Origin: Bryobacteraceae bacterium
Lineage (GTDB): Bacteria; Acidobacteriota; Terriglobia; Bryobacterales; Bryobacteraceae
Reading direction: 5' to 3'
Length of the DNA stretch: 45,180 nucleotides
Assembly (NCBI GenBank): GCA_049511275.1
Contig: JBEKYE010000001.1
Coordinates: forward strand, 1 to 45,180
Position 1 is the stretch's first letter. Every line of letters starts with the position of its first letter. The position numbers were made by a program, and so were the translations under genes. Positions 1-45,180 of this stretch are shown one piece after another. Below the pieces are notes generated by a model that worked only from the letters and a program-made list of their open reading frames with translations, had not been told where the DNA came from and made no database searches.

Positions 1-752
1 ATATCGAAAACCATGGCGGCCGCGTGGTTCCGGTGGAAACCGGCGCCGACTTCCAGCCCGATATCGCCCGCATCGCCGCCGCCATCACGCCGCGCACCAA
101 GGCGCTGATTCTGAATTCGCCCAACAACCCCACCGGCGTGATTTATGGCGCCGAAGTGCTGCGCGCACTCGACCGCATCGTTCCCGAGCCCGTGCTGATC
201 ATCAGCGATGAACCGTACCGCCCGCTGACTTTCGACGGCCTCACGCCTCCGGAAACGCTGCCGCTGCTGCGCCGCGCCGTGCTGGCGTGGAGTTGGTCCA
301 AGGCCATGGCGATTCCCGGCGAGCGCATCGGCTACCTGGCCATCCCGCCGCGCCTGCCGGAAGCCGCCGAGTTGCGCAACGCCTGCACCTTCGCCAACCG
401 CATTCTCGGTTACATCAACGCGCCCGCCATCTGGCAATTAGTAGTCGCGCAGGCGCCCGACGCCGCCATCGACGTGTCCCCCTATCAGGCCCGCCGCGAT
501 CTGCTCTGCGACGCCCTGGCTTCCATGGGCTACGACGCCCCGCGCCCACAAGGCACGTTCTACGTTTTCCCCAAGACTCCCATTCCCGACGACGTTGCCT
601 TCATCCGCATATTGCAGTCCGAAGGCATCCTGGCCGTCCCCGGCGCCGGTTTCGGCCGCTCTGGCTACATGCGTCTCTCGCTGACCATTCCGCTCGATTC
701 CATCGAGCGTTCGCTCCCCGGCTTTGAGCGCGCCATTCGAAACTGCCGGTAG
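1..752 (+). CDS. Class I/II PLP-dependent aminotransferase, C-terminal part (5' end outside window)
   Basis: The reading frame is open from the window edge. The translation has NSPNNPTG and SWSKAMAIPGERIGY (the SxSK...GxRxGY PLP-lysine motif). Confidence 0.8.
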   Translation, partial: IENHGGRVVPVETGADFQPDIARIAAAITPRTKALILNSPNNPTGVIYGAEVLRALDRIVPEPVLIISDEPYRPLTFDGLTPPETLPLLRRAVLAWSWSKAMAIPGERIGYLAIPPRLPEAAELRNACTFANRILGYINAPAIWQLVVAQAPDAAIDVSPYQARRDLLCDALASMGYDAPRPQGTFYVFPKTPIPDDVAFIRILQSEGILAVPGAGFGRSGYMRLSLTIPLDSIERSLPGFERAIRNCR

Positions 753-772
753 GACAGGCCTCCTGGCCTGTC
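753..772 (+). terminator. Perfect 8-bp GC-rich hairpin (GACAGGCC-tcct-GGCCTGTC) immediately after the aminotransferase stop; no U-tract
   Basis: The inverted repeat was read directly. The stop codon TAG is at 750-752. Confidence 0.4.
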
Positions 773-849
773 ATGCCGATTGGCCGCGTCCTCCAGCGCG
801 GCTCCCGATTCGTTAAACTCGATGATCAGCGCTCGCCCGGCGACGAAGC

Positions 850-1089
850 ATGAGAGACGCAACTATGAAAAAACCTCCAACTAAGCGCCGTCCCCGCGAG
901 ATGAGAGCGGAATACGACTTTTCCGCTGGCGTTCGGGGCAAGTACGTGGAACGATACCGCCAGGGGACCAATGTAGTGCTCCTTGACCCGGAATTGGCCG
1001 ATGCATTTCCAGACTCGAAATCGGTCAATGATGCACTTCATGCGCTGGTCGCGATTGCAGGGCGAGCCGAAACCCGCAAACGTGCATGA
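850..1089 (+). CDS. Small antitoxin-like protein (EYDFSxGxRGKY motif family); no partner toxin gene visible
   Basis: 79-aa ORF. It has 'AEYDFSAGVRGKY...VVLLDPELADAFPDSKSVNDALHAL', which resembles small type II antitoxin-like proteins. Family assignment is from memory. Confidence 0.4.
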   Translation: MRDATMKKPPTKRRPREMRAEYDFSAGVRGKYVERYRQGTNVVLLDPELADAFPDSKSVNDALHALVAIAGRAETRKRA

Positions 1090-1203
1090 TCGCGGCCCTG
1101 GTCGTCGCCTGTGACGCGACAACACCGAAGGGGGCGCAGTCGCTATATACGCTGAACCAATCTCGGATTCATAGCGCACGTGGATAGCATCGCCGCCGGC
1201 CGC

Positions 1204-2844
1204 CTACCGCGTCACCACCCGTCCCGGCAGCGCGTTCGTCATCTTCCCGCCATCGATCACCGGTACTCCGTTCACCAGCACGAACTGCATCCCCTCGGAA
1301 AGCTGATTCGGATTCTCAAACGTCGCCACATCGCGAATGGTCTCCGGATCGAACACCACCACATCCGCCCACATCCCGGCCTTCAAGACGCCGCGGTCGG
1401 CAAACCGCATCCGCCCCGCCGGCAGCGCCGTGAATTTCCGGATTGCCTCTTCCAGCGTCAGCTTCTTTTCTTCCCGCACGTACTTTCGCAGAATGTGCGG
1501 AAACGCGCCATAAGCGCGCGGATGCGGATGCTCCTTGCCCAGCAGCCCGTCCGTCGCCGTTCCCTGCGAATCGTTGCAGACCGAAACCCAGGGCTGCTGC
1601 AAGGCCAGCGCCACGTCCGGCTCCGACATCAGGAAAAACGCCACCTGGGTGAAGGCTTCATCCTCGATCAGCAGATCGAAAACCGTGTCGATGGGATCTT
1701 TGTTCCACAGTTTCGCGATCTCCGCGATGGTCTTTCCCTGCAGCGGCAGTAATTTCGGATTCTGCACCGCGCCCACAATGAAAGCTTCCGGCCCGCTCAC
1801 CTGCTGCCATTCGTTGTTCCAATCGCCGCCCGGCGTCTCCATCTCCTTGCGGATGCGCGCGCGCTGCTCCGGGTCCTTCAGCCGTTCGATCAGCTTCTTG
1901 TCGCCGCCATCGTGCGCCCAGGGCGGAATGACGGCCGAAAAAGAGTTGAACGCGGCTGTGTACGCGTAGGTGTCCGCGGCCACATCCACTCCCGATTTCC
2001 GCGCGGCTTCGATGTGCCCCGCAATCTCCGCCATCCGTCCCCAGTTCGATTTGCCGGCCGCCTTGAGGTGCCAGATCTCCACCGGAATGTTCGCTTCCCG
2101 CCCGATGCGAAAGGCCTCATCCAGCGCCCTGATGATGCCATTCCCTTCATCGCGGATGTGCGAAGCGTAAATGCCGCCCGACTTGCCCGCTTCCGCCGCC
2201 AGCGCGATCAATTCCTCCGTGGTGGCGTACGGCGCCGGCGCGTATTGCAGCGATGTCGACAGCCCCACCGCGCCTTCCCGCATGGCGTCCCGCACCAGCG
2301 CCTTCATGCGCTCCAGTTCCACCGCCGTGGGCGCGCGGTTGTCTTCGCCCACCACCACGCGCCGCACTTGCGTTGCTCCCACATAGCTCGCCAGGTTGAT
2401 TCCCATCCCCTGCTTCCGCAGGCGCGCGAAGTACTCGCCGAACCTCCGCCACGTCGGCTGAATGCCGTAGTGCTCCCAGGAAACGTGGTCCAGCTTGACG
2501 ACCGCGTCGTTCAGCGGCGCGATCGACCCGCCTTCCCCGGTCACCTCCGTGGTGATGCCCTGGTAGATCTTCGAGGGCAGGTGCGGGTTCACCAGGATGC
2601 TGGTTTCCGACTGCCCCAGCATGTCGATAAATCCAGGCGCCACCACCATGCCGCGGGCGTCGATGCTGCGGCGCGCCGGCTGCCCTTCCAGATGCCCTAC
2701 CGCGGCGATCCTGCCGGCCCGGATCCCCACGTCCCCCGCGTACCACGGTGAGCCCGTGCCGTCGATGATGCGCCCATTGCGAATCACTATGTCGTATGGA
2801 TTGGCCGCGGCGGCGAACAACAGAATCGGAAGCAGAAATGTCAT
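1204..2844 (-). CDS. N-acyl-D-amino-acid deacylase (D-aminoacylase) family amidohydrolase with N-terminal signal-like segment
   Basis: 546 aa. N-terminus 'YDIVIRNGRIIDGTGSPWYAGDVGIRAGRIAAVG' is typical of D-aminoacylases. A hydrophobic leader is present. Confidence 0.8.
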   Translation of the reverse strand: MTFLLPILLFAAAANPYDIVIRNGRIIDGTGSPWYAGDVGIRAGRIAAVGHLEGQPARRSIDARGMVVAPGFIDMLGQSETSILVNPHLPSKIYQGITTEVTGEGGSIAPLNDAVVKLDHVSWEHYGIQPTWRRFGEYFARLRKQGMGINLASYVGATQVRRVVVGEDNRAPTAVELERMKALVRDAMREGAVGLSTSLQYAPAPYATTEELIALAAEAGKSGGIYASHIRDEGNGIIRALDEAFRIGREANIPVEIWHLKAAGKSNWGRMAEIAGHIEAARKSGVDVAADTYAYTAAFNSFSAVIPPWAHDGGDKKLIERLKDPEQRARIRKEMETPGGDWNNEWQQVSGPEAFIVGAVQNPKLLPLQGKTIAEIAKLWNKDPIDTVFDLLIEDEAFTQVAFFLMSEPDVALALQQPWVSVCNDSQGTATDGLLGKEHPHPRAYGAFPHILRKYVREEKKLTLEEAIRKFTALPAGRMRFADRGVLKAGMWADVVVFDPETIRDVATFENPNQLSEGMQFVLVNGVPVIDGGKMTNALPGRVVTR

Positions 2845-3356
2845 GGTGTGATGTTACCAGCGGCACTCAAGGTCAAGGGAAAGTCGTGCATGATCCAGAT
2901 CCGTTGTGGAAGAGTTTCGGGAATTGGAACGTGACGCGCGGCGCTGGCCCGCTCCATGGCGTCCTCCGGAGAGACTCCACGAGCCACCAAAAGGCCTGCC
3001 GCGATCAATCCCGATCGGCCGATTCCCTGCCGGCAGTGCACCACGAGATTCTTGCCCCCGGCCAACTCGGCATCCAGTTGCTGAATGAGGCGCATCGCTT
3101 CCGACTGGGAAGGCACACTGCGGTCAACGATGGGAAAAGGGCGGAAGGAGAGTCCGTTGTCCAGGCAGAGTTTCCCTTCCGCCTCGAGATCGAGGGACTC
3201 CTCCTCATCCGGGGTAATCAGTGAAACCACCGTATCAATCCCGTCCCTGCTCCAGCCCCTTAGTTCGTCCTCGAGCCAGTCCCCTCCCCGCGGGCGCGCG
3301 GATATGGCCAGCCTCCCGGGCCACGGTCCTTCAATCCAGTACAGTTCGGTGTGCAC
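2841..3356 (-). CDS. Dual-specificity / protein-tyrosine phosphatase-like protein
   Basis: 171 aa with the CX5R active-site loop 'HCRQGIGRS'. A 4-nt ATGA overlap joins it to the downstream D-aminoacylase gene. Confidence 0.75.
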   Translation of the reverse strand: MHTELYWIEGPWPGRLAISARPRGGDWLEDELRGWSRDGIDTVVSLITPDEEESLDLEAEGKLCLDNGLSFRPFPIVDRSVPSQSEAMRLIQQLDAELAGGKNLVVHCRQGIGRSGLIAAGLLVARGVSPEDAMERASAARHVPIPETLPQRIWIMHDFPLTLSAAGNITP

Positions 3357-3365
3357 TTGAGTCTC

Positions 3366-3617
3366 TCACTCTTCCCATTCGGGCTTCCTGACAATATCTC
3401 TTGGCAGCGCGTCCACGTCAAAGCCTCGCGCGCGCAAAATATGAATTCGGTGATGGCCCTCCAACAGGGTTCCATCGGGCCGCGCTTTCAAGCAGTTTTT
3501 CTCGCCGGGCAAGAGCGAGCGCATGAGTTTGTCCGTTGTGAGACGGTCGAGCTGGCCCGACTTCACTTTGTTAAGCGACGCATCCGAATGAAGAGGCCGT
3601 AAGGGGGGCAGCGGCAT
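3366..3617 (-). CDS. Small hypothetical protein with ParB/sulfiredoxin-like 'DGTLLEGHHRIHILR' motif
   Basis: The track ORF is 3366..3695. I chose the internal Met at 3617 because the longer form would overlap the divergent gene start at 3676. The motif resembles the DGxHR of ParB/Srx-fold domains. Confidence 0.35.
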   Translation of the reverse strand: MPLPPLRPLHSDASLNKVKSGQLDRLTTDKLMRSLLPGEKNCLKARPDGTLLEGHHRIHILRARGFDVDALPRDIVRKPEWEE

Positions 3618-3675
3618 CGGCTCACCGCAACCAGTATAGTCCGCCCGCCCGTGTTTTACGGTACCCTGATACCTC

Positions 3676-4287
3676 ATGCCCCAGAACGCATTCACCGCCA
3701 GTGAACGCGCGGTCTTCCGCCGCTTGCAGTCTCCCGAAAAGATCCAGCGATTCCTCGACGACCTCGGCTACAACCAGGAACCGCACGGCCACACCTGCCG
3801 CTCGCCGCGCAGCGTCCTCAGGGACCGCACCGCCCACTGCATCGAGGGCGCCCTGTTCGCCGCCGCCGCTCTGCGCATGATGGGCGACCCACCCCTGTTG
3901 CTCGACTTCGAAGCCGTCCGCGACGACGATCACGTGCTCGCCGTCTTCCGCCGTTTCGGGCATTGGGGCGCGCTGGCGAAATCCAACTTCGCGGGACTCC
4001 GTTTCCGCGAGCCGGTATACCGCACGCTGCGCGAGTTGGCGATGTCCTACTTCGAGCACTACTTCAATCTCCGCAAGGAAAAGACCCTCAGAAACTACTC
4101 CCGCCCCGTCAACCTGCGGCGTTTCGATTCGATCCACTGGATGACGGCGGAGAAAGACGTCTGGGAAGTGCCCGAATACCTGTGCGAGGTCCGGCATACG
4201 CCGCTCCTGCCCGCGCGGTTGGTGCCCCGCCTGGGACGCGTGGATGACCGCCTGTTCGCCGCCGGCCTGCTCGGCAGGCACGCTTAG
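3676..4287 (+). CDS. Conserved hypothetical protein, transglutaminase-like Cys/His (papain-fold) signature
   Basis: 203 aa. It has 'RSPRSVLRDRTAHCIEGALFAAAALRMMGDPP' followed by 'DDDHVLAV', which matches the transglutaminase-like core pattern by eye. Confidence 0.5.
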   Translation: MPQNAFTASERAVFRRLQSPEKIQRFLDDLGYNQEPHGHTCRSPRSVLRDRTAHCIEGALFAAAALRMMGDPPLLLDFEAVRDDDHVLAVFRRFGHWGALAKSNFAGLRFREPVYRTLRELAMSYFEHYFNLRKEKTLRNYSRPVNLRRFDSIHWMTAEKDVWEVPEYLCEVRHTPLLPARLVPRLGRVDDRLFAAGLLGRHA

Positions 4288-4344
4288 ACCAGAGTATTAC
4301 AGGTTGTCTGAATCTTCCGCCGCTCGGAAGATTTCATTGCCCTC

Positions 4345-4395
4345 GTGGCGCGCGCACTCGTGCGTGCCGCGTCGACGCTCTTTGTCGACGCCCGG
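4345..4395 (+). repeat. Family-A GC-rich intergenic repeat, copy A1 (core GCACTCGTGCGTGCCGCGTCGA + GTCGAC hairpin)
   Basis: It shares a near-identical core of about 22 nt with copies at 14665, 38151 and (inverted) 38233. It lies between convergent genes. Confidence 0.7.
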
Positions 4396-4418
4396 CGGCA
4401 TCTCGGTCGAACCTGCCG

Positions 4419-5066
4419 CTAGCCCGCCCTGCGCCGTTCCCTGACCGCGTGAATCGCGGTCGGCAGCAGCGAGAGGCAAATGATCGCCAGTATCACCGCA
4501 TCGAAATGGTCGTGCACGAACGGCTTTTTGCCCAGCGCATATCCCAGCATGGTCAGCAGAAACACCGAACCGATGCCCCCGCAGACGCTGAACGGCAGGA
4601 ACCGCAGGTACGGCATCTGCCCCACGCCCGCCATGAAAGCCGCGAAGCTCCGCACAATGGGCAGGAACCGCGCGAACAGAATGGTCTTGCCGCCATACCG
4701 CTCGTAAAAGGCCTTGGTGCGGGCGACGTACTCCTGTTTGAAAAACAGCGAGTCCTTGCGCGTGAAGATCCGCGGGCCGGTCTGCCGGCCCAGCCAGTAT
4801 CCCGTGGAATCGCCCAGCATTGCCCCCAGCATGAGCACGGCGTTCACGGCGAAGATGTTCAACTGCCCGGCGCCGGCCACCACGCCCACGGTGAACAGCA
4901 GGGAATCGCCCGGCACCACGATCCCCACCAGCAAGCCGGTTTCCGAAAACACCAACCCAAACAGCACGGCGTAACCCAGCCAGCCGGATAACAGCGTCGC
5001 CAGCAGATGGATCAACCGGTCCGGGTTCGTCAGCGACAGTAGAAAATCGAGAATGGCGCGGATCAT
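4419..5066 (-). CDS. DedA / SNARE-associated family membrane protein
   Basis: 215 aa and multi-TM. 'VFSETGLLVGIVVPGDSLLF' is the characteristic DedA motif. Confidence 0.85.
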   Translation of the reverse strand: MIRAILDFLLSLTNPDRLIHLLATLLSGWLGYAVLFGLVFSETGLLVGIVVPGDSLLFTVGVVAGAGQLNIFAVNAVLMLGAMLGDSTGYWLGRQTGPRIFTRKDSLFFKQEYVARTKAFYERYGGKTILFARFLPIVRSFAAFMAGVGQMPYLRFLPFSVCGGIGSVFLLTMLGYALGKKPFVHDHFDAVILAIICLSLLPTAIHAVRERRRAG

Positions 5067-5069
5067 TCG

Positions 5070-7001
5070 CTAGCCGCGGAAGCTGCTGATGATCCGGTTG
5101 ACGACATCCTGGTGCACTTTCAGCTTGCCTTGCCGCTCCAGTTCGTCCACCAGGCCGTCCTGAAACATGTTGCCCCGGACGCGCGCTTTTTGCACCTTGA
5201 GTTCCTCGCGAATCTTGTCCCGCTGTTCCGGCAGTTGGCCCATGTCCGCCGGGACGTGTTCCATCACCTTCACCACCATGGTGGCCTCCGGCATGGGGAT
5301 CGGATTCATGATGGTCCCATCGGGCTTCGGGAACCCGTCGTCGATGTAGGTGGCCGATCCGAATCCCTCGATGGTGGCTTGGCGCTTGAAGGGCGCGCTG
5401 GTCGTGGCTTCCAGACCCATGGCCTTGGCCGCCTTGGCCAGATCGCCGCTGGCCTGGGCCGCGGCCACCAGTTGCTTGGCGCGCTCTTGCACCATGTTGG
5501 TCAGATTCTGAGCGCTCATTACTTGCCGGATCTGCCCCTTGACCTCCTCCAGCGTGGCGGGCCGCGCGGGAATGATGTCCGTCACTTCGGCCAGCGCCAG
5601 TTTACTGGCCCCCAGGGGCACAACTTGCGAGACCTCACCCTTCTTCAGGGCGGCGATTGCCTGGTCGAAATCGGAATTGCTCCCCACTTCCGGCAACGGC
5701 CTGCCTGCTTCGACGCCGTCGGCGCGCACCAGTTGCATTCCCAAATCGGCCGCCACTTTCTCCGGGTGCGTCGGGTCCTTTTGCAAAGCCGCCTGTGCCG
5801 TGTCTTCCACCTGCTGCATCTTCTGGCCGGCCTGCAGTTGTTTCCAGCTCTTGCTCAACTCGTCCTTCACTTCGGCGAACGGCTTCACCCGCGCGTCTTC
5901 GTGCGCCTGCACCTGGATGATGTGGTAACCGTACTGCGTTTTCACCAGGTCGCTGATCACGCCCGGTTTCAGGGAGAAGGTCGCCTTTTCGAATTCCGGC
6001 ACCATCTGTCCGCGCGTCACCCATCCCAGGTCTCCGCCCTTCGCGGCCGACCCGGTGTCGTCGGAATTCTTTTTCGCCATTTCGGCGAAATCCGCGCCGG
6101 CTCGGAGTTGCTTCAGAATATCCTCGGCCTTGGCCTTGATTTTCGGCTCATCCGAAGCCGGCTTTCCTTGCGTCATCAACAGGATGTGCCGGGCCTGCAC
6201 GCGTTCCGGCATGCGGAAGTTGGCCAGGTTCTGGTTGTACGCCGTCATCAAATCGGCGTCCGAAGGATTCAGGCTCGCCTCGATCTTGGCCTGGTCCGCC
6301 ACCAGGACCACCAGGTTCTTTTTCGCCGCAATGGTATAGCGCGCAGAATTCGTCTTGTAATTCGCGATCACTTGTTCCTCGGTGGGCTCCGCTTCCTTCT
6401 TGTACTTGTCCACCGGTATTTTCACGAACTGAATCTTCAACAACTCGTTCTTCTTGCGGTATTCGCTTTCGATCTCGAGGGGCGTCACAATGGTCCCCTC
6501 CAGCGCCACTTGGCGCAGCCGCGCAATCAGCATGTCCCGCTTCAGATTGCCTTCGAACTGCTCGATGGTCGTGCCTTCCTGCGCCAGCATGGCCGCGTAG
6601 ACATCCTTGCCGACGAACTTGCCTTCCGGAAACAGGCCGGCGTAGTTCTGGCGAAGCGCGTCGGCCACGTCCTGGTCCGTCACTTGCAGCCCCAGGCGGT
6701 CGGCCTCATAAGCCATGGCGTGCTCGGTGATGATCTCGCTGATCATTTCCGGCACGTAGTTCGGCAGCACTTCCGCCGGAAGTTGGCGGCCCTTGGTCAG
6801 GTTTTGGATGGTGCGCCGCACCTCCGTTTCGGTGACCGTCTCCTTGCCGATTTGGGCCACAACCGTGTCGTTGGAGCCGGAATTCCGGTCGTAATTCGGT
6901 ACCAGATACAGCAGCATGGACGCCGACACCATCAGCAGGAGTGCCACCATGCCGAACTTCTTGAGTTTTTCTCGATTGCCAAGCCTAAACAGATCAAACA
7001 T
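5070..7001 (-). CDS. ppiD: PpiD-like periplasmic chaperone / parvulin-type peptidyl-prolyl isomerase
   Basis: 643 aa. It has an N-terminal membrane anchor, a SurA-N-like region and a parvulin domain ('ARHILL...GGDLGWVTRGQMVPEF...YGYHIIQV'). Confidence 0.75.
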   Translation of the reverse strand: MFDLFRLGNREKLKKFGMVALLLMVSASMLLYLVPNYDRNSGSNDTVVAQIGKETVTETEVRRTIQNLTKGRQLPAEVLPNYVPEMISEIITEHAMAYEADRLGLQVTDQDVADALRQNYAGLFPEGKFVGKDVYAAMLAQEGTTIEQFEGNLKRDMLIARLRQVALEGTIVTPLEIESEYRKKNELLKIQFVKIPVDKYKKEAEPTEEQVIANYKTNSARYTIAAKKNLVVLVADQAKIEASLNPSDADLMTAYNQNLANFRMPERVQARHILLMTQGKPASDEPKIKAKAEDILKQLRAGADFAEMAKKNSDDTGSAAKGGDLGWVTRGQMVPEFEKATFSLKPGVISDLVKTQYGYHIIQVQAHEDARVKPFAEVKDELSKSWKQLQAGQKMQQVEDTAQAALQKDPTHPEKVAADLGMQLVRADGVEAGRPLPEVGSNSDFDQAIAALKKGEVSQVVPLGASKLALAEVTDIIPARPATLEEVKGQIRQVMSAQNLTNMVQERAKQLVAAAQASGDLAKAAKAMGLEATTSAPFKRQATIEGFGSATYIDDGFPKPDGTIMNPIPMPEATMVVKVMEHVPADMGQLPEQRDKIREELKVQKARVRGNMFQDGLVDELERQGKLKVHQDVVNRIISSFRG

Positions 7002-7097
7002 GGATGCCGGAAACTCCTGTCTTCAAAAGGGGAATAACCAGTATAGCGAAAGGCGTTCCCGTGGGGGCGAACTCGCTCGCCCGCGAGGTTCTGGAGG

Positions 7098-7135
7098 GCG
7101 GACCCCCTGGTCCGCGCGGGACGCCCTCGTCCCGC
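7098..7135 (-). terminator. Two abutting GC-rich hairpins with identical tetraloops, downstream of lysC
   Basis: GCGGACC-ccct-GGTCCGC (7098-7115) and GCGGGACG-ccct-CGTCCCGC (7116-7135). They lie 59-96 nt past the lysC stop. There is no U-tract. Confidence 0.35.
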
Positions 7136-7193
7136 TGCCGGCGCCACGATATCAGCTCCCTGCCATGCCAGCAGGCCGCCGGGGCGCCCGGCG

Positions 7194-8654
7194 CTACTGC
7201 CCCTTCTTCGGCGAAAAGGGAAACACCGGCACCGGCGGGCGGTTTCCCAATCCGCATTCGGCGTGCACCGCGCGCACCGCCTTTTCCAGGCCGTCGCGCC
7301 GCACCACCACCGCGATGGTCAGCTCGCTCGACCCTTGCGCGATGGCGATTACGTTCACCTGCACCCGCGAAATCGCCGTGAAAATGCGCCCCGCCAGGCC
7401 GGCCTTTCCTTGCATGCCTTCGCCTACCGCCGCCAGCAATCCGACGTTCCGGTCCACCTTCGCTGGTTCCAGGTAGTGGTGTGCGAACTCCAGCGCCAGC
7501 GCCGCTTCCAGCGCTTCGAGCGTGCGCTCCAGTTCGTCCTCGCGCACCAGGAAGCAAAAATTCTGCCGGTAACTCGAGCTGGAAAGCAGCAGCACTTCCA
7601 CGTTGGCCCGTGCTACCGCGTCAAGCGCCCGCGCCATCACCTGCACGCCGTTCAGCTCCGGGCTGCCCGGTTCCAGCGACACCAGGGCCACGTTCCCCAT
7701 GGACGCCACGGCCCGCGTGCCGCCGGGCACGTCGGAAACCGACGGCGCGATTCGCGTCCCGGGCTTCTCCGCCGCAAAACTGTTCTTGCTCCACACCGGG
7801 ATCTTTTTCTCCACCAGCGGCGCCAGCGTCCGCGGGTGCAGGACTTTGGCCCCGTTATACGCCAGCTCCGCCGCCTCCGCGTACGTGATTTGCGGCAACA
7901 CCTGGGCATCCGGCACCAGCCGCGGGTCGGCGCTCATGATTCCATCCACGTCGGTCCAGATCCACAGCTCCGCCGCGTCCAGCGCCGCCGCCAGAATCGA
8001 CGCCGAAAAATCCGATCCGCCCCGCCCCAGCGTGGTCGCCCGCCCGTCGGCCGTCGCCCCGTTGAAGCCCGTCACCACCGGCAGCCTTCCCTGCTCGAGC
8101 ACCGGCAGCAGCCGCGCGCGCGCTTTCGCCGTGGTCGGCTCCATCAGCGGCGATGCGTTCCCGAACATCGCGTCCGTCACCACCGCTTCGCGTGCATTCA
8201 CCGCTTCGGCGGGCGTGCCGCACCCCGAAAGGTATTCCGCCATCAACGTCGCGGAGAGCCATTCCCCCGTGACCACGGCCTCATCCACCGAGCGCGGCGG
8301 CCGCTCGCCCAGCATCGCCATGCCGTTCACGATCCGCTCGAATTCTCCGATCAGCTCGCCGATCCGCGCCTCCACCGCCGCCCGCTTCTCCGCCGGCAGC
8401 AACTCCCGGCAGGTCTCCTCGTGCCGCCGGCGCAGCGCCGCCAGGCTCGCGGCCACGGCCGCGCCGTTGCCCGCTTCCGCCTGCCGCATGGTGTCCAGCA
8501 GAAGATCCGTGATCTTCGACATCGCCGACACCACCACCACTACCGGCCGCTTCTTCTGTTCCTCGGCCGCCAGGCGCGACGCTACCTTCATCCGTTCGGC
8601 CGAGCCCATGCTCGTCCCGCCGAATTTCATGACCAGTAAGTTCTTCAAAGGCAA
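7194..8654 (-). CDS. lysC: Aspartate kinase with C-terminal ACT domains
   Basis: 'LVMKFGGTSMGSAERM', a typical aspartokinase core, and a C-terminal regulatory region. The track start at 8654 is TTG. TTG at 8648 or ATG at 8630 are alternative starts. Confidence 0.9.
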   Translation of the reverse strand: MPLKNLLVMKFGGTSMGSAERMKVASRLAAEEQKKRPVVVVVSAMSKITDLLLDTMRQAEAGNGAAVAASLAALRRRHEETCRELLPAEKRAAVEARIGELIGEFERIVNGMAMLGERPPRSVDEAVVTGEWLSATLMAEYLSGCGTPAEAVNAREAVVTDAMFGNASPLMEPTTAKARARLLPVLEQGRLPVVTGFNGATADGRATTLGRGGSDFSASILAAALDAAELWIWTDVDGIMSADPRLVPDAQVLPQITYAEAAELAYNGAKVLHPRTLAPLVEKKIPVWSKNSFAAEKPGTRIAPSVSDVPGGTRAVASMGNVALVSLEPGSPELNGVQVMARALDAVARANVEVLLLSSSSYRQNFCFLVREDELERTLEALEAALALEFAHHYLEPAKVDRNVGLLAAVGEGMQGKAGLAGRIFTAISRVQVNVIAIAQGSSELTIAVVVRRDGLEKAVRAVHAECGLGNRPPVPVFPFSPKKGQ

Positions 8655-8664
8655 AACCTCTTGA

Positions 8665-8732
8665 GGAGTCAGAAGTCAGAAGCTCGCGGCCGCCCACCCT
8701 ATTCTGACTTCTGACTTTTGACTTCTGACTCC
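8665..8732 (-). repeat. Heptamer tandem repeat (TTCTGAC x4 on + strand) plus inverted copies forming an ~18-bp stem across the cmk 3' end and the cmk-lysC spacer
   Basis: 8665-8682 pairs with 8715-8732 at 17/18 positions by hand. 8702-8729 is four tandem 7-mers that encode the cmk C-terminus ...SEVKSQKSE. Confidence 0.6.
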
Positions 8733-9424
8733 TTCTGGTATTCCTTCCCGTTCGTCACCCGTGCCCGCACGATTTTCAAAATGGCCTCTTCCACTTCATC
8801 CAGGCTCATGCCGGTCGTATCCAGATACGTAGCGTCGGGCGCTTGCGCCAATGGTGCATCGGACCGCGTGCTGTCGCGGCGGTCGCGCTCCTTCATTTGG
8901 CTCGCCAGCGCGCCTGCGCCCACCGTGCTTCCCTTGGCCCGCTCTTCCTCCAGGCGGCGGCGAACCCGCTCTTCGATGTCGGCATCCAGATAGATCTTTA
9001 CCGCGGCGTTAGGAAACACCACCGTCCCGATGTCGCGGCCCTCCATCACCACGCTCGACCGCTCGCCGATCTCGCGCTGTTTCTCGACCATCGCCCGCCG
9101 CACCCCCGGGATCACCGCGATCTGCGACGCCCCGCTCGAAACCTCCGGCGTGCGGATGGCTTCGCTCGCGTCCTCGCCGTTCAAGCGGATGCGCCCCGGC
9201 GCCAGTTCGATCCTCGCCGCTATCGCCAGTTGTTCCATGCGGTGCAGGTCGTCGAACCGCACTTCCTGCCGCAAAGCCCACAGGGCCACCGCGCGATACA
9301 TCGCGCCCGTGTCGATATACGTAAAACCCAGGCGTTCGGCCAGACGCCGGGCGATGGTGCTCTTGCCGGCCCCCGCCGGCCCGTCAATCGCTACCACCAC
9401 GCGCTTAGGTTGGTTGTCGGCCAA
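8699..9424 (-). CDS. cmk: Cytidylate kinase
   Basis: 'VVAIDGPAGAGKSTIARRLAERLGFTYIDTGAMYRAVA' is the canonical Cmk N-terminus. Confidence 0.9.
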   Translation of the reverse strand: MADNQPKRVVVAIDGPAGAGKSTIARRLAERLGFTYIDTGAMYRAVALWALRQEVRFDDLHRMEQLAIAARIELAPGRIRLNGEDASEAIRTPEVSSGASQIAVIPGVRRAMVEKQREIGERSSVVMEGRDIGTVVFPNAAVKIYLDADIEERVRRRLEEERAKGSTVGAGALASQMKERDRRDSTRSDAPLAQAPDATYLDTTGMSLDEVEEAILKIVRARVTNGKEYQKESEVKSQKSE

Positions 9425-9444
9425 GATTTAGAATAACAAGAGCC

Positions 9445-9816
9445 ATGAGCCCGAACGAATTCGACCGTCTGGTGGCCGACGCTTACGCCCGCATTCCCGC
9501 GCGCTTTCGCAAGCGGCTGAAAAACGTCGCGTTGCTGGTTGAGCCGGAGCCTTCCGCCGCGCAACTCGCCCGCCTCGGCCCCGCCAAAACCCTGCTGGGC
9601 CTCTACGAAGGTCGCCCCCTCACCAAGCGCAGCGTCTTCGAGCCATTCTCCATGCCCGACCGCATCACCATTTTTCAGGGTCCTCACGAGCGCCTGTCGC
9701 GCAGCCCCGCCGCTTTACGCCGCATGGTGGAAGACACCGTCTGGCACGAAGTGGCCCACTACTTCGGAATGAACGAAGAACAGGTGCGTGCCTCTGAGCG
9801 TAGACGCCGCAGATAG
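9445..9816 (+). CDS. Minimal zinc metallopeptidase-like protein (zincin, HExxH)
   Basis: 123 aa with 'VWHEVAHYFGMNEEQV', characteristic of the small 'metallopeptidase family protein' group. Confidence 0.7.
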   Translation: MSPNEFDRLVADAYARIPARFRKRLKNVALLVEPEPSAAQLARLGPAKTLLGLYEGRPLTKRSVFEPFSMPDRITIFQGPHERLSRSPAALRRMVEDTVWHEVAHYFGMNEEQVRASERRRRR

Positions 9817-9840
9817 GTATTACAACAGCTCAGTTTCTAT

Positions 9841-9892
9841 TGGTGGGGCAGGATGGTATCCTGCGCACCGGTTGTCGATAAGCCCACTTTTT
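9841..9892 (+). terminator. Family-B hairpin (copy B1) with outer GTGGG/CCCAC stem followed by TTTTT; likely intrinsic terminator of the 9445-9816 gene
   Basis: TGGTGGGGCAGGAT-ggt-ATCCTGCGCACC, then ...GCCCAC TTTTTG. It starts 25 nt after the stop codon. Confidence 0.5.
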
Positions 9893-10133
9893 GTCCAGTG
9901 AGCGGGAACCGGTAGGTCCTGCGGCGCGTGGAAGGCCGCTTCTGGAAGCCGATCAACTTCCGGATGCGCCGTGATCCCACCAGGCGATTCGCGTCGCGAC
10001 TTATTCTCTATCGCACTGGTACAAATTATCGCTCTTGCCACCTGCAACATGATGTTCCAGTTCACGCAAATCACCATGCTGAAAGCGCTGAACATTCATA
10101 CGCCTCCTCGCCCACGCAGAACCACGCCGTCGG

Positions 10134-10415
10134 TTACGGACCGATTTGTTGGATGGTGTGCCGCCGCAGATACCAGCACGGAGCGTAGCCGAAATGCGGC
10201 ATAAGCGCGTCGACGCACGTCTCCATGATCGGCGTGCCGACCGAGTACTCTACCTCATTCCAGTGGTTCACCGCGGCGTATAAACGACCGATTCTTATCT
10301 GTTCGACCGGCCGCCTCCGGAAGCGCGCCCAGAGGTCGTCGGCGACATAAATCAAGGCCGTCAGGCTCACTAGAGCGAGGCATCCCCAAAGTGTAATTTT
10401 CCGGATAGTCCGCAT
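10134..10415 (-). CDS. Hypothetical small membrane-anchored protein
   Basis: 93-aa ORF with an N-terminal TM segment ('ITLWGCLALVSLTALIYV'). Codon third positions look coding. I recognised no family. Confidence 0.4.
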   Translation of the reverse strand: MRTIRKITLWGCLALVSLTALIYVADDLWARFRRRPVEQIRIGRLYAAVNHWNEVEYSVGTPIMETCVDALMPHFGYAPCWYLRRHTIQQIGP

Positions 10416-10483
10416 GCGAAAGGCTCTTTTCGACTATAGCGAAAAGAGAACAGCCACTCGGTTTCCCCGCCCTACCCATTTCC

Positions 10484-10500
10484 GATTCCGATTCGGAATC
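10484..10500. promoter_or_regulatory. Perfect 8-1-8 palindrome GATTCCGA-T-TCGGAATC (operator-like)
   Basis: Read directly. It sits in the ~480-bp non-coding region between the 10134-10415 gene and the Mo-oxidoreductase operon. Confidence 0.25.
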
Positions 10501-10897
10501 TTAAACGTAGATCGTGTCGTGGTGGGCGGGATACCTTCCGGGTGGTCGGCTGTACGGAAGTTGGGCCGTAATGCGTTGAATTACAGGCGTGCGGGGTGAG
10601 TGTGCAAGACCGGGACAGATAAACAGGCTTTTGTCGAACTTCGCCGGCGGTGTCGCGGAGGGTGGCGGGGTAAGGGATCTCACTTTGGAAGGCGGGGTGG
10701 AATGGTCGAGCTGCGCAGGTGGCTCGCCCGTAGTGCGTTTGGCGCCTGGATGCAAGGGGTTGCCAAATAGCGATGCCAGCTCTAACCGGTGCAGCCGTGC
10801 GCAGCCCGGCCCGGGAGTTTCCGCATCCTTCTGCGATTCCTCCCGTCCAAGCGGTGAACCAGAGCCTGAAATCTGATAAACGTGGTATGGGCCGTGA

Positions 10898-13246
10898 ATG
10901 AGCACGAACGAGCATGACCGCGCCCTGGTGGATCGCCGGCTCTTTTTGAAACTTTCGGGCGCGGCGGGCGCCGGGGTGGCGGCGGGCGAGATATTGGGCC
11001 GCTGGCCCCTGGCGGGAGCGGCGGCGGGCAGCGGCGTGAGAGTTGTCGCGGTGGCCTGCAACCACAACTGCGGGGGACGCTGCCACCTGAAGGCCCACAT
11101 CCAGGATGGCGTCATCACCCGGATCACCACCGACGATTCACCCGACACCGCCGGCCGGCCCCAGTTGCGCGCCTGTTTGAAAGGCCGCGCGCTGCGCAGC
11201 CGCCTGCGCAATCCGGCGCGCCTGCGGTATCCCATGAAGCGCGTGGGCCAGCGCGGCGAAGGTAAGTTTCAGCGCATTTCGTGGGACCAGGCGACCGAGT
11301 TTATCGCGGCGAAGCTGAAGCGCGTGGTGGAGCAACACGGCCCTTCGTCGGTGTACATCCAGTACGCCACCGGGGATTGCGGCGCCATCAGCGGGCACGC
11401 CGCGGCACAGCGGCTGATGAACCTGATGGGCGGTTACCTGGCCCGCTACAACAGCTACAGCTCCGCCTGCCTGAGTTACGTGGCGCCCTTCGTGACGGGA
11501 TATCGCGACACCAACTCATACCAGACGCTGGCGCATTCGAAGCTCATCATCCTCAACGGATTCAATCCGGCCGAAACCATTTTCGAGACCAATTCGAATT
11601 ACTACCTGGCCCGCGCCAGGGAAGCCGGCGCCAGGGTGGTGGTGATCGATCCGCGGCTCACCGAGACGGCCGCCACGTTTGCCGACGAGTGGCTGCCGCT
11701 CAGGCCCACCACCGACGCGGCGCTGTTCGTGGCCATGGCCCACGTGCTGATATCCGAGAAACTCTGCAACCGGGAGTTCCTGGACAAGTACACCATCGGT
11801 TTCGACGAAGCGCACATGCCCGCGGGCGTGCCGGCCGGGAACTCGTTCGAGAGCTACGTGCTGGGGCGTTCCGACGGCGTCGAAAAGACTCCCGAGTGGG
11901 CCGCGGAGATCACCGGAATTGAAGCGCACGCGATTCGCAACCTGGCGCGCGCCTACGGCACGCTTCATCCGGCGCAGTTGTTGCAGGGGCTGGGGCCGCA
12001 GCGCCACGCGCACGGCGAGGAATCCGTGCGGGCGGGCATCGCGCTCGCATGCATGACCGGCAACCTGGGCGTGTTGGGCGGCGGTTGGGGCGGCGGCGAA
12101 GGCGGCCGGCGGCTGGAGATCCCCATCGGCGGCCTGCCCACCGGAACCAACCCGGTCAAGACCAGGATTCCCGTGTTTTTGTGGACCGACGCCATCGTGC
12201 GCGGCACCGAAATGACCGCCGGGGATGGCGTGGAGAACGGGCCGCTCGCGAGCAACATCAAGTTCATTTTCAACCTCGGCAGCAATACTCTGGTGAATCA
12301 ACACGCCGACGTCAACCGCACGGTGCGCATTCTGCGCGATGAAGGGCTGGTGGAGTGCATCGTGGTGTCGGACCACTTTCTGACGCCCAGCGCGCGCTTC
12401 GCCGATATCCTGCTGCCGGCCGACAATTCGCTGGAGCGGGCCGACATCGGCGTGCCCTGGTCGGGCGAGCGGTACATCGTATTCGGCAACAAGGTGGTCG
12501 AGCCGCCGTTCGAGTGCAAGCACGATTACTGGTGGTTGAGCCGCGTGGCGGAGCGGTTGGGGATTGGGGAAGCGTTCACCCAGGGCAAAACCGAGGAGCA
12601 GTGGCTCGAGCAGATTGTCGGCGACGCGCGGCAGCGCGATCCCGGGTTTCCGTCTTATGAGGAGCTGCGGGAGCGGGGCTTCTATCGCCAGGATCCGGAA
12701 GAGTACGTGGCGTTCGAAAAGGAAATCCGCGATCCCGCCGGGCATCCGTTTCCAACGCCGTCGGGCAAGGTGGAGATCTTTTCCCGGACGCTCTACCAGA
12801 GGAACCGGGCGGACATTCCCGGCGTGCCGCACTACCTTGCGGCGTGGGAAGGGCCGCAGGACGAGTTGTCGCGGCGGTATCCGCTGCAGTGCATCGGGCC
12901 GCACTACAAGCGGCGGACGCATTCCACCTGGGACGAAGACGCCTGGATGGAAGAGGCCGATCCGCAGCAGATGTGGATCAGCCCGCGGGATGCGGCGGCG
13001 CGCGGCATCGCGAACGGCGACCGGGTGAAGGCGTTCAACGACCGGGGCGCGCTGCTGACGCGGGCGCGCGTGACCCGCCGCATTCGCCCCGGCGTGGTGG
13101 CCATTCCGCAGGGCGCGTGGTACACGCCCGGCAAGGACGGCGTCTGCCGGCGGGGATGCGTCAACGTGCTCACCAGCCAGCAGGCCACGCCGCTGGCGCA
13201 CGGCAATGCGCAGCATACCATTCTGGTGGAAGTGAAGAAGGTTTAG
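10898..13246 (+). CDS. DMSO-reductase-family molybdopterin oxidoreductase, catalytic (DmsA-like) subunit, Tat-exported
   Basis: 782 aa. It has the twin-arginine leader 'DRRLFLKLSGAAGAG', the N-terminal FeS motif 'CNHNCGGRCHLKAH', and the C-terminal 'ISPRDAAARGIANGDRVKAFNDRG' barrel motif. Confidence 0.85.
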   Translation: MSTNEHDRALVDRRLFLKLSGAAGAGVAAGEILGRWPLAGAAAGSGVRVVAVACNHNCGGRCHLKAHIQDGVITRITTDDSPDTAGRPQLRACLKGRALRSRLRNPARLRYPMKRVGQRGEGKFQRISWDQATEFIAAKLKRVVEQHGPSSVYIQYATGDCGAISGHAAAQRLMNLMGGYLARYNSYSSACLSYVAPFVTGYRDTNSYQTLAHSKLIILNGFNPAETIFETNSNYYLARAREAGARVVVIDPRLTETAATFADEWLPLRPTTDAALFVAMAHVLISEKLCNREFLDKYTIGFDEAHMPAGVPAGNSFESYVLGRSDGVEKTPEWAAEITGIEAHAIRNLARAYGTLHPAQLLQGLGPQRHAHGEESVRAGIALACMTGNLGVLGGGWGGGEGGRRLEIPIGGLPTGTNPVKTRIPVFLWTDAIVRGTEMTAGDGVENGPLASNIKFIFNLGSNTLVNQHADVNRTVRILRDEGLVECIVVSDHFLTPSARFADILLPADNSLERADIGVPWSGERYIVFGNKVVEPPFECKHDYWWLSRVAERLGIGEAFTQGKTEEQWLEQIVGDARQRDPGFPSYEELRERGFYRQDPEEYVAFEKEIRDPAGHPFPTPSGKVEIFSRTLYQRNRADIPGVPHYLAAWEGPQDELSRRYPLQCIGPHYKRRTHSTWDEDAWMEEADPQQMWISPRDAAARGIANGDRVKAFNDRGALLTRARVTRRIRPGVVAIPQGAWYTPGKDGVCRRGCVNVLTSQQATPLAHGNAQHTILVEVKKV

Positions 13247-13252
13247 GAAATC

Positions 13253-13804
13253 ATGGCCGCCGCTCCCGCGCAAATCGGGTTTTTCGTGGATGCCACCAGG
13301 TGCATCAACTGCAAGACCTGCGAGATCGCCTGCAAGGATTTCAACGATGCGCCGGTGGGCCGCAGCATTCGCAAGGTGCGCAGCTTCGAGGGCGGGGAGT
13401 TCCCGGCGGTGTTCGCCTACAACCTGTCCATGTCGTGCAATCACTGCGAGCAGCCGGCCTGCGTCGAGGGCTGTCCGGCGGGAGCGTATAGCAAGCGCGC
13501 CGCCGATGGCATCGTGGTGCACGATCCCGAAAAATGCATCGGGTGCCGCTACTGCACGTGGCTGTGTCCGTATGGAGCGCCGCAATACGACGCGCGCGAA
13601 GGCCGCGTGCGGAAGTGCAATCTGTGCGCGGGCGAAGCCACGCCGGTGTGCGTGGCGGCATGTCCCATGCGCGCCATCGAGGTGGGACCGCTGGCCGAGA
13701 TCGCGGCGCGGCCGGGCTCGACCATCGCGCTGCGGGACTTGCCCTCGCCGCAACTGACCGGGCCATCCATCCGCTATCGCGTTCGGAAAGAGGCCCGGGC
13801 ATGA
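13253..13804 (+). CDS. 4Fe-4S ferredoxin-type electron-transfer (DmsB-like) subunit
   Basis: 183 aa with several CxxCxxCxxxCP clusters ('CINCKTCEIACK', 'CIGCRYCTWLCP', 'CNLCAGE...'). Confidence 0.85.
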   Translation: MAAAPAQIGFFVDATRCINCKTCEIACKDFNDAPVGRSIRKVRSFEGGEFPAVFAYNLSMSCNHCEQPACVEGCPAGAYSKRAADGIVVHDPEKCIGCRYCTWLCPYGAPQYDAREGRVRKCNLCAGEATPVCVAACPMRAIEVGPLAEIAARPGSTIALRDLPSPQLTGPSIRYRVRKEARA

Positions 13805-14649
13805 GGGAATGGCCGCTCATCCTTTTCACTTTGGCCACGCAGCTCGCCTGCGGGCTGACGCTCGGGGCCACCGTGTTCGAGACCAAGGCCCGCCCGTCGG
13901 ATGCGGTGCTGATGCGCCCGCTGGCGATGGCGATTTTTCCAGTGGTCGCGATAGGGATCCTGCGATCCATGGCCCACCTGGGACGTCCGCTGATGGCGTG
14001 GCGCGCCCTGGTGAACCTGGGGCAATCGCGGCTCAGCCTGGAGGTGATCCTGACGGCCGTGTTCGCGCTCCTGGCGCTGGCATACAGCGGGTTCTGGTGG
14101 ATGGGAAGAACCGAGGGACGGTTGGCGTTGGGCGCGGCCACAGGCGTGGCGGGAATCGCGGCGGTGGTGGCGGGAGCGGCGCTCTACACGGTTCCCACAC
14201 AGCCGGCGTGGAATTCGGGATGGGTTCCGGCCTCGTTTCTGGGCACGGCGGTGTTGCTGGGCGGGCTGGCCCCCGCGGTGCTGATTTCGTGGCGAGAGAA
14301 CACCGGGTTGTTGCGGATATTTTTGGGCGCCACCGTGGCGGGGAGCTTGCTGCTGCTGATTGCCGCGTTGTGGATGATGGCGAATCTGTCGCGGCGGGCG
14401 TACGATCCGTTTACCGCCGCCCGGCTAGCGGGCTTGTTGCAGTTGTTGACGTCCAGGAACTCCTTATGGCTGGGATGTTACGTGGCCCTGGTGAGCGTGC
14501 TTCCGGCCGCGGTAGCCGTGCGGCTCTGGCCCGAGGAGCGGGTGGAGATTAATCCTTTCACCGCGGCCCTGCTGGCGGCGGTGGTGTTGGGCACGGCCAT
14601 TGGCCGCGCCATGATGTACTGGCTGGGCACGGGGTACGAGCCATTCTGA
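13801..14649 (+). CDS. DmsC-like polytopic membrane anchor subunit
   Basis: I set the start at the internal Met ('MREWPLILFTLATQLACG') because it makes an ATGA overlap with the DmsB-like stop. About 8 hydrophobic segments. The upstream part of track ORF 13534.. overlaps dmsB out of frame. Confidence 0.6.
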   Translation: MREWPLILFTLATQLACGLTLGATVFETKARPSDAVLMRPLAMAIFPVVAIGILRSMAHLGRPLMAWRALVNLGQSRLSLEVILTAVFALLALAYSGFWWMGRTEGRLALGAATGVAGIAAVVAGAALYTVPTQPAWNSGWVPASFLGTAVLLGGLAPAVLISWRENTGLLRIFLGATVAGSLLLLIAALWMMANLSRRAYDPFTAARLAGLLQLLTSRNSLWLGCYVALVSVLPAAVAVRLWPEERVEINPFTAALLAAVVLGTAIGRAMMYWLGTGYEPF

Positions 14650-14664
14650 CCGCGCATCTCTGCG

Positions 14665-14707
14665 GTGGCTCAGGCACTCGTGCGTGCCGTGTCGAGACTC
14701 GTCCCGG
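14665..14707 (+). repeat. Family-A repeat, copy A2
   Basis: GTGGCTCAGGCACTCGTGCGTGCCGTGTCGAGACTC. The core matches copy A1 at 21/22 positions. It lies between convergent genes (DmsC-like and sedolisin). Confidence 0.7.
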
Positions 14708-16258
14708 CTACTTGCCCATCAGTGCCGTGAGCAGCGCCTGGCCGTTCGGACTACCCAAACCCGTGCAGGCGTCCCATCCAGGGCCGGCTTGATAGGCGCC
14801 GTTGTTTCCCTCCGTGATGTCGCGCAAGTCGCTCGCCGCTTTTTCATAGAGCGTGGCGTTCAGGAAGCCCACGGGTTTCCCCAGTTGCGCGTTGATCAAC
14901 GCAATCAGTGCCGCCCATAGCGGCGCCACCGCGCTGGTTCCTCCAAAAACGGCATCCTGCCCGTCCACCTCAACCTGGTATCCGGTTGCCGGGTCGGCAT
15001 CGCCCGCCACGTCGGGCACCCCGCGGCCTTGGAAGTGCGCCGGATTGACGGATACCGGCACGTTCGCGCCAGCCTGCCAGGCCGGCAGCGGGAAATTATC
15101 GCTGACTCCGCCGCCGCTGGCGCCGTTCCCGGCGCCGTCGTTCCACACCACCTCCGTCGAGATCTTCCCGCCCGACGACTCCAGGCGCGTTCCGCCGCAC
15201 GCCAGCACATTGGGGCTGGACGCCGGAAAATCGACGTGCGCGGCGCCGTCGCTCACGCCGTCCGTGGAGCCGTCATCGCCGGAAGCGACGCACACCGTCA
15301 CGCCCAGCAGGCCCGCATCCTGGAAGGCCTGGTCGTAGGCGGTCAGGGACTGCGCCGTCCAGGTGGATTCAGCGCCGCCCCAACTGATCGACACAACCGA
15401 TGGCTGCCGGACATTGTCGTGCACCGCCGTGGTGATGGCGTCCAGGAAGCCCTGGTCGGTGTTGGGCGCGAAGTAAACCGCGATCTTTGCTCCGGATGCG
15501 ATGGCGCCGACTACTTCGATGTCGAGCAGCACCTCGCCATCGGCGCTATTGGGGTCGCCCACCGGCTGGTTGCTGGCGCCGTCCACCGAAACCGCAGTCA
15601 CGCTCGGCGCCGGACTGACGTTCAGCGAGCTGAAATAAGCGTTGAGGTCGGAGGCGCTGTATCCACCCCCCAGTTCGATGAGGGCGACCGTTTGCCCCGA
15701 TCCGTTTCCCGCCGCCGGAAAACCGTAGAGCGTTGCGACCGCCGGCGGCGTGTAGGAGGTGTCGCCGGCCGCCCTGGGTCCGACCACTTCCGTGTGCCGC
15801 CGAAAGCGCGTCCTCGCCTGTGGACGCGCGTCGAGGCCGAACACGCCGATCACGATGTCTCCAAGATGGCTGGGAATGTACAACTGGCCGGTGCGCCCCC
15901 GGTACGTGCCGTCGGGAGACTGGAAGACGCGCAATTGAGTCCCGAACGCCTCGTTCACCTTAGCCACCGTTCCGCGGAGCATGATACTGCGCCGTGACAG
16001 GTCGATCTGGCCCACGGTCAGATCGTAGTCCGCGGCGAACTGCTCGATCTGCTCCACGTCGGCCGGATCGGCGCCGTAAAGCTCGGCGAACCGGCTGCGG
16101 GGGATGGGGCGCGGCCCGGGAGGCGGTAACTCCCCACTCCTGCGGCGGATCACCACCGTTGCGCTCACCTGTTCCTTCGGATCCGCGATACCGATCACGC
16201 TGGAATCCGCCGATGCTTTGCGCTCACTGCCGCGAACGGCCACTCTGTCGGTTGGCAT
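14708..16258 (-). CDS. Sedolisin / kumamolisin-type serine-carboxyl peptidase (S53) with pro-domain
   Basis: 516 aa. The N-terminal pro-kumamolisin-like activation region is present, along with the C-terminal 'GGTSAVAPLWAALIALINAQ' catalytic Ser motif. Confidence 0.8.
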   Translation of the reverse strand: MPTDRVAVRGSERKASADSSVIGIADPKEQVSATVVIRRRSGELPPPGPRPIPRSRFAELYGADPADVEQIEQFAADYDLTVGQIDLSRRSIMLRGTVAKVNEAFGTQLRVFQSPDGTYRGRTGQLYIPSHLGDIVIGVFGLDARPQARTRFRRHTEVVGPRAAGDTSYTPPAVATLYGFPAAGNGSGQTVALIELGGGYSASDLNAYFSSLNVSPAPSVTAVSVDGASNQPVGDPNSADGEVLLDIEVVGAIASGAKIAVYFAPNTDQGFLDAITTAVHDNVRQPSVVSISWGGAESTWTAQSLTAYDQAFQDAGLLGVTVCVASGDDGSTDGVSDGAAHVDFPASSPNVLACGGTRLESSGGKISTEVVWNDGAGNGASGGGVSDNFPLPAWQAGANVPVSVNPAHFQGRGVPDVAGDADPATGYQVEVDGQDAVFGGTSAVAPLWAALIALINAQLGKPVGFLNATLYEKAASDLRDITEGNNGAYQAGPGWDACTGLGSPNGQALLTALMGK

Positions 16259-16292
16259 AAACCCTCGGTTGCGTCTCGAAATGAAATTGCGT

Positions 16293-17918
16293 CTAAGATA
16301 CCATGTTCCCGCCCTGCCCTGCCTCTGCCTGTGGCGGGATTACCGATGGTATCGGCTCCCTCAGGTGCTTTGGCTTGCGCAGGATCAGGACCAGCGGGAT
16401 GATGGCCAGAAACAGGATGCCGATCATGCGGAACACCGTCAGGAAGCTCAGCACCGACGCCTGTCGTTGCACCATGCCATAGAGCATCGCCAGGGCCTGG
16501 CGATTGGCGGTGACGGGATCGGCGCCATTCCGCATAAGCATCGTTTGCGCCTGGCTCAGCATGCGCTGGGCGGCCGGATCGTAGGGCGACACATGCGAAA
16601 CCAGCAGGGTCTGGTTGAACTGGGCGCGCCGCGCCAGCCATGTGGTGACAAACGAGATGCCGACGCTGGAGCCGATGTTCCGCATGACGCTGTACAGGGC
16701 CGTGGCATAGCCCGTCTCGCGCTTGGGGATCGGGTCCATGGTCAGTGTGGTGAGCGGGACGAAGATGAACGACATGCCGAGGCCCTGGCTGATCTGCCAC
16801 ACCAGAATGTCCCAGGTTCCGGACTGAAGGTTCATGTGGGAGAAGCCTAAAAGGGCCAGGCCCCCGATCGAGAAACCGAACGCCAGCAGCCAGCGGCCAT
16901 CCCAGCCCTTGCCCAGCAGGTACCCCACCAGCGGCATGCACAGCGCCGTGCCGATGCCGCGCGGGCTGCTCCAAAGACCCGCCGTGGTAGAGGTCCAGCC
17001 GAGCAGGGTCTGCATGAAAAGCGGCAGCAGAACCAGGCTGCTGTAGAGCACGAACCCGAGCACCGTGACGAAGAAGATGCCGGCCGCGAAGCTTCTGTAT
17101 TTCAGCAGCGCCAGGTGAACGATGGGCTGGTCGATCGTTAACTCCCGGATGAGGAAGCCGGCCAGGAAAATACCGGCGGTGATGGCCAGCGTGACGATGA
17201 AGCGCGAGCCGAACCAGTCGTCTTCCTGGCCCTTGTCCAGCATGATCTGCAGCGCCCCCATGCCCACCGCCAGCATGCCGAATCCCCAGAAGTCGGCGCG
17301 CAGCGAGCCGCGCTTGAGGTAGGGCGGATCGGTGACGAACATCGAGATCATGATCAGGCTGGTGATCCCCACCGGCAGGTTGATGTAGAAGACCCAGCGC
17401 CAGGAATACGTGTCGGTGATCCACCCGCCCAGCGTGGGGCCGAGTATCGGTGCGGCCACGATCCCCAGCCCAAAGAGCGCCATGGCTTTGCCGCGCTCCT
17501 GAGGAGGAAACTCCTCCAGCAGCACCGCCTGCGAAAGCGGCTGGAGTCCTCCGCCGGTGATGCCTTGCATCACCCGAAAGAAAATCAGCATGGGCAGGCT
17601 CGGCGCGATGCCGCACAGGAGGCTCGACACGGTGAAGCCCGTCACCACCGTCAGCAGCATGCGTTTGCGGCCGAAGTAATTTGCCAGCCAGCCGCTCATG
17701 GGCAGGATGATGGCATTGGCCACCAGGTACGAGGTGAGCACCCAGGTGGCTTCATCGGTGGTGGCCGAAAGGTTCCCCGCAATATGCGGCAGGCTGACGT
17801 TGACCACCGAAGTGTCCAGCACTTCCATCACGGCGCTGGAGAGTACGGCGATCGCCACCAGATTCCGGCGCGCTATCATCCTGGGTTCGATTTTAAGCGA
17901 GTGCGCCGGGGGCGGCAA
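16293..17918 (-). CDS. MFS transporter, DHA2 (EmrB/QacA-like, 14-TMS) drug:H+ antiporter family
   Basis: 541 aa. It has 'LDTSVVNVSLPHIAGNL', 'PMSGWLANYFGRKR', and many TM segments. Confidence 0.85.
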   Translation of the reverse strand: MPPPAHSLKIEPRMIARRNLVAIAVLSSAVMEVLDTSVVNVSLPHIAGNLSATTDEATWVLTSYLVANAIILPMSGWLANYFGRKRMLLTVVTGFTVSSLLCGIAPSLPMLIFFRVMQGITGGGLQPLSQAVLLEEFPPQERGKAMALFGLGIVAAPILGPTLGGWITDTYSWRWVFYINLPVGITSLIMISMFVTDPPYLKRGSLRADFWGFGMLAVGMGALQIMLDKGQEDDWFGSRFIVTLAITAGIFLAGFLIRELTIDQPIVHLALLKYRSFAAGIFFVTVLGFVLYSSLVLLPLFMQTLLGWTSTTAGLWSSPRGIGTALCMPLVGYLLGKGWDGRWLLAFGFSIGGLALLGFSHMNLQSGTWDILVWQISQGLGMSFIFVPLTTLTMDPIPKRETGYATALYSVMRNIGSSVGISFVTTWLARRAQFNQTLLVSHVSPYDPAAQRMLSQAQTMLMRNGADPVTANRQALAMLYGMVQRQASVLSFLTVFRMIGILFLAIIPLVLILRKPKHLREPIPSVIPPQAEAGQGGNMVS

Positions 17919-17974
17919 TGCGCCATGCCGGTGGCTGCGCCGCGCTCCCGGAATTGGATGCCGCTTCCAGTCTG

Positions 17975-18481
17975 CTACGATTCGTGGAACGGGCCGGAGC
18001 CCATGCGCTGCAGGCTTACTACGGCCTGCGCTTCCGCCGAGCGGCCTTCGCCCACCGGCCCGACTTTCTCGGCGGTTTTGAATTTCACCGAGATGCGGTC
18101 CAACTCCAGCCGCAGGGCGTCCGCCAGCCGCTGGCGGATGGCTTCGCGGTAGTCTTTCAGCTTGGGACGTTCCAGGATGACGGTGGCATCCACGTTGACG
18201 ATGTGGTAACCGCGCGCTACCGCCATGGCCTGGGCCTGTTGCAGAAACACCAGGCTGTCGCAGTCTTTCCAGCGCGGATCGGCATCCGGGAAGTGCACGC
18301 CGATGTCGCCCATGGCGGCCGCTCCCAGGATGGCGTCGGTGATGGCGTGGGCCAGAACGTCGGCATCCGAATGGCCTTCCAGCCCGAATTCGCTGGGGAT
18401 GGTGACGCCGCCCAGAATCAGCGGCCGGCCGGCCACCAGCCGGTGCACGTCCCAGCCTTGGCCGGTGCGGTATTCGCTCAA
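17975..18481 (-). CDS. ispF: 2-C-methyl-D-erythritol 2,4-cyclodiphosphate synthase
   Basis: 'GQGWDVHRLVAGRPLILGGVTIP...GHSDADVLAHAITDAILGA' is the canonical IspF sequence. Confidence 0.9.
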   Translation of the reverse strand: MSEYRTGQGWDVHRLVAGRPLILGGVTIPSEFGLEGHSDADVLAHAITDAILGAAAMGDIGVHFPDADPRWKDCDSLVFLQQAQAMAVARGYHIVNVDATVILERPKLKDYREAIRQRLADALRLELDRISVKFKTAEKVGPVGEGRSAEAQAVVSLQRMGSGPFHES

Positions 18482-19200
18482 GGGCGGTTTTCCTCCCGGA
18501 AGAACAAGTGCGCCAGTTCCATGTCGCCCGGCTTGGTGATCTTGATGTTGCGGTCGCTGCCCATCACGACGCTCACATCCACGTCGAGGCGCTCCAGCAG
18601 GCTGGCTTCGTCGGTGCCCACAAATCCGTCCTGGCGGGCCGATTCAAAAGCGCGCTTGAGCAGGTCGTAGCGGAAAACCTGGGGTGTCTGCGCCATCACC
18701 AGCTTGTCGCGCGGCAGCGTGGCGCGAATGTGCACGCGGCCCGTGCCGCGGCTCACCTGTTTCACGGTATCGACGGCCGGCAGCCCCACGATGGCGGCGC
18801 CGGTTTCCGCGGCTTCGTCGATCACCTTCCGAATGGTGGCGAGATCGATGAACGGCCGCACCGCGTCGTGCACGGCCACCAGGTCCGTATCCGGCGCGAG
18901 CGAGCGGAGCGCGTTCTCCACGGACTGCTGGCGGCTGTTGCCGCCTTCCACGGCGCGCACCGGATATCCCGGGAATTCGCCGGCCAGCATGCTGCCCACC
19001 CAGTCCAGGTCTTCCGCGCGCACCGCCACCACGATTTCGCCCACGCTTTCGGTGGCCACGAACTTGCGCACCGTATGCAGCAGGATGGGCGACCCTTCGA
19101 GCAGCATGAACTGCTTCCGGCTGGTGCCCGTCTTTTCGGCGGAGCCCTTGCCCATGCGCGTACCCAGGCCCGCCGCGGGCAATATGACGGCCACTTTCAT
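18478..19200 (-). CDS. ispD: 2-C-methyl-D-erythritol 4-phosphate cytidylyltransferase
   Basis: 'VAVILPAAGLGTRMG' and IspD-like length. A 4-nt overlap joins it to ispF. Confidence 0.9.
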   Translation of the reverse strand: MKVAVILPAAGLGTRMGKGSAEKTGTSRKQFMLLEGSPILLHTVRKFVATESVGEIVVAVRAEDLDWVGSMLAGEFPGYPVRAVEGGNSRQQSVENALRSLAPDTDLVAVHDAVRPFIDLATIRKVIDEAAETGAAIVGLPAVDTVKQVSRGTGRVHIRATLPRDKLVMAQTPQVFRYDLLKRAFESARQDGFVGTDEASLLERLDVDVSVVMGSDRNIKITKPGDMELAHLFFREENRP

Positions 19201-19205
19201 GTGTT

Positions 19206-20354
19206 CTACGATTCTATCGTGGTTTTCTCGGGCGGCGCGTTGGTCATGGGCTGCGGATCGCTCTTGCGCACCGGACGATCGTGTTTTTCGAGCGGCAGCG
19301 CCACGTGCATCCGGTCGTCGAATTTGCCGAAGATCATCTTCCCCGCGGTGGTTTGCAGCACGCTGGTGACCGAAATATCGATGGTCTTGGAGATCATCTT
19401 CTTGGCGTTGTCCACCACCACCATGGTGCCGTCATCCAGGTAAGCCACGCCCTGGTTGTACTCCTTGCCCTCCTTGAGGATGAAGACCCGCATGGTTTCG
19501 CCGGGCAGCACGATGGGCTTCAGCGCATTGGCCAGTTCGTTGATATTCAGCACCTCCACGCCGTGCAGTTGGGCCACTTTGTTGAGGTTGAAATCGTTGG
19601 TGACGACTTTGCAGTCGTAGACCTTGGCCAGTTCGATGAGCTTCATGTCCACATCGCGCACGTGCGGGAAGTCTTCTTCCACGATCTGCACGGTGAGGTG
19701 CGCCATTTTCTGGATGCGCTGCAGGATGTCGAGGCCGCGGCGGCCGCGGTTGCGCTTCATGGAATCGGCCGAATCGGCCACCAGTTGCAGCTCGCGCAGC
19801 ACGAATTGCGGTATCACCAGCACACCGTCCAGAAAACCGGTTTCGGAGATGTCGGCGATGCGGCCGTCGATGATGACGCTGGTGTCGAGAATCTTGAACG
19901 AGCGCTTCGACGACTTCTCGCCGCCAAAAATGCCGCCCAGCGCCGCCAGGTTGAGCATGTCGCCCTTATTGGCGCCCACGATCATGCCGACGTAGGTCAT
20001 CCACAGGAGCAGACCGACTTGCAGGGCCGGCGGCGCCGAGGCTTTGGCCAGCACCAGGGACATCAGAAAGGCCCCGAAGATCCCCAGAACGGATCCCGCC
20101 GCGGCGCCAATCAACCGTTTGAGGCTAATCTGCTCCAAACGGATTTCAAAAAAGATAATGCAGCCACCAAGAACCGTGCCACCGGCTGCTGCGATCCAGG
20201 GAGAAACATGCCCCGGATTCAGGAAGTAGGCAGAAGCGGCAAGAACTAAAATAAAAATTGCGCGAACAATAACAAGGTCGAGCACGCGTGCACCCCCCTT
20301 TCGGGTCTTAAATCCGGGAGCCGGAAGCAAACCGGCGCCCGCTCGTAACTGCAC
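19206..20354 (-). CDS. PIN + TRAM domain membrane-associated protein (YacL-like)
   Basis: N-terminal TM helices are followed by 'KILDTSVIIDGRIADISETGFL...PQFVLRELQ' (PIN) and a C-terminal TRAM-like region. GTG at 20285, preceded by AAGGGGGG, is a plausible true start. Confidence 0.8.
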   Translation of the reverse strand: MQLRAGAGLLPAPGFKTRKGGARVLDLVIVRAIFILVLAASAYFLNPGHVSPWIAAAGGTVLGGCIIFFEIRLEQISLKRLIGAAAGSVLGIFGAFLMSLVLAKASAPPALQVGLLLWMTYVGMIVGANKGDMLNLAALGGIFGGEKSSKRSFKILDTSVIIDGRIADISETGFLDGVLVIPQFVLRELQLVADSADSMKRNRGRRGLDILQRIQKMAHLTVQIVEEDFPHVRDVDMKLIELAKVYDCKVVTNDFNLNKVAQLHGVEVLNINELANALKPIVLPGETMRVFILKEGKEYNQGVAYLDDGTMVVVDNAKKMISKTIDISVTSVLQTTAGKMIFGKFDDRMHVALPLEKHDRPVRKSDPQPMTNAPPEKTTIES

Positions 20355-20480
20355 AACTCAGACCGCGTCAAGAGTATAGCACCCCGATACGGTGTTCGCT
20401 GAAGGCAGGACAAGCCTGCTGGCAAAGACCGGCCCGCGCGCGGCCCTTACGCATGACAGGCTATTGATGTGCGGCAGGCT

Positions 20481-20501
20481 GTGGGGCAGCCACTGGCTGC
20501 C
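20481..20501 (+). repeat. Family-B-like hairpin, copy B5 (GTGGGGCAGCCA-c-TGGCTGCC)
   Basis: Read directly. It is followed by a second hairpin GCCGGCT-ttc-AGCCGGC at 20502-20518. Confidence 0.5.
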
Positions 20502-20552
20502 GCCGGCTTTCAGCCGGCCCTCTTCGGTGATCGAAAACTCGCGCCGGCCCCG

Positions 20553-20573
20553 AAAAAACCGCCTGAGGCGGTT
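20553..20573 (-). terminator. Intrinsic terminator of the 2-oxoacid:ferredoxin oxidoreductase operon
   Basis: On the minus strand it reads AACCGCC-tca-GGCGGTT followed by TTTTTT. It lies about 60 nt after the stop at 20636. Confidence 0.65.
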
Positions 20574-20600
20574 GCAAGGCAAGACTGCCTGCCCCACCAA
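20571..20600 (-). repeat. Family-B hairpin repeat, copy B2
   Basis: The minus strand reads TTGGTGGGGCAGGCAGTCTTGCCTTGCAAC. It is in inverted orientation relative to B5, about 90 bp away. Confidence 0.55.
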
Positions 20601-20635
20601 ACAGGCATCCTAAGTGGGACCGGCCTACTTGCGCT

Positions 20636-22114
20636 TCAGACGCCCCACAGATAATCTTCGCCCACTGGCGGCGGCTCTTTGCGGACCTCTTCGGCGCCCA
20701 GTTCCAGCGCCTTCAGATCCAGGTCGAGGTACTTCTTGCTCTTCACCATGTGGTGGAGCGCGCCGGTCACCTGCTCGGGCTCTAGCATTCCCGTGGCTTC
20801 GAGCAGAGCGCCGAGCATCACGATATTACCGACTTTTTGATCGCCCAGTTTGTCGGCGAGCGAGGAGAAGTGCATGGCGATCATGCGCACGTCTTTGCGG
20901 ACACAATCTTCCGGCAGCGCGGCTCCGTTGTACAGCACGATGCCGCCGGGATCCACCGCGGGCAGAAACTTGCGCAGCGATGGTTCGTTAAGCGCCAGCA
21001 GGACGTTGGGCCGCGAGATCAACGGGGAAGCGATCGGCGAGGCCGACAGCCGGACGCTGCAGTTGGACGTTCCGGAACGCATCTCCGGCCCGTAGGAAGG
21101 CAGCCAGGAAACTTCGTAACCGGATTCCAGACCGGCCTCCGCCAGCACTTCGCCGAGCATCAGGACGCCTTGCCCGCCAAACCCGGCCACCTTGATGCGC
21201 AGATCCAGCGCGCGCCCGGCCGGCGGCTCCTCGGACACCTGTCCGGCTCCGTTCTCGAGGCCGTCGTTCTCAAGGCCGATGATGCGCGGAATGTCCGTCA
21301 CCGGAGGCGCCGGCGGGGGCCCGGCCCAGGGTTGCGCTTCTTTGGTGCGGTCGCGCACGTTGCCCACGGGAAATACCTTGGCCATTTCGTCGCGCACGAA
21401 CCGCTGCGCCTCCACCGGCTGGAATTTCCAGATGGTGGGGCAGGGCGACAGCACTTCCACGAAGGAGAAACCAAGGCCCTTGACCTGGTTCTCCACGGCG
21501 CGGCGCAGCACCTTGGCGGCGCCCATGATCTGCTTGTTGTTGCCCAGCGCAACGCGCTCGATGAACACCGGGGCCTCCAGCGAATTCAGCAATTCGCAGA
21601 CGTGCAGGGGGTAGCCCTCGGTGTGCGCGTTGCGGCCGAATGGGGAGGTGGTGGTCTTCTTGCCCAGCGGCGTGGTGGGGGCCATCTGTCCGCCGGTCAT
21701 GCCGTAGATGCCGTTGTTGACGAAGATCACGGTGATGGGTTCGCCACGGTTGGCCGCGTGGACGATCTCCGCCGTGCCGATGGCCGCCAGGTCGCCGTCG
21801 CCCTGGTAGCTGATCACGATGGAATCCGGACGGCTGCGCTTGACCGCCGTGGCCGCGGCGGGCGCGCGTCCGTGCGCCACCTGGACATTGCCGACGTCGA
21901 AATAGTAATAGGCGAACACCGAGCAGCCCACCGGGCTGATCAGCACGGTGCGGTCCTGAACCCCCAAATCGTCGAGCGCCCGGGCCAGCAGCTTGTGCAC
22001 GATGCCGTGCCCGCAACCCGGGCAGTAGTGCGTCTGGTGCTGCAACTCGGCTTTGCGTTCGAAGCGGTCGTAGAGCGACGGAGACTTCTCGTAGGCCACC
22101 GTAAAGCTAGGCAT
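20636..22114 (-). CDS. 2-oxoacid:ferredoxin oxidoreductase, fused beta (TPP-binding) and gamma subunits
   Basis: 492 aa. The N-terminal half has 'HYCPGCGHG...[13 protein letters not shown]...[11 protein letters not shown]' (beta). The C-terminal half has '[22 protein letters not shown]...SYGPEMRSG' (gamma). Confidence 0.85.
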
Positions 22115-23189
22115 GGACCAGTACCTCCTCGGGCTGGAAGCACGATTCGAACCTGTGCTCCACCACCTCCAGCACCTCCTCGGCGGACGGGATGTTGCCG
22201 CCTACCCGGCTGAAGAATTCCACGGGCGAGCGGCCTTCGAGCGCCAGCCGCACGTCGTCCACCATTTGGCCGGTGGAAAGTTCCGCCACCAGGAAGCCCT
22301 TGACGCGCTTGCTGAGTTCCCGAAGCTGCGGCGCGGGGAACGGATACAGCGTGATGGGGCGCAACAGCCCGACCTTCAGGCCCCGTTGGCGGGCCTGCTC
22401 CACGGCCGCCTTCAGGATGCGGCCCATGATGCCGTAGCCCACCAGCACGATGTCGGCGTCTTCGGTGCGCCAGCATTCCGCCCGCACTTCGTTTCGCTCC
22501 GCCGCCTGGTACTTGGCCTCCAGCTTGCGCACGTGGCGCTCCAGGGTGTCGGATTCGAGGAAGATGGAAGTCAGCAGGTTGCGGCGCGTTCCGGCCGTTC
22601 CCAGCACGGCCCATTCCGGCGGCGCGGGAACCGCGATGGGATCGGCGAAGCGCACCGGCTCCATCATCTGGCCGATATTGCCGTCCGCCAGCACCACCAC
22701 TGGGTTGCGGTAACGGTCGGCGAGATCGAAAGCCAGAGTCGTTAAGTCGGCCATTTCCTGCGCCGACGCCGGCGCCAGCACCAGCGTATGGTAATTGCCG
22801 TGGCCGCCGCCCTTGACAACCTGGTGGTAGTCGCTCTGTTCCGGCGCGATATTGCCGAGCCCGGGACCGCCGCGCATGATGTCGGCGATCACACACGGCA
22901 GCTCGGCGCCCGCCAGGTAGCTGATGCCTTCCTGCATGAGGCTGATGCCGGGGCCGCTCGATCCGCTCATCACCCGCACGCCCGCCGATGCGCCGCCGTA
23001 CAGCATGTTCACCGATGCGGTTTCGCTTTCCGCCTGGATGAAAACCCCGCCCACTTGCGGCAGGTAGAGCGCGGCCGCTTCGGCGATTTCGCTGGCGGGC
23101 GTGATGGGGTATCCATAATAGGCCCGGCAGCCTGCCAGCACCGCGGCCTTGACGATGGCTTCATTTCCCTTGGTGAGTTGTGCCTTCAT
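22107..23189 (-). CDS. 2-oxoacid:ferredoxin oxidoreductase alpha subunit
   Basis: I set the start at the internal Met '[35 protein letters not shown]', which has GGGGAGAA upstream. The track ORF 22107..23405 would otherwise run over the delta-subunit gene. Confidence 0.85.
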
Positions 23190-23206
23190 GGTTTTCTCCC
23201 CGCGTC

Positions 23207-23458
23207 TCAGGCCGCAACCGGCTCCAGTTCGCGGCGCAGCACGCGAATTCCGCCGGGCTCCGGGCAAACGAAGAAACAGATCCCGCAGCCGGTGCAGCCG
23301 TTGCCCAGGTAGATCGCGGGGTGATAGCCGTAACGATTCAACTCTTCGGCCAGCTTCAGCACTTTGGGCGGGCAGGCCTCCACGCAGAGGCCACAGCCCT
23401 TGCATTCTTCGGAATTCATCTCGACGGTGCCTCGATCAGGCTTGGTGTTTGTCGTCAT
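23207..23458 (-). CDS. 2-oxoacid:ferredoxin oxidoreductase delta subunit (2x[4Fe-4S] ferredoxin)
   Basis: 83 aa with '[12 protein letters not shown]' and '[12 protein letters not shown]'. Confidence 0.75.
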
Positions 23459-23526
23459 CGCCGATTCCTCCCACGGATCCGGGATAGCCCCACTTTGAGC
23501 AGGTGCTTAGTTTGCCACCCGTAATC

Positions 23527-23555
23527 ATTATAGTTCCAGATTAAAGGACCTACAA
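23527..23555 (-). promoter_or_regulatory. Candidate sigma70-type promoter for the oxidoreductase operon (TTGTAG-17 nt-TATAAT on minus strand)
   Basis: -10 at 23527-23532 and -35 at 23550-23555, with the spacer counted by hand. It lies about 70 nt upstream of the delta-subunit ATG in an AT-richer stretch. Confidence 0.35.
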
Positions 23556-23690
23556 TACCATTAATGAGAATACTGGCAGGCTCCACATTGCCGGAAACTG
23601 GAAGTACTGAAAACAAAGCACTTCCGTCATGGAGTCGTAACCGCGCGGTAACCACGCCCCGGGCCGTGTCGGCATCCTCCATGGTTCCCT

Positions 23691-23729
23691 TCAAAAAATA
23701 AAAGCCCGGAGCTCTTCGCCCCGGGCTTT
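23691..23729 (-). terminator. Intrinsic terminator after the 23752-25014 glutamate dehydrogenase gene
   Basis: On the minus strand it reads AAAGCCCGG-(11-nt loop)-CCGGGCTTT followed by TATTTTTTG. Confidence 0.65.
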
Positions 23730-23751
23730 CGTACAAACCAGCCAAAACGTC

Positions 23752-25014
23752 CTACGGATACAGCCCGCGGATCCGGCAAGCTTCCGCCACGCGCCCGACG
23801 CCCAGCATGTTGGCCGCCAGCCGCATGTTGACCTTCTTGTCTTTGTGGATCTTCAGCACGTCGTTGAACGAACGCACCATGATCTTCTCCAGCTTCGCGT
23901 TCACGTCGTTCTCGTCCCAGAACAGGTGGTTCTCGTCCTGCACCCATTCGAAGTACGATACCGTCACGCCGCCCGCGTTGCACAGAATGTCCGGAATCAG
24001 GAACACGCCCTTCGTGTCGAGGATGCGATCGGCTTCCGGAGTGACCGGACCGTTGGCCGCTTCCGAAATGATCTTCGCGCGAACCGCTTCGGCATTCTCG
24101 TCCGTGATCGCGTTCTCGAGCGCCGCCGGAATCAGTACGTCGACCTGCAACGCCAGCAATTCATCCGGCCGGATGCTGTCCGCGCCTGGGAACCCGGCCA
24201 CCGAGCCGGTGACTTCCTTGAACTTCACCACCGCCGGAATATCCAGCCCCCGCGGGCTGTAGATGCAGCCCTTGGTATCGCTGCACGCCAGCACCTTCGC
24301 GCCCGCCTCGTGGAACAGTACGGCCGCGATCGATCCGGCATTGCCGAAGCCCTGCACCGCCACCGTCGCTCCCTTCATCGGGATCTTCAGGTGCTCCATG
24401 GCGCCGCGCGTCGTATAGTAGCAGCCGCGCGCCGTGGCTTCGTTGCGTCCCAGCGACCCGCCCAGGCTGATCGGCTTGCCCGTCACCACGCCCGTCACCG
24501 GATACCCCTTCATCATGCTGTAGGTGTCCATGATCCAGGCCATGATCTGCGGCGTGGTATAGACGTCCGGTGCCGGAATGTCTTTCTCCGGTCCGATGAT
24601 CGGCAGAATCGCGCTGGCATAGCGCCGCGTCATCCGCTCCAGCTCGCCCATCGACATGGTTTTCGGGTTGCAGGTTATGCCGCCCTTGCCGCCGCCGTAG
24701 GGAATGTTCACCACCGCGCACTTCCACGTCATCCACGTCGCCAGCGCTTTCACTTCGTCCAGCGTGACGTTCGGATGGTAACGGATGCCTCCCTTCGCCG
24801 GACCGCGCTGCGTGCTGTGTTGCACGCGGTAGCCCTCAAAGCGGACGATTTTGCCGCCGTCCATGCGGACCGGAACACTCACAATGAGCTCGCGCTCCGG
24901 ATACTTGATCATGGCGCGCACGTTCTCTTCGAGTTCCAGCGCGTTTGCCGCCAGATCGAAATTCTCCAGTGCTACTGCGTATGCGTTCTTCTCTTCTTTT
25001 GCGGTTGCTGGCAT
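23752..25014 (-). CDS. Glutamate dehydrogenase (Glu/Leu/Phe/Val dehydrogenase family, ~420-aa type)
   Basis: 'RGPAKGGIRYHPNVTLDEVKALATWMTWKCAVVNIPYGGGKGG' and the 'VAVQGFGNAGS' dinucleotide fold. I chose the start at Met 'MPATAKEEKNAY' (AGAGGGG upstream). The track start at 25107 is a TTG inside relic sequence. Confidence 0.85.
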   Translation of the reverse strand: MPATAKEEKNAYAVALENFDLAANALELEENVRAMIKYPERELIVSVPVRMDGGKIVRFEGYRVQHSTQRGPAKGGIRYHPNVTLDEVKALATWMTWKCAVVNIPYGGGKGGITCNPKTMSMGELERMTRRYASAILPIIGPEKDIPAPDVYTTPQIMAWIMDTYSMMKGYPVTGVVTGKPISLGGSLGRNEATARGCYYTTRGAMEHLKIPMKGATVAVQGFGNAGSIAAVLFHEAGAKVLACSDTKGCIYSPRGLDIPAVVKFKEVTGSVAGFPGADSIRPDELLALQVDVLIPAALENAITDENAEAVRAKIISEAANGPVTPEADRILDTKGVFLIPDILCNAGGVTVSYFEWVQDENHLFWDENDVNAKLEKIMVRSFNDVLKIHKDKKVNMRLAANMLGVGRVAEACRIRGLYP

Positions 25015-25043
25015 GGCGAACCCCTCTGGTTCTTCCGGTTTTC

Positions 25044-25072
25044 GGGGAGCCCTGGGTATTCCAGGGCCCCCC
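25044..25072 (-). promoter_or_regulatory. 12-bp GC-rich hairpin (one mismatch) between the two gdh genes
   Basis: GGGGAGCCCTGG-gtatt-CCAGGGCCCCCC, with no U-tract. It may be a gdhA terminator-like structure or a leader structure for the downstream gdh. Confidence 0.35.
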
Positions 25073-25093
25073 GCAACTTTCTCCTGCTCTTGC

Positions 25094-25139
25094 CCTAACG
25101 GATACAACCCGCGGGCCTGGTAAGCGTCCGCCGCGCGCC
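25094..25139 (-). pseudogene. Relic of the 3' end of a GDH gene paralogous to 23752-25014
   Basis: 25098-25140 aligns to 23754-23796 at 36/43 positions by hand. It would translate as GRAADAYQARGLYP, against the real C-terminus GRVAEACRIRGLYP. Similarity stops at the stop codon. Confidence 0.5.
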
Positions 25140-26501
25140 CTAGACGAGACCCTGCGCCATCATCGCTTCCGCCACCTTGGAGAAGCCGGCGATGTTTGCG
25201 CCCATCACATAGTCGCCCGCAGCCCCGTACTCCTTGGAGGTTTCATAAGCCGCGTCGTGGATCGCAGTCATGATGTGCTTCAGCTTGTCATCGACTTCTT
25301 CCCGGGTCCAGGAAATACGCATCGAGTTCTGCTCCATCTCGAGGCCCGAGGTGGCCACGCCGCCGGCGTTTGCCGCCTTGCCGGGGCCGTATAGGGTTTT
25401 CGCCGCCTGGAAAACTTCCACGCCTTCGGGTGTCGTCGGCATATTGGCGCCTTCGCCCACCACGTAGCAGCCGTTCTTGACCAGCATCCTGGCGTCCTCG
25501 CCGCTGATTTCGTTCTGCGTCGCGCTCGGGAAGGCGCACTGCGCCGGTATGCTCCAGGGCTTCATGCCCGGGAAGAACTCGGCCTTCGGGAACTTCTTCC
25601 CATACTCTTTGATGCGCCCGCGCCGGTTGTTCTTCAGGTCCATCACCCAGGCCAGCTTCTCCGCGTTGATTCCAGCCTCATCGTAAATCGTGCCTTCGGA
25701 ATCGGAGAGAGTGACGCACTTGGCGCCGAGCTGGTTGAGTTTTTCCACCGTGTACTGCGCCACATTGCCCGCGCCGGAAACCAGGCACGTCTTGTTCTTA
25801 AAATTCTCGCCGCGCGTGTGCAGCATTCGTTCCGAGAAATACACGCAGCCATAACCCGTGGCTTCGGGCCGTATGAGCGATCCGCCCCAGGTAAGACCCT
25901 TGCCTGTCAGCACGCCCGTGAATTCGTTCCGGATGCGCTTGTACTGGCCGAACAGGAACCCGATCTCGCGTCCGCCCACGCCGATATCGCCCGCCGGGAC
26001 GTCCGTGTCCGGGCCGATGTGCCGGACGAGTTCCGTCATGAAACTCTGGCAGAAGCGCATGACCTCGGCGTCCGACTTCCCTTTGGGATCGAAGTCCGAT
26101 CCTCCCTTGCCGCCTCCCATGGGGAGCGTTGTGAGCGAGTTCTTGAGGACCTGCTCGAAACCCAGGAACTTCAGGATGCCGAGGTTAACAGTCGGATGGA
26201 ATCTCAGCCCGCCCTTGTACGGACCGATGGCGCTCGAAAACTCAATGCGGTAGCCGCGGTTGACCTGAACCCGCCCCTTGTCATCCTGCCAGGGGACGCG
26301 GAACATGATGACACGCTCCGGTTCGACCAGACGGTCGAGTATTCGCGATTCGACGTATTCCGGATGCCGGTCCAACGCCGGTGTTATCGACCGAAAGACT
26401 TCGGTAACGGCTTGCAGAAACTCCGGTTCGCCTGCATTCCGCCTCTTGACGGTCTCGAAGACTTGGTCTACGTATGTTGTTGCGTATGCTACTGTGCTCA
26501 C
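25140..26501 (-). CDS. gdhA: NADP-type hexameric glutamate dehydrogenase (E. coli GdhA-like, ~450 aa)
   Basis: 'EPEFLQAVTEVFRSITP', 'YKGGLRFHPTVNLGILKFLGFEQVLKNSLTTLPMGGGKGG' and 'VSGAGNVAQY'. The GTG start has AAGGAG 7 nt upstream. Confidence 0.9.
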   Translation of the reverse strand: MSTVAYATTYVDQVFETVKRRNAGEPEFLQAVTEVFRSITPALDRHPEYVESRILDRLVEPERVIMFRVPWQDDKGRVQVNRGYRIEFSSAIGPYKGGLRFHPTVNLGILKFLGFEQVLKNSLTTLPMGGGKGGSDFDPKGKSDAEVMRFCQSFMTELVRHIGPDTDVPAGDIGVGGREIGFLFGQYKRIRNEFTGVLTGKGLTWGGSLIRPEATGYGCVYFSERMLHTRGENFKNKTCLVSGAGNVAQYTVEKLNQLGAKCVTLSDSEGTIYDEAGINAEKLAWVMDLKNNRRGRIKEYGKKFPKAEFFPGMKPWSIPAQCAFPSATQNEISGEDARMLVKNGCYVVGEGANMPTTPEGVEVFQAAKTLYGPGKAANAGGVATSGLEMEQNSMRISWTREEVDDKLKHIMTAIHDAAYETSKEYGAAGDYVMGANIAGFSKVAEAMMAQGLV

Positions 26502-26611
26502 GTAAAGCTCCTTTTTTATGAATCAAGTACTAAAACTGCCGAAGCGTTGCTCATCGAACCCCGGCCTGACAGGTCCGCCTCGTCGCCCTGTTGCCCACCC
26601 GCAGAAGGCGC

Positions 26612-26672
26612 AAAACGGGGACAGGCTCGAATTTCGCCGCCTCTGCGAAAATCCATGCCTGTCCCCGCTTTT
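26612..26672 (-). promoter_or_regulatory. Terminator-like compound hairpin in the gdhA 5' leader (candidate attenuator)
   Basis: GGGGACAGGC (26617-26626) pairs with GCCTGTCCCC (26657-26666). An inner TTTCGC/GCGAAA stem is present. On the minus strand it is followed by GTTTTG, about 110 nt upstream of the gdhA start. Confidence 0.35.
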
Positions 26673-26883
26673 CGTACGTATGCGTTCTTATCAGCCGTTG
26701 CGGTGGCTAACATGGCCAACCTCTCTGCGAGATTTCAGACTAGGAAATCCTATACACCGGTAATCATATTCCCAATCACGCACCACGTCAACGGGGTGCC
26801 TTTTGCATTGTTGTCTGTGGGGGCCCAATGTGGCGGATTTCCTCACCTCGGTCCGAACCTGTGTCGGAACCTTCGACGCCGGC

Positions 26884-26912
26884 CGTGGGGCAGGTTGTTG
26901 TTAACCTGCGGA
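26884..26912 (+). repeat. Family-B hairpin repeat, copy B3
   Basis: CGTGGGGCAGGTT-gttgtt-AACCTGCGGA. Confidence 0.5.
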
Positions 26913-27076
26913 CCGATTGTCAATCGGCCCAGCCGGGCGCAGCCCGGCCTGGCCGCCACGGTGGCCCCGGCTCCCAATTGAAAGGATTCCCCGCCTCGCG
27001 CCATTACCAGTCAGGTCCCGCGGAAACATCGCGCGGGCTGGTGGTACCGAACCATCAACAGAATTGAGGTGGATAT

Positions 27077-28099
27077 ATGTCAAACGGATTTCGTCCCTGG
27101 ATTTCCCTGCTCGCTTTCGCGCTTCTCGCCGCGCCCCTCGCCCCCGCGGCCGACGATCTGCGCATTTCCGGTCCCTTCACGCATGACAACCTCTCGGTCT
27201 TCCTGATCCACGGCGCCCGCCCGGACGCCGCCAAAGGAAAACTCCTGACGCTGCACGAAGCCATGGATGCCAAGAAGGTAGTGGTCTACGAGACCGGCAC
27301 CGTGAATGCGCTCTCCATCGAGAACCAGTCGTCCCAGGACGTGTACATCCAGTCCGGAGACATCGTCAAAGGAGGCCGCCAGGATCGTGTCCTGACCACC
27401 GACCTCATCCTGCCCGCGCACTCCGGCAAGCTCGCCATCTCCTCCTTCTGCGTGGAGCAGGGCCGCTGGACCAGGCGCGGTAACGAGCCCGCCGATCAGT
27501 TCGGCACATCCGACAAAGTGTTGGCCTTCAGGCAACTCAAGATGGCCGTGCACGAACCAAACGCCCAGATGCAAGTCTGGAACGAGGTGGCGAATGCGCG
27601 CCAGTCGCTGGCGGAAACGGTGACGGTCACTGGCGCCGTCGCGGCTACGCCACCCGCCATGCCCCGTTCCACCAGCATGCAAATGGCGCTCGAAAGCAAA
27701 CCCGTGGTCGACGCCACCGCCGCCTACATCAAAGATCTCGCCAAAATCGTCGACAGCCAGAACGACGTCGTGGGCTTCGTCTACGCCATCAACGGCGCCG
27801 TCAACAGCGGCGATGTGTATGCCTCGAACGACCTGTTCCGGCGCATGTGGCCGATGCTTCTCGAATCGAGCGCCACCGAAGCCCTCGCCGAGCGCGCCAA
27901 AGCCGCCAAGACCGCAATACCCGACTTGGCCACCGTGAAGAGCTTCCTCGCCGACGCCGACGGCGGCCGGGAATCCTCGAAGCAGACCAATGGCCGTCTG
28001 TCGATCGCTAGGAAGGAATCGCCAAGAACGTTGCTCTTCGAAACCCGCGACCCGAATCAGGCCGGCGGCTGGATCCACAAGAGCTACGTCGTCAAATAA
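27077..28099 (+). CDS. Secreted conserved protein of unknown function (resembles the family I recall being annotated 'ARPP-1 family domain')
   Basis: 340 aa. The signal peptide is 'WISLLAFALLAAPLAPAAD'. The core is 'LSVFLIHG...LTLHEAMDAKKVVVYETG...IENQSSQDVYIQSGDIVKGGRQDRVL...PAHSGKLAISSFCVEQGRW'. Confidence 0.5.
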   Translation: MSNGFRPWISLLAFALLAAPLAPAADDLRISGPFTHDNLSVFLIHGARPDAAKGKLLTLHEAMDAKKVVVYETGTVNALSIENQSSQDVYIQSGDIVKGGRQDRVLTTDLILPAHSGKLAISSFCVEQGRWTRRGNEPADQFGTSDKVLAFRQLKMAVHEPNAQMQVWNEVANARQSLAETVTVTGAVAATPPAMPRSTSMQMALESKPVVDATAAYIKDLAKIVDSQNDVVGFVYAINGAVNSGDVYASNDLFRRMWPMLLESSATEALAERAKAAKTAIPDLATVKSFLADADGGRESSKQTNGRLSIARKESPRTLLFETRDPNQAGGWIHKSYVVK

Positions 28100-28120
28100 G
28101 AAGACCGTCTTCGGGAACCG

Positions 28121-28155
28121 TGGTGGGGCAGGCGGTGCTCGCCTGCCCAAACCAC
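28121..28155 (+). repeat. Family-B hairpin repeat, copy B4, between convergent genes (likely bidirectional terminator)
   Basis: TGGTGGGGCAGGCG-gtgct-CGCCTGCCCAAACCACC. It abuts the efp stop codon at 28156-28158. Confidence 0.6.
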
Positions 28156-28734
28156 CTACGTCCCCTTCGTCCGCGCCCGGTCCATGTACTTTCGCGTCCC
28201 CAGATCCAGCCGGATCCAGTCGCCGTTCTTCACAAACTGCGGCACCATCACCTCGACGCCGTTCGTCAGTTTCGCCGGCTTGAAGGCGCTGTCGGCCTGC
28301 ATGTGCATCGGCGGCGCGGTGTCGGCGATCTTGACTTCCAGCACATCGGGAAAAACCACGCTCACCGGACGGCTCTCCAGGAATTCGACCCCGATCTTCG
28401 TCCCGGCTTCCAGAAACACCGCCCGCTCGCCCACCACCGCTAGCGGAATCTCGGTCTGCTCGTACGATTCCGGATCCATGAAGCAGCACTGGTCGGCATC
28501 GCCATACAGAAATTCCATCGGCCGCTTCTGCAGAGCCACTTCCTCGAACCTCAGCTCCGAACGGAAACTGTGCTCCCAAAAAGTGCCTGTATTCAGATTC
28601 TGCAGGCGTGTGTGCGCCACGCCTCCCATTCTTCCCTGCCCGGGATGGTACTCCACGGCGGTCACTCGATAAATCTGCCCTTCGTAACGAATGGCCATCC
28701 CGGGACGCAGTTGCGATGCCGTAATCATTGCCAC
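28156..28734 (-). CDS. efp: Elongation factor P family protein with extended, Lys-less modification loop (EfpL/YeiP-like)
   Basis: 192 aa with full three-domain EF-P similarity ('ASQLRPGMAIRYEGQIYRV...', 'KPAKLTNGVEVMVPQFV'). The loop reads HPGQGRMGGVA instead of KPGKGQA. ATG at 28728 with GGAGGT upstream is the likely true start. Confidence 0.85.
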   Translation of the reverse strand: MAMITASQLRPGMAIRYEGQIYRVTAVEYHPGQGRMGGVAHTRLQNLNTGTFWEHSFRSELRFEEVALQKRPMEFLYGDADQCCFMDPESYEQTEIPLAVVGERAVFLEAGTKIGVEFLESRPVSVVFPDVLEVKIADTAPPMHMQADSAFKPAKLTNGVEVMVPQFVKNGDWIRLDLGTRKYMDRARTKGT

Positions 28735-28751
28735 CTCCGGCTATACCGCCG

Positions 28752-28937
28752 TCACGAAGAGGGTTCGTGATCGTGCGCGGTTGGCGAAGCGGTCGCGTGC
28801 GGCGGCTTCGCCGATGGTCCCCGGAAATTCTGGCGGGGGTCTGGCCGCAGTTTCATCGCCTGCGGCGGCCTGTAATGGGTTTTGGTCCGTTCCACCGTCC
28901 AGGTGCGGATGACCTGAGGATGGCGTCCCTTGTCCAT
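28752..28937 (-). CDS. Candidate 61-aa upstream ORF between the sugar-phosphate operon and efp
   Basis: AGGAGG lies 5 nt before the ATG. Third-codon positions are mostly G/C in this frame. The product is basic and Pro-rich with RPPQ and KPPH. The stop is 18-24 nt before the efp start. I recognised no homologue. Confidence 0.3.
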   Translation of the reverse strand: MDKGRHPQVIRTWTVERTKTHYRPPQAMKLRPDPRQNFRGPSAKPPHATASPTAHDHEPSS

Positions 28938-28984
28938 ACATTCCTCCTGTCGTCCATTAGTTTACACCGCGTGCGGTTGCGCCC

Positions 28985-29542
28985 TTACTTTTCGACGTCC
29001 ATGAAGGAATACACGATCATGTGGCAAACGATCATGTGGGCATCTTCGATGCGCCCCACGTGGGGCACCGGCACCTGGATGTTGAGCTGCGCCTTGGGGC
29101 CGAGCTTGCCGCCATCGCGGCCGGTGAGCGAGAGCGTCCGGCAGCCGAGTTGATTGGCGTAGTCCATGGCGCGGAGGACGTTGGGCGAGTTGCCGGAGCT
29201 GCTGATGCCCATGAAGAGATCGCCGGGCTGGGCGAAGTTCTTGAGCTGCTCGACGAAGACTGCGTCGTAGCTGACATCGTTGGCATAGGCGGTAAGCGTG
29301 GCTAACTGGTCGGTGAGAGCCATGATGCGGAAGCGCGATTGGCGGTTGAAGCTCGCGCCTTTGACGATGTCGCAGGCGAAGTGAGAGGCGGTCGAAGCGC
29401 TGCCGCCGTTGCCGCACACGAAGATGCACCGGCCGGCGGCGCGGGCGTCCCGGAACCATTCGATGGCCTGGTTCACTTTGGCCAGATCGATGGCCTCGAT
29501 CGCCTGCAGGAGGTCCGTTTTGTAACCTTGCGGATAAGTCAT
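28985..29542 (-). CDS. gmhA: SIS-domain sugar-phosphate isomerase, GmhA (sedoheptulose-7-P isomerase)-like
   Basis: 185 aa. 'CGNGGSASTASHFACD', 'GISSSGNSPNVLRA', 'LTGRDGGKLG' and 'IQVP...RIEDAHMIVCHMI' align with the E. coli GmhA motifs as I recall them. Confidence 0.75.
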   Translation of the reverse strand: MTYPQGYKTDLLQAIEAIDLAKVNQAIEWFRDARAAGRCIFVCGNGGSASTASHFACDIVKGASFNRQSRFRIMALTDQLATLTAYANDVSYDAVFVEQLKNFAQPGDLFMGISSSGNSPNVLRAMDYANQLGCRTLSLTGRDGGKLGPKAQLNIQVPVPHVGRIEDAHMIVCHMIVYSFMDVEK

Positions 29543-30396
29543 GAAGGTTTCCGTTGTCCGGCCAGCACCAGCGCTCCGTAGAGCACGCTGTCATCGCCCA
29601 GGGCCGCCGGCACCACCTCGATGCGCGCAGCCGACCAGCCGGTGATCTGCCGCCGCAATTCCACGCGCAACGGCGCGAAGAGGGGATCGCCCGCTTTGCC
29701 GATGCCGCCGCCGATTACGATCCGCGCCGGGTTCAATAACATGATACACGCCTTGAGACCGAGCGCGAGATCCACCACATAGCGGCGGACAAATTCGGGA
29801 TCGGCGAGCAGATCCTTGGCGGTGCGGCCATGGTCGCGCTCCAGCCACAGGCCGCTGCACATGCGCTCGAAGCAGCCTTGGGCGCCGCACAGGCAGGTCG
29901 GGCCATCGGGACGGATGGTGAGATGGCCGATCTCGCCGGCGTAGGAATCGGCGCCCCGCCAGACATTGCCGGCGCTGTAGATGCCGCCGCCGATGCCGGT
30001 GGAGAGGGTCATGTAGAAGAGCGGATCGGCGCCTTGGCCGGCGCCGTGCGTAGCTTCGCCGATAGCGCCTACGTTGGCGTCGTTGTCCATGATTACCGGA
30101 ATGCCAAGCTCCTTTTCCAGGTGCGCCGTGAACGGGAAATCGCGCCAGCCGCCCACGTGCGTCGAGAGCGCTACACGCTGGGCGGCGAAATCGACGGGAC
30201 CGCCGAAGCCCACGCCGCAGTTGTCGAAAGTGAGGTCGGCTCGCCAGGCGCGGGTCATGGCGGCGAGCTGGGAGAGCATCCAGTCGCGGCCGCCCTGCTT
30301 GTCGGTCGAGCGGGATTCGCGCCGCATGAGGCGGCCGTCCTGGAAAGCGGCGATGGAGAACTTCGTGCCGCCGATATCGATGGCCAGGGTGGTCAT
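29539..30396 (-). CDS. ROK-family sugar kinase
   Basis: I chose the start at 'MTTLAIDIGGTKFS' because it makes an ATGA overlap with the upstream gene. The ROK zinc motif 'CLCGAQGCFE' and 'GEIGH' are present. Confidence 0.85.
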   Translation of the reverse strand: MTTLAIDIGGTKFSIAAFQDGRLMRRESRSTDKQGGRDWMLSQLAAMTRAWRADLTFDNCGVGFGGPVDFAAQRVALSTHVGGWRDFPFTAHLEKELGIPVIMDNDANVGAIGEATHGAGQGADPLFYMTLSTGIGGGIYSAGNVWRGADSYAGEIGHLTIRPDGPTCLCGAQGCFERMCSGLWLERDHGRTAKDLLADPEFVRRYVVDLALGLKACIMLLNPARIVIGGGIGKAGDPLFAPLRVELRRQITGWSAARIEVVPAALGDDSVLYGALVLAGQRKPS

Positions 30397-31376
30397 GGCA
30401 GGCTTCCGGCGGCTTGGATCTCGGCGGGTGAAGCCGTGCCCGTGCCCTTCTTCATGATGGTGATGCCGGCTACCCGGTTGCCGAACCTGCATGCCGCCGC
30501 CGGGTCACGGGTTACGCTGAGGGCCACCGCCGTGCCGGCGGCGAAGCTGTCGCCGGCTCCGCAGATGTCTACCGGGTTGTCTGCCGGATTGGTTTTGACC
30601 CAGGTTTCACCCTGACTGTCGAGGAGCAGGGCGCCGTGGCTGCCGTGGGTCACGATCATCAGCGGAGCCTTCGCCCGGCGGCGCAACTCCGCATAGTCCA
30701 GGCGGCCCAACAAGGATCGGCAGGCCGTCTCCGCTTCCCGCCGGTTGGGCTTGAGGATCAAGTTGCGAAACTGCTCGATGCGGGTGCGGGAATCGGCCAG
30801 CATCACTTTCTCGGGATACTGGAGAGCGAGATCGGCCAGCAGGTTCCGCAGCGCCGGCGTGACTACGCCGCCCTGGCTGGTCTCGGCCTGATCGGATACC
30901 AGGATCACATCGAAGCCATCGATGGTCTGCCGCAGGCGATCGAGGATGAGCCGCTCGACCGCGGCCGGGACGGGGTGAACGTTGATGAAATCGATGCGCG
31001 GCTGATCTTCGATGCCGGTGGACTGATTGATCAGCTTGGTATAAGTAAAGGTCTGCATGTGATCGCTGCGAACACTCAGGCCGGAGTCGATGCCGCGGCG
31101 GCTGAGGGCACGGGAGAGTTCGTCGCCATGACCGTCATGACCGATGGCGCCCAGGACCGCTACCCGGCCGACGCCGAGCGAGGCGAGATTGTTGGCCACG
31201 GTGCCGCCGGCGCCGGGCGTAACTTCGACGGAGACCACGCCGGTCCGCGGGATGCCGGTCTCGCGCGACGGCTCGGCGGCCGAGGGGTCGTAGGTGCACC
31301 AGCGGTCCAGGCAGATATCGCCGACCACCAGGGCGGAGATTCGCGGCAGCGCGCCGAGGATCTCTGCGGTGGTCAT
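30393..31376 (-). CDS. PfkB-family kinase resembling the heptose-7-phosphate kinase domain of HldE/RfaE (HldA-like); no adenylyltransferase domain
   Basis: 'ALVVGDICLDRW...PGAGGTVANNLASLG' matches the HldE domain-I N-terminus as I recall it. 'DICGAGDSFAAG' is the PfkB signature. The start at 31376 makes an ATGA overlap with the upstream stop. Confidence 0.7.
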   Translation of the reverse strand: MTTAEILGALPRISALVVGDICLDRWCTYDPSAAEPSRETGIPRTGVVSVEVTPGAGGTVANNLASLGVGRVAVLGAIGHDGHGDELSRALSRRGIDSGLSVRSDHMQTFTYTKLINQSTGIEDQPRIDFINVHPVPAAVERLILDRLRQTIDGFDVILVSDQAETSQGGVVTPALRNLLADLALQYPEKVMLADSRTRIEQFRNLILKPNRREAETACRSLLGRLDYAELRRRAKAPLMIVTHGSHGALLLDSQGETWVKTNPADNPVDICGAGDSFAAGTAVALSVTRDPAAACRFGNRVAGITIMKKGTGTASPAEIQAAGSLP

Positions 31377-32356
31377 GCTCCCTCCTGGATCGCGCGCTCC
31401 AGAATCGCCCGGCGGAGAGCCGGGAACGTGGCGCGGTGATCGCCGCAGAAGTAGAAGCTGGAGCCGCCGTCGGCCACGGTACGCACCAGCATAGTTTTGT
31501 GCGGCCGGAAATAGTAGCCGGGATTGGTTTTGGGAAGCTCTTCCTGGATGTTGTCGCCGATCGGGAGGAGATCGAAGACGGCGGTCGCAACATCGCGGAT
31601 GGCGCGGCCCTCCTGGCGGGCCACGTTGCGGCTCATGGCGAGCGCTTTGAGGTAGACTTCGGGCGCCATGACGGCGGAGCCGAAGCTGAGCATAACGCCG
31701 CCTTCCAGCCGCTCCACGGTGGCGGCGAAGATCAGGAAGTCGCGATAGCTGGCGGCGCCCAGTGCGGCGCCGTCGCAGTTGGGATGTTCGTGCAGAATGT
31801 CGTAGCCGACGCCGACGTGAACGGTGACCGGGACCGAGCAGCGCCAGGCCGCCGCCAGGACGCTGAGATCGCGATGCGGATAATCGCTCCTCTCGATGCG
31901 CCGGCCGACATTCTCGCCGAGGCCGAGGGACAGGGCGGCGGCCTCGGAGATCCAGTCGTTGAGCTCGCCGGTTTCCCGCCACAGGCCGAATTCTCCGGTG
32001 CGGATGTAGCGGGCCACGCTCTCGGTGGTGGCCCCGATGCGGGCAAGCTCGTAATCGTGGATGGCGCCGGCGCCGTTGAGGGCGATATGGTCGATGAAGC
32101 CGCGCTCCACCAGGTCGATGATCTGGCGATTGACGCCGGCGCGGAGCACGTGCGCGCCCATCATGAGGATCCGGGCCGCGCCGCGCCGGCGCGCGGCGAC
32201 CACTCGGGCGGCCACCTCGGCGAGTCGCGGGTGGGCATAGAGGTCCGGCGCTTCCTCTAGGGCCAGCCAATGATCCACGGCGAGATCGTGGACGCGCTCG
32301 GCCAGCGGTTTGACCACCAGGCGCGAACGGTCGAAGACTGGATATTTACTTTCCAT
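31373..32356 (-). CDS. Deoxyhypusine-synthase-fold (DHS-like) protein, divergent; function unknown
   Basis: 327 aa starting at Met 'MESKYPVF'. 'ILMMGAHVLRAGVNRQIIDLVERGFIDHIALNGAGAIHDYELA' aligns by eye to DHS '[43 protein letters not shown]'. Coding status is secure. The fold assignment is unverified. Confidence 0.5.
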   Translation of the reverse strand: MESKYPVFDRSRLVVKPLAERVHDLAVDHWLALEEAPDLYAHPRLAEVAARVVAARRRGAARILMMGAHVLRAGVNRQIIDLVERGFIDHIALNGAGAIHDYELARIGATTESVARYIRTGEFGLWRETGELNDWISEAAALSLGLGENVGRRIERSDYPHRDLSVLAAAWRCSVPVTVHVGVGYDILHEHPNCDGAALGAASYRDFLIFAATVERLEGGVMLSFGSAVMAPEVYLKALAMSRNVARQEGRAIRDVATAVFDLLPIGDNIQEELPKTNPGYYFRPHKTMLVRTVADGGSSFYFCGDHRATFPALRRAILERAIQEGA

Positions 32357-33191
32357 TGGGAAACAGGGTAGCCAGCAATTCTTCCCGGCAGAGGAAGTTG
32401 GGAATGATGAAATCGGCTCCGACACTGCTGAGGCGCCGGCGCTTCCAGGCGTCGACGGCCTGGCAGGCGGGCTCGTCGGTGGCGACTCCCACGGCCACTC
32501 CGCCCACTTCCTTGATATTTTCAATCTCCACGTAGCCATCCCCGAAGCAGAGCAACTGGTCGCCGCGGCATTCGGCGCTGGCGATGACACGCTCGATCAG
32601 GATCTTCTTGGAAAAACTCTGGTAATCGTCCAGGGCGCCGTAGACGCCGCCATCGAAGTAACGGTCCACGTCGAGGAGGCGCGCTTCCTGGCGCATGAAC
32701 TCCTGATCCGTGCCGCTGGCGAGGTACAGCTTCAAGCCGCGCGCCCGCAGTGCTTCGACGAGAGCGCGGGCGCCGGGGACGAGGTACTTTTCGGGAGAGG
32801 CGCCTTGCGCCAGGTCGTCGAGGCGGTGGCGGATTTTCCGGTGGAGGCGCCCCAGGTAGATGCGCTTGTACTCAAGCGGATCGAGGGGCTTGCCGCCGTA
32901 GCCGCGGACCTGATCGGCAAACTCGATCATCTGGTAGATGGTCTGCTTCCCGGTGAGGCGGCCCACGCGCTCCTCCACCATCGCGCGCAGTTGTTCCACC
33001 GGCTCGCCGCTATTCAGGTCGGCCAGAGTTTCCACCATCATGGGGATCATCACCTCCATCCAGCCGGATCGGATGAGGGAGAGGGTGCCGTCAAAATCAA
33101 AGAGGCAGACCCGGGCGTTTCGGGCGGAGACGCCCGGGTGGAGCTGTTCGACCATAAGGGTGTTAGCACTATTGTAAGAGCGAACCAGCAT
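32346..33191 (-). CDS. HAD-superfamily hydrolase (subfamily IA-like phosphatase)
   Basis: 'CLFDFDGTLSLIRSG', 'LYLASGTDQ' and 'CFGDGYVEIENIK' are HAD motifs I-IV. The start is uncertain (33191 or 33155). The rest of track ORF 32346..34040 is an artefactual extension. Confidence 0.7.
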   Translation of the reverse strand: MLVRSYNSANTLMVEQLHPGVSARNARVCLFDFDGTLSLIRSGWMEVMIPMMVETLADLNSGEPVEQLRAMVEERVGRLTGKQTIYQMIEFADQVRGYGGKPLDPLEYKRIYLGRLHRKIRHRLDDLAQGASPEKYLVPGARALVEALRARGLKLYLASGTDQEFMRQEARLLDVDRYFDGGVYGALDDYQSFSKKILIERVIASAECRGDQLLCFGDGYVEIENIKEVGGVAVGVATDEPACQAVDAWKRRRLSSVGADFIIPNFLCREELLATLFPNGK

Positions 33192-33278
33192 CGCCGGGAT
33201 GTTTGAGCCTGCGGCAGGCTGGTCCGCCACGGCCGCTTCCGTCCCGGATAACCGGAAGCCGCCTGACCGCGCCGGGGC

Positions 33279-34265
33279 TTGCGCGCGACCCCGCTTGGGG
33301 AGTATCGTCATCTCGTGATTGTCACGCGACGTACCATTCTCACCGCCATATCCGCGGCCGCCGCCGTTCAGGGTCAGCGCAACCGCCCGCCGAACTGGAC
33401 ACCCAGACTCGGCGTTCTGATGCAGTACTCGGATTCCAACCTGGAGTTCGTCAAAGCCGAAGGCTTTACCAGCGCGCAGCTCCGGCTCAATCCCGATCAA
33501 CTGGACGATGCCGCCATCGCCGCCATCAAGGACAAAATCGCCCGCAGCGGTATCTACATTTCCTCGCTGGCCGTGGATGGCAACCACATCGATCCCGACC
33601 CGGCCAGGCGCGATCGCCAGAACACCTACACCCTCAAATGCCTGGATCTGTGCGGCAAGCTTGACATCCCCAACATCGGTGGCCAGAGCGGCACCATTCC
33701 GAATATGGGTCTGCAACAGCAGGTGGACGAGATAGTCAAGGTTTACACCGAAAAGTACTTCGTTTCCTGCGAGAAGAACAAAGTGCGCATCCTGTGGGAG
33801 CCCTACGCCGGCGGGCCGAACATCGCCACCGGGCCGGTGGGCTGGGAAGCGCTCTTCAAAGCCTTCCAAGACAGCCCGCACGTGGGTCTGCAGTTCGACC
33901 CGTCGCACCTGGTGTGGCAGTTCATGGACCCGGTGGCGGCAGCGCGCGAATTCGCCGACAAGATTTACGACGTCCACCTCAAAGACACGGAGATTCTCTG
34001 GCCTCTGGTGAAACGCGGCGGCATCCAGCCCGTGAATCACGCCCGCTGGTGGCGTTTCCGCTTACCCGGATACGGCTCGGTGGATTGGAAAGGCTTTTTC
34101 ACAGTGCTCTCCGAAGTCGGATACACGGGGGCCATGAACATCGAGAACGAAGACGAGTTCTACTACCCGGCGTACAGCGGCGCGAACTTCACGGAACAGT
34201 ACAAACGCGGCTTCCGCCTGGCACACGAGTTCCTCAAGACCCTGGTGCCTCCGGTAAAGGCATAA
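33279..34265 (+). CDS. Xylose-isomerase-like TIM-barrel protein (sugar phosphate isomerase/epimerase family) with Tat-like leader
   Basis: 328 aa. It has the 'TRRTILTAISAAAAV' leader and the typical 'FDPSHLVWQ...HLKD...G.VDW' pattern of this family. Confidence 0.7.
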   Translation: MRATPLGEYRHLVIVTRRTILTAISAAAAVQGQRNRPPNWTPRLGVLMQYSDSNLEFVKAEGFTSAQLRLNPDQLDDAAIAAIKDKIARSGIYISSLAVDGNHIDPDPARRDRQNTYTLKCLDLCGKLDIPNIGGQSGTIPNMGLQQQVDEIVKVYTEKYFVSCEKNKVRILWEPYAGGPNIATGPVGWEALFKAFQDSPHVGLQFDPSHLVWQFMDPVAAAREFADKIYDVHLKDTEILWPLVKRGGIQPVNHARWWRFRLPGYGSVDWKGFFTVLSEVGYTGAMNIENEDEFYYPAYSGANFTEQYKRGFRLAHEFLKTLVPPVKA

Positions 34266-34285
34266 ACCGCCGGAGCCTGGCGCTC

Positions 34286-37200
34286 CTAAAAATAAAGGCG
34301 CAGCGAAAGTTGCAGGTTTCGTGCCAGGCCCGTCATGCTGGTCACTTTCCCGAACGTGGACGACGTTGGATTGTACTGCGGTCCGCTCCAGTTGGGGTGG
34401 TTCGGGAAATCAAAAGCCTCCGCGCGGAATTCGAACCCGGTCCGCTCGTTGATGGCGAACTTCTTATAGAGGCCGGCATTCCAGTCCTGAAAGCCCGGCG
34501 CGTAGATCTCGTCGCGAACGCCCGGCTGCAGGTTGAACGTGCCCGCGGGCGGCGCCGTGAACAGCGGCTGGCCGCTCGAATTCGTGACGGCGAAATACTG
34601 GTTCGGACTGGCAGCCCCGGCCCCTCCCGCGAATTGATGCGTGATCGTCGGAGTGCCGTTCAATACCCAGTACTCTCCGGCCGTATTGCCGCACCCAACG
34701 CTGCCGGTTTCTCCAACGCCGGCCACGTCGTTGCTGCCCATGACACCGCAAGGAGTTCCGGTCTGGAACTGCATGATGGCGCTCACCTGCCATCCACCAA
34801 GCAGTTTGGCGGCCCTGTTACTCCCGCTTCGGAAAAACGGCAGCGAGTAAATCACATTGATCACCGCCATCTGCCGCGTATCGAACTCCGAAGGTCCCCA
34901 CATATTCGTCGTGTTGTAGGTATCCGGAACGATGTCGCGGTAATTCGAATTGCCGTCCATGCTCTTGGACAGGGTATACGAAAAGCCGAATGCCAGACCG
35001 CTCGCCAGCCTGCGGTTCCAGGCGATCTGCAGCGCGTGATACATGGAAGTGGATACGTTCTCTTCCATCTGGATGGACGCGAATCCCGCGTAGGGTCGCA
35101 GGTAATTGGCATTAATGCCCGGATTGGCCTGCAGCGCCCCGGCTTGGGGCTGGTTGATGTCGAACGCCTCCGGCAAATGCAGCCCGCGGTGCCCCACATA
35201 CGCCACTTCCAGCGTAGACTTGCCGAAGAGTTCCCGCTGCACGGTGAAGTTCCAGTTCCAGGCCTCCGGCGGCCGGTTATTCCGCGCCAGCGTGGTGACG
35301 GTCAGGGGAGGTGTCGCCGTCCCGCCCAAGCTCGCTCCGGGATTGTCCACCGACACGTTGGCCACCGTCACGAACGGCTGAAATGGGGAATTCGCACCCG
35401 GAAAGATATTGTCCAGCAGGCCGAAACGCGTTAAAAACCGCCCCAGGCCGGTGCGGATCACGGTCTTCGAGTCGATCTGGTAAGCCACGCCCAGCCGCGG
35501 CTGGAACTGGTAATTGATTTGCCCGTAGTAGCTGGGCAGACCCTGGAACATGCTGTTATACGCCGAGCTGCACGCCTGCACTACGCCGTGCCCGCAGGCG
35601 TCGCTGGGCCAGCTGCTGCCTGGAATCACCATCCCATCGTAGAGATTCCCCGTGCCGTTAATCACGTTGCCGGTTTGCGGATTGATCTTGGGAGCCGTGC
35701 TCGCACTGTAAAGCGCCGGATCGAAAAACACCTGGTTGCCCCACAGGGCTTTGTAGGGAACCGTGATGGTCTGGCGTATCCCGTAAGTGACCGAAAGCTT
35801 CTGGCTTACCCTCCAGGCGTCCTGCGCGAACCATTCGTACAGGTAGCCGCGATAGATGGTGTAGGCGCGCTGTCCGATCTCGGTGTAGCTATCGGCCAGC
35901 CCCAGCGCCATATTGGCAATGCCCACGCCGGCCGTCGCACCCAGTCCCGACCGGGCGTCGGTAAACGTAAACGTGCCGTTCTGATTGTTGCTGCCGCCCG
36001 GCACGCTGCTTACGTTGATCTGGTCGCCGTCGTTCTCTCCCGACTTCTCGAAGTAGAACCCTGCCTTGAACGTGTGGTTTCTCCAAACCTTCGTCACGAT
36101 GTCGCCGGCCGTATAGATCGGGCCGGTGGAATGCGACGGGTATGGTCCGCCCGCCAGGCTGGAGAAGTTCGGAATGGTGACGGTGGGAATCTTGCTGGCT
36201 ATGTCTTTGCCCACCGGGAACAGGTAGGGATAATTGATGCCGAATGCGGTGTTCGCATTGAAACCCGGGGCGGATCGAATCACCGGGATATAAACGTCGT
36301 CGAGGCTGACCGTGATGCGCGCTTCATTGATCAGCGTCGGGCTGATGGTTCGCGTCCACGCCAACGAGCCAGCCTGGTTGGGACGGTTGAAGGCTTTGGG
36401 CGTCAGGCCCGAGCCTTGATCGAAGGGATCCAGCTCGTAGTAGGCCAGCGCGGTGCGGCGAAACTGTATGCGGTCCTTCGCGTCGGGCAGTATGTCGGAA
36501 TTGATGGTTTCCTTCCGCTGATTCTCCGGCTGCGAAGCCTGGGCGATCCAGTTCTGGTTGCCGTTCACTAATCCGTTGGGCGCCGGGTACGCGTTCATAA
36601 TGGCCATGCCGTTGTGGCTCAGCCGGGTCGTCGGAATGATGTTCCCCGGGAACGGCGTGCAACCTGCCGCGCCTACCGAGGGGCAGGTGTTGGGATCGTA
36701 TATCACTTCCGGCTTGCTGTAGAAGATGTTGGGGCCCAGCAACTCGCTGAAATTGCCCTGCCGCATCAGCGTCGTTGGGACTTCCAACGTCTGGGTCTGT
36801 CCGTTACGGTACCGCGACCACTCCTGCCCGACAAAAAAGAACATTTTCCCCTTTGGAAGGACATGCGGAATCCACACCGGGCCGCCCAAGGCACCACCGA
36901 AATCATTGAACCGGAATGGCGACTGAAAGTTTGTAAGCGTGCTCAGGTTGCGGCTCCAGGTGTTGGCGTTCAGGTCCGAATTCCTGAAATACTCGTACAA
37001 CCCTCCATGGAACTCCTGGCTGCCGCCCTTGGTGACAATCCGAATCTGTCCTCCGGCCGCCCGCCCGTACTCCGCGGCATAGTCGGCCGTCAGAACCTGC
37101 ACTTCCTGCGTGGAATCCTGGTCCACCACGCCGATGCTGGTTCCGTTGGCGCGCGTGCGCAGCGCGGGAGCGCCGTCGAACAGGATCTGCGTGTCCGGGG

Positions 37201-37768
37201 AACGCGCGCCATTGACGGCGTAACCGCCGCTAGTCAGACTGAAGCTGAAATCGCCGGCCGTCGAGCCGCTGCGTACACCCGGCAGCATCGACGCCAGGAA
37301 GAGTGGATCGCGGCCATTCAGCTCCAACGAGTCGATCTGCGCCCTGGTGATGTCTCGCTCCACCGAAGCCGACTCTGTCTGCAGAGCCGTCGCTGTACTG
37401 GTCACCTCCACCGTCTCGGTGGCGCTGCCGATCGTAAGCGCTGCGTCCAGAGAGAGCGCCGTATCCGCGTTGAGTTTATTGTGAGTGCTATTGAATTTCT
37501 TGAATCCGGTGGCCTCCGCCATCACCGTATATAAACCGGGCTGCAGGTTGGGCACGGTATAGTAGCCGGAGTCGTTGGCGGTGATCACGTGTTCTTCGCC
37601 GGTAGCTTCGTTCTTTGCAACGATTTTCGCCTTTGGGACCACTCTTCCGGATGGATCTTTCACATATCCGCTGATTGATCCGTAATCCGATTGCGCATAT
37701 GCGGCAATGGACAAAAGGAAAAGCGCGGCAAGCGCCAGTAACGTCTTGGACGATCGAAACAGGCTCAT
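34286..37768 (-). CDS. TonB-dependent outer-membrane receptor with N-terminal carboxypeptidase-regulatory-like domain
   Basis: About 1160 aa. It has a signal peptide, 'GSISGYVKDPSGRVVPKAKIVAKNEATGE...GYYTVPNLQPGLYTV', and a C-terminal beta-barrel ending in F. ATG at 37768 has GAGAGG 5 nt upstream. The track start is GTG at 37774. Confidence 0.85.
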   Translation of the reverse strand: MSLFRSSKTLLALAALFLLSIAAYAQSDYGSISGYVKDPSGRVVPKAKIVAKNEATGEEHVITANDSGYYTVPNLQPGLYTVMAEATGFKKFNSTHNKLNADTALSLDAALTIGSATETVEVTSTATALQTESASVERDITRAQIDSLELNGRDPLFLASMLPGVRSGSTAGDFSFSLTSGGYAVNGARSPDTQILFDGAPALRTRANGTSIGVVDQDSTQEVQVLTADYAAEYGRAAGGQIRIVTKGGSQEFHGGLYEYFRNSDLNANTWSRNLSTLTNFQSPFRFNDFGGALGGPVWIPHVLPKGKMFFFVGQEWSRYRNGQTQTLEVPTTLMRQGNFSELLGPNIFYSKPEVIYDPNTCPSVGAAGCTPFPGNIIPTTRLSHNGMAIMNAYPAPNGLVNGNQNWIAQASQPENQRKETINSDILPDAKDRIQFRRTALAYYELDPFDQGSGLTPKAFNRPNQAGSLAWTRTISPTLINEARITVSLDDVYIPVIRSAPGFNANTAFGINYPYLFPVGKDIASKIPTVTIPNFSSLAGGPYPSHSTGPIYTAGDIVTKVWRNHTFKAGFYFEKSGENDGDQINVSSVPGGSNNQNGTFTFTDARSGLGATAGVGIANMALGLADSYTEIGQRAYTIYRGYLYEWFAQDAWRVSQKLSVTYGIRQTITVPYKALWGNQVFFDPALYSASTAPKINPQTGNVINGTGNLYDGMVIPGSSWPSDACGHGVVQACSSAYNSMFQGLPSYYGQINYQFQPRLGVAYQIDSKTVIRTGLGRFLTRFGLLDNIFPGANSPFQPFVTVANVSVDNPGASLGGTATPPLTVTTLARNNRPPEAWNWNFTVQRELFGKSTLEVAYVGHRGLHLPEAFDINQPQAGALQANPGINANYLRPYAGFASIQMEENVSTSMYHALQIAWNRRLASGLAFGFSYTLSKSMDGNSNYRDIVPDTYNTTNMWGPSEFDTRQMAVINVIYSLPFFRSGSNRAAKLLGGWQVSAIMQFQTGTPCGVMGSNDVAGVGETGSVGCGNTAGEYWVLNGTPTITHQFAGGAGAASPNQYFAVTNSSGQPLFTAPPAGTFNLQPGVRDEIYAPGFQDWNAGLYKKFAINERTGFEFRAEAFDFPNHPNWSGPQYNPTSSTFGKVTSMTGLARNLQLSLRLYF

Positions 37769-37863
37769 AGACACCTCTCACTTGGAAGTTGAAAACAAAG
37801 CACTGTCAGCCGGTTGGCCGAGCATAAGACCCGATAGCAATCACTTACAACCCTGAGAGGAAA

Positions 37864-37892
37864 ATGATAGATCGCCCCGTGGAGTGTGTCAA
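37864..37892 (-). promoter_or_regulatory. Candidate sigma70-type promoter for the TonB-dependent receptor (TTGACA-17 nt-TATCAT on minus strand)
   Basis: -35 at 37887-37892 and -10 at 37864-37869, with the spacer counted by hand. It lies about 95 nt upstream of the ATG. Confidence 0.4.
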
Positions 37893-38150
37893 TAGAAATC
37901 TCTCTTCGACCAGCCATTCCGAGCGACTCCAGCGGCGCAAGAACCAACCAACTTTGCCGCCGCCGCGTGCGTAAGTACCTGGACGTATCTCATTTCAAAC
38001 GATTTCTAGGGCACGTCGTCCCCACCATCCCAAAATCTTCTCGGAACCGGTCAGCCGGAACGTCGGATCTTGCGAGAGCCGTGCTATACCGCCGGTCGTC
38101 AACATATTGTCATCATCGTATCGATGGTCTAACCGGTCCAACCTGCATTT

Positions 38151-38276
38151 GTGGCGCACGCACTCGCGCGTGCCGCGTCGGCACTCTTGCCGACGCCCGG
38201 TCTCCCGACAGACTGTCCGTCCCCACCAGGGTGTCGAGAAGAGTCTCGACACGCCACGCACGAGTGCATGCGCCAC
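38151..38276. repeat. Head-to-head pair of family-A repeats (A3 + strand 38151-38200; A4 - strand 38233-38276)
   Basis: The outer 30 nt of the two arms are reverse complements at 26/30 positions. Each arm carries its own inner hairpin (GTCGGCA-ctct-TGCCGAC and GTCGAGA-agag-TCTCGAC). Confidence 0.75.
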
Positions 38277-38422
38277 TTCCTCGGGCCCCGTGTGAGAAAT
38301 GCGCGCTGATTCTCTCCCAAGGCGCCTTCAGACCGGCGGAAATGCCCCCTCAGCCAACACTTGGAGCTGACGCTTGGCTGGAAGGGCCCGGGTCGAGCCT
38401 GATGTGTGTGAAAGCCCCGCCT

Positions 38423-39565
38423 TCATCGCAGGCGAAGCGCATCGCAATTCGGCAAATGGAACCGGGGATTGCAGCGCGCGATCTCGCCCCTCGGGAAACT
38501 CACCGAGAACCCGCTCCAGGACGCCTTCTCATCGAAGGGATAATCGGTGCTCACGATCTGCGCCCCGCTCGCCATCGCCGCATCTCTCTGCCTGGTATCT
38601 CCACTGCGGGCCTCCACCGTGTCGGCATCCGTCCTGGTGCGAACCAAATATCCCTTCCGCACCAGGCTCGGAATCAGCGCCGGATCTTTCAGCGGGTCGT
38701 TGACTTCCACAAACGCCGCATCCGGCGAACCTGGCTCCGCATTGGTAAAAATCAGGCGCCCCTGCAACGACCGATGGCCCGCTAAATAGTCTGGGCCCGC
38801 TTTGCGCTGATCGAGCAGGAACACCACCTTGCCCCGGGCCGATTCAAGACTCGGCCACTCACCCGCCAGAACCGCTTCTTCGAGCGTCGCGTGCTTTCCG
38901 CGAACATCGTCGGGAACGATCATTCTGCCCGCGTCAAAAACGGAGCGAATATCTCTGTCGAGGGCATCGAAGACCCTTGGCGCAAACATCTCCGGTTCCA
39001 CCTGAAAGTCCGGACGGCCCCACCCTTCCTTGGTTTCAATCAATACGAAGATTGGCAAGTGTCCCGGATGCGCTTTCGACCAACTCAAAATCACTGCGAG
39101 GCATGCGGTAAACGGCTGGCAGTTACTGCGATAGTCGATGTCCTGCTCGTGCATCACCTTGAATCCCGGCTTCTGAAACAGCCCTTCGGGATCGAATGGC
39201 GGATCCGCGGGCAACCCCATTTCGGAAACGAATTTGAGATTCGCCGGATGCGCGTAGCGGCCACCTTCCACGTCGGCGTAGATGTCGATCTCCACTTGCC
39301 GCACGCCGTTTGAAAGCTGCACATCGAGCGCTGGATGCCGGTAATCGAGCGCAGCGGCTGATTTCGGATCCATCTTCTGCAACCACGCCGTCTCGCTGGG
39401 TGCGAGGCCGGCGTGATAGCTGTTATGACTGCCAATCACCTGAATCTGATTCAGGCGAACCTGCGCTTCGGACGCCGCGCAGAGAAGAACAAGAAACAGA
39501 AAGCGTGAAATTCGTGCGGCAAAACTCCATCGCGGGGTCGAAATGATCCTTACTGACATTGGCAA
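38423..39565 (-). CDS. PLC-like phosphodiesterase (Ca2+-dependent PI-specific phospholipase C-like), secreted
   Basis: 380 aa with a signal peptide. 'VIGSHNSYHAGL' and 'VRQVEIDIYAD' resemble the PI-PLC-C1 type catalytic region. Family assignment is from memory. Confidence 0.55.
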   Translation of the reverse strand: MPMSVRIISTPRWSFAARISRFLFLVLLCAASEAQVRLNQIQVIGSHNSYHAGLAPSETAWLQKMDPKSAAALDYRHPALDVQLSNGVRQVEIDIYADVEGGRYAHPANLKFVSEMGLPADPPFDPEGLFQKPGFKVMHEQDIDYRSNCQPFTACLAVILSWSKAHPGHLPIFVLIETKEGWGRPDFQVEPEMFAPRVFDALDRDIRSVFDAGRMIVPDDVRGKHATLEEAVLAGEWPSLESARGKVVFLLDQRKAGPDYLAGHRSLQGRLIFTNAEPGSPDAAFVEVNDPLKDPALIPSLVRKGYLVRTRTDADTVEARSGDTRQRDAAMASGAQIVSTDYPFDEKASWSGFSVSFPRGEIARCNPRFHLPNCDALRLR

Positions 39566-39755
39566 GTTGTTGATCCCACCTTCCGGTCTCCCCGCATTTT
39601 AAACCAAACCGCCGGCTCTTGATCCTCTGAAGCGTTGTTTTTTGGGAGTCGTCTCCGCCCGGCTCAGTCCTGCATTTTTCTGAAGGCGCCGGCGGGAGTC
39701 GAAGAGACGGCAGGCGACTTCGATGGCGTTGTGTTTCCGCCGGCGGTGTGCTTGA

Positions 39756-41858
39756 GTGATTAACATGAGACGCCGTAACTTTATTGGCAATCTGCTGGCG
39801 GCGGGGGCTTGCCGGGCATTTGCTCCGGGAGGTGCGCCGGCCGGTCAGGTTTCCGAATCGCTCGCGCCGGACGCCGCCGTGAAGCGAGTCCTAGTCATGT
39901 TCAAGTGCCACTTGGACGTGGGGTTCGTCGACACGCAAGCCAATGTTGTGCGGAAGTATTTCGAACAGTATTTTCCGCTGGCCATGAAGACGGCGGCTGC
40001 GATCCGCCATGAGGGAGACGATCGTTATGTCTGGACTACCGGCTCCTGGCTGATATCCGAGTATCTCGAGAAGGCCGGCGGGCCGCAGCGGCGGGCAATG
40101 GAGGAGGCGATTGTATCCGGGGACATCGCGTGGCACGCAATCCCGTTCACCTGGCAGACGGAGCTTATGGACCCAGCCCTGATCGCCGGGGCCCTGGGTT
40201 TCTCGCGAACGCTGGACGGCCGGTTCCAGCGCACCACTACCGGCGCCAAAATGACGGACGTGCCCGGACACACGCGCGCCATCATCGGCCCGCTCGCCGA
40301 ACACGGAGTGAAGTTGCTGGATATCGGCGTGAATTCAGCGAGTACCCCCGCGGACGTTCCGCCGGTCTTTCTGTGGAAGAATCCGGGCGGCAGCGGGCTG
40401 GTGGTGATGTATCATCCTCGCGATTACGGCGGGGTCGTCAAGGTTCCCGGATCGGACCTGGCGGTGGATGTGGAAGTCCGGGACGACAACAGCGGCCCTC
40501 ATTCCATCGAGGAAATTCGCAGGATCTATTCCGGCCTGCGGGCGCGGTTTCCCAATGCGCGGGTGACTGCCTGCAATCTCACCGATATTGCCAACGCCGT
40601 CGAACCATACCGCGGGGAGTTGCCGGTGGTGACCCAGGAAATCGGCGATACCTGGATTTACGGCGTGTCCAGCGATCCGCTCAAGGTGGCGCGTTACCGG
40701 GAAATGGCGCGCCTTCGGGGAGAATGGATTGCGAACGGCAAGTTTCATGCGGGGGATGCGGGCGATCGCGCATTCCTGAGCAGTTTTCTTCTGGAAGTGG
40801 AGCACACCTGGGGCACCGATACCAAGACCTGGCTGGACTTCGACCACTACACGCCGCGAGATCTGGCGCAGATGCTGGATCAGCCTAAGTACAAAGTGGT
40901 GGTGTCCAGTTGGGCCGAGAAGCGGCAGGATCTGCTGGATGCAATCGCCACGCTGCCGGCGCCGCTGCGCGCCGAGGCCACCGGGCGCATACGCGGACTC
41001 GATCCATCCGAACCTGGAACCGCCGGGTTGCGGCAGCATCGCGCCGCCGATCCGATCGAAACCAGGCATTTTGTGATCGCCCTCGATCCGCAAACGGGCG
41101 CGATCTGCCGGTTGCACGTCAAGAAGACCGGGAGCGATTGGGCATCCACACGCCAACCGCTCGCCTTGTTTTCCTACCAGACACTTTCGAAAAGCGATTA
41201 CGACCGCTTCTTCGTGGAATATCTGAAGAGCAAGGCAGACTGGGCGCCGAAGGATTTCGGCAAACCCAATATCGAGCGTTTCGGCGCGCAGAGCCGCACC
41301 TGGCTGCCGGCGCTTGTGGAGTGCCGGCACTCGAGCGACGCGAGCGGCCACAGAATACTGGCGCGGCTAAAGATCGAGGATGCCGAAGGGGAGAAATCGG
41401 GCAGGACCGCATGGCCGGAGAAGATGTACCTGGAATTGCATCTGCCCGACGCCGAACCGGCGGTGGAGATCCGTTTCTCGTGGTTTGGAAAGACCGCCAA
41501 CCGCATGCCGGAAGCGCTTTGGCTCAGCTTCCAACCGTTGGCCTCCGACACCCGCGGCTGGCTGCTGGACAAGGCGGGCAGTTCCATTTCCCCCTTCGAT
41601 GTGGTAACGGGAGGCAACCGGGCGATGCACGCGGTTCTTGGCGGGCTCCGCTACCAGGGCCCCGAAGGCGCCCTGGGCATAGAGACGCTGGATGCGCCGG
41701 TAGTCGCTCTGGGCGAGAAGTTGCCGGTGTACTTTACAAGAGGCCAGCCCGATCTCGCGAAAGGCTTCCACTTCAGCCTCTTCAACAATGGCTGGGGGAC
41801 CAATTATATTCAGTGGTTCGGCGAAGATATGCGATTCCGGTTTCGGATTGTAGGGTGA
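39756..41858 (+). CDS. GH38-like (DUF5054-type) putative glycoside hydrolase with Tat leader
   Basis: 700 aa. It has the 'MRRRNFIGNLLAAGA' twin-arginine leader and 'VLVMFKCHLDVGFVD' near the N-terminus, as in GH38-N-like/DUF5054 proteins. Confidence 0.5.
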   Translation: MINMRRRNFIGNLLAAGACRAFAPGGAPAGQVSESLAPDAAVKRVLVMFKCHLDVGFVDTQANVVRKYFEQYFPLAMKTAAAIRHEGDDRYVWTTGSWLISEYLEKAGGPQRRAMEEAIVSGDIAWHAIPFTWQTELMDPALIAGALGFSRTLDGRFQRTTTGAKMTDVPGHTRAIIGPLAEHGVKLLDIGVNSASTPADVPPVFLWKNPGGSGLVVMYHPRDYGGVVKVPGSDLAVDVEVRDDNSGPHSIEEIRRIYSGLRARFPNARVTACNLTDIANAVEPYRGELPVVTQEIGDTWIYGVSSDPLKVARYREMARLRGEWIANGKFHAGDAGDRAFLSSFLLEVEHTWGTDTKTWLDFDHYTPRDLAQMLDQPKYKVVVSSWAEKRQDLLDAIATLPAPLRAEATGRIRGLDPSEPGTAGLRQHRAADPIETRHFVIALDPQTGAICRLHVKKTGSDWASTRQPLALFSYQTLSKSDYDRFFVEYLKSKADWAPKDFGKPNIERFGAQSRTWLPALVECRHSSDASGHRILARLKIEDAEGEKSGRTAWPEKMYLELHLPDAEPAVEIRFSWFGKTANRMPEALWLSFQPLASDTRGWLLDKAGSSISPFDVVTGGNRAMHAVLGGLRYQGPEGALGIETLDAPVVALGEKLPVYFTRGQPDLAKGFHFSLFNNGWGTNYIQWFGEDMRFRFRIVG

Positions 41859-42029
41859 AACCTGGAGATCGTACGATATGCGGGGGAACGAGGAACGGTG
41901 CGGGATGTCCACCGGCCGCCGGTAACCGGCCGGCTGCTGGATGCGCCATTTACTTGAAGCGCACCCGTTTATTTTCAGAATTGCTCCGTCCAACTGCGTT
42001 AGGGCGGAATCCGGGCTGAAAGGGAGACC

Positions 42030-42983
42030 ATGGAAATTACCAGACGAGATTTTGGAAAGATCGCGATGGCGTCTGCGCCACTTTGCAGGGCGTCTGCCGC
42101 GAAGAGGATCGATTCGAAGTTCGGAGGCGTTCAGATCGGCGCCATCACCTACAGCTTTAATCGAATCGCCAGCCCCGACCCCGAAGCCATCGTCAGGGCA
42201 TATGTCGAGATCGGGCTGGGCGAGGCCGAGCTGATGTCGAACCATTGCGAAGCATTGGCGGGCGCCCCGGCAATGCCGGTGTTCGGCCGCGGCGGCCGTG
42301 CGCCGCTGGCGCCCGAGCAACAGGCCGAGAGGCAGACCGCGATGGACAAGGTCGCGCAATGGCGCGCCTCGGCGAATGCCCATACCTGGAAGGCCGTCGC
42401 CAACAAATTCAACCACGTCGGCGTCGACGTTGCCCTGCTCTGCTACAACATGCAGGACAGCATGAAAGACGAGGATATCGAGTACGGGTTCAGCATGGCC
42501 AAAGGTCTCGGCGTGAAGGCGATCACGACGAGCACGACCCTCACCATGGCGAAGCGCATCGCGCCGGTGGCGGACAAGCATAAACTGATGGTGGGGTACC
42601 ACGGGCACGACGCCACCAACGACCCCAACCAGACGGCCACCCTGGAGAGCTACGCCACGCTGCTGGGGTACGGCAAATACAACGGCATCAACCTCGATAT
42701 CGGCCACTTCACCGCAGCCGGGTACGACGCCGTAGCGTTCATCCAGCAGCACCACGATAAGATCACCAACCTGCACGTCAAGGATCGCAAGAAAAACCAT
42801 GGCCCCAATGTGGCCGTCTGGGGCACGGGTGATACCCCCATAAGGGAGGTGTTGCAGCTACTTAAGAAGGAGAAATACGGCTTCCCGGCGAATCTGGAGC
42901 TGGAATATCCGATCCCGGCTGATTCGGACATTATTGCCGAGGCGAAGAAGTGCCTGGCTTATGTGAAGAGCTGTCTGGCGTAG
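42030..42983 (+). CDS. Xylose-isomerase-like TIM-barrel protein with Tat leader
   Basis: 317 aa with the 'MEITRRDFGKIAMASAP' leader. 'GYHGHD', 'DIGHF' and 'HVKDRK' are typical family motifs. Confidence 0.7.
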   Translation: MEITRRDFGKIAMASAPLCRASAAKRIDSKFGGVQIGAITYSFNRIASPDPEAIVRAYVEIGLGEAELMSNHCEALAGAPAMPVFGRGGRAPLAPEQQAERQTAMDKVAQWRASANAHTWKAVANKFNHVGVDVALLCYNMQDSMKDEDIEYGFSMAKGLGVKAITTSTTLTMAKRIAPVADKHKLMVGYHGHDATNDPNQTATLESYATLLGYGKYNGINLDIGHFTAAGYDAVAFIQQHHDKITNLHVKDRKKNHGPNVAVWGTGDTPIREVLQLLKKEKYGFPANLELEYPIPADSDIIAEAKKCLAYVKSCLA

Positions 42984-43013
42984 TCCGCGGATTACGGATT
43001 CGAGGAGATTGCG

Positions 43014-44567
43014 ATGGCGGTAACGAGGCGTTATTTCTTCTATGGCAGCCTGTTGGCCGGCGCTGTTCCGGCGATGGGATTCGGCAGTACGCCATCATTG
43101 AAGGCCGCGGGATACAAATCCCCCAACGAAAAGCTGAACTTCGGCGCGATCGGGTCCGGCGGCCAGGGTGCCCAGAATATATTGGCCGCTGCACCCACGG
43201 AAAACATCGTGGCGCTGTGCGATGTGGACGACCGGCGCGCCGCCAACAGCTTTACCCGCTTCGACAAGGCGGCGAAATACCGGGACTTCCGGCGGATGCT
43301 CGATAAGGAAGGCAAGAACATCGACGCCGTGATCGTCGCCATACCGGATCACATGCATGCCACGGCGGCGATGTGGTGCATGGAACGCGGCAAGCACGTT
43401 TACGTGCAAAAGCCGCTGGTGCGCACCATCTGGGAAGCGCGCCAATTGCGCGCGGCGGCGGCGAAATACAAGGTCGCCACGCAGATGGGCAACCAGGGCT
43501 ACTCCAACGAAGGCACGCGGCAGTGCGCCGAGATGGTCTGGAACGGCGATATCGGCAACGTCACCGAAGTGCACGCGTGGAGCGACCGGCCGATGTGGCC
43601 GCAGGGGTTGACCGAGATTCCGAAAGAGGATCCGGTCCCATCCACGCTGGATTGGGACCTTTGGCTGGGCATGGCCGAAAAGCGGCCGTTCACGGCCAAC
43701 GGCAAGACCGAGCCAGATCGTAACGGCGGCTTCTTCTACCAACCGTTCAACTGGCGCGGGTTCTACGATTTCGGCTGCGGAGCGCTGGGAGATATGGCAT
43801 GCCACATCCTGGGTGCGCCGAATATGGCGCTGCACCTGTCGAACCGCAAGGTCGTCGGCGTGGAGTGCATCCGGAAGGAAGGCGCGAGCCCCTTCATGTT
43901 CCCGAAGGGCTCGGCGATCCGGTACGATTTCGCCGCCTACGGCGACATGCCGGCGCTCAAGATTTTCTGGTACGACGGTCTCAAGGAGACTCCCAGGATC
44001 CCCGGTGTTCCGGACGGCGAGTGGCTCGGCGATCCGCCCAACCTCCCGGGTGCCGGCGGAAGGGGCGGACCCGGCGGCGGGCGAATGGGTATGGGCGCGA
44101 TGAGCCCCGCGGGCAACGACTTTCGCTCTCCCGGCCGCGTTTTCAACTGGACGGAATTCGAAGCCCTAAAGGCATTCACCACGCCGCTGCGCTTCCCCGT
44201 GCCCGATGGCAGCCTGTTCATCGGTGACAAGGGCATGCTGACCACCGGCACCTACGGCGACGTGACGCGCCTGCTCCCGGTGGAGAAAATGAAGGACTAC
44301 CGGATGCCGCCCCCGCTGCTGACGCGTTCCCCCGGCCACATGCGAGATTTCATACGCGCCTGCAAGGGCGGCGACGCCGCATGCTCGAACTTCGACGTGG
44401 CCGCGCCCTTCGTGGAATGGATGCTGTTGGGCGTGATTGCGCTCCGTCACGAGGGCCAGCTGCAATACGATCCGGACAAGATGCGCATCACCAATAACGT
44501 GGAGGCCAACAAACTCCTCAAACCTAATTTCCGCAAGGGTTGGGAGTTCCACGCGGTCAAGTCATAA
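43014..44567 (+). CDS. Gfo/Idh/MocA-family NAD(P)-dependent oxidoreductase with Tat leader
   Basis: 517 aa. It has the 'TRRYFFYGSLLAGAVPAMG' leader, the 'LNFGAIGSGGQGAQN' Rossmann motif, and 'IPDHMHA...GKHVYVQKPL'. Confidence 0.85.
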   Translation: MAVTRRYFFYGSLLAGAVPAMGFGSTPSLKAAGYKSPNEKLNFGAIGSGGQGAQNILAAAPTENIVALCDVDDRRAANSFTRFDKAAKYRDFRRMLDKEGKNIDAVIVAIPDHMHATAAMWCMERGKHVYVQKPLVRTIWEARQLRAAAAKYKVATQMGNQGYSNEGTRQCAEMVWNGDIGNVTEVHAWSDRPMWPQGLTEIPKEDPVPSTLDWDLWLGMAEKRPFTANGKTEPDRNGGFFYQPFNWRGFYDFGCGALGDMACHILGAPNMALHLSNRKVVGVECIRKEGASPFMFPKGSAIRYDFAAYGDMPALKIFWYDGLKETPRIPGVPDGEWLGDPPNLPGAGGRGGPGGGRMGMGAMSPAGNDFRSPGRVFNWTEFEALKAFTTPLRFPVPDGSLFIGDKGMLTTGTYGDVTRLLPVEKMKDYRMPPPLLTRSPGHMRDFIRACKGGDAACSNFDVAAPFVEWMLLGVIALRHEGQLQYDPDKMRITNNVEANKLLKPNFRKGWEFHAVKS

Positions 44568-44574
44568 TTCGTCT

Positions 44575-44745
44575 AAACCGGAATACGTGGACCACTACAA
44601 CAACGTCCGACTGAACAGCGCCACGGGCTACATTACGCCGAAGGACATGCTGGCGGGGCGGGATCGAGAGATCCATGCAGAGCGCGACCGGAAGTTGGAG
44701 GCGGCACGGAAGCAACGGCAGATTCGTCGCAAGCATGCCGCTTGA
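44575..44745 (+). pseudogene. C-terminal remnant of an rve/DDE integrase-type IS transposase
   Basis: It translates to 'KPEYVDHYNNVRLNSATGYITPKDMLAGRDREIHAERDRKLEAARKQRQIRRK', which is typical of the extreme C-terminus of IS3/IS481-like transposases. No upstream catalytic region is present. Confidence 0.6.
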
Positions 44746-44835
44746 CGCATCGATCGCTCTGTTGGGCGTGGGAGGCGGAGGCTCAAGTTCCGGTTTGCCG
44801 ACCATACGCCCGGAGTCGCGCTGATCGTTCCCTCG

Positions 44836-45180
44836 TCAGGCTTCCCGTTCTTCGCCCCGCGAGCAAATGCAAACCTGGCGTGGACTGGTTGAGGTGAAAG
44901 TCTCACGGGTGAACTCGCCGTATCGCGTTTCCAGGCGAAGACCGCCGTAGTCGAGCAGCAGCAATAGTTCTTGAGGGAAAATTACGCGCAAACGGAACTC
45001 GACCACCTGGAAGTCGGGCTTATCCGGCGTCGACAGGTACCACGCGATTCGGCGGACCTGTTCGGCTGCGTCGTATTCGGCTGTTTCCTCGACGGTGATT
45101 TCGCCTCGCTCGGGGTGGGTGACGCGGAGAACAAAATGGCGCTCTCCCGGTTCGCGAGTCAGCCTAGCGAGATCCCATTT
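44836..45180 (-). CDS. Class I SAM-dependent methyltransferase, C-terminal part (5' end outside window)
   Basis: I translated this by hand because it is not in the ORF track and runs off the window. The sequence is '...RIAWYLSTPDKPDFQVVEFRLRVIFPQELLLLLDYGGLRLETRYGEFTRETFTSTSPRQVCICSR*', a typical C-terminal pattern for small methyltransferases. Confidence 0.55.
   Translation of the reverse strand, partial: KWDLARLTREPGERHFVLRVTHPERGEITVEETAEYDAAEQVRRIAWYLSTPDKPDFQVVEFRLRVIFPQELLLLLDYGGLRLETRYGEFTRETFTSTSPRQVCICSRGEEREA

What the first reader, a model, noticed from the sequence alone, without database searches (positions are those of the whole stretch)
28156..33191. Translationally coupled HAD / DHS-like / heptose-kinase-like / ROK / GmhA-like operon lying directly upstream of an atypical efp
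Seen in the sequence: five minus-strand genes are joined by an 11-nt overlap (32346-32356) and three ATGA start/stop overlaps (31373-31376, 30393-30396, 29539-29542). That indicates one tightly co-translated unit. efp follows 250 bp downstream on the same strand, and I found no recognisable terminator or sigma70 promoter in the gap.

From established knowledge: GmhA (SIS), the HldE/HldA kinase (PfkB) and a HAD phosphatase (the GmhB role) are the first three steps of nucleotide-heptose synthesis. This locus has no nucleotidyltransferase or glycosyltransferase. It has a ROK kinase and a deoxyhypusine-synthase-fold protein instead. DHS is the enzyme that modifies eIF5A, the archaeal/eukaryotic orthologue of EF-P. 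The known bacterial EF-P modification enzymes (EpmA/B, EarP) are often encoded near efp.

Inference: this could be an undescribed EF-P/EfpL modification pathway, possibly using a sugar-phosphate-derived donor. Alternatively it is an uncharacterised heptose- or ketose-phosphate pathway that only happens to neighbour efp.
Basis: partly seen in the sequence, partly recalled or inferred. Interest (0 to 1): 0.8.

Follow-up and report, generated by a model that had tools for sequence, protein, structure and literature searches.

The report
Heptose-type sugar operon, efp neighbour accidental
The five overlapping genes are a widespread but uncharacterised sugar-phosphate (heptose-type) operon built around a protein family of unknown function, and its position next to the translation factor gene efp is a recent rearrangement in this one lineage, not a sign of a new EF-P modification pathway.

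Summary
Five minus-strand genes (HAD, GSU2086-family DHS/LOR-fold protein, HldA-like PfkB kinase, ROK kinase, GmhA-like SIS isomerase) are joined by one 11-nt overlap and three ATGA overlaps, and efp follows on the same strand.

The EF-P interpretation fails its own refutation test. None of 80 Bryobacterales genome loci carrying the DHS-like gene has efp within 8 kb. In a relative with 92.8% nucleotide identity, the same 4.2-kb operon block lies in the opposite orientation next to a different gene. Three orthologous efp genes sit in three unrelated contexts. Synteny breaks exactly at 28968/28969.

The "empty" 250-nt gap belongs to efp.

The DHS-like protein matches NCBIfam "GSU2086 family". 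In Geobacter, GSU2086 has the locus tag between hldE and gmhA. Elsewhere the family is fused to HAD, SIS, PfkB, ARMT1-like phosphatase and HldC-like adenylyltransferase domains. One locus places it beside a heptosyltransferase.

Best reading: an uncharacterised variant of the nucleotide-heptose pathway. The biochemical step performed by the GSU2086-family protein remains unknown.

The parts
32346..33155 (-). HAD-superfamily phosphatase with a cap domain (DFDGT, SGT, K and GDGxxE motifs). First gene of the operon.
   Evidence: Pfam Hydrolase 5.4e-14. No GmhB/HAD-IIIA model hit. Homology with L081 begins at 33166, and the L083 call is 269 aa. Present next to the GSU2086-family gene in 79 of 87 loci.
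31373..32356 (-). GSU2086-family protein with a DHS/LOR-SDH-like double Rossmann fold; function unknown. This is the core gene of the module.
   Evidence: NCBIfam NF052581 4.6e-113, 377.7 bits against cutoff 250. AF2 pLDDT 91.8. Foldseek finds ArgZ/AgrE C-terminal domain, 3c2q and DHS at TM about 0.5. Profile against PDB finds AgrE at 2.4e-7. Fusions with HAD, SIS, PfkB, HldC-like NT and ARMT1.
30393..31376 (-). PfkB-family sugar-phosphate kinase with the GAGD motif. Nearest relatives are the HldE kinase domain and HldA (heptose-7-phosphate 1-kinase), but it scores below the equivalog cutoff.
   Evidence: PfkB 1.3e-31. TIGR02198 rfaE_dom_I 1.2e-40, 139.6 bits against cutoff 345. Best PDB sequence hit is 4e84 HldA at 1.2e-11. 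Adjacent in 82 of 87 loci.
29539..30396 (-). ROK-family sugar kinase with DIGGT and CxCGxxGC zinc motifs, glucokinase-like. Accessory member of the module.
   Evidence: ROK 2.6e-54. Best PDB hit is 3vov glucokinase at 9e-42. Present in 52 of 87 loci.
28985..29542 (-). SIS-domain sugar-phosphate isomerase, GmhA-like. Last gene of the operon and an accessory member.
   Evidence: SIS_2 6.2e-22. TIGR00441 gmhA 4.7e-37, 127.4 bits against cutoff 209. Best PDB hits are phosphoheptose isomerases, 5i01 at 7.7e-28. Present in 54 of 87 loci.
28969..33166 (-). The 4.2-kb operon cassette as a rearrangement unit. It is collinear with relatives, but its orientation relative to the AP_endonuc_2 neighbour is opposite. 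The synteny breakpoint with the efp unit lies at 28968/28969.
   Evidence: blastn against L081/L082/L083 gives 92.8% identity over 4198 nt. The efp block 28156-28968 matches L091 and L093. Coding-strand GC skew of the operon genes is opposite to both flanks.
28959..28964 (-). Conserved -10-like box TAAACT (TA[A/G]ACT-like in relatives), about 20 nt upstream of the small ORF's Shine-Dalgarno sequence. Candidate promoter of the small-ORF/efp unit.
   Evidence: A similar box (TAAACT, TAGACT, TAGGAT, TAAGCT, TAAAAT or TACACT) lies at the same distance from the ATG in the 23 instances whose upstream sequence is available. It is also present upstream of efp in L092, which lacks the small ORF. Coordinates.
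28752..28937 (-). Conserved 61-codon proline-rich small ORF (MDKGRHPQVIRTWTVERTKTHYRPPQ...KPPH...) with an AGGAGG Shine-Dalgarno sequence.
   Evidence: Found in 24 instances. 18 unique N-terminal coding sequences have variable columns 3/3/22 by codon position. efp lies immediately downstream in 13 of 18 informative metagenome loci. Annotated only as hypothetical protein. No Pfam or NCBIfam match.
28156..28728 (-). efp, a divergent EF-P with an extended loop EYHPGQGRMGG. It is an independent unit, not part of the operon.
   Evidence: Three EF-P domains. NF001810 161.8 bits against cutoff 161; EfpL model 115 against 216. Homologue loops show K/R/Q variation. Orthologue contexts are unrelated.
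33279..34265 (+). AP_endonuc_2 (xylose isomerase-like TIM barrel) gene, used as a marker of the rearrangement. In the relative L081/L082 its orthologue lies downstream of SIS on the same strand.
   Evidence: Pfam 6e-25. blastn L081 8854-9843 matches window 33277-34267 at 90.8%.

Best explanation
The five genes are one translationally coupled operon. It encodes a self-contained sugar-phosphate pathway of the nucleotide-heptose type and has nothing to do with EF-P.

Proposed route (inferred, not shown):
1. A ketose phosphate, most likely sedoheptulose 7-phosphate, is the starting substrate. The ROK kinase may supply a substrate from a free sugar.
2. The GmhA-like SIS enzyme isomerises it to an aldose phosphate.
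3. The HldA-like PfkB kinase phosphorylates it at the anomeric position.
4. The cap-type HAD phosphatase removes the distal phosphate, giving a sugar 1-phosphate.
5. The GSU2086-family protein performs an extra, still unknown step on one of these intermediates or on the nucleotide sugar made from them. Its fold is related to the NAD-dependent enzymes deoxyhypusine synthase and AgrE/LOR ornithine cyclodeaminase. My best guess is a cofactor-dependent epimerisation or isomerisation by transient oxidation.

A nucleotidyltransferase would have to be encoded elsewhere in this genome.

efp and the small ORF in front of it form a separate unit with their own conserved 5' region. They came to lie behind the operon through a lineage-specific rearrangement of the 4.2-kb cassette.
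For: Shown:
- Gene structure and overlaps are as described. The same overlaps occur in a relative.
- The nearest characterised relatives of SIS and PfkB are GmhA and HldE-I/HldA.
- The DHS-like protein is a member of NF052581. GSU2086 has the locus tag between hldE (GSU2085) and gmhA (GSU2087) in G. sulfurreducens, and all three have similar Tn-seq defects.
- HAD-X-PfkB is conserved in Acidobacteriota (79-82 of 87 loci), Anaerolineae, Armatimonadota and other lineages.
- Family members are fused to HAD, SIS, PfkB, ARMT1-like phosphatase and NT domains. The NT domains score 165-169 bits on rfaE_dom_II against a cutoff of 181.5.
- Locus L090 has GmhA-like, HldA, HldC, GmhB, an HldC-X fusion and a family-9 glycosyltransferase (Glyco_transf_9, the family that includes LPS heptosyltransferases) in a row.
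- efp is absent from all 80 genome loci and from the close relative.
- The synteny break is at 28968/28969, and the efp upstream unit is conserved in loci that have no operon.

Inferred: substrate identity, order of steps, and the chemistry of the GSU2086-family protein. The last is based on fold and on remote homology to NAD-dependent enzymes.
Against: - SIS and PfkB score well below the GmhA and HldE equivalog cutoffs (127 against 209; 140 against 345).
- The HAD is not GmhB-type.
- No nucleotidyltransferase or glycosyltransferase is near the operon in the window or in any Bryobacterales locus.
- A ROK kinase has no role in the canonical pathway.
- Some neighbourhoods look catabolic: an ABC sugar transporter in L084, glycoside hydrolases in L081 and L085, and a TonB-type outer-membrane protein and sugar isomerase-like genes in the window.
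- No biochemical data exist for any GSU2086-family member.
- Read-through transcription from the operon into the small ORF and efp cannot be excluded in this genome, because no terminator was found.
Confidence: 0.7

Rival explanations
1. The operon is a catabolic or salvage route for an environmental sugar (a heptose, sedoheptulose or a rare hexose), not a biosynthetic one. The ROK kinase phosphorylates the imported sugar, SIS isomerises it, and PfkB, HAD and the GSU2086-family protein reposition or convert it into a central metabolite.
For: - A ROK kinase is present in 52 of 87 loci.
- In Anaerolineae the genes directly follow an ABC sugar transporter.
- Glycoside hydrolase genes lie nearby in L081 and L085.
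- The window neighbourhood holds a TonB-type outer-membrane protein, AP_endonuc_2 genes, DUF5054 and a GFO/IDH/MocA oxidoreductase.
- No nucleotidyltransferase or glycosyltransferase is near the operon in Bryobacterales.
Against: - Flanking genes are not conserved among the 80 Bryobacterales loci.
- Close homologues (56% identity) are fused to HldC-like nucleotidyltransferases, and others sit in glycan-assembly clusters with GT9, GT4 and a flippase.
- The Geobacter gene lies between hldE and gmhA and shares their envelope-type phenotype.
- A kinase plus phosphatase pair is the hallmark of anomeric activation, not of degradation.
Confidence: 0.2
2. The operon makes a sugar-phosphate-derived donor, and the DHS-fold protein transfers it to the loop of the neighbouring atypical EF-P, by analogy with deoxyhypusine synthase acting on eIF5A.
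For: - Same-strand adjacency in this window, with no consensus terminator in between.
- The protein has a DHS-like fold.
- The EF-P loop is unusual, PGQGRMGG.
Against: - The adjacency is absent in 80 of 80 related genome loci and in a relative with 92.8% nucleotide identity.
- efp orthologues have unrelated neighbours.
- The junction is a synteny breakpoint, and efp brings its own conserved promoter-like box and small ORF.
- The family occurs with heptose genes and fusions in many phyla, never with efp in the loci examined.
- The loop residue varies among K, R and Q.
- PF01916 does not match, and no lysine is among the family-invariant residues.
Confidence: 0.03
3. The GSU2086-family protein acts on a nicotinamide or adenine nucleotide cofactor rather than on a sugar. 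It might handle NAD/ADP-ribose-type or phosphopantetheine-type chemistry, and its link to heptose genes would be indirect.
For: - The fold class binds NAD in all solved relatives.
- There are fusions to ARMT1-like damage-control phosphatase and to the cytidylyltransferase-like family, which also contains NMNAT and PPAT.
Against: - The fused NT domains score far better on the heptose-1-P adenylyltransferase model (165-169 bits) than on PPAT (26-30 bits).
- Partners SIS, PfkB and HAD are sugar-phosphate enzymes nearest to GmhA and HldA.
- L090 includes GmhB and a family-9 glycosyltransferase (heptosyltransferase family).
Confidence: 0.05

Closest known systems
ADP-L-glycero-beta-D-manno-heptose pathway (GmhA, HldE or HldA+HldC, GmhB, HldD) of Gram-negative LPS core synthesis
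   Same: A SIS isomerase and a PfkB kinase whose nearest characterised relatives are GmhA and HldE-I/HldA. A kinase plus phosphatase logic. In other genomes, family members are fused to or adjacent to HldC-like adenylyltransferase, GmhB and a family-9 glycosyltransferase (heptosyltransferase family).
   Different: Both enzymes score far below the equivalog cutoffs. The phosphatase is a cap-type HAD, not GmhB (HAD-IIIA). There is no nucleotidyltransferase, no SDR epimerase HldD and no transferase in this locus. The operon has an extra ROK kinase and an extra GSU2086-family protein that has no counterpart in the canonical pathway.
Geobacter sulfurreducens GSU2085-GSU2087 (hldE, GSU2086, gmhA) sugar biosynthesis cluster
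   Same: The central protein belongs to the same NCBIfam family, NF052581, and is again linked to a GmhA-type and an HldE-type gene. Tn-seq shows all three Geobacter genes share a similar defect.
   Different: Geobacter has a bifunctional HldE with the adenylyltransferase domain, and the cited table lists no ROK or cap-type HAD there. The Desulfobacterota-type proteins form a shorter-loop subgroup. The Geobacter protein itself is uncharacterised.
Deoxyhypusine synthase and the LOR/SDH-type ornithine cyclodeaminase domain of ArgZ/AgrE
   Same: Same overall fold by AlphaFold2 plus Foldseek (E about 1e-7 to 1e-5, TM 0.45-0.55). Profile-level homology of the first Rossmann half to AgrE (2.4e-7), including a G-x-H...N-G-A...H-D-x-E motif. 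This suggests a bound nicotinamide cofactor.
   Different: Only 11-16% identity. The Pfam DS model does not match. There is no conserved linkage to EF-P or eIF5A. The partners are sugar-phosphate enzymes, not polyamine or arginine enzymes. No lysine is among the family-invariant residues.
EfpL (YeiP), the EF-P paralogue with an extended loop (PMC11611912)
   Same: By hand alignment, the efp here also has two extra residues between the conserved loop proline and strand beta4, and a basic residue near the tip. The paper reports that EfpL-type factors occur in Acidobacteria.
   Different: It scores 115 bits against a cutoff of 216 on the EfpL model and just passes a generic EF-P model. The basic residue lies four residues, not three, after the proline and varies among K, R and Q. 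The residue at the E. coli K34-equivalent position is an invariant Q.

Membership tests
GSU2086 family (NCBIfam NF052581) | Full-length match above the curated cutoff | tested here: met
   377.7 bits against cutoff 250, residues 8-316 on profile positions 2-300 of 301.
GSU2086 family (NCBIfam NF052581) | Genomic association with heptose-pathway genes, as in the name-giving Geobacter locus | tested here: met
   The window operon has GmhA-like and HldA-like genes. Geobacter has hldE-GSU2086-gmhA. L090 and the fusions agree.
Deoxyhypusine synthase (PF01916) | Sequence match to the DS model at or above the gathering score | tested here: not met
   No DS hit at E<=0.01. The best Pfam hit is ArgZ-like_C_2nd at 20.2 bits against cutoff 27. 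Some family members give DS hits at E about 1e-4, below cutoff.
Deoxyhypusine synthase (PF01916) | DHS-like double Rossmann fold | tested here: met
   AF2 pLDDT 91.8. Foldseek probability 1.0 to DHS entries 7cmc, 8put and 1dhs, TM 0.48-0.54. ArgZ/AgrE and LOR/SDH score slightly better.
Deoxyhypusine synthase (PF01916) | Catalytic lysine and spermidine-binding residues | tested here: inconclusive
   No lysine is among the 10 invariant columns of the 37-sequence family alignment; K237 is nearly invariant. No residue-level structural superposition was available.
Deoxyhypusine synthase (PF01916) | Functional or genomic link to its protein substrate (eIF5A/EF-P) | tested here: not met
   efp is absent from 80 of 80 loci and from the closest relative. 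efp orthologues lie elsewhere.
Canonical nucleotide-heptose pathway (GmhA / HldE / GmhB / HldD) | GmhA equivalog | tested here: not met
   TIGR00441 gives 127.4 bits against cutoff 209.45. GmhA is still the best-matching family, and the CGNGGS, HFA, ND and GISSSGNS motifs and the C-terminal His are kept. The catalytic Glu position reads Asp, and the Gln position reads Glu (the residue roles are recalled from the GmhA literature).
Canonical nucleotide-heptose pathway (GmhA / HldE / GmhB / HldD) | Heptose-7-phosphate kinase (HldE domain I / HldA) equivalog | tested here: not met
   TIGR02198 gives 139.6 bits against cutoff 345. It is the best family by 20 orders of magnitude over ribokinase. The best PDB hit is HldA 4e84.
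Canonical nucleotide-heptose pathway (GmhA / HldE / GmhB / HldD) | GmhB-type (HAD-IIIA) bisphosphate phosphatase | tested here: not met
   The HAD here hits only generic and HAD-IB models weakly, with no GmhB hit. PDB hits are weak and to generic sugar phosphatases. L090 by contrast has a GmhB-like protein at 147 bits.
Canonical nucleotide-heptose pathway (GmhA / HldE / GmhB / HldD) | Heptose-1-phosphate nucleotidyltransferase and a heptosyltransferase in the locus | tested here: not met
   Neither is in the operon. No HldC-like match was found in the window or within 8 kb in any Bryobacterales locus.
Known EF-P modification systems (EpmA/EpmB/EpmC, EarP, YmfI) | A homologue of a known modifying enzyme near efp | tested here: not met
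   Pfam annotation of the 36 window ORFs scanned shows none.
Known EF-P modification systems (EpmA/EpmB/EpmC, EarP, YmfI) | Conserved modifiable tip residue (Lys or Arg) | tested here: not met
   Loop is EYHPGQG(K/R/Q)MGG among homologues. Actual modification state is not testable here.
EfpL (YeiP) subfamily, for the neighbouring efp | Match to the EfpL equivalog model | tested here: not met
   NF003392 gives 115.3 bits against cutoff 216; TIGR02178 gives 104 against 264.
EfpL (YeiP) subfamily, for the neighbouring efp | Two-residue loop extension with a Pro three residues before the tip Arg (PMC11611912) | tested here: inconclusive
   Hand alignment shows a +2 extension after the loop Pro. 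The basic residue is at Pro+4 and is variable.

The most novel reading that the evidence does not exclude
The GSU2086 family is a missing enzyme of a widespread alternative nucleotide-heptose (or related sugar) pathway. It would be a DHS/LOR-fold enzyme that uses a bound cofactor to epimerise, isomerise or otherwise remodel a heptose phosphate or NDP-heptose. It has about 460 clusters at 50% identity with E<=1e-30 and is found in Acidobacteriota, Chloroflexota, Armatimonadota, Desulfobacterota and other phyla. It might be a non-SDR substitute for HldD, or the maker of a new heptose isomer. It would work together with dedicated paralogues of GmhA, HldA and HldC, and with a non-GmhB phosphatase.
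Probability: 0.3. Interest if true: 0.6.

Novelty: new variant of a known kind. Interest (0 to 1): 0.35.

Why it matters
For EF-P biology the result is negative. There is no evidence here for a new modification pathway, and the neighbourhood signal that prompted the idea is a rearrangement artefact.

What remains of value is a "known unknown". This protein family is catalogued only under a locus tag. It is genetically tied to heptose-pathway enzymes by operons, by at least five kinds of domain fusion and by a shared Tn-seq phenotype, across several phyla, including Chloroflexota, which to my knowledge is largely monoderm and lacks LPS.

Heptose nucleotides are LPS core building blocks and innate-immune agonists. 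An unassigned conserved step or a variant heptose product would therefore interest people who work on cell envelopes and glycobiology.

The small proline-rich ORF that travels with this efp subtype is a separate lead that can be tested cheaply.

Tried and rejected
1. **First genome scan.** The narrower alignment A2 returned only Bryobacterales. Cross-phylum contexts therefore had to come from the look-up of encoding contigs. The Geobacter locus itself could not be fetched.

2. **Sequence search of the DHS-like protein against the PDB.** It gave nothing significant. Only the family profile and the fold search were informative.

3. **Literature.** No paper describes the function of GSU2086 or its family, or a DHS-like protein in heptose synthesis. 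No paper was found describing a proline-rich leader ORF for efp.

4. **Rfam.** No hits in the window. The gap RNA folds somewhat better than shuffles (z -2.5), but the region is coding, so I draw no conclusion.

5. **Inverted repeats at the cassette ends.** I looked for them to explain the inversion. Only short chance-level pairs appeared. The junction intergenic regions share no homology with the relative, so this is not a clean two-breakpoint inversion.

6. **Exact look-up of the window EF-P.** It found nothing, because I gave the GTG start.

7. **The small ORF as a pure efp leader peptide.** I consider this weakened because 5 of 18 informative instances stand alone with a convergent gene downstream.

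8. **GC-skew reversal of the cassette**. It fits a recent inversion, but skew is not uniform across the window, so I treat it as weak support only.

Full report
**1. The observation**

The minus strand carries six ORFs:

| Gene | Coordinates |
|---|---|
| DHS-like protein | 31373-32356 |
| PfkB kinase | 30393-31376 |
| ROK kinase | 29539-30396 |
| SIS isomerase | 28985-29542 |
| efp | 28156-28734 |

The junctions are as described: ATGGAAAGTAA (11-nt overlap) and three ATGA overlaps.

Profile searches confirm every domain call. They place SIS nearest GmhA (TIGR00441 4.7e-37) and PfkB nearest the HldE kinase domain (TIGR02198 1.2e-40). Both score well below the equivalog cutoffs. ROK is nearest glucokinases. 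The HAD is a generic cap-type phosphatase, not GmhB.

Two start codons should probably move. The HAD start is more likely 33155, because homology with a close relative begins at 33166 and the relative's gene call is 269 aa. The efp start is more likely ATG 28728, preceded by GGAGG.

**2. What the DHS-like protein is**

Pfam's deoxyhypusine synthase model does not match. The protein is a clear member of NCBIfam NF052581, "GSU2086 family protein" (377.7 bits, cutoff 250).

An AlphaFold2 model built on 98 homologues is confident (pLDDT 91.8). Foldseek against the PDB finds, at 11-16% identity and TM 0.45-0.55, the following:
- the C-terminal ornithine cyclodeaminase domain of ArgZ/AgrE;
- the LOR/SDH protein 3c2q;
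- deoxyhypusine synthases.

A family profile detects AgrE at 2.4e-7 over the first Rossmann half, with a shared G-x-H...N-G-A...H-D-x-E pattern.

The protein is not, however, a DHS family member.

**3. Is the efp adjacency meaningful?**

No. The evidence is as follows.

- A scan of one genome per species returned 80 Bryobacterales loci with 8-kb flanks. tblastn with the window proteins finds HAD, the GSU2086-family gene and PfkB in nearly all of them, and ROK and SIS in about 60%. efp is found in none, even at E<=1e-3.
- The closest relative (protein 91% identical) carries the same five genes with the same overlaps, but the next gene is an AP_endonuc_2 gene.
- At DNA level, window 28969-33166 is 92.8% identical and collinear with that relative. 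The relative's downstream AP_endonuc_2 gene corresponds to window 33277-34267, which lies on the other side of the operon on the opposite strand. The 4.2-kb cassette therefore sits in opposite orientations next to the same neighbour in the two lineages.
- Coding-strand GC skew of the five genes is opposite to that of both flanks. This fits a recent inversion, but it is weak evidence.
- The junction spacers are unrelated between the two lineages.
- efp together with 234 nt upstream (28156-28968) is homologous to efp loci in other Acidobacteria (87.6% and 69.5% nucleotide identity) that have no operon nearby.
- Three efp orthologues (89, 76 and 68% identity) have three unrelated neighbourhoods.

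The two homology blocks abut at 28968/28969, 16 nt after the SIS stop codon.

**4. What is in the "gap"**

Comparison with other loci shows the region is not empty.

- A -10-like box is at 28959-28964 (TAAACT here; TAGACT, TAGGAT, TAAGCT, TAAAAT or TACACT elsewhere).
- An AGGAGG Shine-Dalgarno sequence is at 28943-28948.
- A 61-codon ORF runs from 28752 to 28937: MDKGRHPQVIRTWTVERTKTHYRPPQAMKLRPDPRQNFRGPSAKPPHATASPTAHDHEPSS. It ends 23 nt before the efp ATG.

A degenerate pattern for part of its N-terminus found 21 metagenome contigs. Across 18 unique N-terminal coding sequences, 22 of 28 variable columns are third codon positions. The pattern did not constrain the RPPQ motif, yet RPPQ is invariant.

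efp lies directly downstream in 13 of 18 informative contigs. In 5 the small gene stands alone. It has no Pfam or NCBIfam match and is annotated only as a hypothetical protein.

efp therefore arrives with its own conserved 5' unit. Read-through from the operon cannot be excluded in this genome, but it would be an accident of the rearrangement.

**5. What the operon is**

The GSU2086 family is large. It has 2297 representatives at 50% clustering with E<=1e-3, of which 459 have E<=1e-30.

Its members are fused to several kinds of partner domain:
- HAD domains;
- GmhA-like SIS domains;
- HldA-like PfkB domains;
- ARMT1-like phosphatase domains;
- cytidylyltransferase-like domains, which score 165-169 bits on the heptose-1-phosphate adenylyltransferase model (cutoff 181.5).

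One such fusion, X plus NT, is 56% identical to the window protein.

HAD-X-PfkB recurs in several lineages:
- Anaerolineae, preceded by SIS, ROK and an ABC sugar transporter;
- Armatimonadota;
- other lineages, once followed by an SDR epimerase, a GT4 and a PMT-like transferase.

In Syntrophobacteria, SIS and X form an overlapping pair.

One locus reads GmhA-like, HldA, HldC, GmhB, an HldC-X fusion, a family-9 glycosyltransferase (Glyco_transf_9, the LPS heptosyltransferase family), a methyltransferase and a flippase.

In G. sulfurreducens, GSU2086 has the locus tag between hldE (GSU2085) and gmhA (GSU2087). All three show similar Tn-seq defects on electrodes, and the paper groups them with cell-surface sugar genes.

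These data tie the family to nucleotide-heptose metabolism. They show that its partner enzymes are dedicated paralogues of the canonical ones.

**6. Proposed mechanism (inferred)**

1. A ketose phosphate, most likely sedoheptulose 7-phosphate, is isomerised by SIS.
2. PfkB phosphorylates it at C1.
3. HAD trims it to the 1-phosphate.
4. The GSU2086-family protein adds a further conversion. Given its fold relatives, I guess this is a cofactor-dependent epimerisation or isomerisation.
5. The ROK kinase may feed a free sugar into the route.

In Bryobacterales no nucleotidyltransferase lies within 8 kb, so the end product there is uncertain.

A catabolic or salvage role is a serious rival, because some neighbourhoods hold transporters and glycoside hydrolases. 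Those neighbourhoods are not conserved, however.

**7. Comparison with known systems, and novelty**

The operon works like a variant of the GmhA/HldE/GmhB pathway but fails the equivalog tests for each enzyme. It lacks the transferase steps.

The central protein has the fold of DHS and LOR-type cyclodeaminases but is not a member of either family.

The family is already catalogued, under a locus-tag name, and was noted as a "hypothetical protein in a sugar biosynthesis operon". No function is published in the library searched.

I therefore rate it a new variant of a known kind. Interest is moderate. The EF-P idea that drove the original score is refuted, but an unassigned, widely conserved step linked to heptose metabolism remains.

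**8. The efp itself**

It is a divergent EF-P. It just passes a generic EF-P model and fails the EfpL models.

By hand alignment, its loop has two extra residues after the conserved proline, as described for EfpL. A Gln sits at the position of E. coli Lys34. The basic residue two positions further along varies among K, R and Q in close homologues.

That variability argues against a residue-specific modification. No known EF-P modification gene was found among the window ORFs scanned.

Noticed in passing
window 28752-28937 (minus strand); also L091, L093, L094-L114: A conserved 57-63-codon proline-rich small ORF (MDKGRHPHVIRTWTVERTKxHYRPPQ..., with a second PP motif in the tail). It has its own -10-like box and an AGGAGG Shine-Dalgarno sequence, and ends about 20 nt before efp in 13 of 18 informative loci. 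It stands alone in 5. It might be an EF-P-sensing leader or an EF-P-associated small protein. It is annotated only as hypothetical.
   Followed up: partly
window 28969-33166 versus L081/L082/L083: The whole five-gene operon behaves as a compact cassette. It is 92.8% identical to a relative but in the opposite orientation relative to the same AP_endonuc_2 neighbour. Junction spacers are unrelated, and an IS21-family element (IstB/rve genes) lies about 0.9 kb upstream of the HAD gene call in L081, with a small Zn_ribbon_8 gene in between. Coding-strand GC skew of the cassette is opposite to both flanks.
   Followed up: partly
window 28156-28728 (efp loop, residues about 27-40): The EF-P loop is EYHPGQGRMGG. 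Gln sits at the E. coli K34-equivalent position, there is a two-residue extension as in EfpL, and a K/R/Q-variable residue follows. This subtype is common in Bryobacteraceae and Terriglobia. Whether these genomes also have a second, canonical efp could not be checked.
   Followed up: partly
L081 4234-4398, L082, L083; L088 9910-10143: A small Zn_ribbon_8 (FmdB-type) gene lies just upstream of the operon in the close relatives and near the SIS-X pair in Syntrophobacteria. It is absent from the window.
   Followed up: no
P0124, P0148: Some GSU2086-family proteins are tandem duplications of the domain (about 680-690 aa). This hints that the functional unit may be a dimer of this fold, as in DHS.
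   Followed up: no
window 23752-25107 and 25140-26501 (minus strand): Two adjacent paralogous glutamate/leucine/phenylalanine/valine-type dehydrogenase genes in tandem.
   Followed up: no
window 27077-28099 (plus strand): An ARPP-1 domain protein (ARG and rhodanese-phosphatase-superfamily-associated protein) lies convergent with efp.
   Followed up: no
L093 5773-6732: In one efp-orthologue locus, a PfkB-family kinase gene lies divergently upstream of the small ORF and efp, in a PfkB-rhomboid-PIG-L operon. It is probably unrelated to the kinase of the operon; this was not compared.
   Followed up: no

What the first reader, a model, noticed from the sequence alone, without database searches (positions are those of the whole stretch)
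31373..32356. Divergent deoxyhypusine-synthase-fold protein apparently lacking the catalytic lysine
By eye, three blocks align with human/archaeal DHS as I recall it. First, 'ILMMGAHVLRAGVNRQIIDLVERGFIDHIALNGAGAIHDYE' aligns with '[41 protein letters not shown]'. Second, 'SVLAAAWRCSVPVTVHVGVGYD' aligns with '[22 protein letters not shown]'. Third, 'GVMLSFGSAVMAPEVYLKALAM' aligns with '[20 protein letters not shown]'. In the third block the DHS Lys that forms the enzyme-butylimine intermediate (GGGVVKHH) aligns with Ala-Pro. If the fold assignment holds, the chemistry cannot be canonical deoxyhypusine or homospermidine synthesis. Bacterial DHS homologues have been reported, with function mostly unknown. 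This one is more divergent and sits inside a sugar-kinase operon.
Basis: inference. Interest (0 to 1): 0.65.

Follow-up and report, generated by a model that had tools for sequence, protein, structure and literature searches.

The report
DHS-fold enzyme in heptose-like operon
This gene encodes a member of a large, unstudied enzyme family (NCBIfam "GSU2086 family") that has the fold of deoxyhypusine synthase but is not one; gene order and gene fusions tie it to the enzymes that make activated seven-carbon sugars (heptoses) for the bacterial envelope, where its reaction is still unknown.

Summary
The ORF is real: window 31373-32356, minus strand, 327 aa, in a Bryobacteraceae-like acidobacterium.

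**Family and fold.** It is a full-length member of NCBIfam NF052581, "GSU2086 family protein" (377.7 bits, cut-off 250), function unknown. The DHS-like fold assignment holds. Profile-profile probability against a DS-family alignment is 97-98%. An AlphaFold model (pLDDT 92) hits LOR/SDH, AgrE/ArgZ and deoxyhypusine synthase structures (Foldseek E 5e-8 to 1e-5, TM about 0.5).

**The lysine claim.** The Lys of GGGVVKHH is human K287. The catalytic K329 lies in SWGK, 42 residues later. That region cannot be aligned reliably. No lysine is conserved there family-wide.

**Not a DHS.** This follows on other grounds, including a separate DS-family gene carrying both motifs.

**Context.** The module HAD-X-PfkB(-ROK-SIS) recurs in three phyla. 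Family members are fused to GmhA-, HldE-I-, HldE-II- and phosphatase-type domains.

**Best reading.** It is an enzyme of a heptose-type sugar-phosphate pathway, probably using a bound dinucleotide for a redox-neutral step.

**Rejected.** The adjacent efp is chance (0 of 80 loci). Nickel-pincer dependence is not obligatory.

This scan has met the family before on other DNA (34 findings).

The parts
32346..33191 (-). HAD-superfamily phosphatase-type gene (281 aa), first gene of the operon. Its last 11 nt overlap the start of the DHS-fold gene.
   Evidence: Pfam PF00702, E 5.4e-14. Overlap read. Found directly upstream of the family gene in 75 of 80 related loci. HAD-X fusion proteins exist.
31373..32356 (-). 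The finding: a GSU2086-family protein (P0001, 327 aa, subtype 'X1') with a DHS-like Rossmann fold. Near-invariant family residues are H69, H100-D101-x-E103, E112, H180, D186, D206, K237, D262, R284 and R292. E233 is somewhat less conserved (109 of 131 representatives).
   Evidence: NF052581: 377.7 bits, cut-off 250, E 4.6e-113. AF2 pLDDT 92.4. Foldseek. hhalign against the DS family, 97-98%. Residue conservation over 150 representatives.
30393..31376 (-). PfkB-family sugar kinase (327 aa), nearest to HldE/RfaE domain I (heptose-7-phosphate kinase) but far below its cut-off. ATGA overlap with the preceding gene.
   Evidence: PF00294, E 1.4e-31. TIGR02198: 139.6 bits against cut-off 345. Downstream neighbour in 76 of 80 loci. 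Junction read.
29539..30396 (-). ROK-family sugar kinase (285 aa, no HTH domain). ATGA overlap with the preceding gene.
   Evidence: PF00480, E 2.6e-54. Present in 44 of 80 related loci and in an Anaerolineae locus. Junction read.
28985..29542 (-). SIS-domain sugar-phosphate isomerase (185 aa), nearest to GmhA (sedoheptulose-7-phosphate isomerase) but below its cut-off. ATGA overlap with the preceding gene. Last gene of the coupled unit.
   Evidence: PF13580, E 6.2e-22. TIGR00441: 127.4 bits against cut-off 209.45. Present in 42 of 80 loci. Junction read.

Best explanation
**Shown.**
- P0001 is a cytoplasmic member of the uncharacterised GSU2086 family.
- The family is a separate branch of the deoxyhypusine-synthase-like Rossmann superfamily. 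By sequence it is closest to the LOR/SDH-AgrE ornithine cyclodeaminase domain.
- It is neither a deoxyhypusine nor a homospermidine synthase.
- It is the middle gene of a translationally coupled operon: HAD phosphatase, X, HldE-I-like kinase, ROK kinase, GmhA-like isomerase.
- This operon is a divergent second copy of heptose-pathway logic. The genome has a near-canonical gmhB/rfaE-I/gmhA/rfaE-II set and a second, stand-alone family copy elsewhere.

**Inferred.**
- The module takes a free or phosphorylated seven-carbon (or similar) sugar through kinase, isomerase, anomeric kinase and phosphatase steps.
- X acts on the resulting sugar phosphate. This is most likely next to the phosphatase step, that is, on the 1,7-bisphosphate or the 1-phosphate.
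- X does this with a tightly held NAD-type dinucleotide in the ancestral pocket. It removes and returns a hydride, so the reaction is redox-neutral (an epimerisation or isomerisation). This is the style shared by DHS, the cyclodeaminase relatives and the unrelated heptose epimerase HldD.
- The near-invariant His/Asp/Glu cluster (H69, H100, D101, E103, E112, H180, D186, D206, D262, and the less conserved E233) would supply acid-base catalysis.
- R21, K237, R284 and R292 would hold the phosphates.
For: **Family membership.**

**Fold.** AF2 pLDDT 92.4. Foldseek top hits are 3C2Q, 6LRH/6LRG, 6JUY, 7CMC, 8PUT and 1DHS, at E 5e-8 to 1e-5. hhalign gives 97.1% local and 98.3% global against the DS family. 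It gives 76% over 156 columns against the genome's own TIGR00300 protein, with a shared H-D-x-E motif. The family profile hits AgrE at E 3e-6. AgrE was crystallised with NAD+ (6LRG title).

**Pathway link.**
- HAD is upstream in 75 of 80 related loci and PfkB downstream in 76 of 80. ROK is present in 44 and SIS in 42.
- The same module occurs in Armatimonadota and Anaerolineae, the latter behind a sugar ABC transporter.
- Natural fusions join the family domain to HAD, SIS, PfkB, PfkB+HAD, cytidylyltransferase-like and DUF89-phosphatase+cytidylyltransferase domains.
- The partner domains' best NCBIfam hits are gmhA, rfaE_dom_I and rfaE_dom_II, up to 169 bits against a cut-off of 181.5.
- The stand-alone subtype sits next to a canonical rfaE-I gene in G045 and G142.
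- In G. sulfurreducens, GSU2086 lies between hldE and gmhA, and all three share a Tn-seq electrode-growth defect (PMC5585712).

**Coupling.** Gene overlaps read.

**Selection.** Strong purifying selection: 2297 clusters at 50% identity, with an invariant polar core.
Against: - No cofactor or substrate was tested.
- Several acidic NAD-contacting positions of DHS (human E137, D238, D342, recalled from the literature) pair with His or variable residues in this family. NAD binding is therefore not assured.
- The window's kinase and isomerase score far below the heptose equivalog cut-offs, so the sugar may not be a heptose.
- This operon has no nucleotidyltransferase.
- Transposon polarity could explain the Geobacter phenotype.
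- In the 201-genome phylum sample, 64 genomes have the family at the cut-off and 35 have HldD, with 3 having both, while a heptose-type kinase is found in 176. So about half the sampled genomes have neither the family nor HldD, and the step is dispensable for a heptose pathway as such.
Confidence: 0.45

Rival explanations
1. X is a cofactor-independent or metal-dependent sugar-phosphate enzyme. The ancestral dinucleotide pocket binds the substrate itself (ADP-heptose or a sugar bisphosphate). Three invariant histidines at the C-terminal ends of strands beta1, beta2 and beta3 (H69, H100, H180) bind a divalent metal or phosphates. The reaction is an isomerisation, epimerisation or phosphomutase-type step without hydride transfer.
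For: - H69, H100 and H180 are conserved in 119/127, 132/137 and 136/142 representatives.
- They fall where the DS-family alignment has its NAD-contacting loops, and acidic DHS positions are replaced.
- Four to five conserved Arg/Lys residues suit a polyphosphorylated ligand.
Against: - The glycine-rich loops of the dinucleotide site are kept: G67, G74, G95 and G226.
- The H-D-x-E motif is shared with the cyclodeaminase relatives, which bind NAD+ or its nickel-pincer analogue.
Confidence: 0.25
2. X uses a nickel-pincer nucleotide (NPN or its adenine-dinucleotide form) instead of NAD, like the ornithine cyclodeaminases of TIGR00300, its nearest sequence relatives.
For: - TIGR00300 is annotated as nickel-pincer dependent. 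A 2026 paper cites Desguin 2025 for this (PMC13524815).
- The genome has a TIGR00300 gene and a LarC fragment at a contig end.
- LarC is found in 61 of 64 family-positive Acidobacteriota genomes, against 84 of 137 family-negative ones.
- LarC is also found in the Armatimonadota and Anaerolineae genomes carrying the module.
Against: - Family-positive genomes without LarC exist: G142 (92% complete, in a family with LarC in 0 of 9), G121 (95% complete), and two Chloroflexota genomes, G278 and G350. G278 and G350 each carry two family copies on a large contig.
- LarC is simply common in this phylum.
- No lar gene is adjacent in any locus examined.
Confidence: 0.06
3. X is a true DHS-type aminobutyl or aminopropyl transferase, possibly modifying the atypical EF-P encoded 250 bp downstream (EF-P is the bacterial homologue of the DHS substrate eIF5A).
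For: - DHS-like fold.
- An efp paralogue with an unusual loop (HPGQGRMGG) follows on the same strand, with no terminator-like site between.
Against: - efp is within 10 kb of the family gene in 0 of 80 related loci.
- The DS Pfam score is below cut-off.
- The K287/H288 position is Glu-Val and there is no SWGK motif.
- The candidate Lys287 is not conserved in the family.
- The genome has a separate DS-family gene with both motifs.
- All conserved partners are sugar-phosphate enzymes.
Confidence: 0.02
4. X is a non-catalytic subunit: a regulator, scaffold or ligand sensor for the kinase/phosphatase pair.
For: No activity is known. X is always paired or fused with enzymes.
Against: About a dozen invariant polar residues are clustered on loop ends of the Rossmann core across more than 2000 divergent clusters. 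Stand-alone copies lie away from any partner gene.
Confidence: 0.07

Closest known systems
NCBIfam NF052581, 'GSU2086 family protein' (type member Geobacter sulfurreducens GSU2086)
   Same: Full-length match well above the curated cut-off (377.7 against 250 bits; profile positions 2-300 of 301). Same conserved core. Same kind of neighbours (hldE and gmhA in Geobacter).
   Different: The family has no assigned function. P0001 belongs to a subtype (X1) with a 15-residue loop insert and a 'YYxRPxKT' motif. X1 sits in a HAD-X-PfkB-ROK-SIS module. The second copy in this genome (X2, contig C223) lacks both the insert and the motif and lies next to uvrA.
Deoxyhypusine synthase (Pfam PF01916; human DHPS 1DHS/6XXJ, P. 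horikoshii 7CMC)
   Same: Same Rossmann-type fold (Foldseek probability 1.0, TM 0.46-0.53). Homologous over at least the first two thirds (hhalign 97%). Equivalent glycine-rich loops after beta1, beta2 and beta4.
   Different: 10-18% identity and below the Pfam cut-off. Glu-Val where DHS has K287-H288. No SWGK (K329) motif. No conserved link to EF-P/eIF5A or to polyamine genes. The partners are sugar-phosphate enzymes.
LOR/SDH-type ornithine cyclodeaminase domain (TIGR00300; AgrE 6LRF-H, ArgZ 6JUY, M. maripaludis 3C2Q), reported to use NAD+ or a nickel-pincer adenine dinucleotide
   Same: Best sequence-profile hits in PDB (E 3e-6) and best Foldseek hits (E 5e-8). Shared 'H-D-x-E ... G-T-S/T' motif after beta2. 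Alignable over about 156 columns.
   Different: TIGR00300 score is 15.7 bits against a cut-off of 410.8. No N-terminal LOR domain. The context is sugar metabolism, not arginine or ornithine. LarC is not always present in genomes with the family.
HldD (ADP-L-glycero-D-manno-heptose 6-epimerase, TIGR02197): a possible functional analogue only
   Same: Works in the same pathway with a permanently bound nicotinamide cofactor in a redox-neutral reaction. In the 201-genome sample, HldD (35 genomes) and the family (64 genomes) overlap in only 3 genomes, all of one genus. The one locus examined there (G148) carries the X1 operon subtype. Within genus g70, three genomes have HldD only and two have the family only.
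   Different: Unrelated fold (SDR). No shared locus. About half of the sampled genomes have neither. The window's copy coexists with a second copy, and in genus g76 the family coexists with HldD, so X1 at least is not a simple HldD substitute.

Membership tests
GSU2086 family (NCBIfam NF052581) | Whole-protein HMM score above the curated cut-off (250 bits), with full-length coverage | tested here: met
   377.7 bits, E 4.6e-113. Residues 8-316 match profile positions 2-300 of 301.
GSU2086 family (NCBIfam NF052581) | Family-wide conserved core residues present | tested here: met
   H69, H100, D101, E103, E112, H180, D186, D206, K237, D262, R284 and R292 are all present in P0001. Each is conserved in at least 90% of 150 representatives. 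E233, also present in P0001, is conserved in 109 of 131.
DHS-like NAD/FAD-binding fold superfamily | Structural similarity of a confident model to solved members | tested here: met
   AF2 pLDDT 92.4, pTM 0.92. Foldseek against PDB gives 92 hits at E <= 1e-3. The top 50 are all LOR/SDH, AgrE/ArgZ or DHS, with TM 0.45-0.53.
Deoxyhypusine synthase (Pfam PF01916, EC 2.5.1.46) | Pfam gathering score (27 bits) | tested here: not met
   14.3 bits, E 0.024, residues 55-102 only. The NCBIfam DHS and homospermidine-synthase-related equivalog models score 11-18 bits against cut-offs of 350-500.
Deoxyhypusine synthase (Pfam PF01916, EC 2.5.1.46) | Catalytic lysine (human K329, motif S-W-G-K) that forms the enzyme-imine intermediate | tested here: inconclusive
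   - There is no SWGK-like motif.
- In the global hhalign alignment the DS WGK segment falls in a variable loop of P0001 (about residues 270-273), with no confidence.
- A topological argument would instead pair it with Lys287. That Lys is present in only 87 of 133 representatives and is Val in the genome's second copy.
- A structural superposition was not available to me.
Deoxyhypusine synthase (Pfam PF01916, EC 2.5.1.46) | G-G-G-x-x-K-H/N motif (human K287-H288) | tested here: not met
   The DS motif 'GGGtPKNF' pairs with 'GSAVMAPEVY', so K287 pairs with E233 and H288 with V234. The residue numbering of human DHS was checked on the printout.
Deoxyhypusine synthase (Pfam PF01916, EC 2.5.1.46) | Functional link to the eIF5A/EF-P substrate or to polyamine metabolism | tested here: not met
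   efp is adjacent here, but in 0 of 80 related loci. No polyamine gene appears in any locus examined.
Deoxyhypusine synthase (Pfam PF01916, EC 2.5.1.46) | Binds NAD+ | not testable with these tools
   Glycine-rich loops are kept, but several acidic NAD contacts of DHS are replaced. This needs biochemistry or docking on coordinates.
LOR/SDH-type ornithine cyclodeaminase (TIGR00300) | HMM score above cut-off (410.8 bits) | tested here: not met
   15.7 bits. The genome's true member scores 510.4 bits.
LOR/SDH-type ornithine cyclodeaminase (TIGR00300) | Dependence on nickel-pincer cofactor genes (LarC as marker) | tested here: inconclusive
   LarC is present in 61 of 64 family-positive Acidobacteriota genomes. 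It is not found in G142, G121, G278 or G350.
Nucleotide-heptose biosynthesis system (GmhA, HldE/HldA+HldC, GmhB, HldD) | Conserved adjacency or fusion with the pathway's enzyme types | tested here: met
   Neighbour counts in 80 loci. Fusions with gmhA-, rfaE_dom_I-, rfaE_dom_II- and phosphatase-type domains. Adjacent to a canonical rfaE-I gene in G045 and G142. Geobacter hldE-GSU2086-gmhA.
Nucleotide-heptose biosynthesis system (GmhA, HldE/HldA+HldC, GmhB, HldD) | The window's own neighbours are equivalogs of the heptose enzymes, and a nucleotidyltransferase is present | tested here: not met
   PfkB scores 139.6 against 345 bits and SIS 127.4 against 209.45 bits. The operon has no cytidylyltransferase-like gene. 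Near-canonical copies lie elsewhere, on C403, C361 and C551.

The most novel reading that the evidence does not exclude
The GSU2086 family catalyses a transformation of heptose phosphates that has not been assigned to any enzyme. One example would be 6-epimerisation at the sugar-phosphate level by a DHS-fold, hydride-shuttling enzyme. In that case the stand-alone subtype would be the non-SDR counterpart of HldD in the many bacteria that lack it. The window's subtype would serve a second, salvage-type module (ROK kinase plus divergent GmhA/HldE/phosphatase).
Probability: 0.3. Interest if true: 0.75.

Novelty: new member of a known kind. Interest (0 to 1): 0.5.

Why it matters
Heptoses are core components of lipopolysaccharide, and ADP-heptose is a potent innate-immune signal. 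The textbook pathway has five enzymes and is considered complete.

This protein family is large: more than 2000 clusters at 50% identity, and about a third of sampled Acidobacteriota genomes. It is fused in nature to each of four of those enzyme types and yet has no known reaction. That points to an unrecognised step or variant of the pathway.

It would also extend the deoxyhypusine-synthase fold from amine chemistry to sugar chemistry.

For this particular finding, the practical lesson is that the 'missing catalytic lysine' argument rested on the wrong residue.

Tried and rejected
1. **EF-P link.** efp lies 250 bp downstream with an odd loop, but no efp is within 10 kb in 80 related loci. Rejected as chance adjacency.
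2. **Obligatory nickel-pincer dependence.** LarC co-occurs often, but four family-positive genomes lack it. Demoted to a minor rival.
3. **X replaces GmhB.** A GmhB-like gene sits beside canonical rfaE-I in this genome, and GmhB-like genes are in most family-positive genomes. Rejected.
4. **In-situ displacement of hldD by X within genus g70.** The loci share no genes and neither context is informative. No support.
5. **Single-sequence AlphaFold.** The model was useless (pLDDT 34).
6. **Single-sequence comparisons.** phmmer against PDB found nothing significant. hhalign of the family alignment against one DS sequence gave only 6.9% probability. Alignments on both sides were needed.
7. **The search for related loci with the 31-sequence alignment.** It failed for lack of a conserved stretch. 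The 10-sequence alignment returned only close relatives.
8. **Literature.** No paper in the held library links deoxyhypusine synthase with gmhA or ADP-heptose. Desguin 2025 is not held.
9. **Placing the K329 equivalent by sequence.** The C-terminal third aligns only in global mode and without confidence. Left open.
Full report
**The object.** Window 31373-32356 (minus strand) is an ATG-started ORF of 327 aa, P0001.
- It is the second of five minus-strand genes joined by an 11-nt overlap and three ATGA overlaps:
  - HAD-type hydrolase, 32346-33191
  - P0001
  - PfkB kinase, 30393-31376
  - ROK kinase, 29539-30396
  - SIS-domain isomerase, 28985-29542
- Pfam and NCBIfam name the neighbours.
  - The kinase is nearest to HldE/RfaE domain I (139.6 bits, cut-off 345).
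  - The isomerase is nearest to GmhA (127.4 bits, cut-off 209.45).
- Database hit names place the organism in Bryobacteraceae, Acidobacteriota.

**Family.** P0001 is a full-length member of NCBIfam NF052581, 'GSU2086 family protein' (377.7 bits, cut-off 250, E 4.6e-113).
- Pfam gives only sub-threshold N-terminal hits: ArgZ-like_C_2nd at 20.2 bits and DS at 14.3 bits, both with cut-off 27.
- The family is large. It has 2297 clusters at 50% identity with E <= 1e-3, of which 459 have E <= 1e-30.
- It is found at the cut-off in 64 of 201 sampled Acidobacteriota genomes and in 6 of 151 sampled Chloroflexota genomes.
- The only paper in the held library that names GSU2086 is a Tn-seq study. There hldE (GSU2085), GSU2086 and gmhA (GSU2087) share an electrode-growth defect (PMC5585712).

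**Fold.**
- A single-sequence model failed. With a 74-sequence alignment, AlphaFold gave pLDDT 92.4 and pTM 0.92.
- In Foldseek against PDB, all of the top 50 hits are one of three kinds: the LOR/SDH protein 3C2Q, the C-terminal domains of AgrE/ArgZ (6LRF-H, 6JUY), or deoxyhypusine synthases (7CMC, 8PUT, 1DHS and others). E-values run from 5e-8 to 2e-5, probability is 1.0 and TM is 0.45-0.53.
- A family profile hits AgrE at E 3e-6 and P. horikoshii DHS at E 0.025 in PDB sequences.
- I built a 15-sequence DS-family alignment from Acidobacteriota genomes. hhalign of the family against it gives probability 97.1% and E 6.4e-11 over P0001 residues 25-223. In global mode it gives 98.3%.
- Against the genome's own TIGR00300 protein, the family profile aligns over 156 columns at 76% probability and shares an H-D-x-E motif.
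- So the fold assignment holds. By sequence the family is somewhat nearer to the cyclodeaminase branch than to DHS.

**The lysine.** Block 3 is reproduced only in global mode.
The printout of human DHS starts at chain index 276 with 'tgmiilgggvvkhh', which makes that Lys residue 287. The K of 'pdeavSWGK' is then residue 329.
- K329 is the residue that forms the enzyme-imine intermediate. This is established knowledge, and PDB 8A0F is titled 'variant K329A'.
- In the global alignment the DS motif PKNF pairs with P232-E233-V234-Y235 of P0001. So K287/H288 correspond to Glu-Val, not Ala-Pro.
- The real K329 segment falls in a low-confidence region of that alignment.
  - hhalign places it in a variable loop (about residues 270-273).
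  - Secondary-structure order (strand, loop, helix, strand, helix) would allow it to correspond to the helix 279-294. That helix carries Lys287 in 'YYFRPHKT'.
- Lys287 is present in only 87 of 133 representatives. It is Val in the second copy in this genome. The only near-invariant lysine is K237 (122 of 133).
- Conclusion: no lysine is conserved family-wide at the K329-equivalent place.

**Not a DHS, on other grounds.**
- The genome encodes a separate DS-family protein with both motifs, GGGVPKNY and TWGK (contig C560).
- It also encodes a true TIGR00300 protein.
- P0001 fails the DS and TIGR00300 cut-offs by wide margins.

**Context.**
- In 80 related loci with 10-kb flanks, HAD is directly upstream in 75 and PfkB directly downstream in 76. 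ROK is present in 44 and SIS in 42.
- The same module occurs in an Armatimonadota genome.
- It also occurs in an Anaerolineae genome, in the order sugar ABC transporter, SIS, ROK, HAD, X, PfkB.
- Among family representatives there are fusions with HAD, SIS (either end), PfkB, PfkB+HAD, cytidylyltransferase-like domains and DUF89-phosphatase+cytidylyltransferase.
- The partner domains' best NCBIfam hits are gmhA, rfaE_dom_I and rfaE_dom_II, and every fusion passes the NF052581 cut-off.
- Fusion to all four enzyme types of the ADP-heptose route is the strongest argument for the pathway assignment.

**Two subtypes.**
- The genome has a second copy on contig C223. It scores 397.6 bits with the family model and lies next to uvrA.
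- It lacks the 264-278 loop and the Lys287 motif.
- In 20 loci from the phylum sample, this 'X2' type is next to uvrA in 9. It is next to a SIS gene in 2 and next to a PfkB gene in 1. Three loci carry the 'X1' module HAD-X1-PfkB.
- In G045 and G142 the family gene adjoins a canonical-scoring rfaE-I gene.
- This genome also has near-canonical copies of the heptose genes:
  - gmhB with rfaE-I on C403
  - gmhA on C361
  - rfaE-II on C551
- No HldD reaches the cut-off in this genome.
- The window's operon is therefore a second, divergent, heptose-like module.

**Tests of specific roles.**
- *EF-P.* An efp paralogue with the loop HPGQGRMGG lies 250 bp downstream, but efp is near the family gene in 0 of 80 loci.
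- *Nickel-pincer cofactor.*
  - LarC is present in 61 of 64 family-positive genomes, against 84 of 137 family-negative ones, in the phylum sample.
  - It is also present in the two other-phylum genomes carrying the module.
  - It is not found in G142, G121, G278 or G350. G278 and G350 each carry two family copies on large contigs.
  - Nickel-pincer dependence is therefore not obligatory.
- *HldD substitute.*
  - HldD is over its cut-off in 35 of 201 genomes and overlaps the family in 3 genomes. All three are in genus g76. The one locus examined there (G148, L173) carries the X1 module.
  - In genus g70, three genomes have HldD only and two have the family only.
  - About 105 genomes have neither, although a heptose-type kinase is in 176 of 201.
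  - The X and HldD loci share no synteny.
  - This is suggestive for the X2 subtype. It is not shown, and kinship among genomes inflates such counts.
- *GmhB substitute.* Rejected.

**Mechanism proposed.**
- *Shown:* fold, family, operon coupling and pathway association.
- *Inferred:* X acts on a phosphorylated heptose-type intermediate next to the phosphatase step. HAD-X is the tightest pairing, and X is also fused to the adenylyltransferase type.
- *Inferred:* X uses a bound NAD-type dinucleotide for a redox-neutral hydride shuttle, with the invariant His/Asp/Glu cluster as acid-base groups and conserved Arg/Lys as phosphate binders.
- *Main rival:* the pocket binds the nucleotide-sugar or bisphosphate itself, and the three invariant histidines form a metal or phosphate site.

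**Novelty.** The family is catalogued but uncharacterised, and this gene is a new member of it. The scan's own notes show it has been met repeatedly on other DNA, with similar readings (34 findings). My tests agree with the heptose-pathway reading and with the later weakening of the nickel-pincer idea. They add two things: the correction of the lysine assignment, and the X1/X2 distinction within one genome.

Noticed in passing
window 28156-28728 (-): This is an EF-P paralogue (190 aa from ATG, with a GGAGG ribosome-binding site). Its loop reads HPGQGRMGG: Gln stands where E. coli EF-P has the modified Lys34 (position recalled from the E. coli sequence), with Arg two residues later. It barely reaches the NF001810 cut-off (161.8 against 161 bits). 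A better-scoring efp is on contig C159. What modification it carries, if any, is unknown.
   Followed up: partly
own genome, contig C223:3899-4840 (+), and loci L170-L189: A second GSU2086-family copy (subtype X2) lies directly after uvrA. It is followed by a CPBP-like membrane protein gene and an MtnA-like gene. The uvrA-X2 adjacency recurs in 9 of 20 Acidobacteriota loci examined. No functional reason is apparent.
   Followed up: partly
own genome, contigs C5:445-1665, C560:1262-2521, C339:5496-5570: The genome carries three branches of the DHS-like superfamily besides the finding's family. One is a TIGR00300 (nickel-pincer-type) ornithine cyclodeaminase. One is a bacterial DS-family protein with GGGVPK and TWGK motifs. 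There is also a LarC gene cut off by a contig end.
   Followed up: partly
window 27077-28099 (+): A gene for an ARPP-1 domain protein (PF20208, E 7e-58) lies convergent to efp. Its function is unknown.
   Followed up: no
window 23752-25107 and 25140-26501 (-): Two tandem glutamate/leucine/phenylalanine/valine dehydrogenase-family paralogues (451 and 453 aa).
   Followed up: no
window 33279-34265 (+), 34286-37774 (-), 38423-39565 (-), 39756-41858 (+): The surroundings look like a glycan or inositol-use region. They hold a xylose-isomerase-like TIM-barrel protein divergent from the operon, a 1162-aa TonB-dependent-type outer-membrane barrel, a Ca2+-dependent PI-PLC-like protein and a DUF5054 protein.
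   Followed up: no
family representatives P0174, P0175, P0173, P0165, P0228 and others (alignment A1, columns about 345-352): Many X1-type members have a '[DNS]-W-[RK]' motif in the loop that hhalign pairs with the DHS 'S-W-G-K' segment. P0001 has 'N-I-Q' there. This could be a remnant of the DHS active-site loop in part of the family.
   Followed up: no
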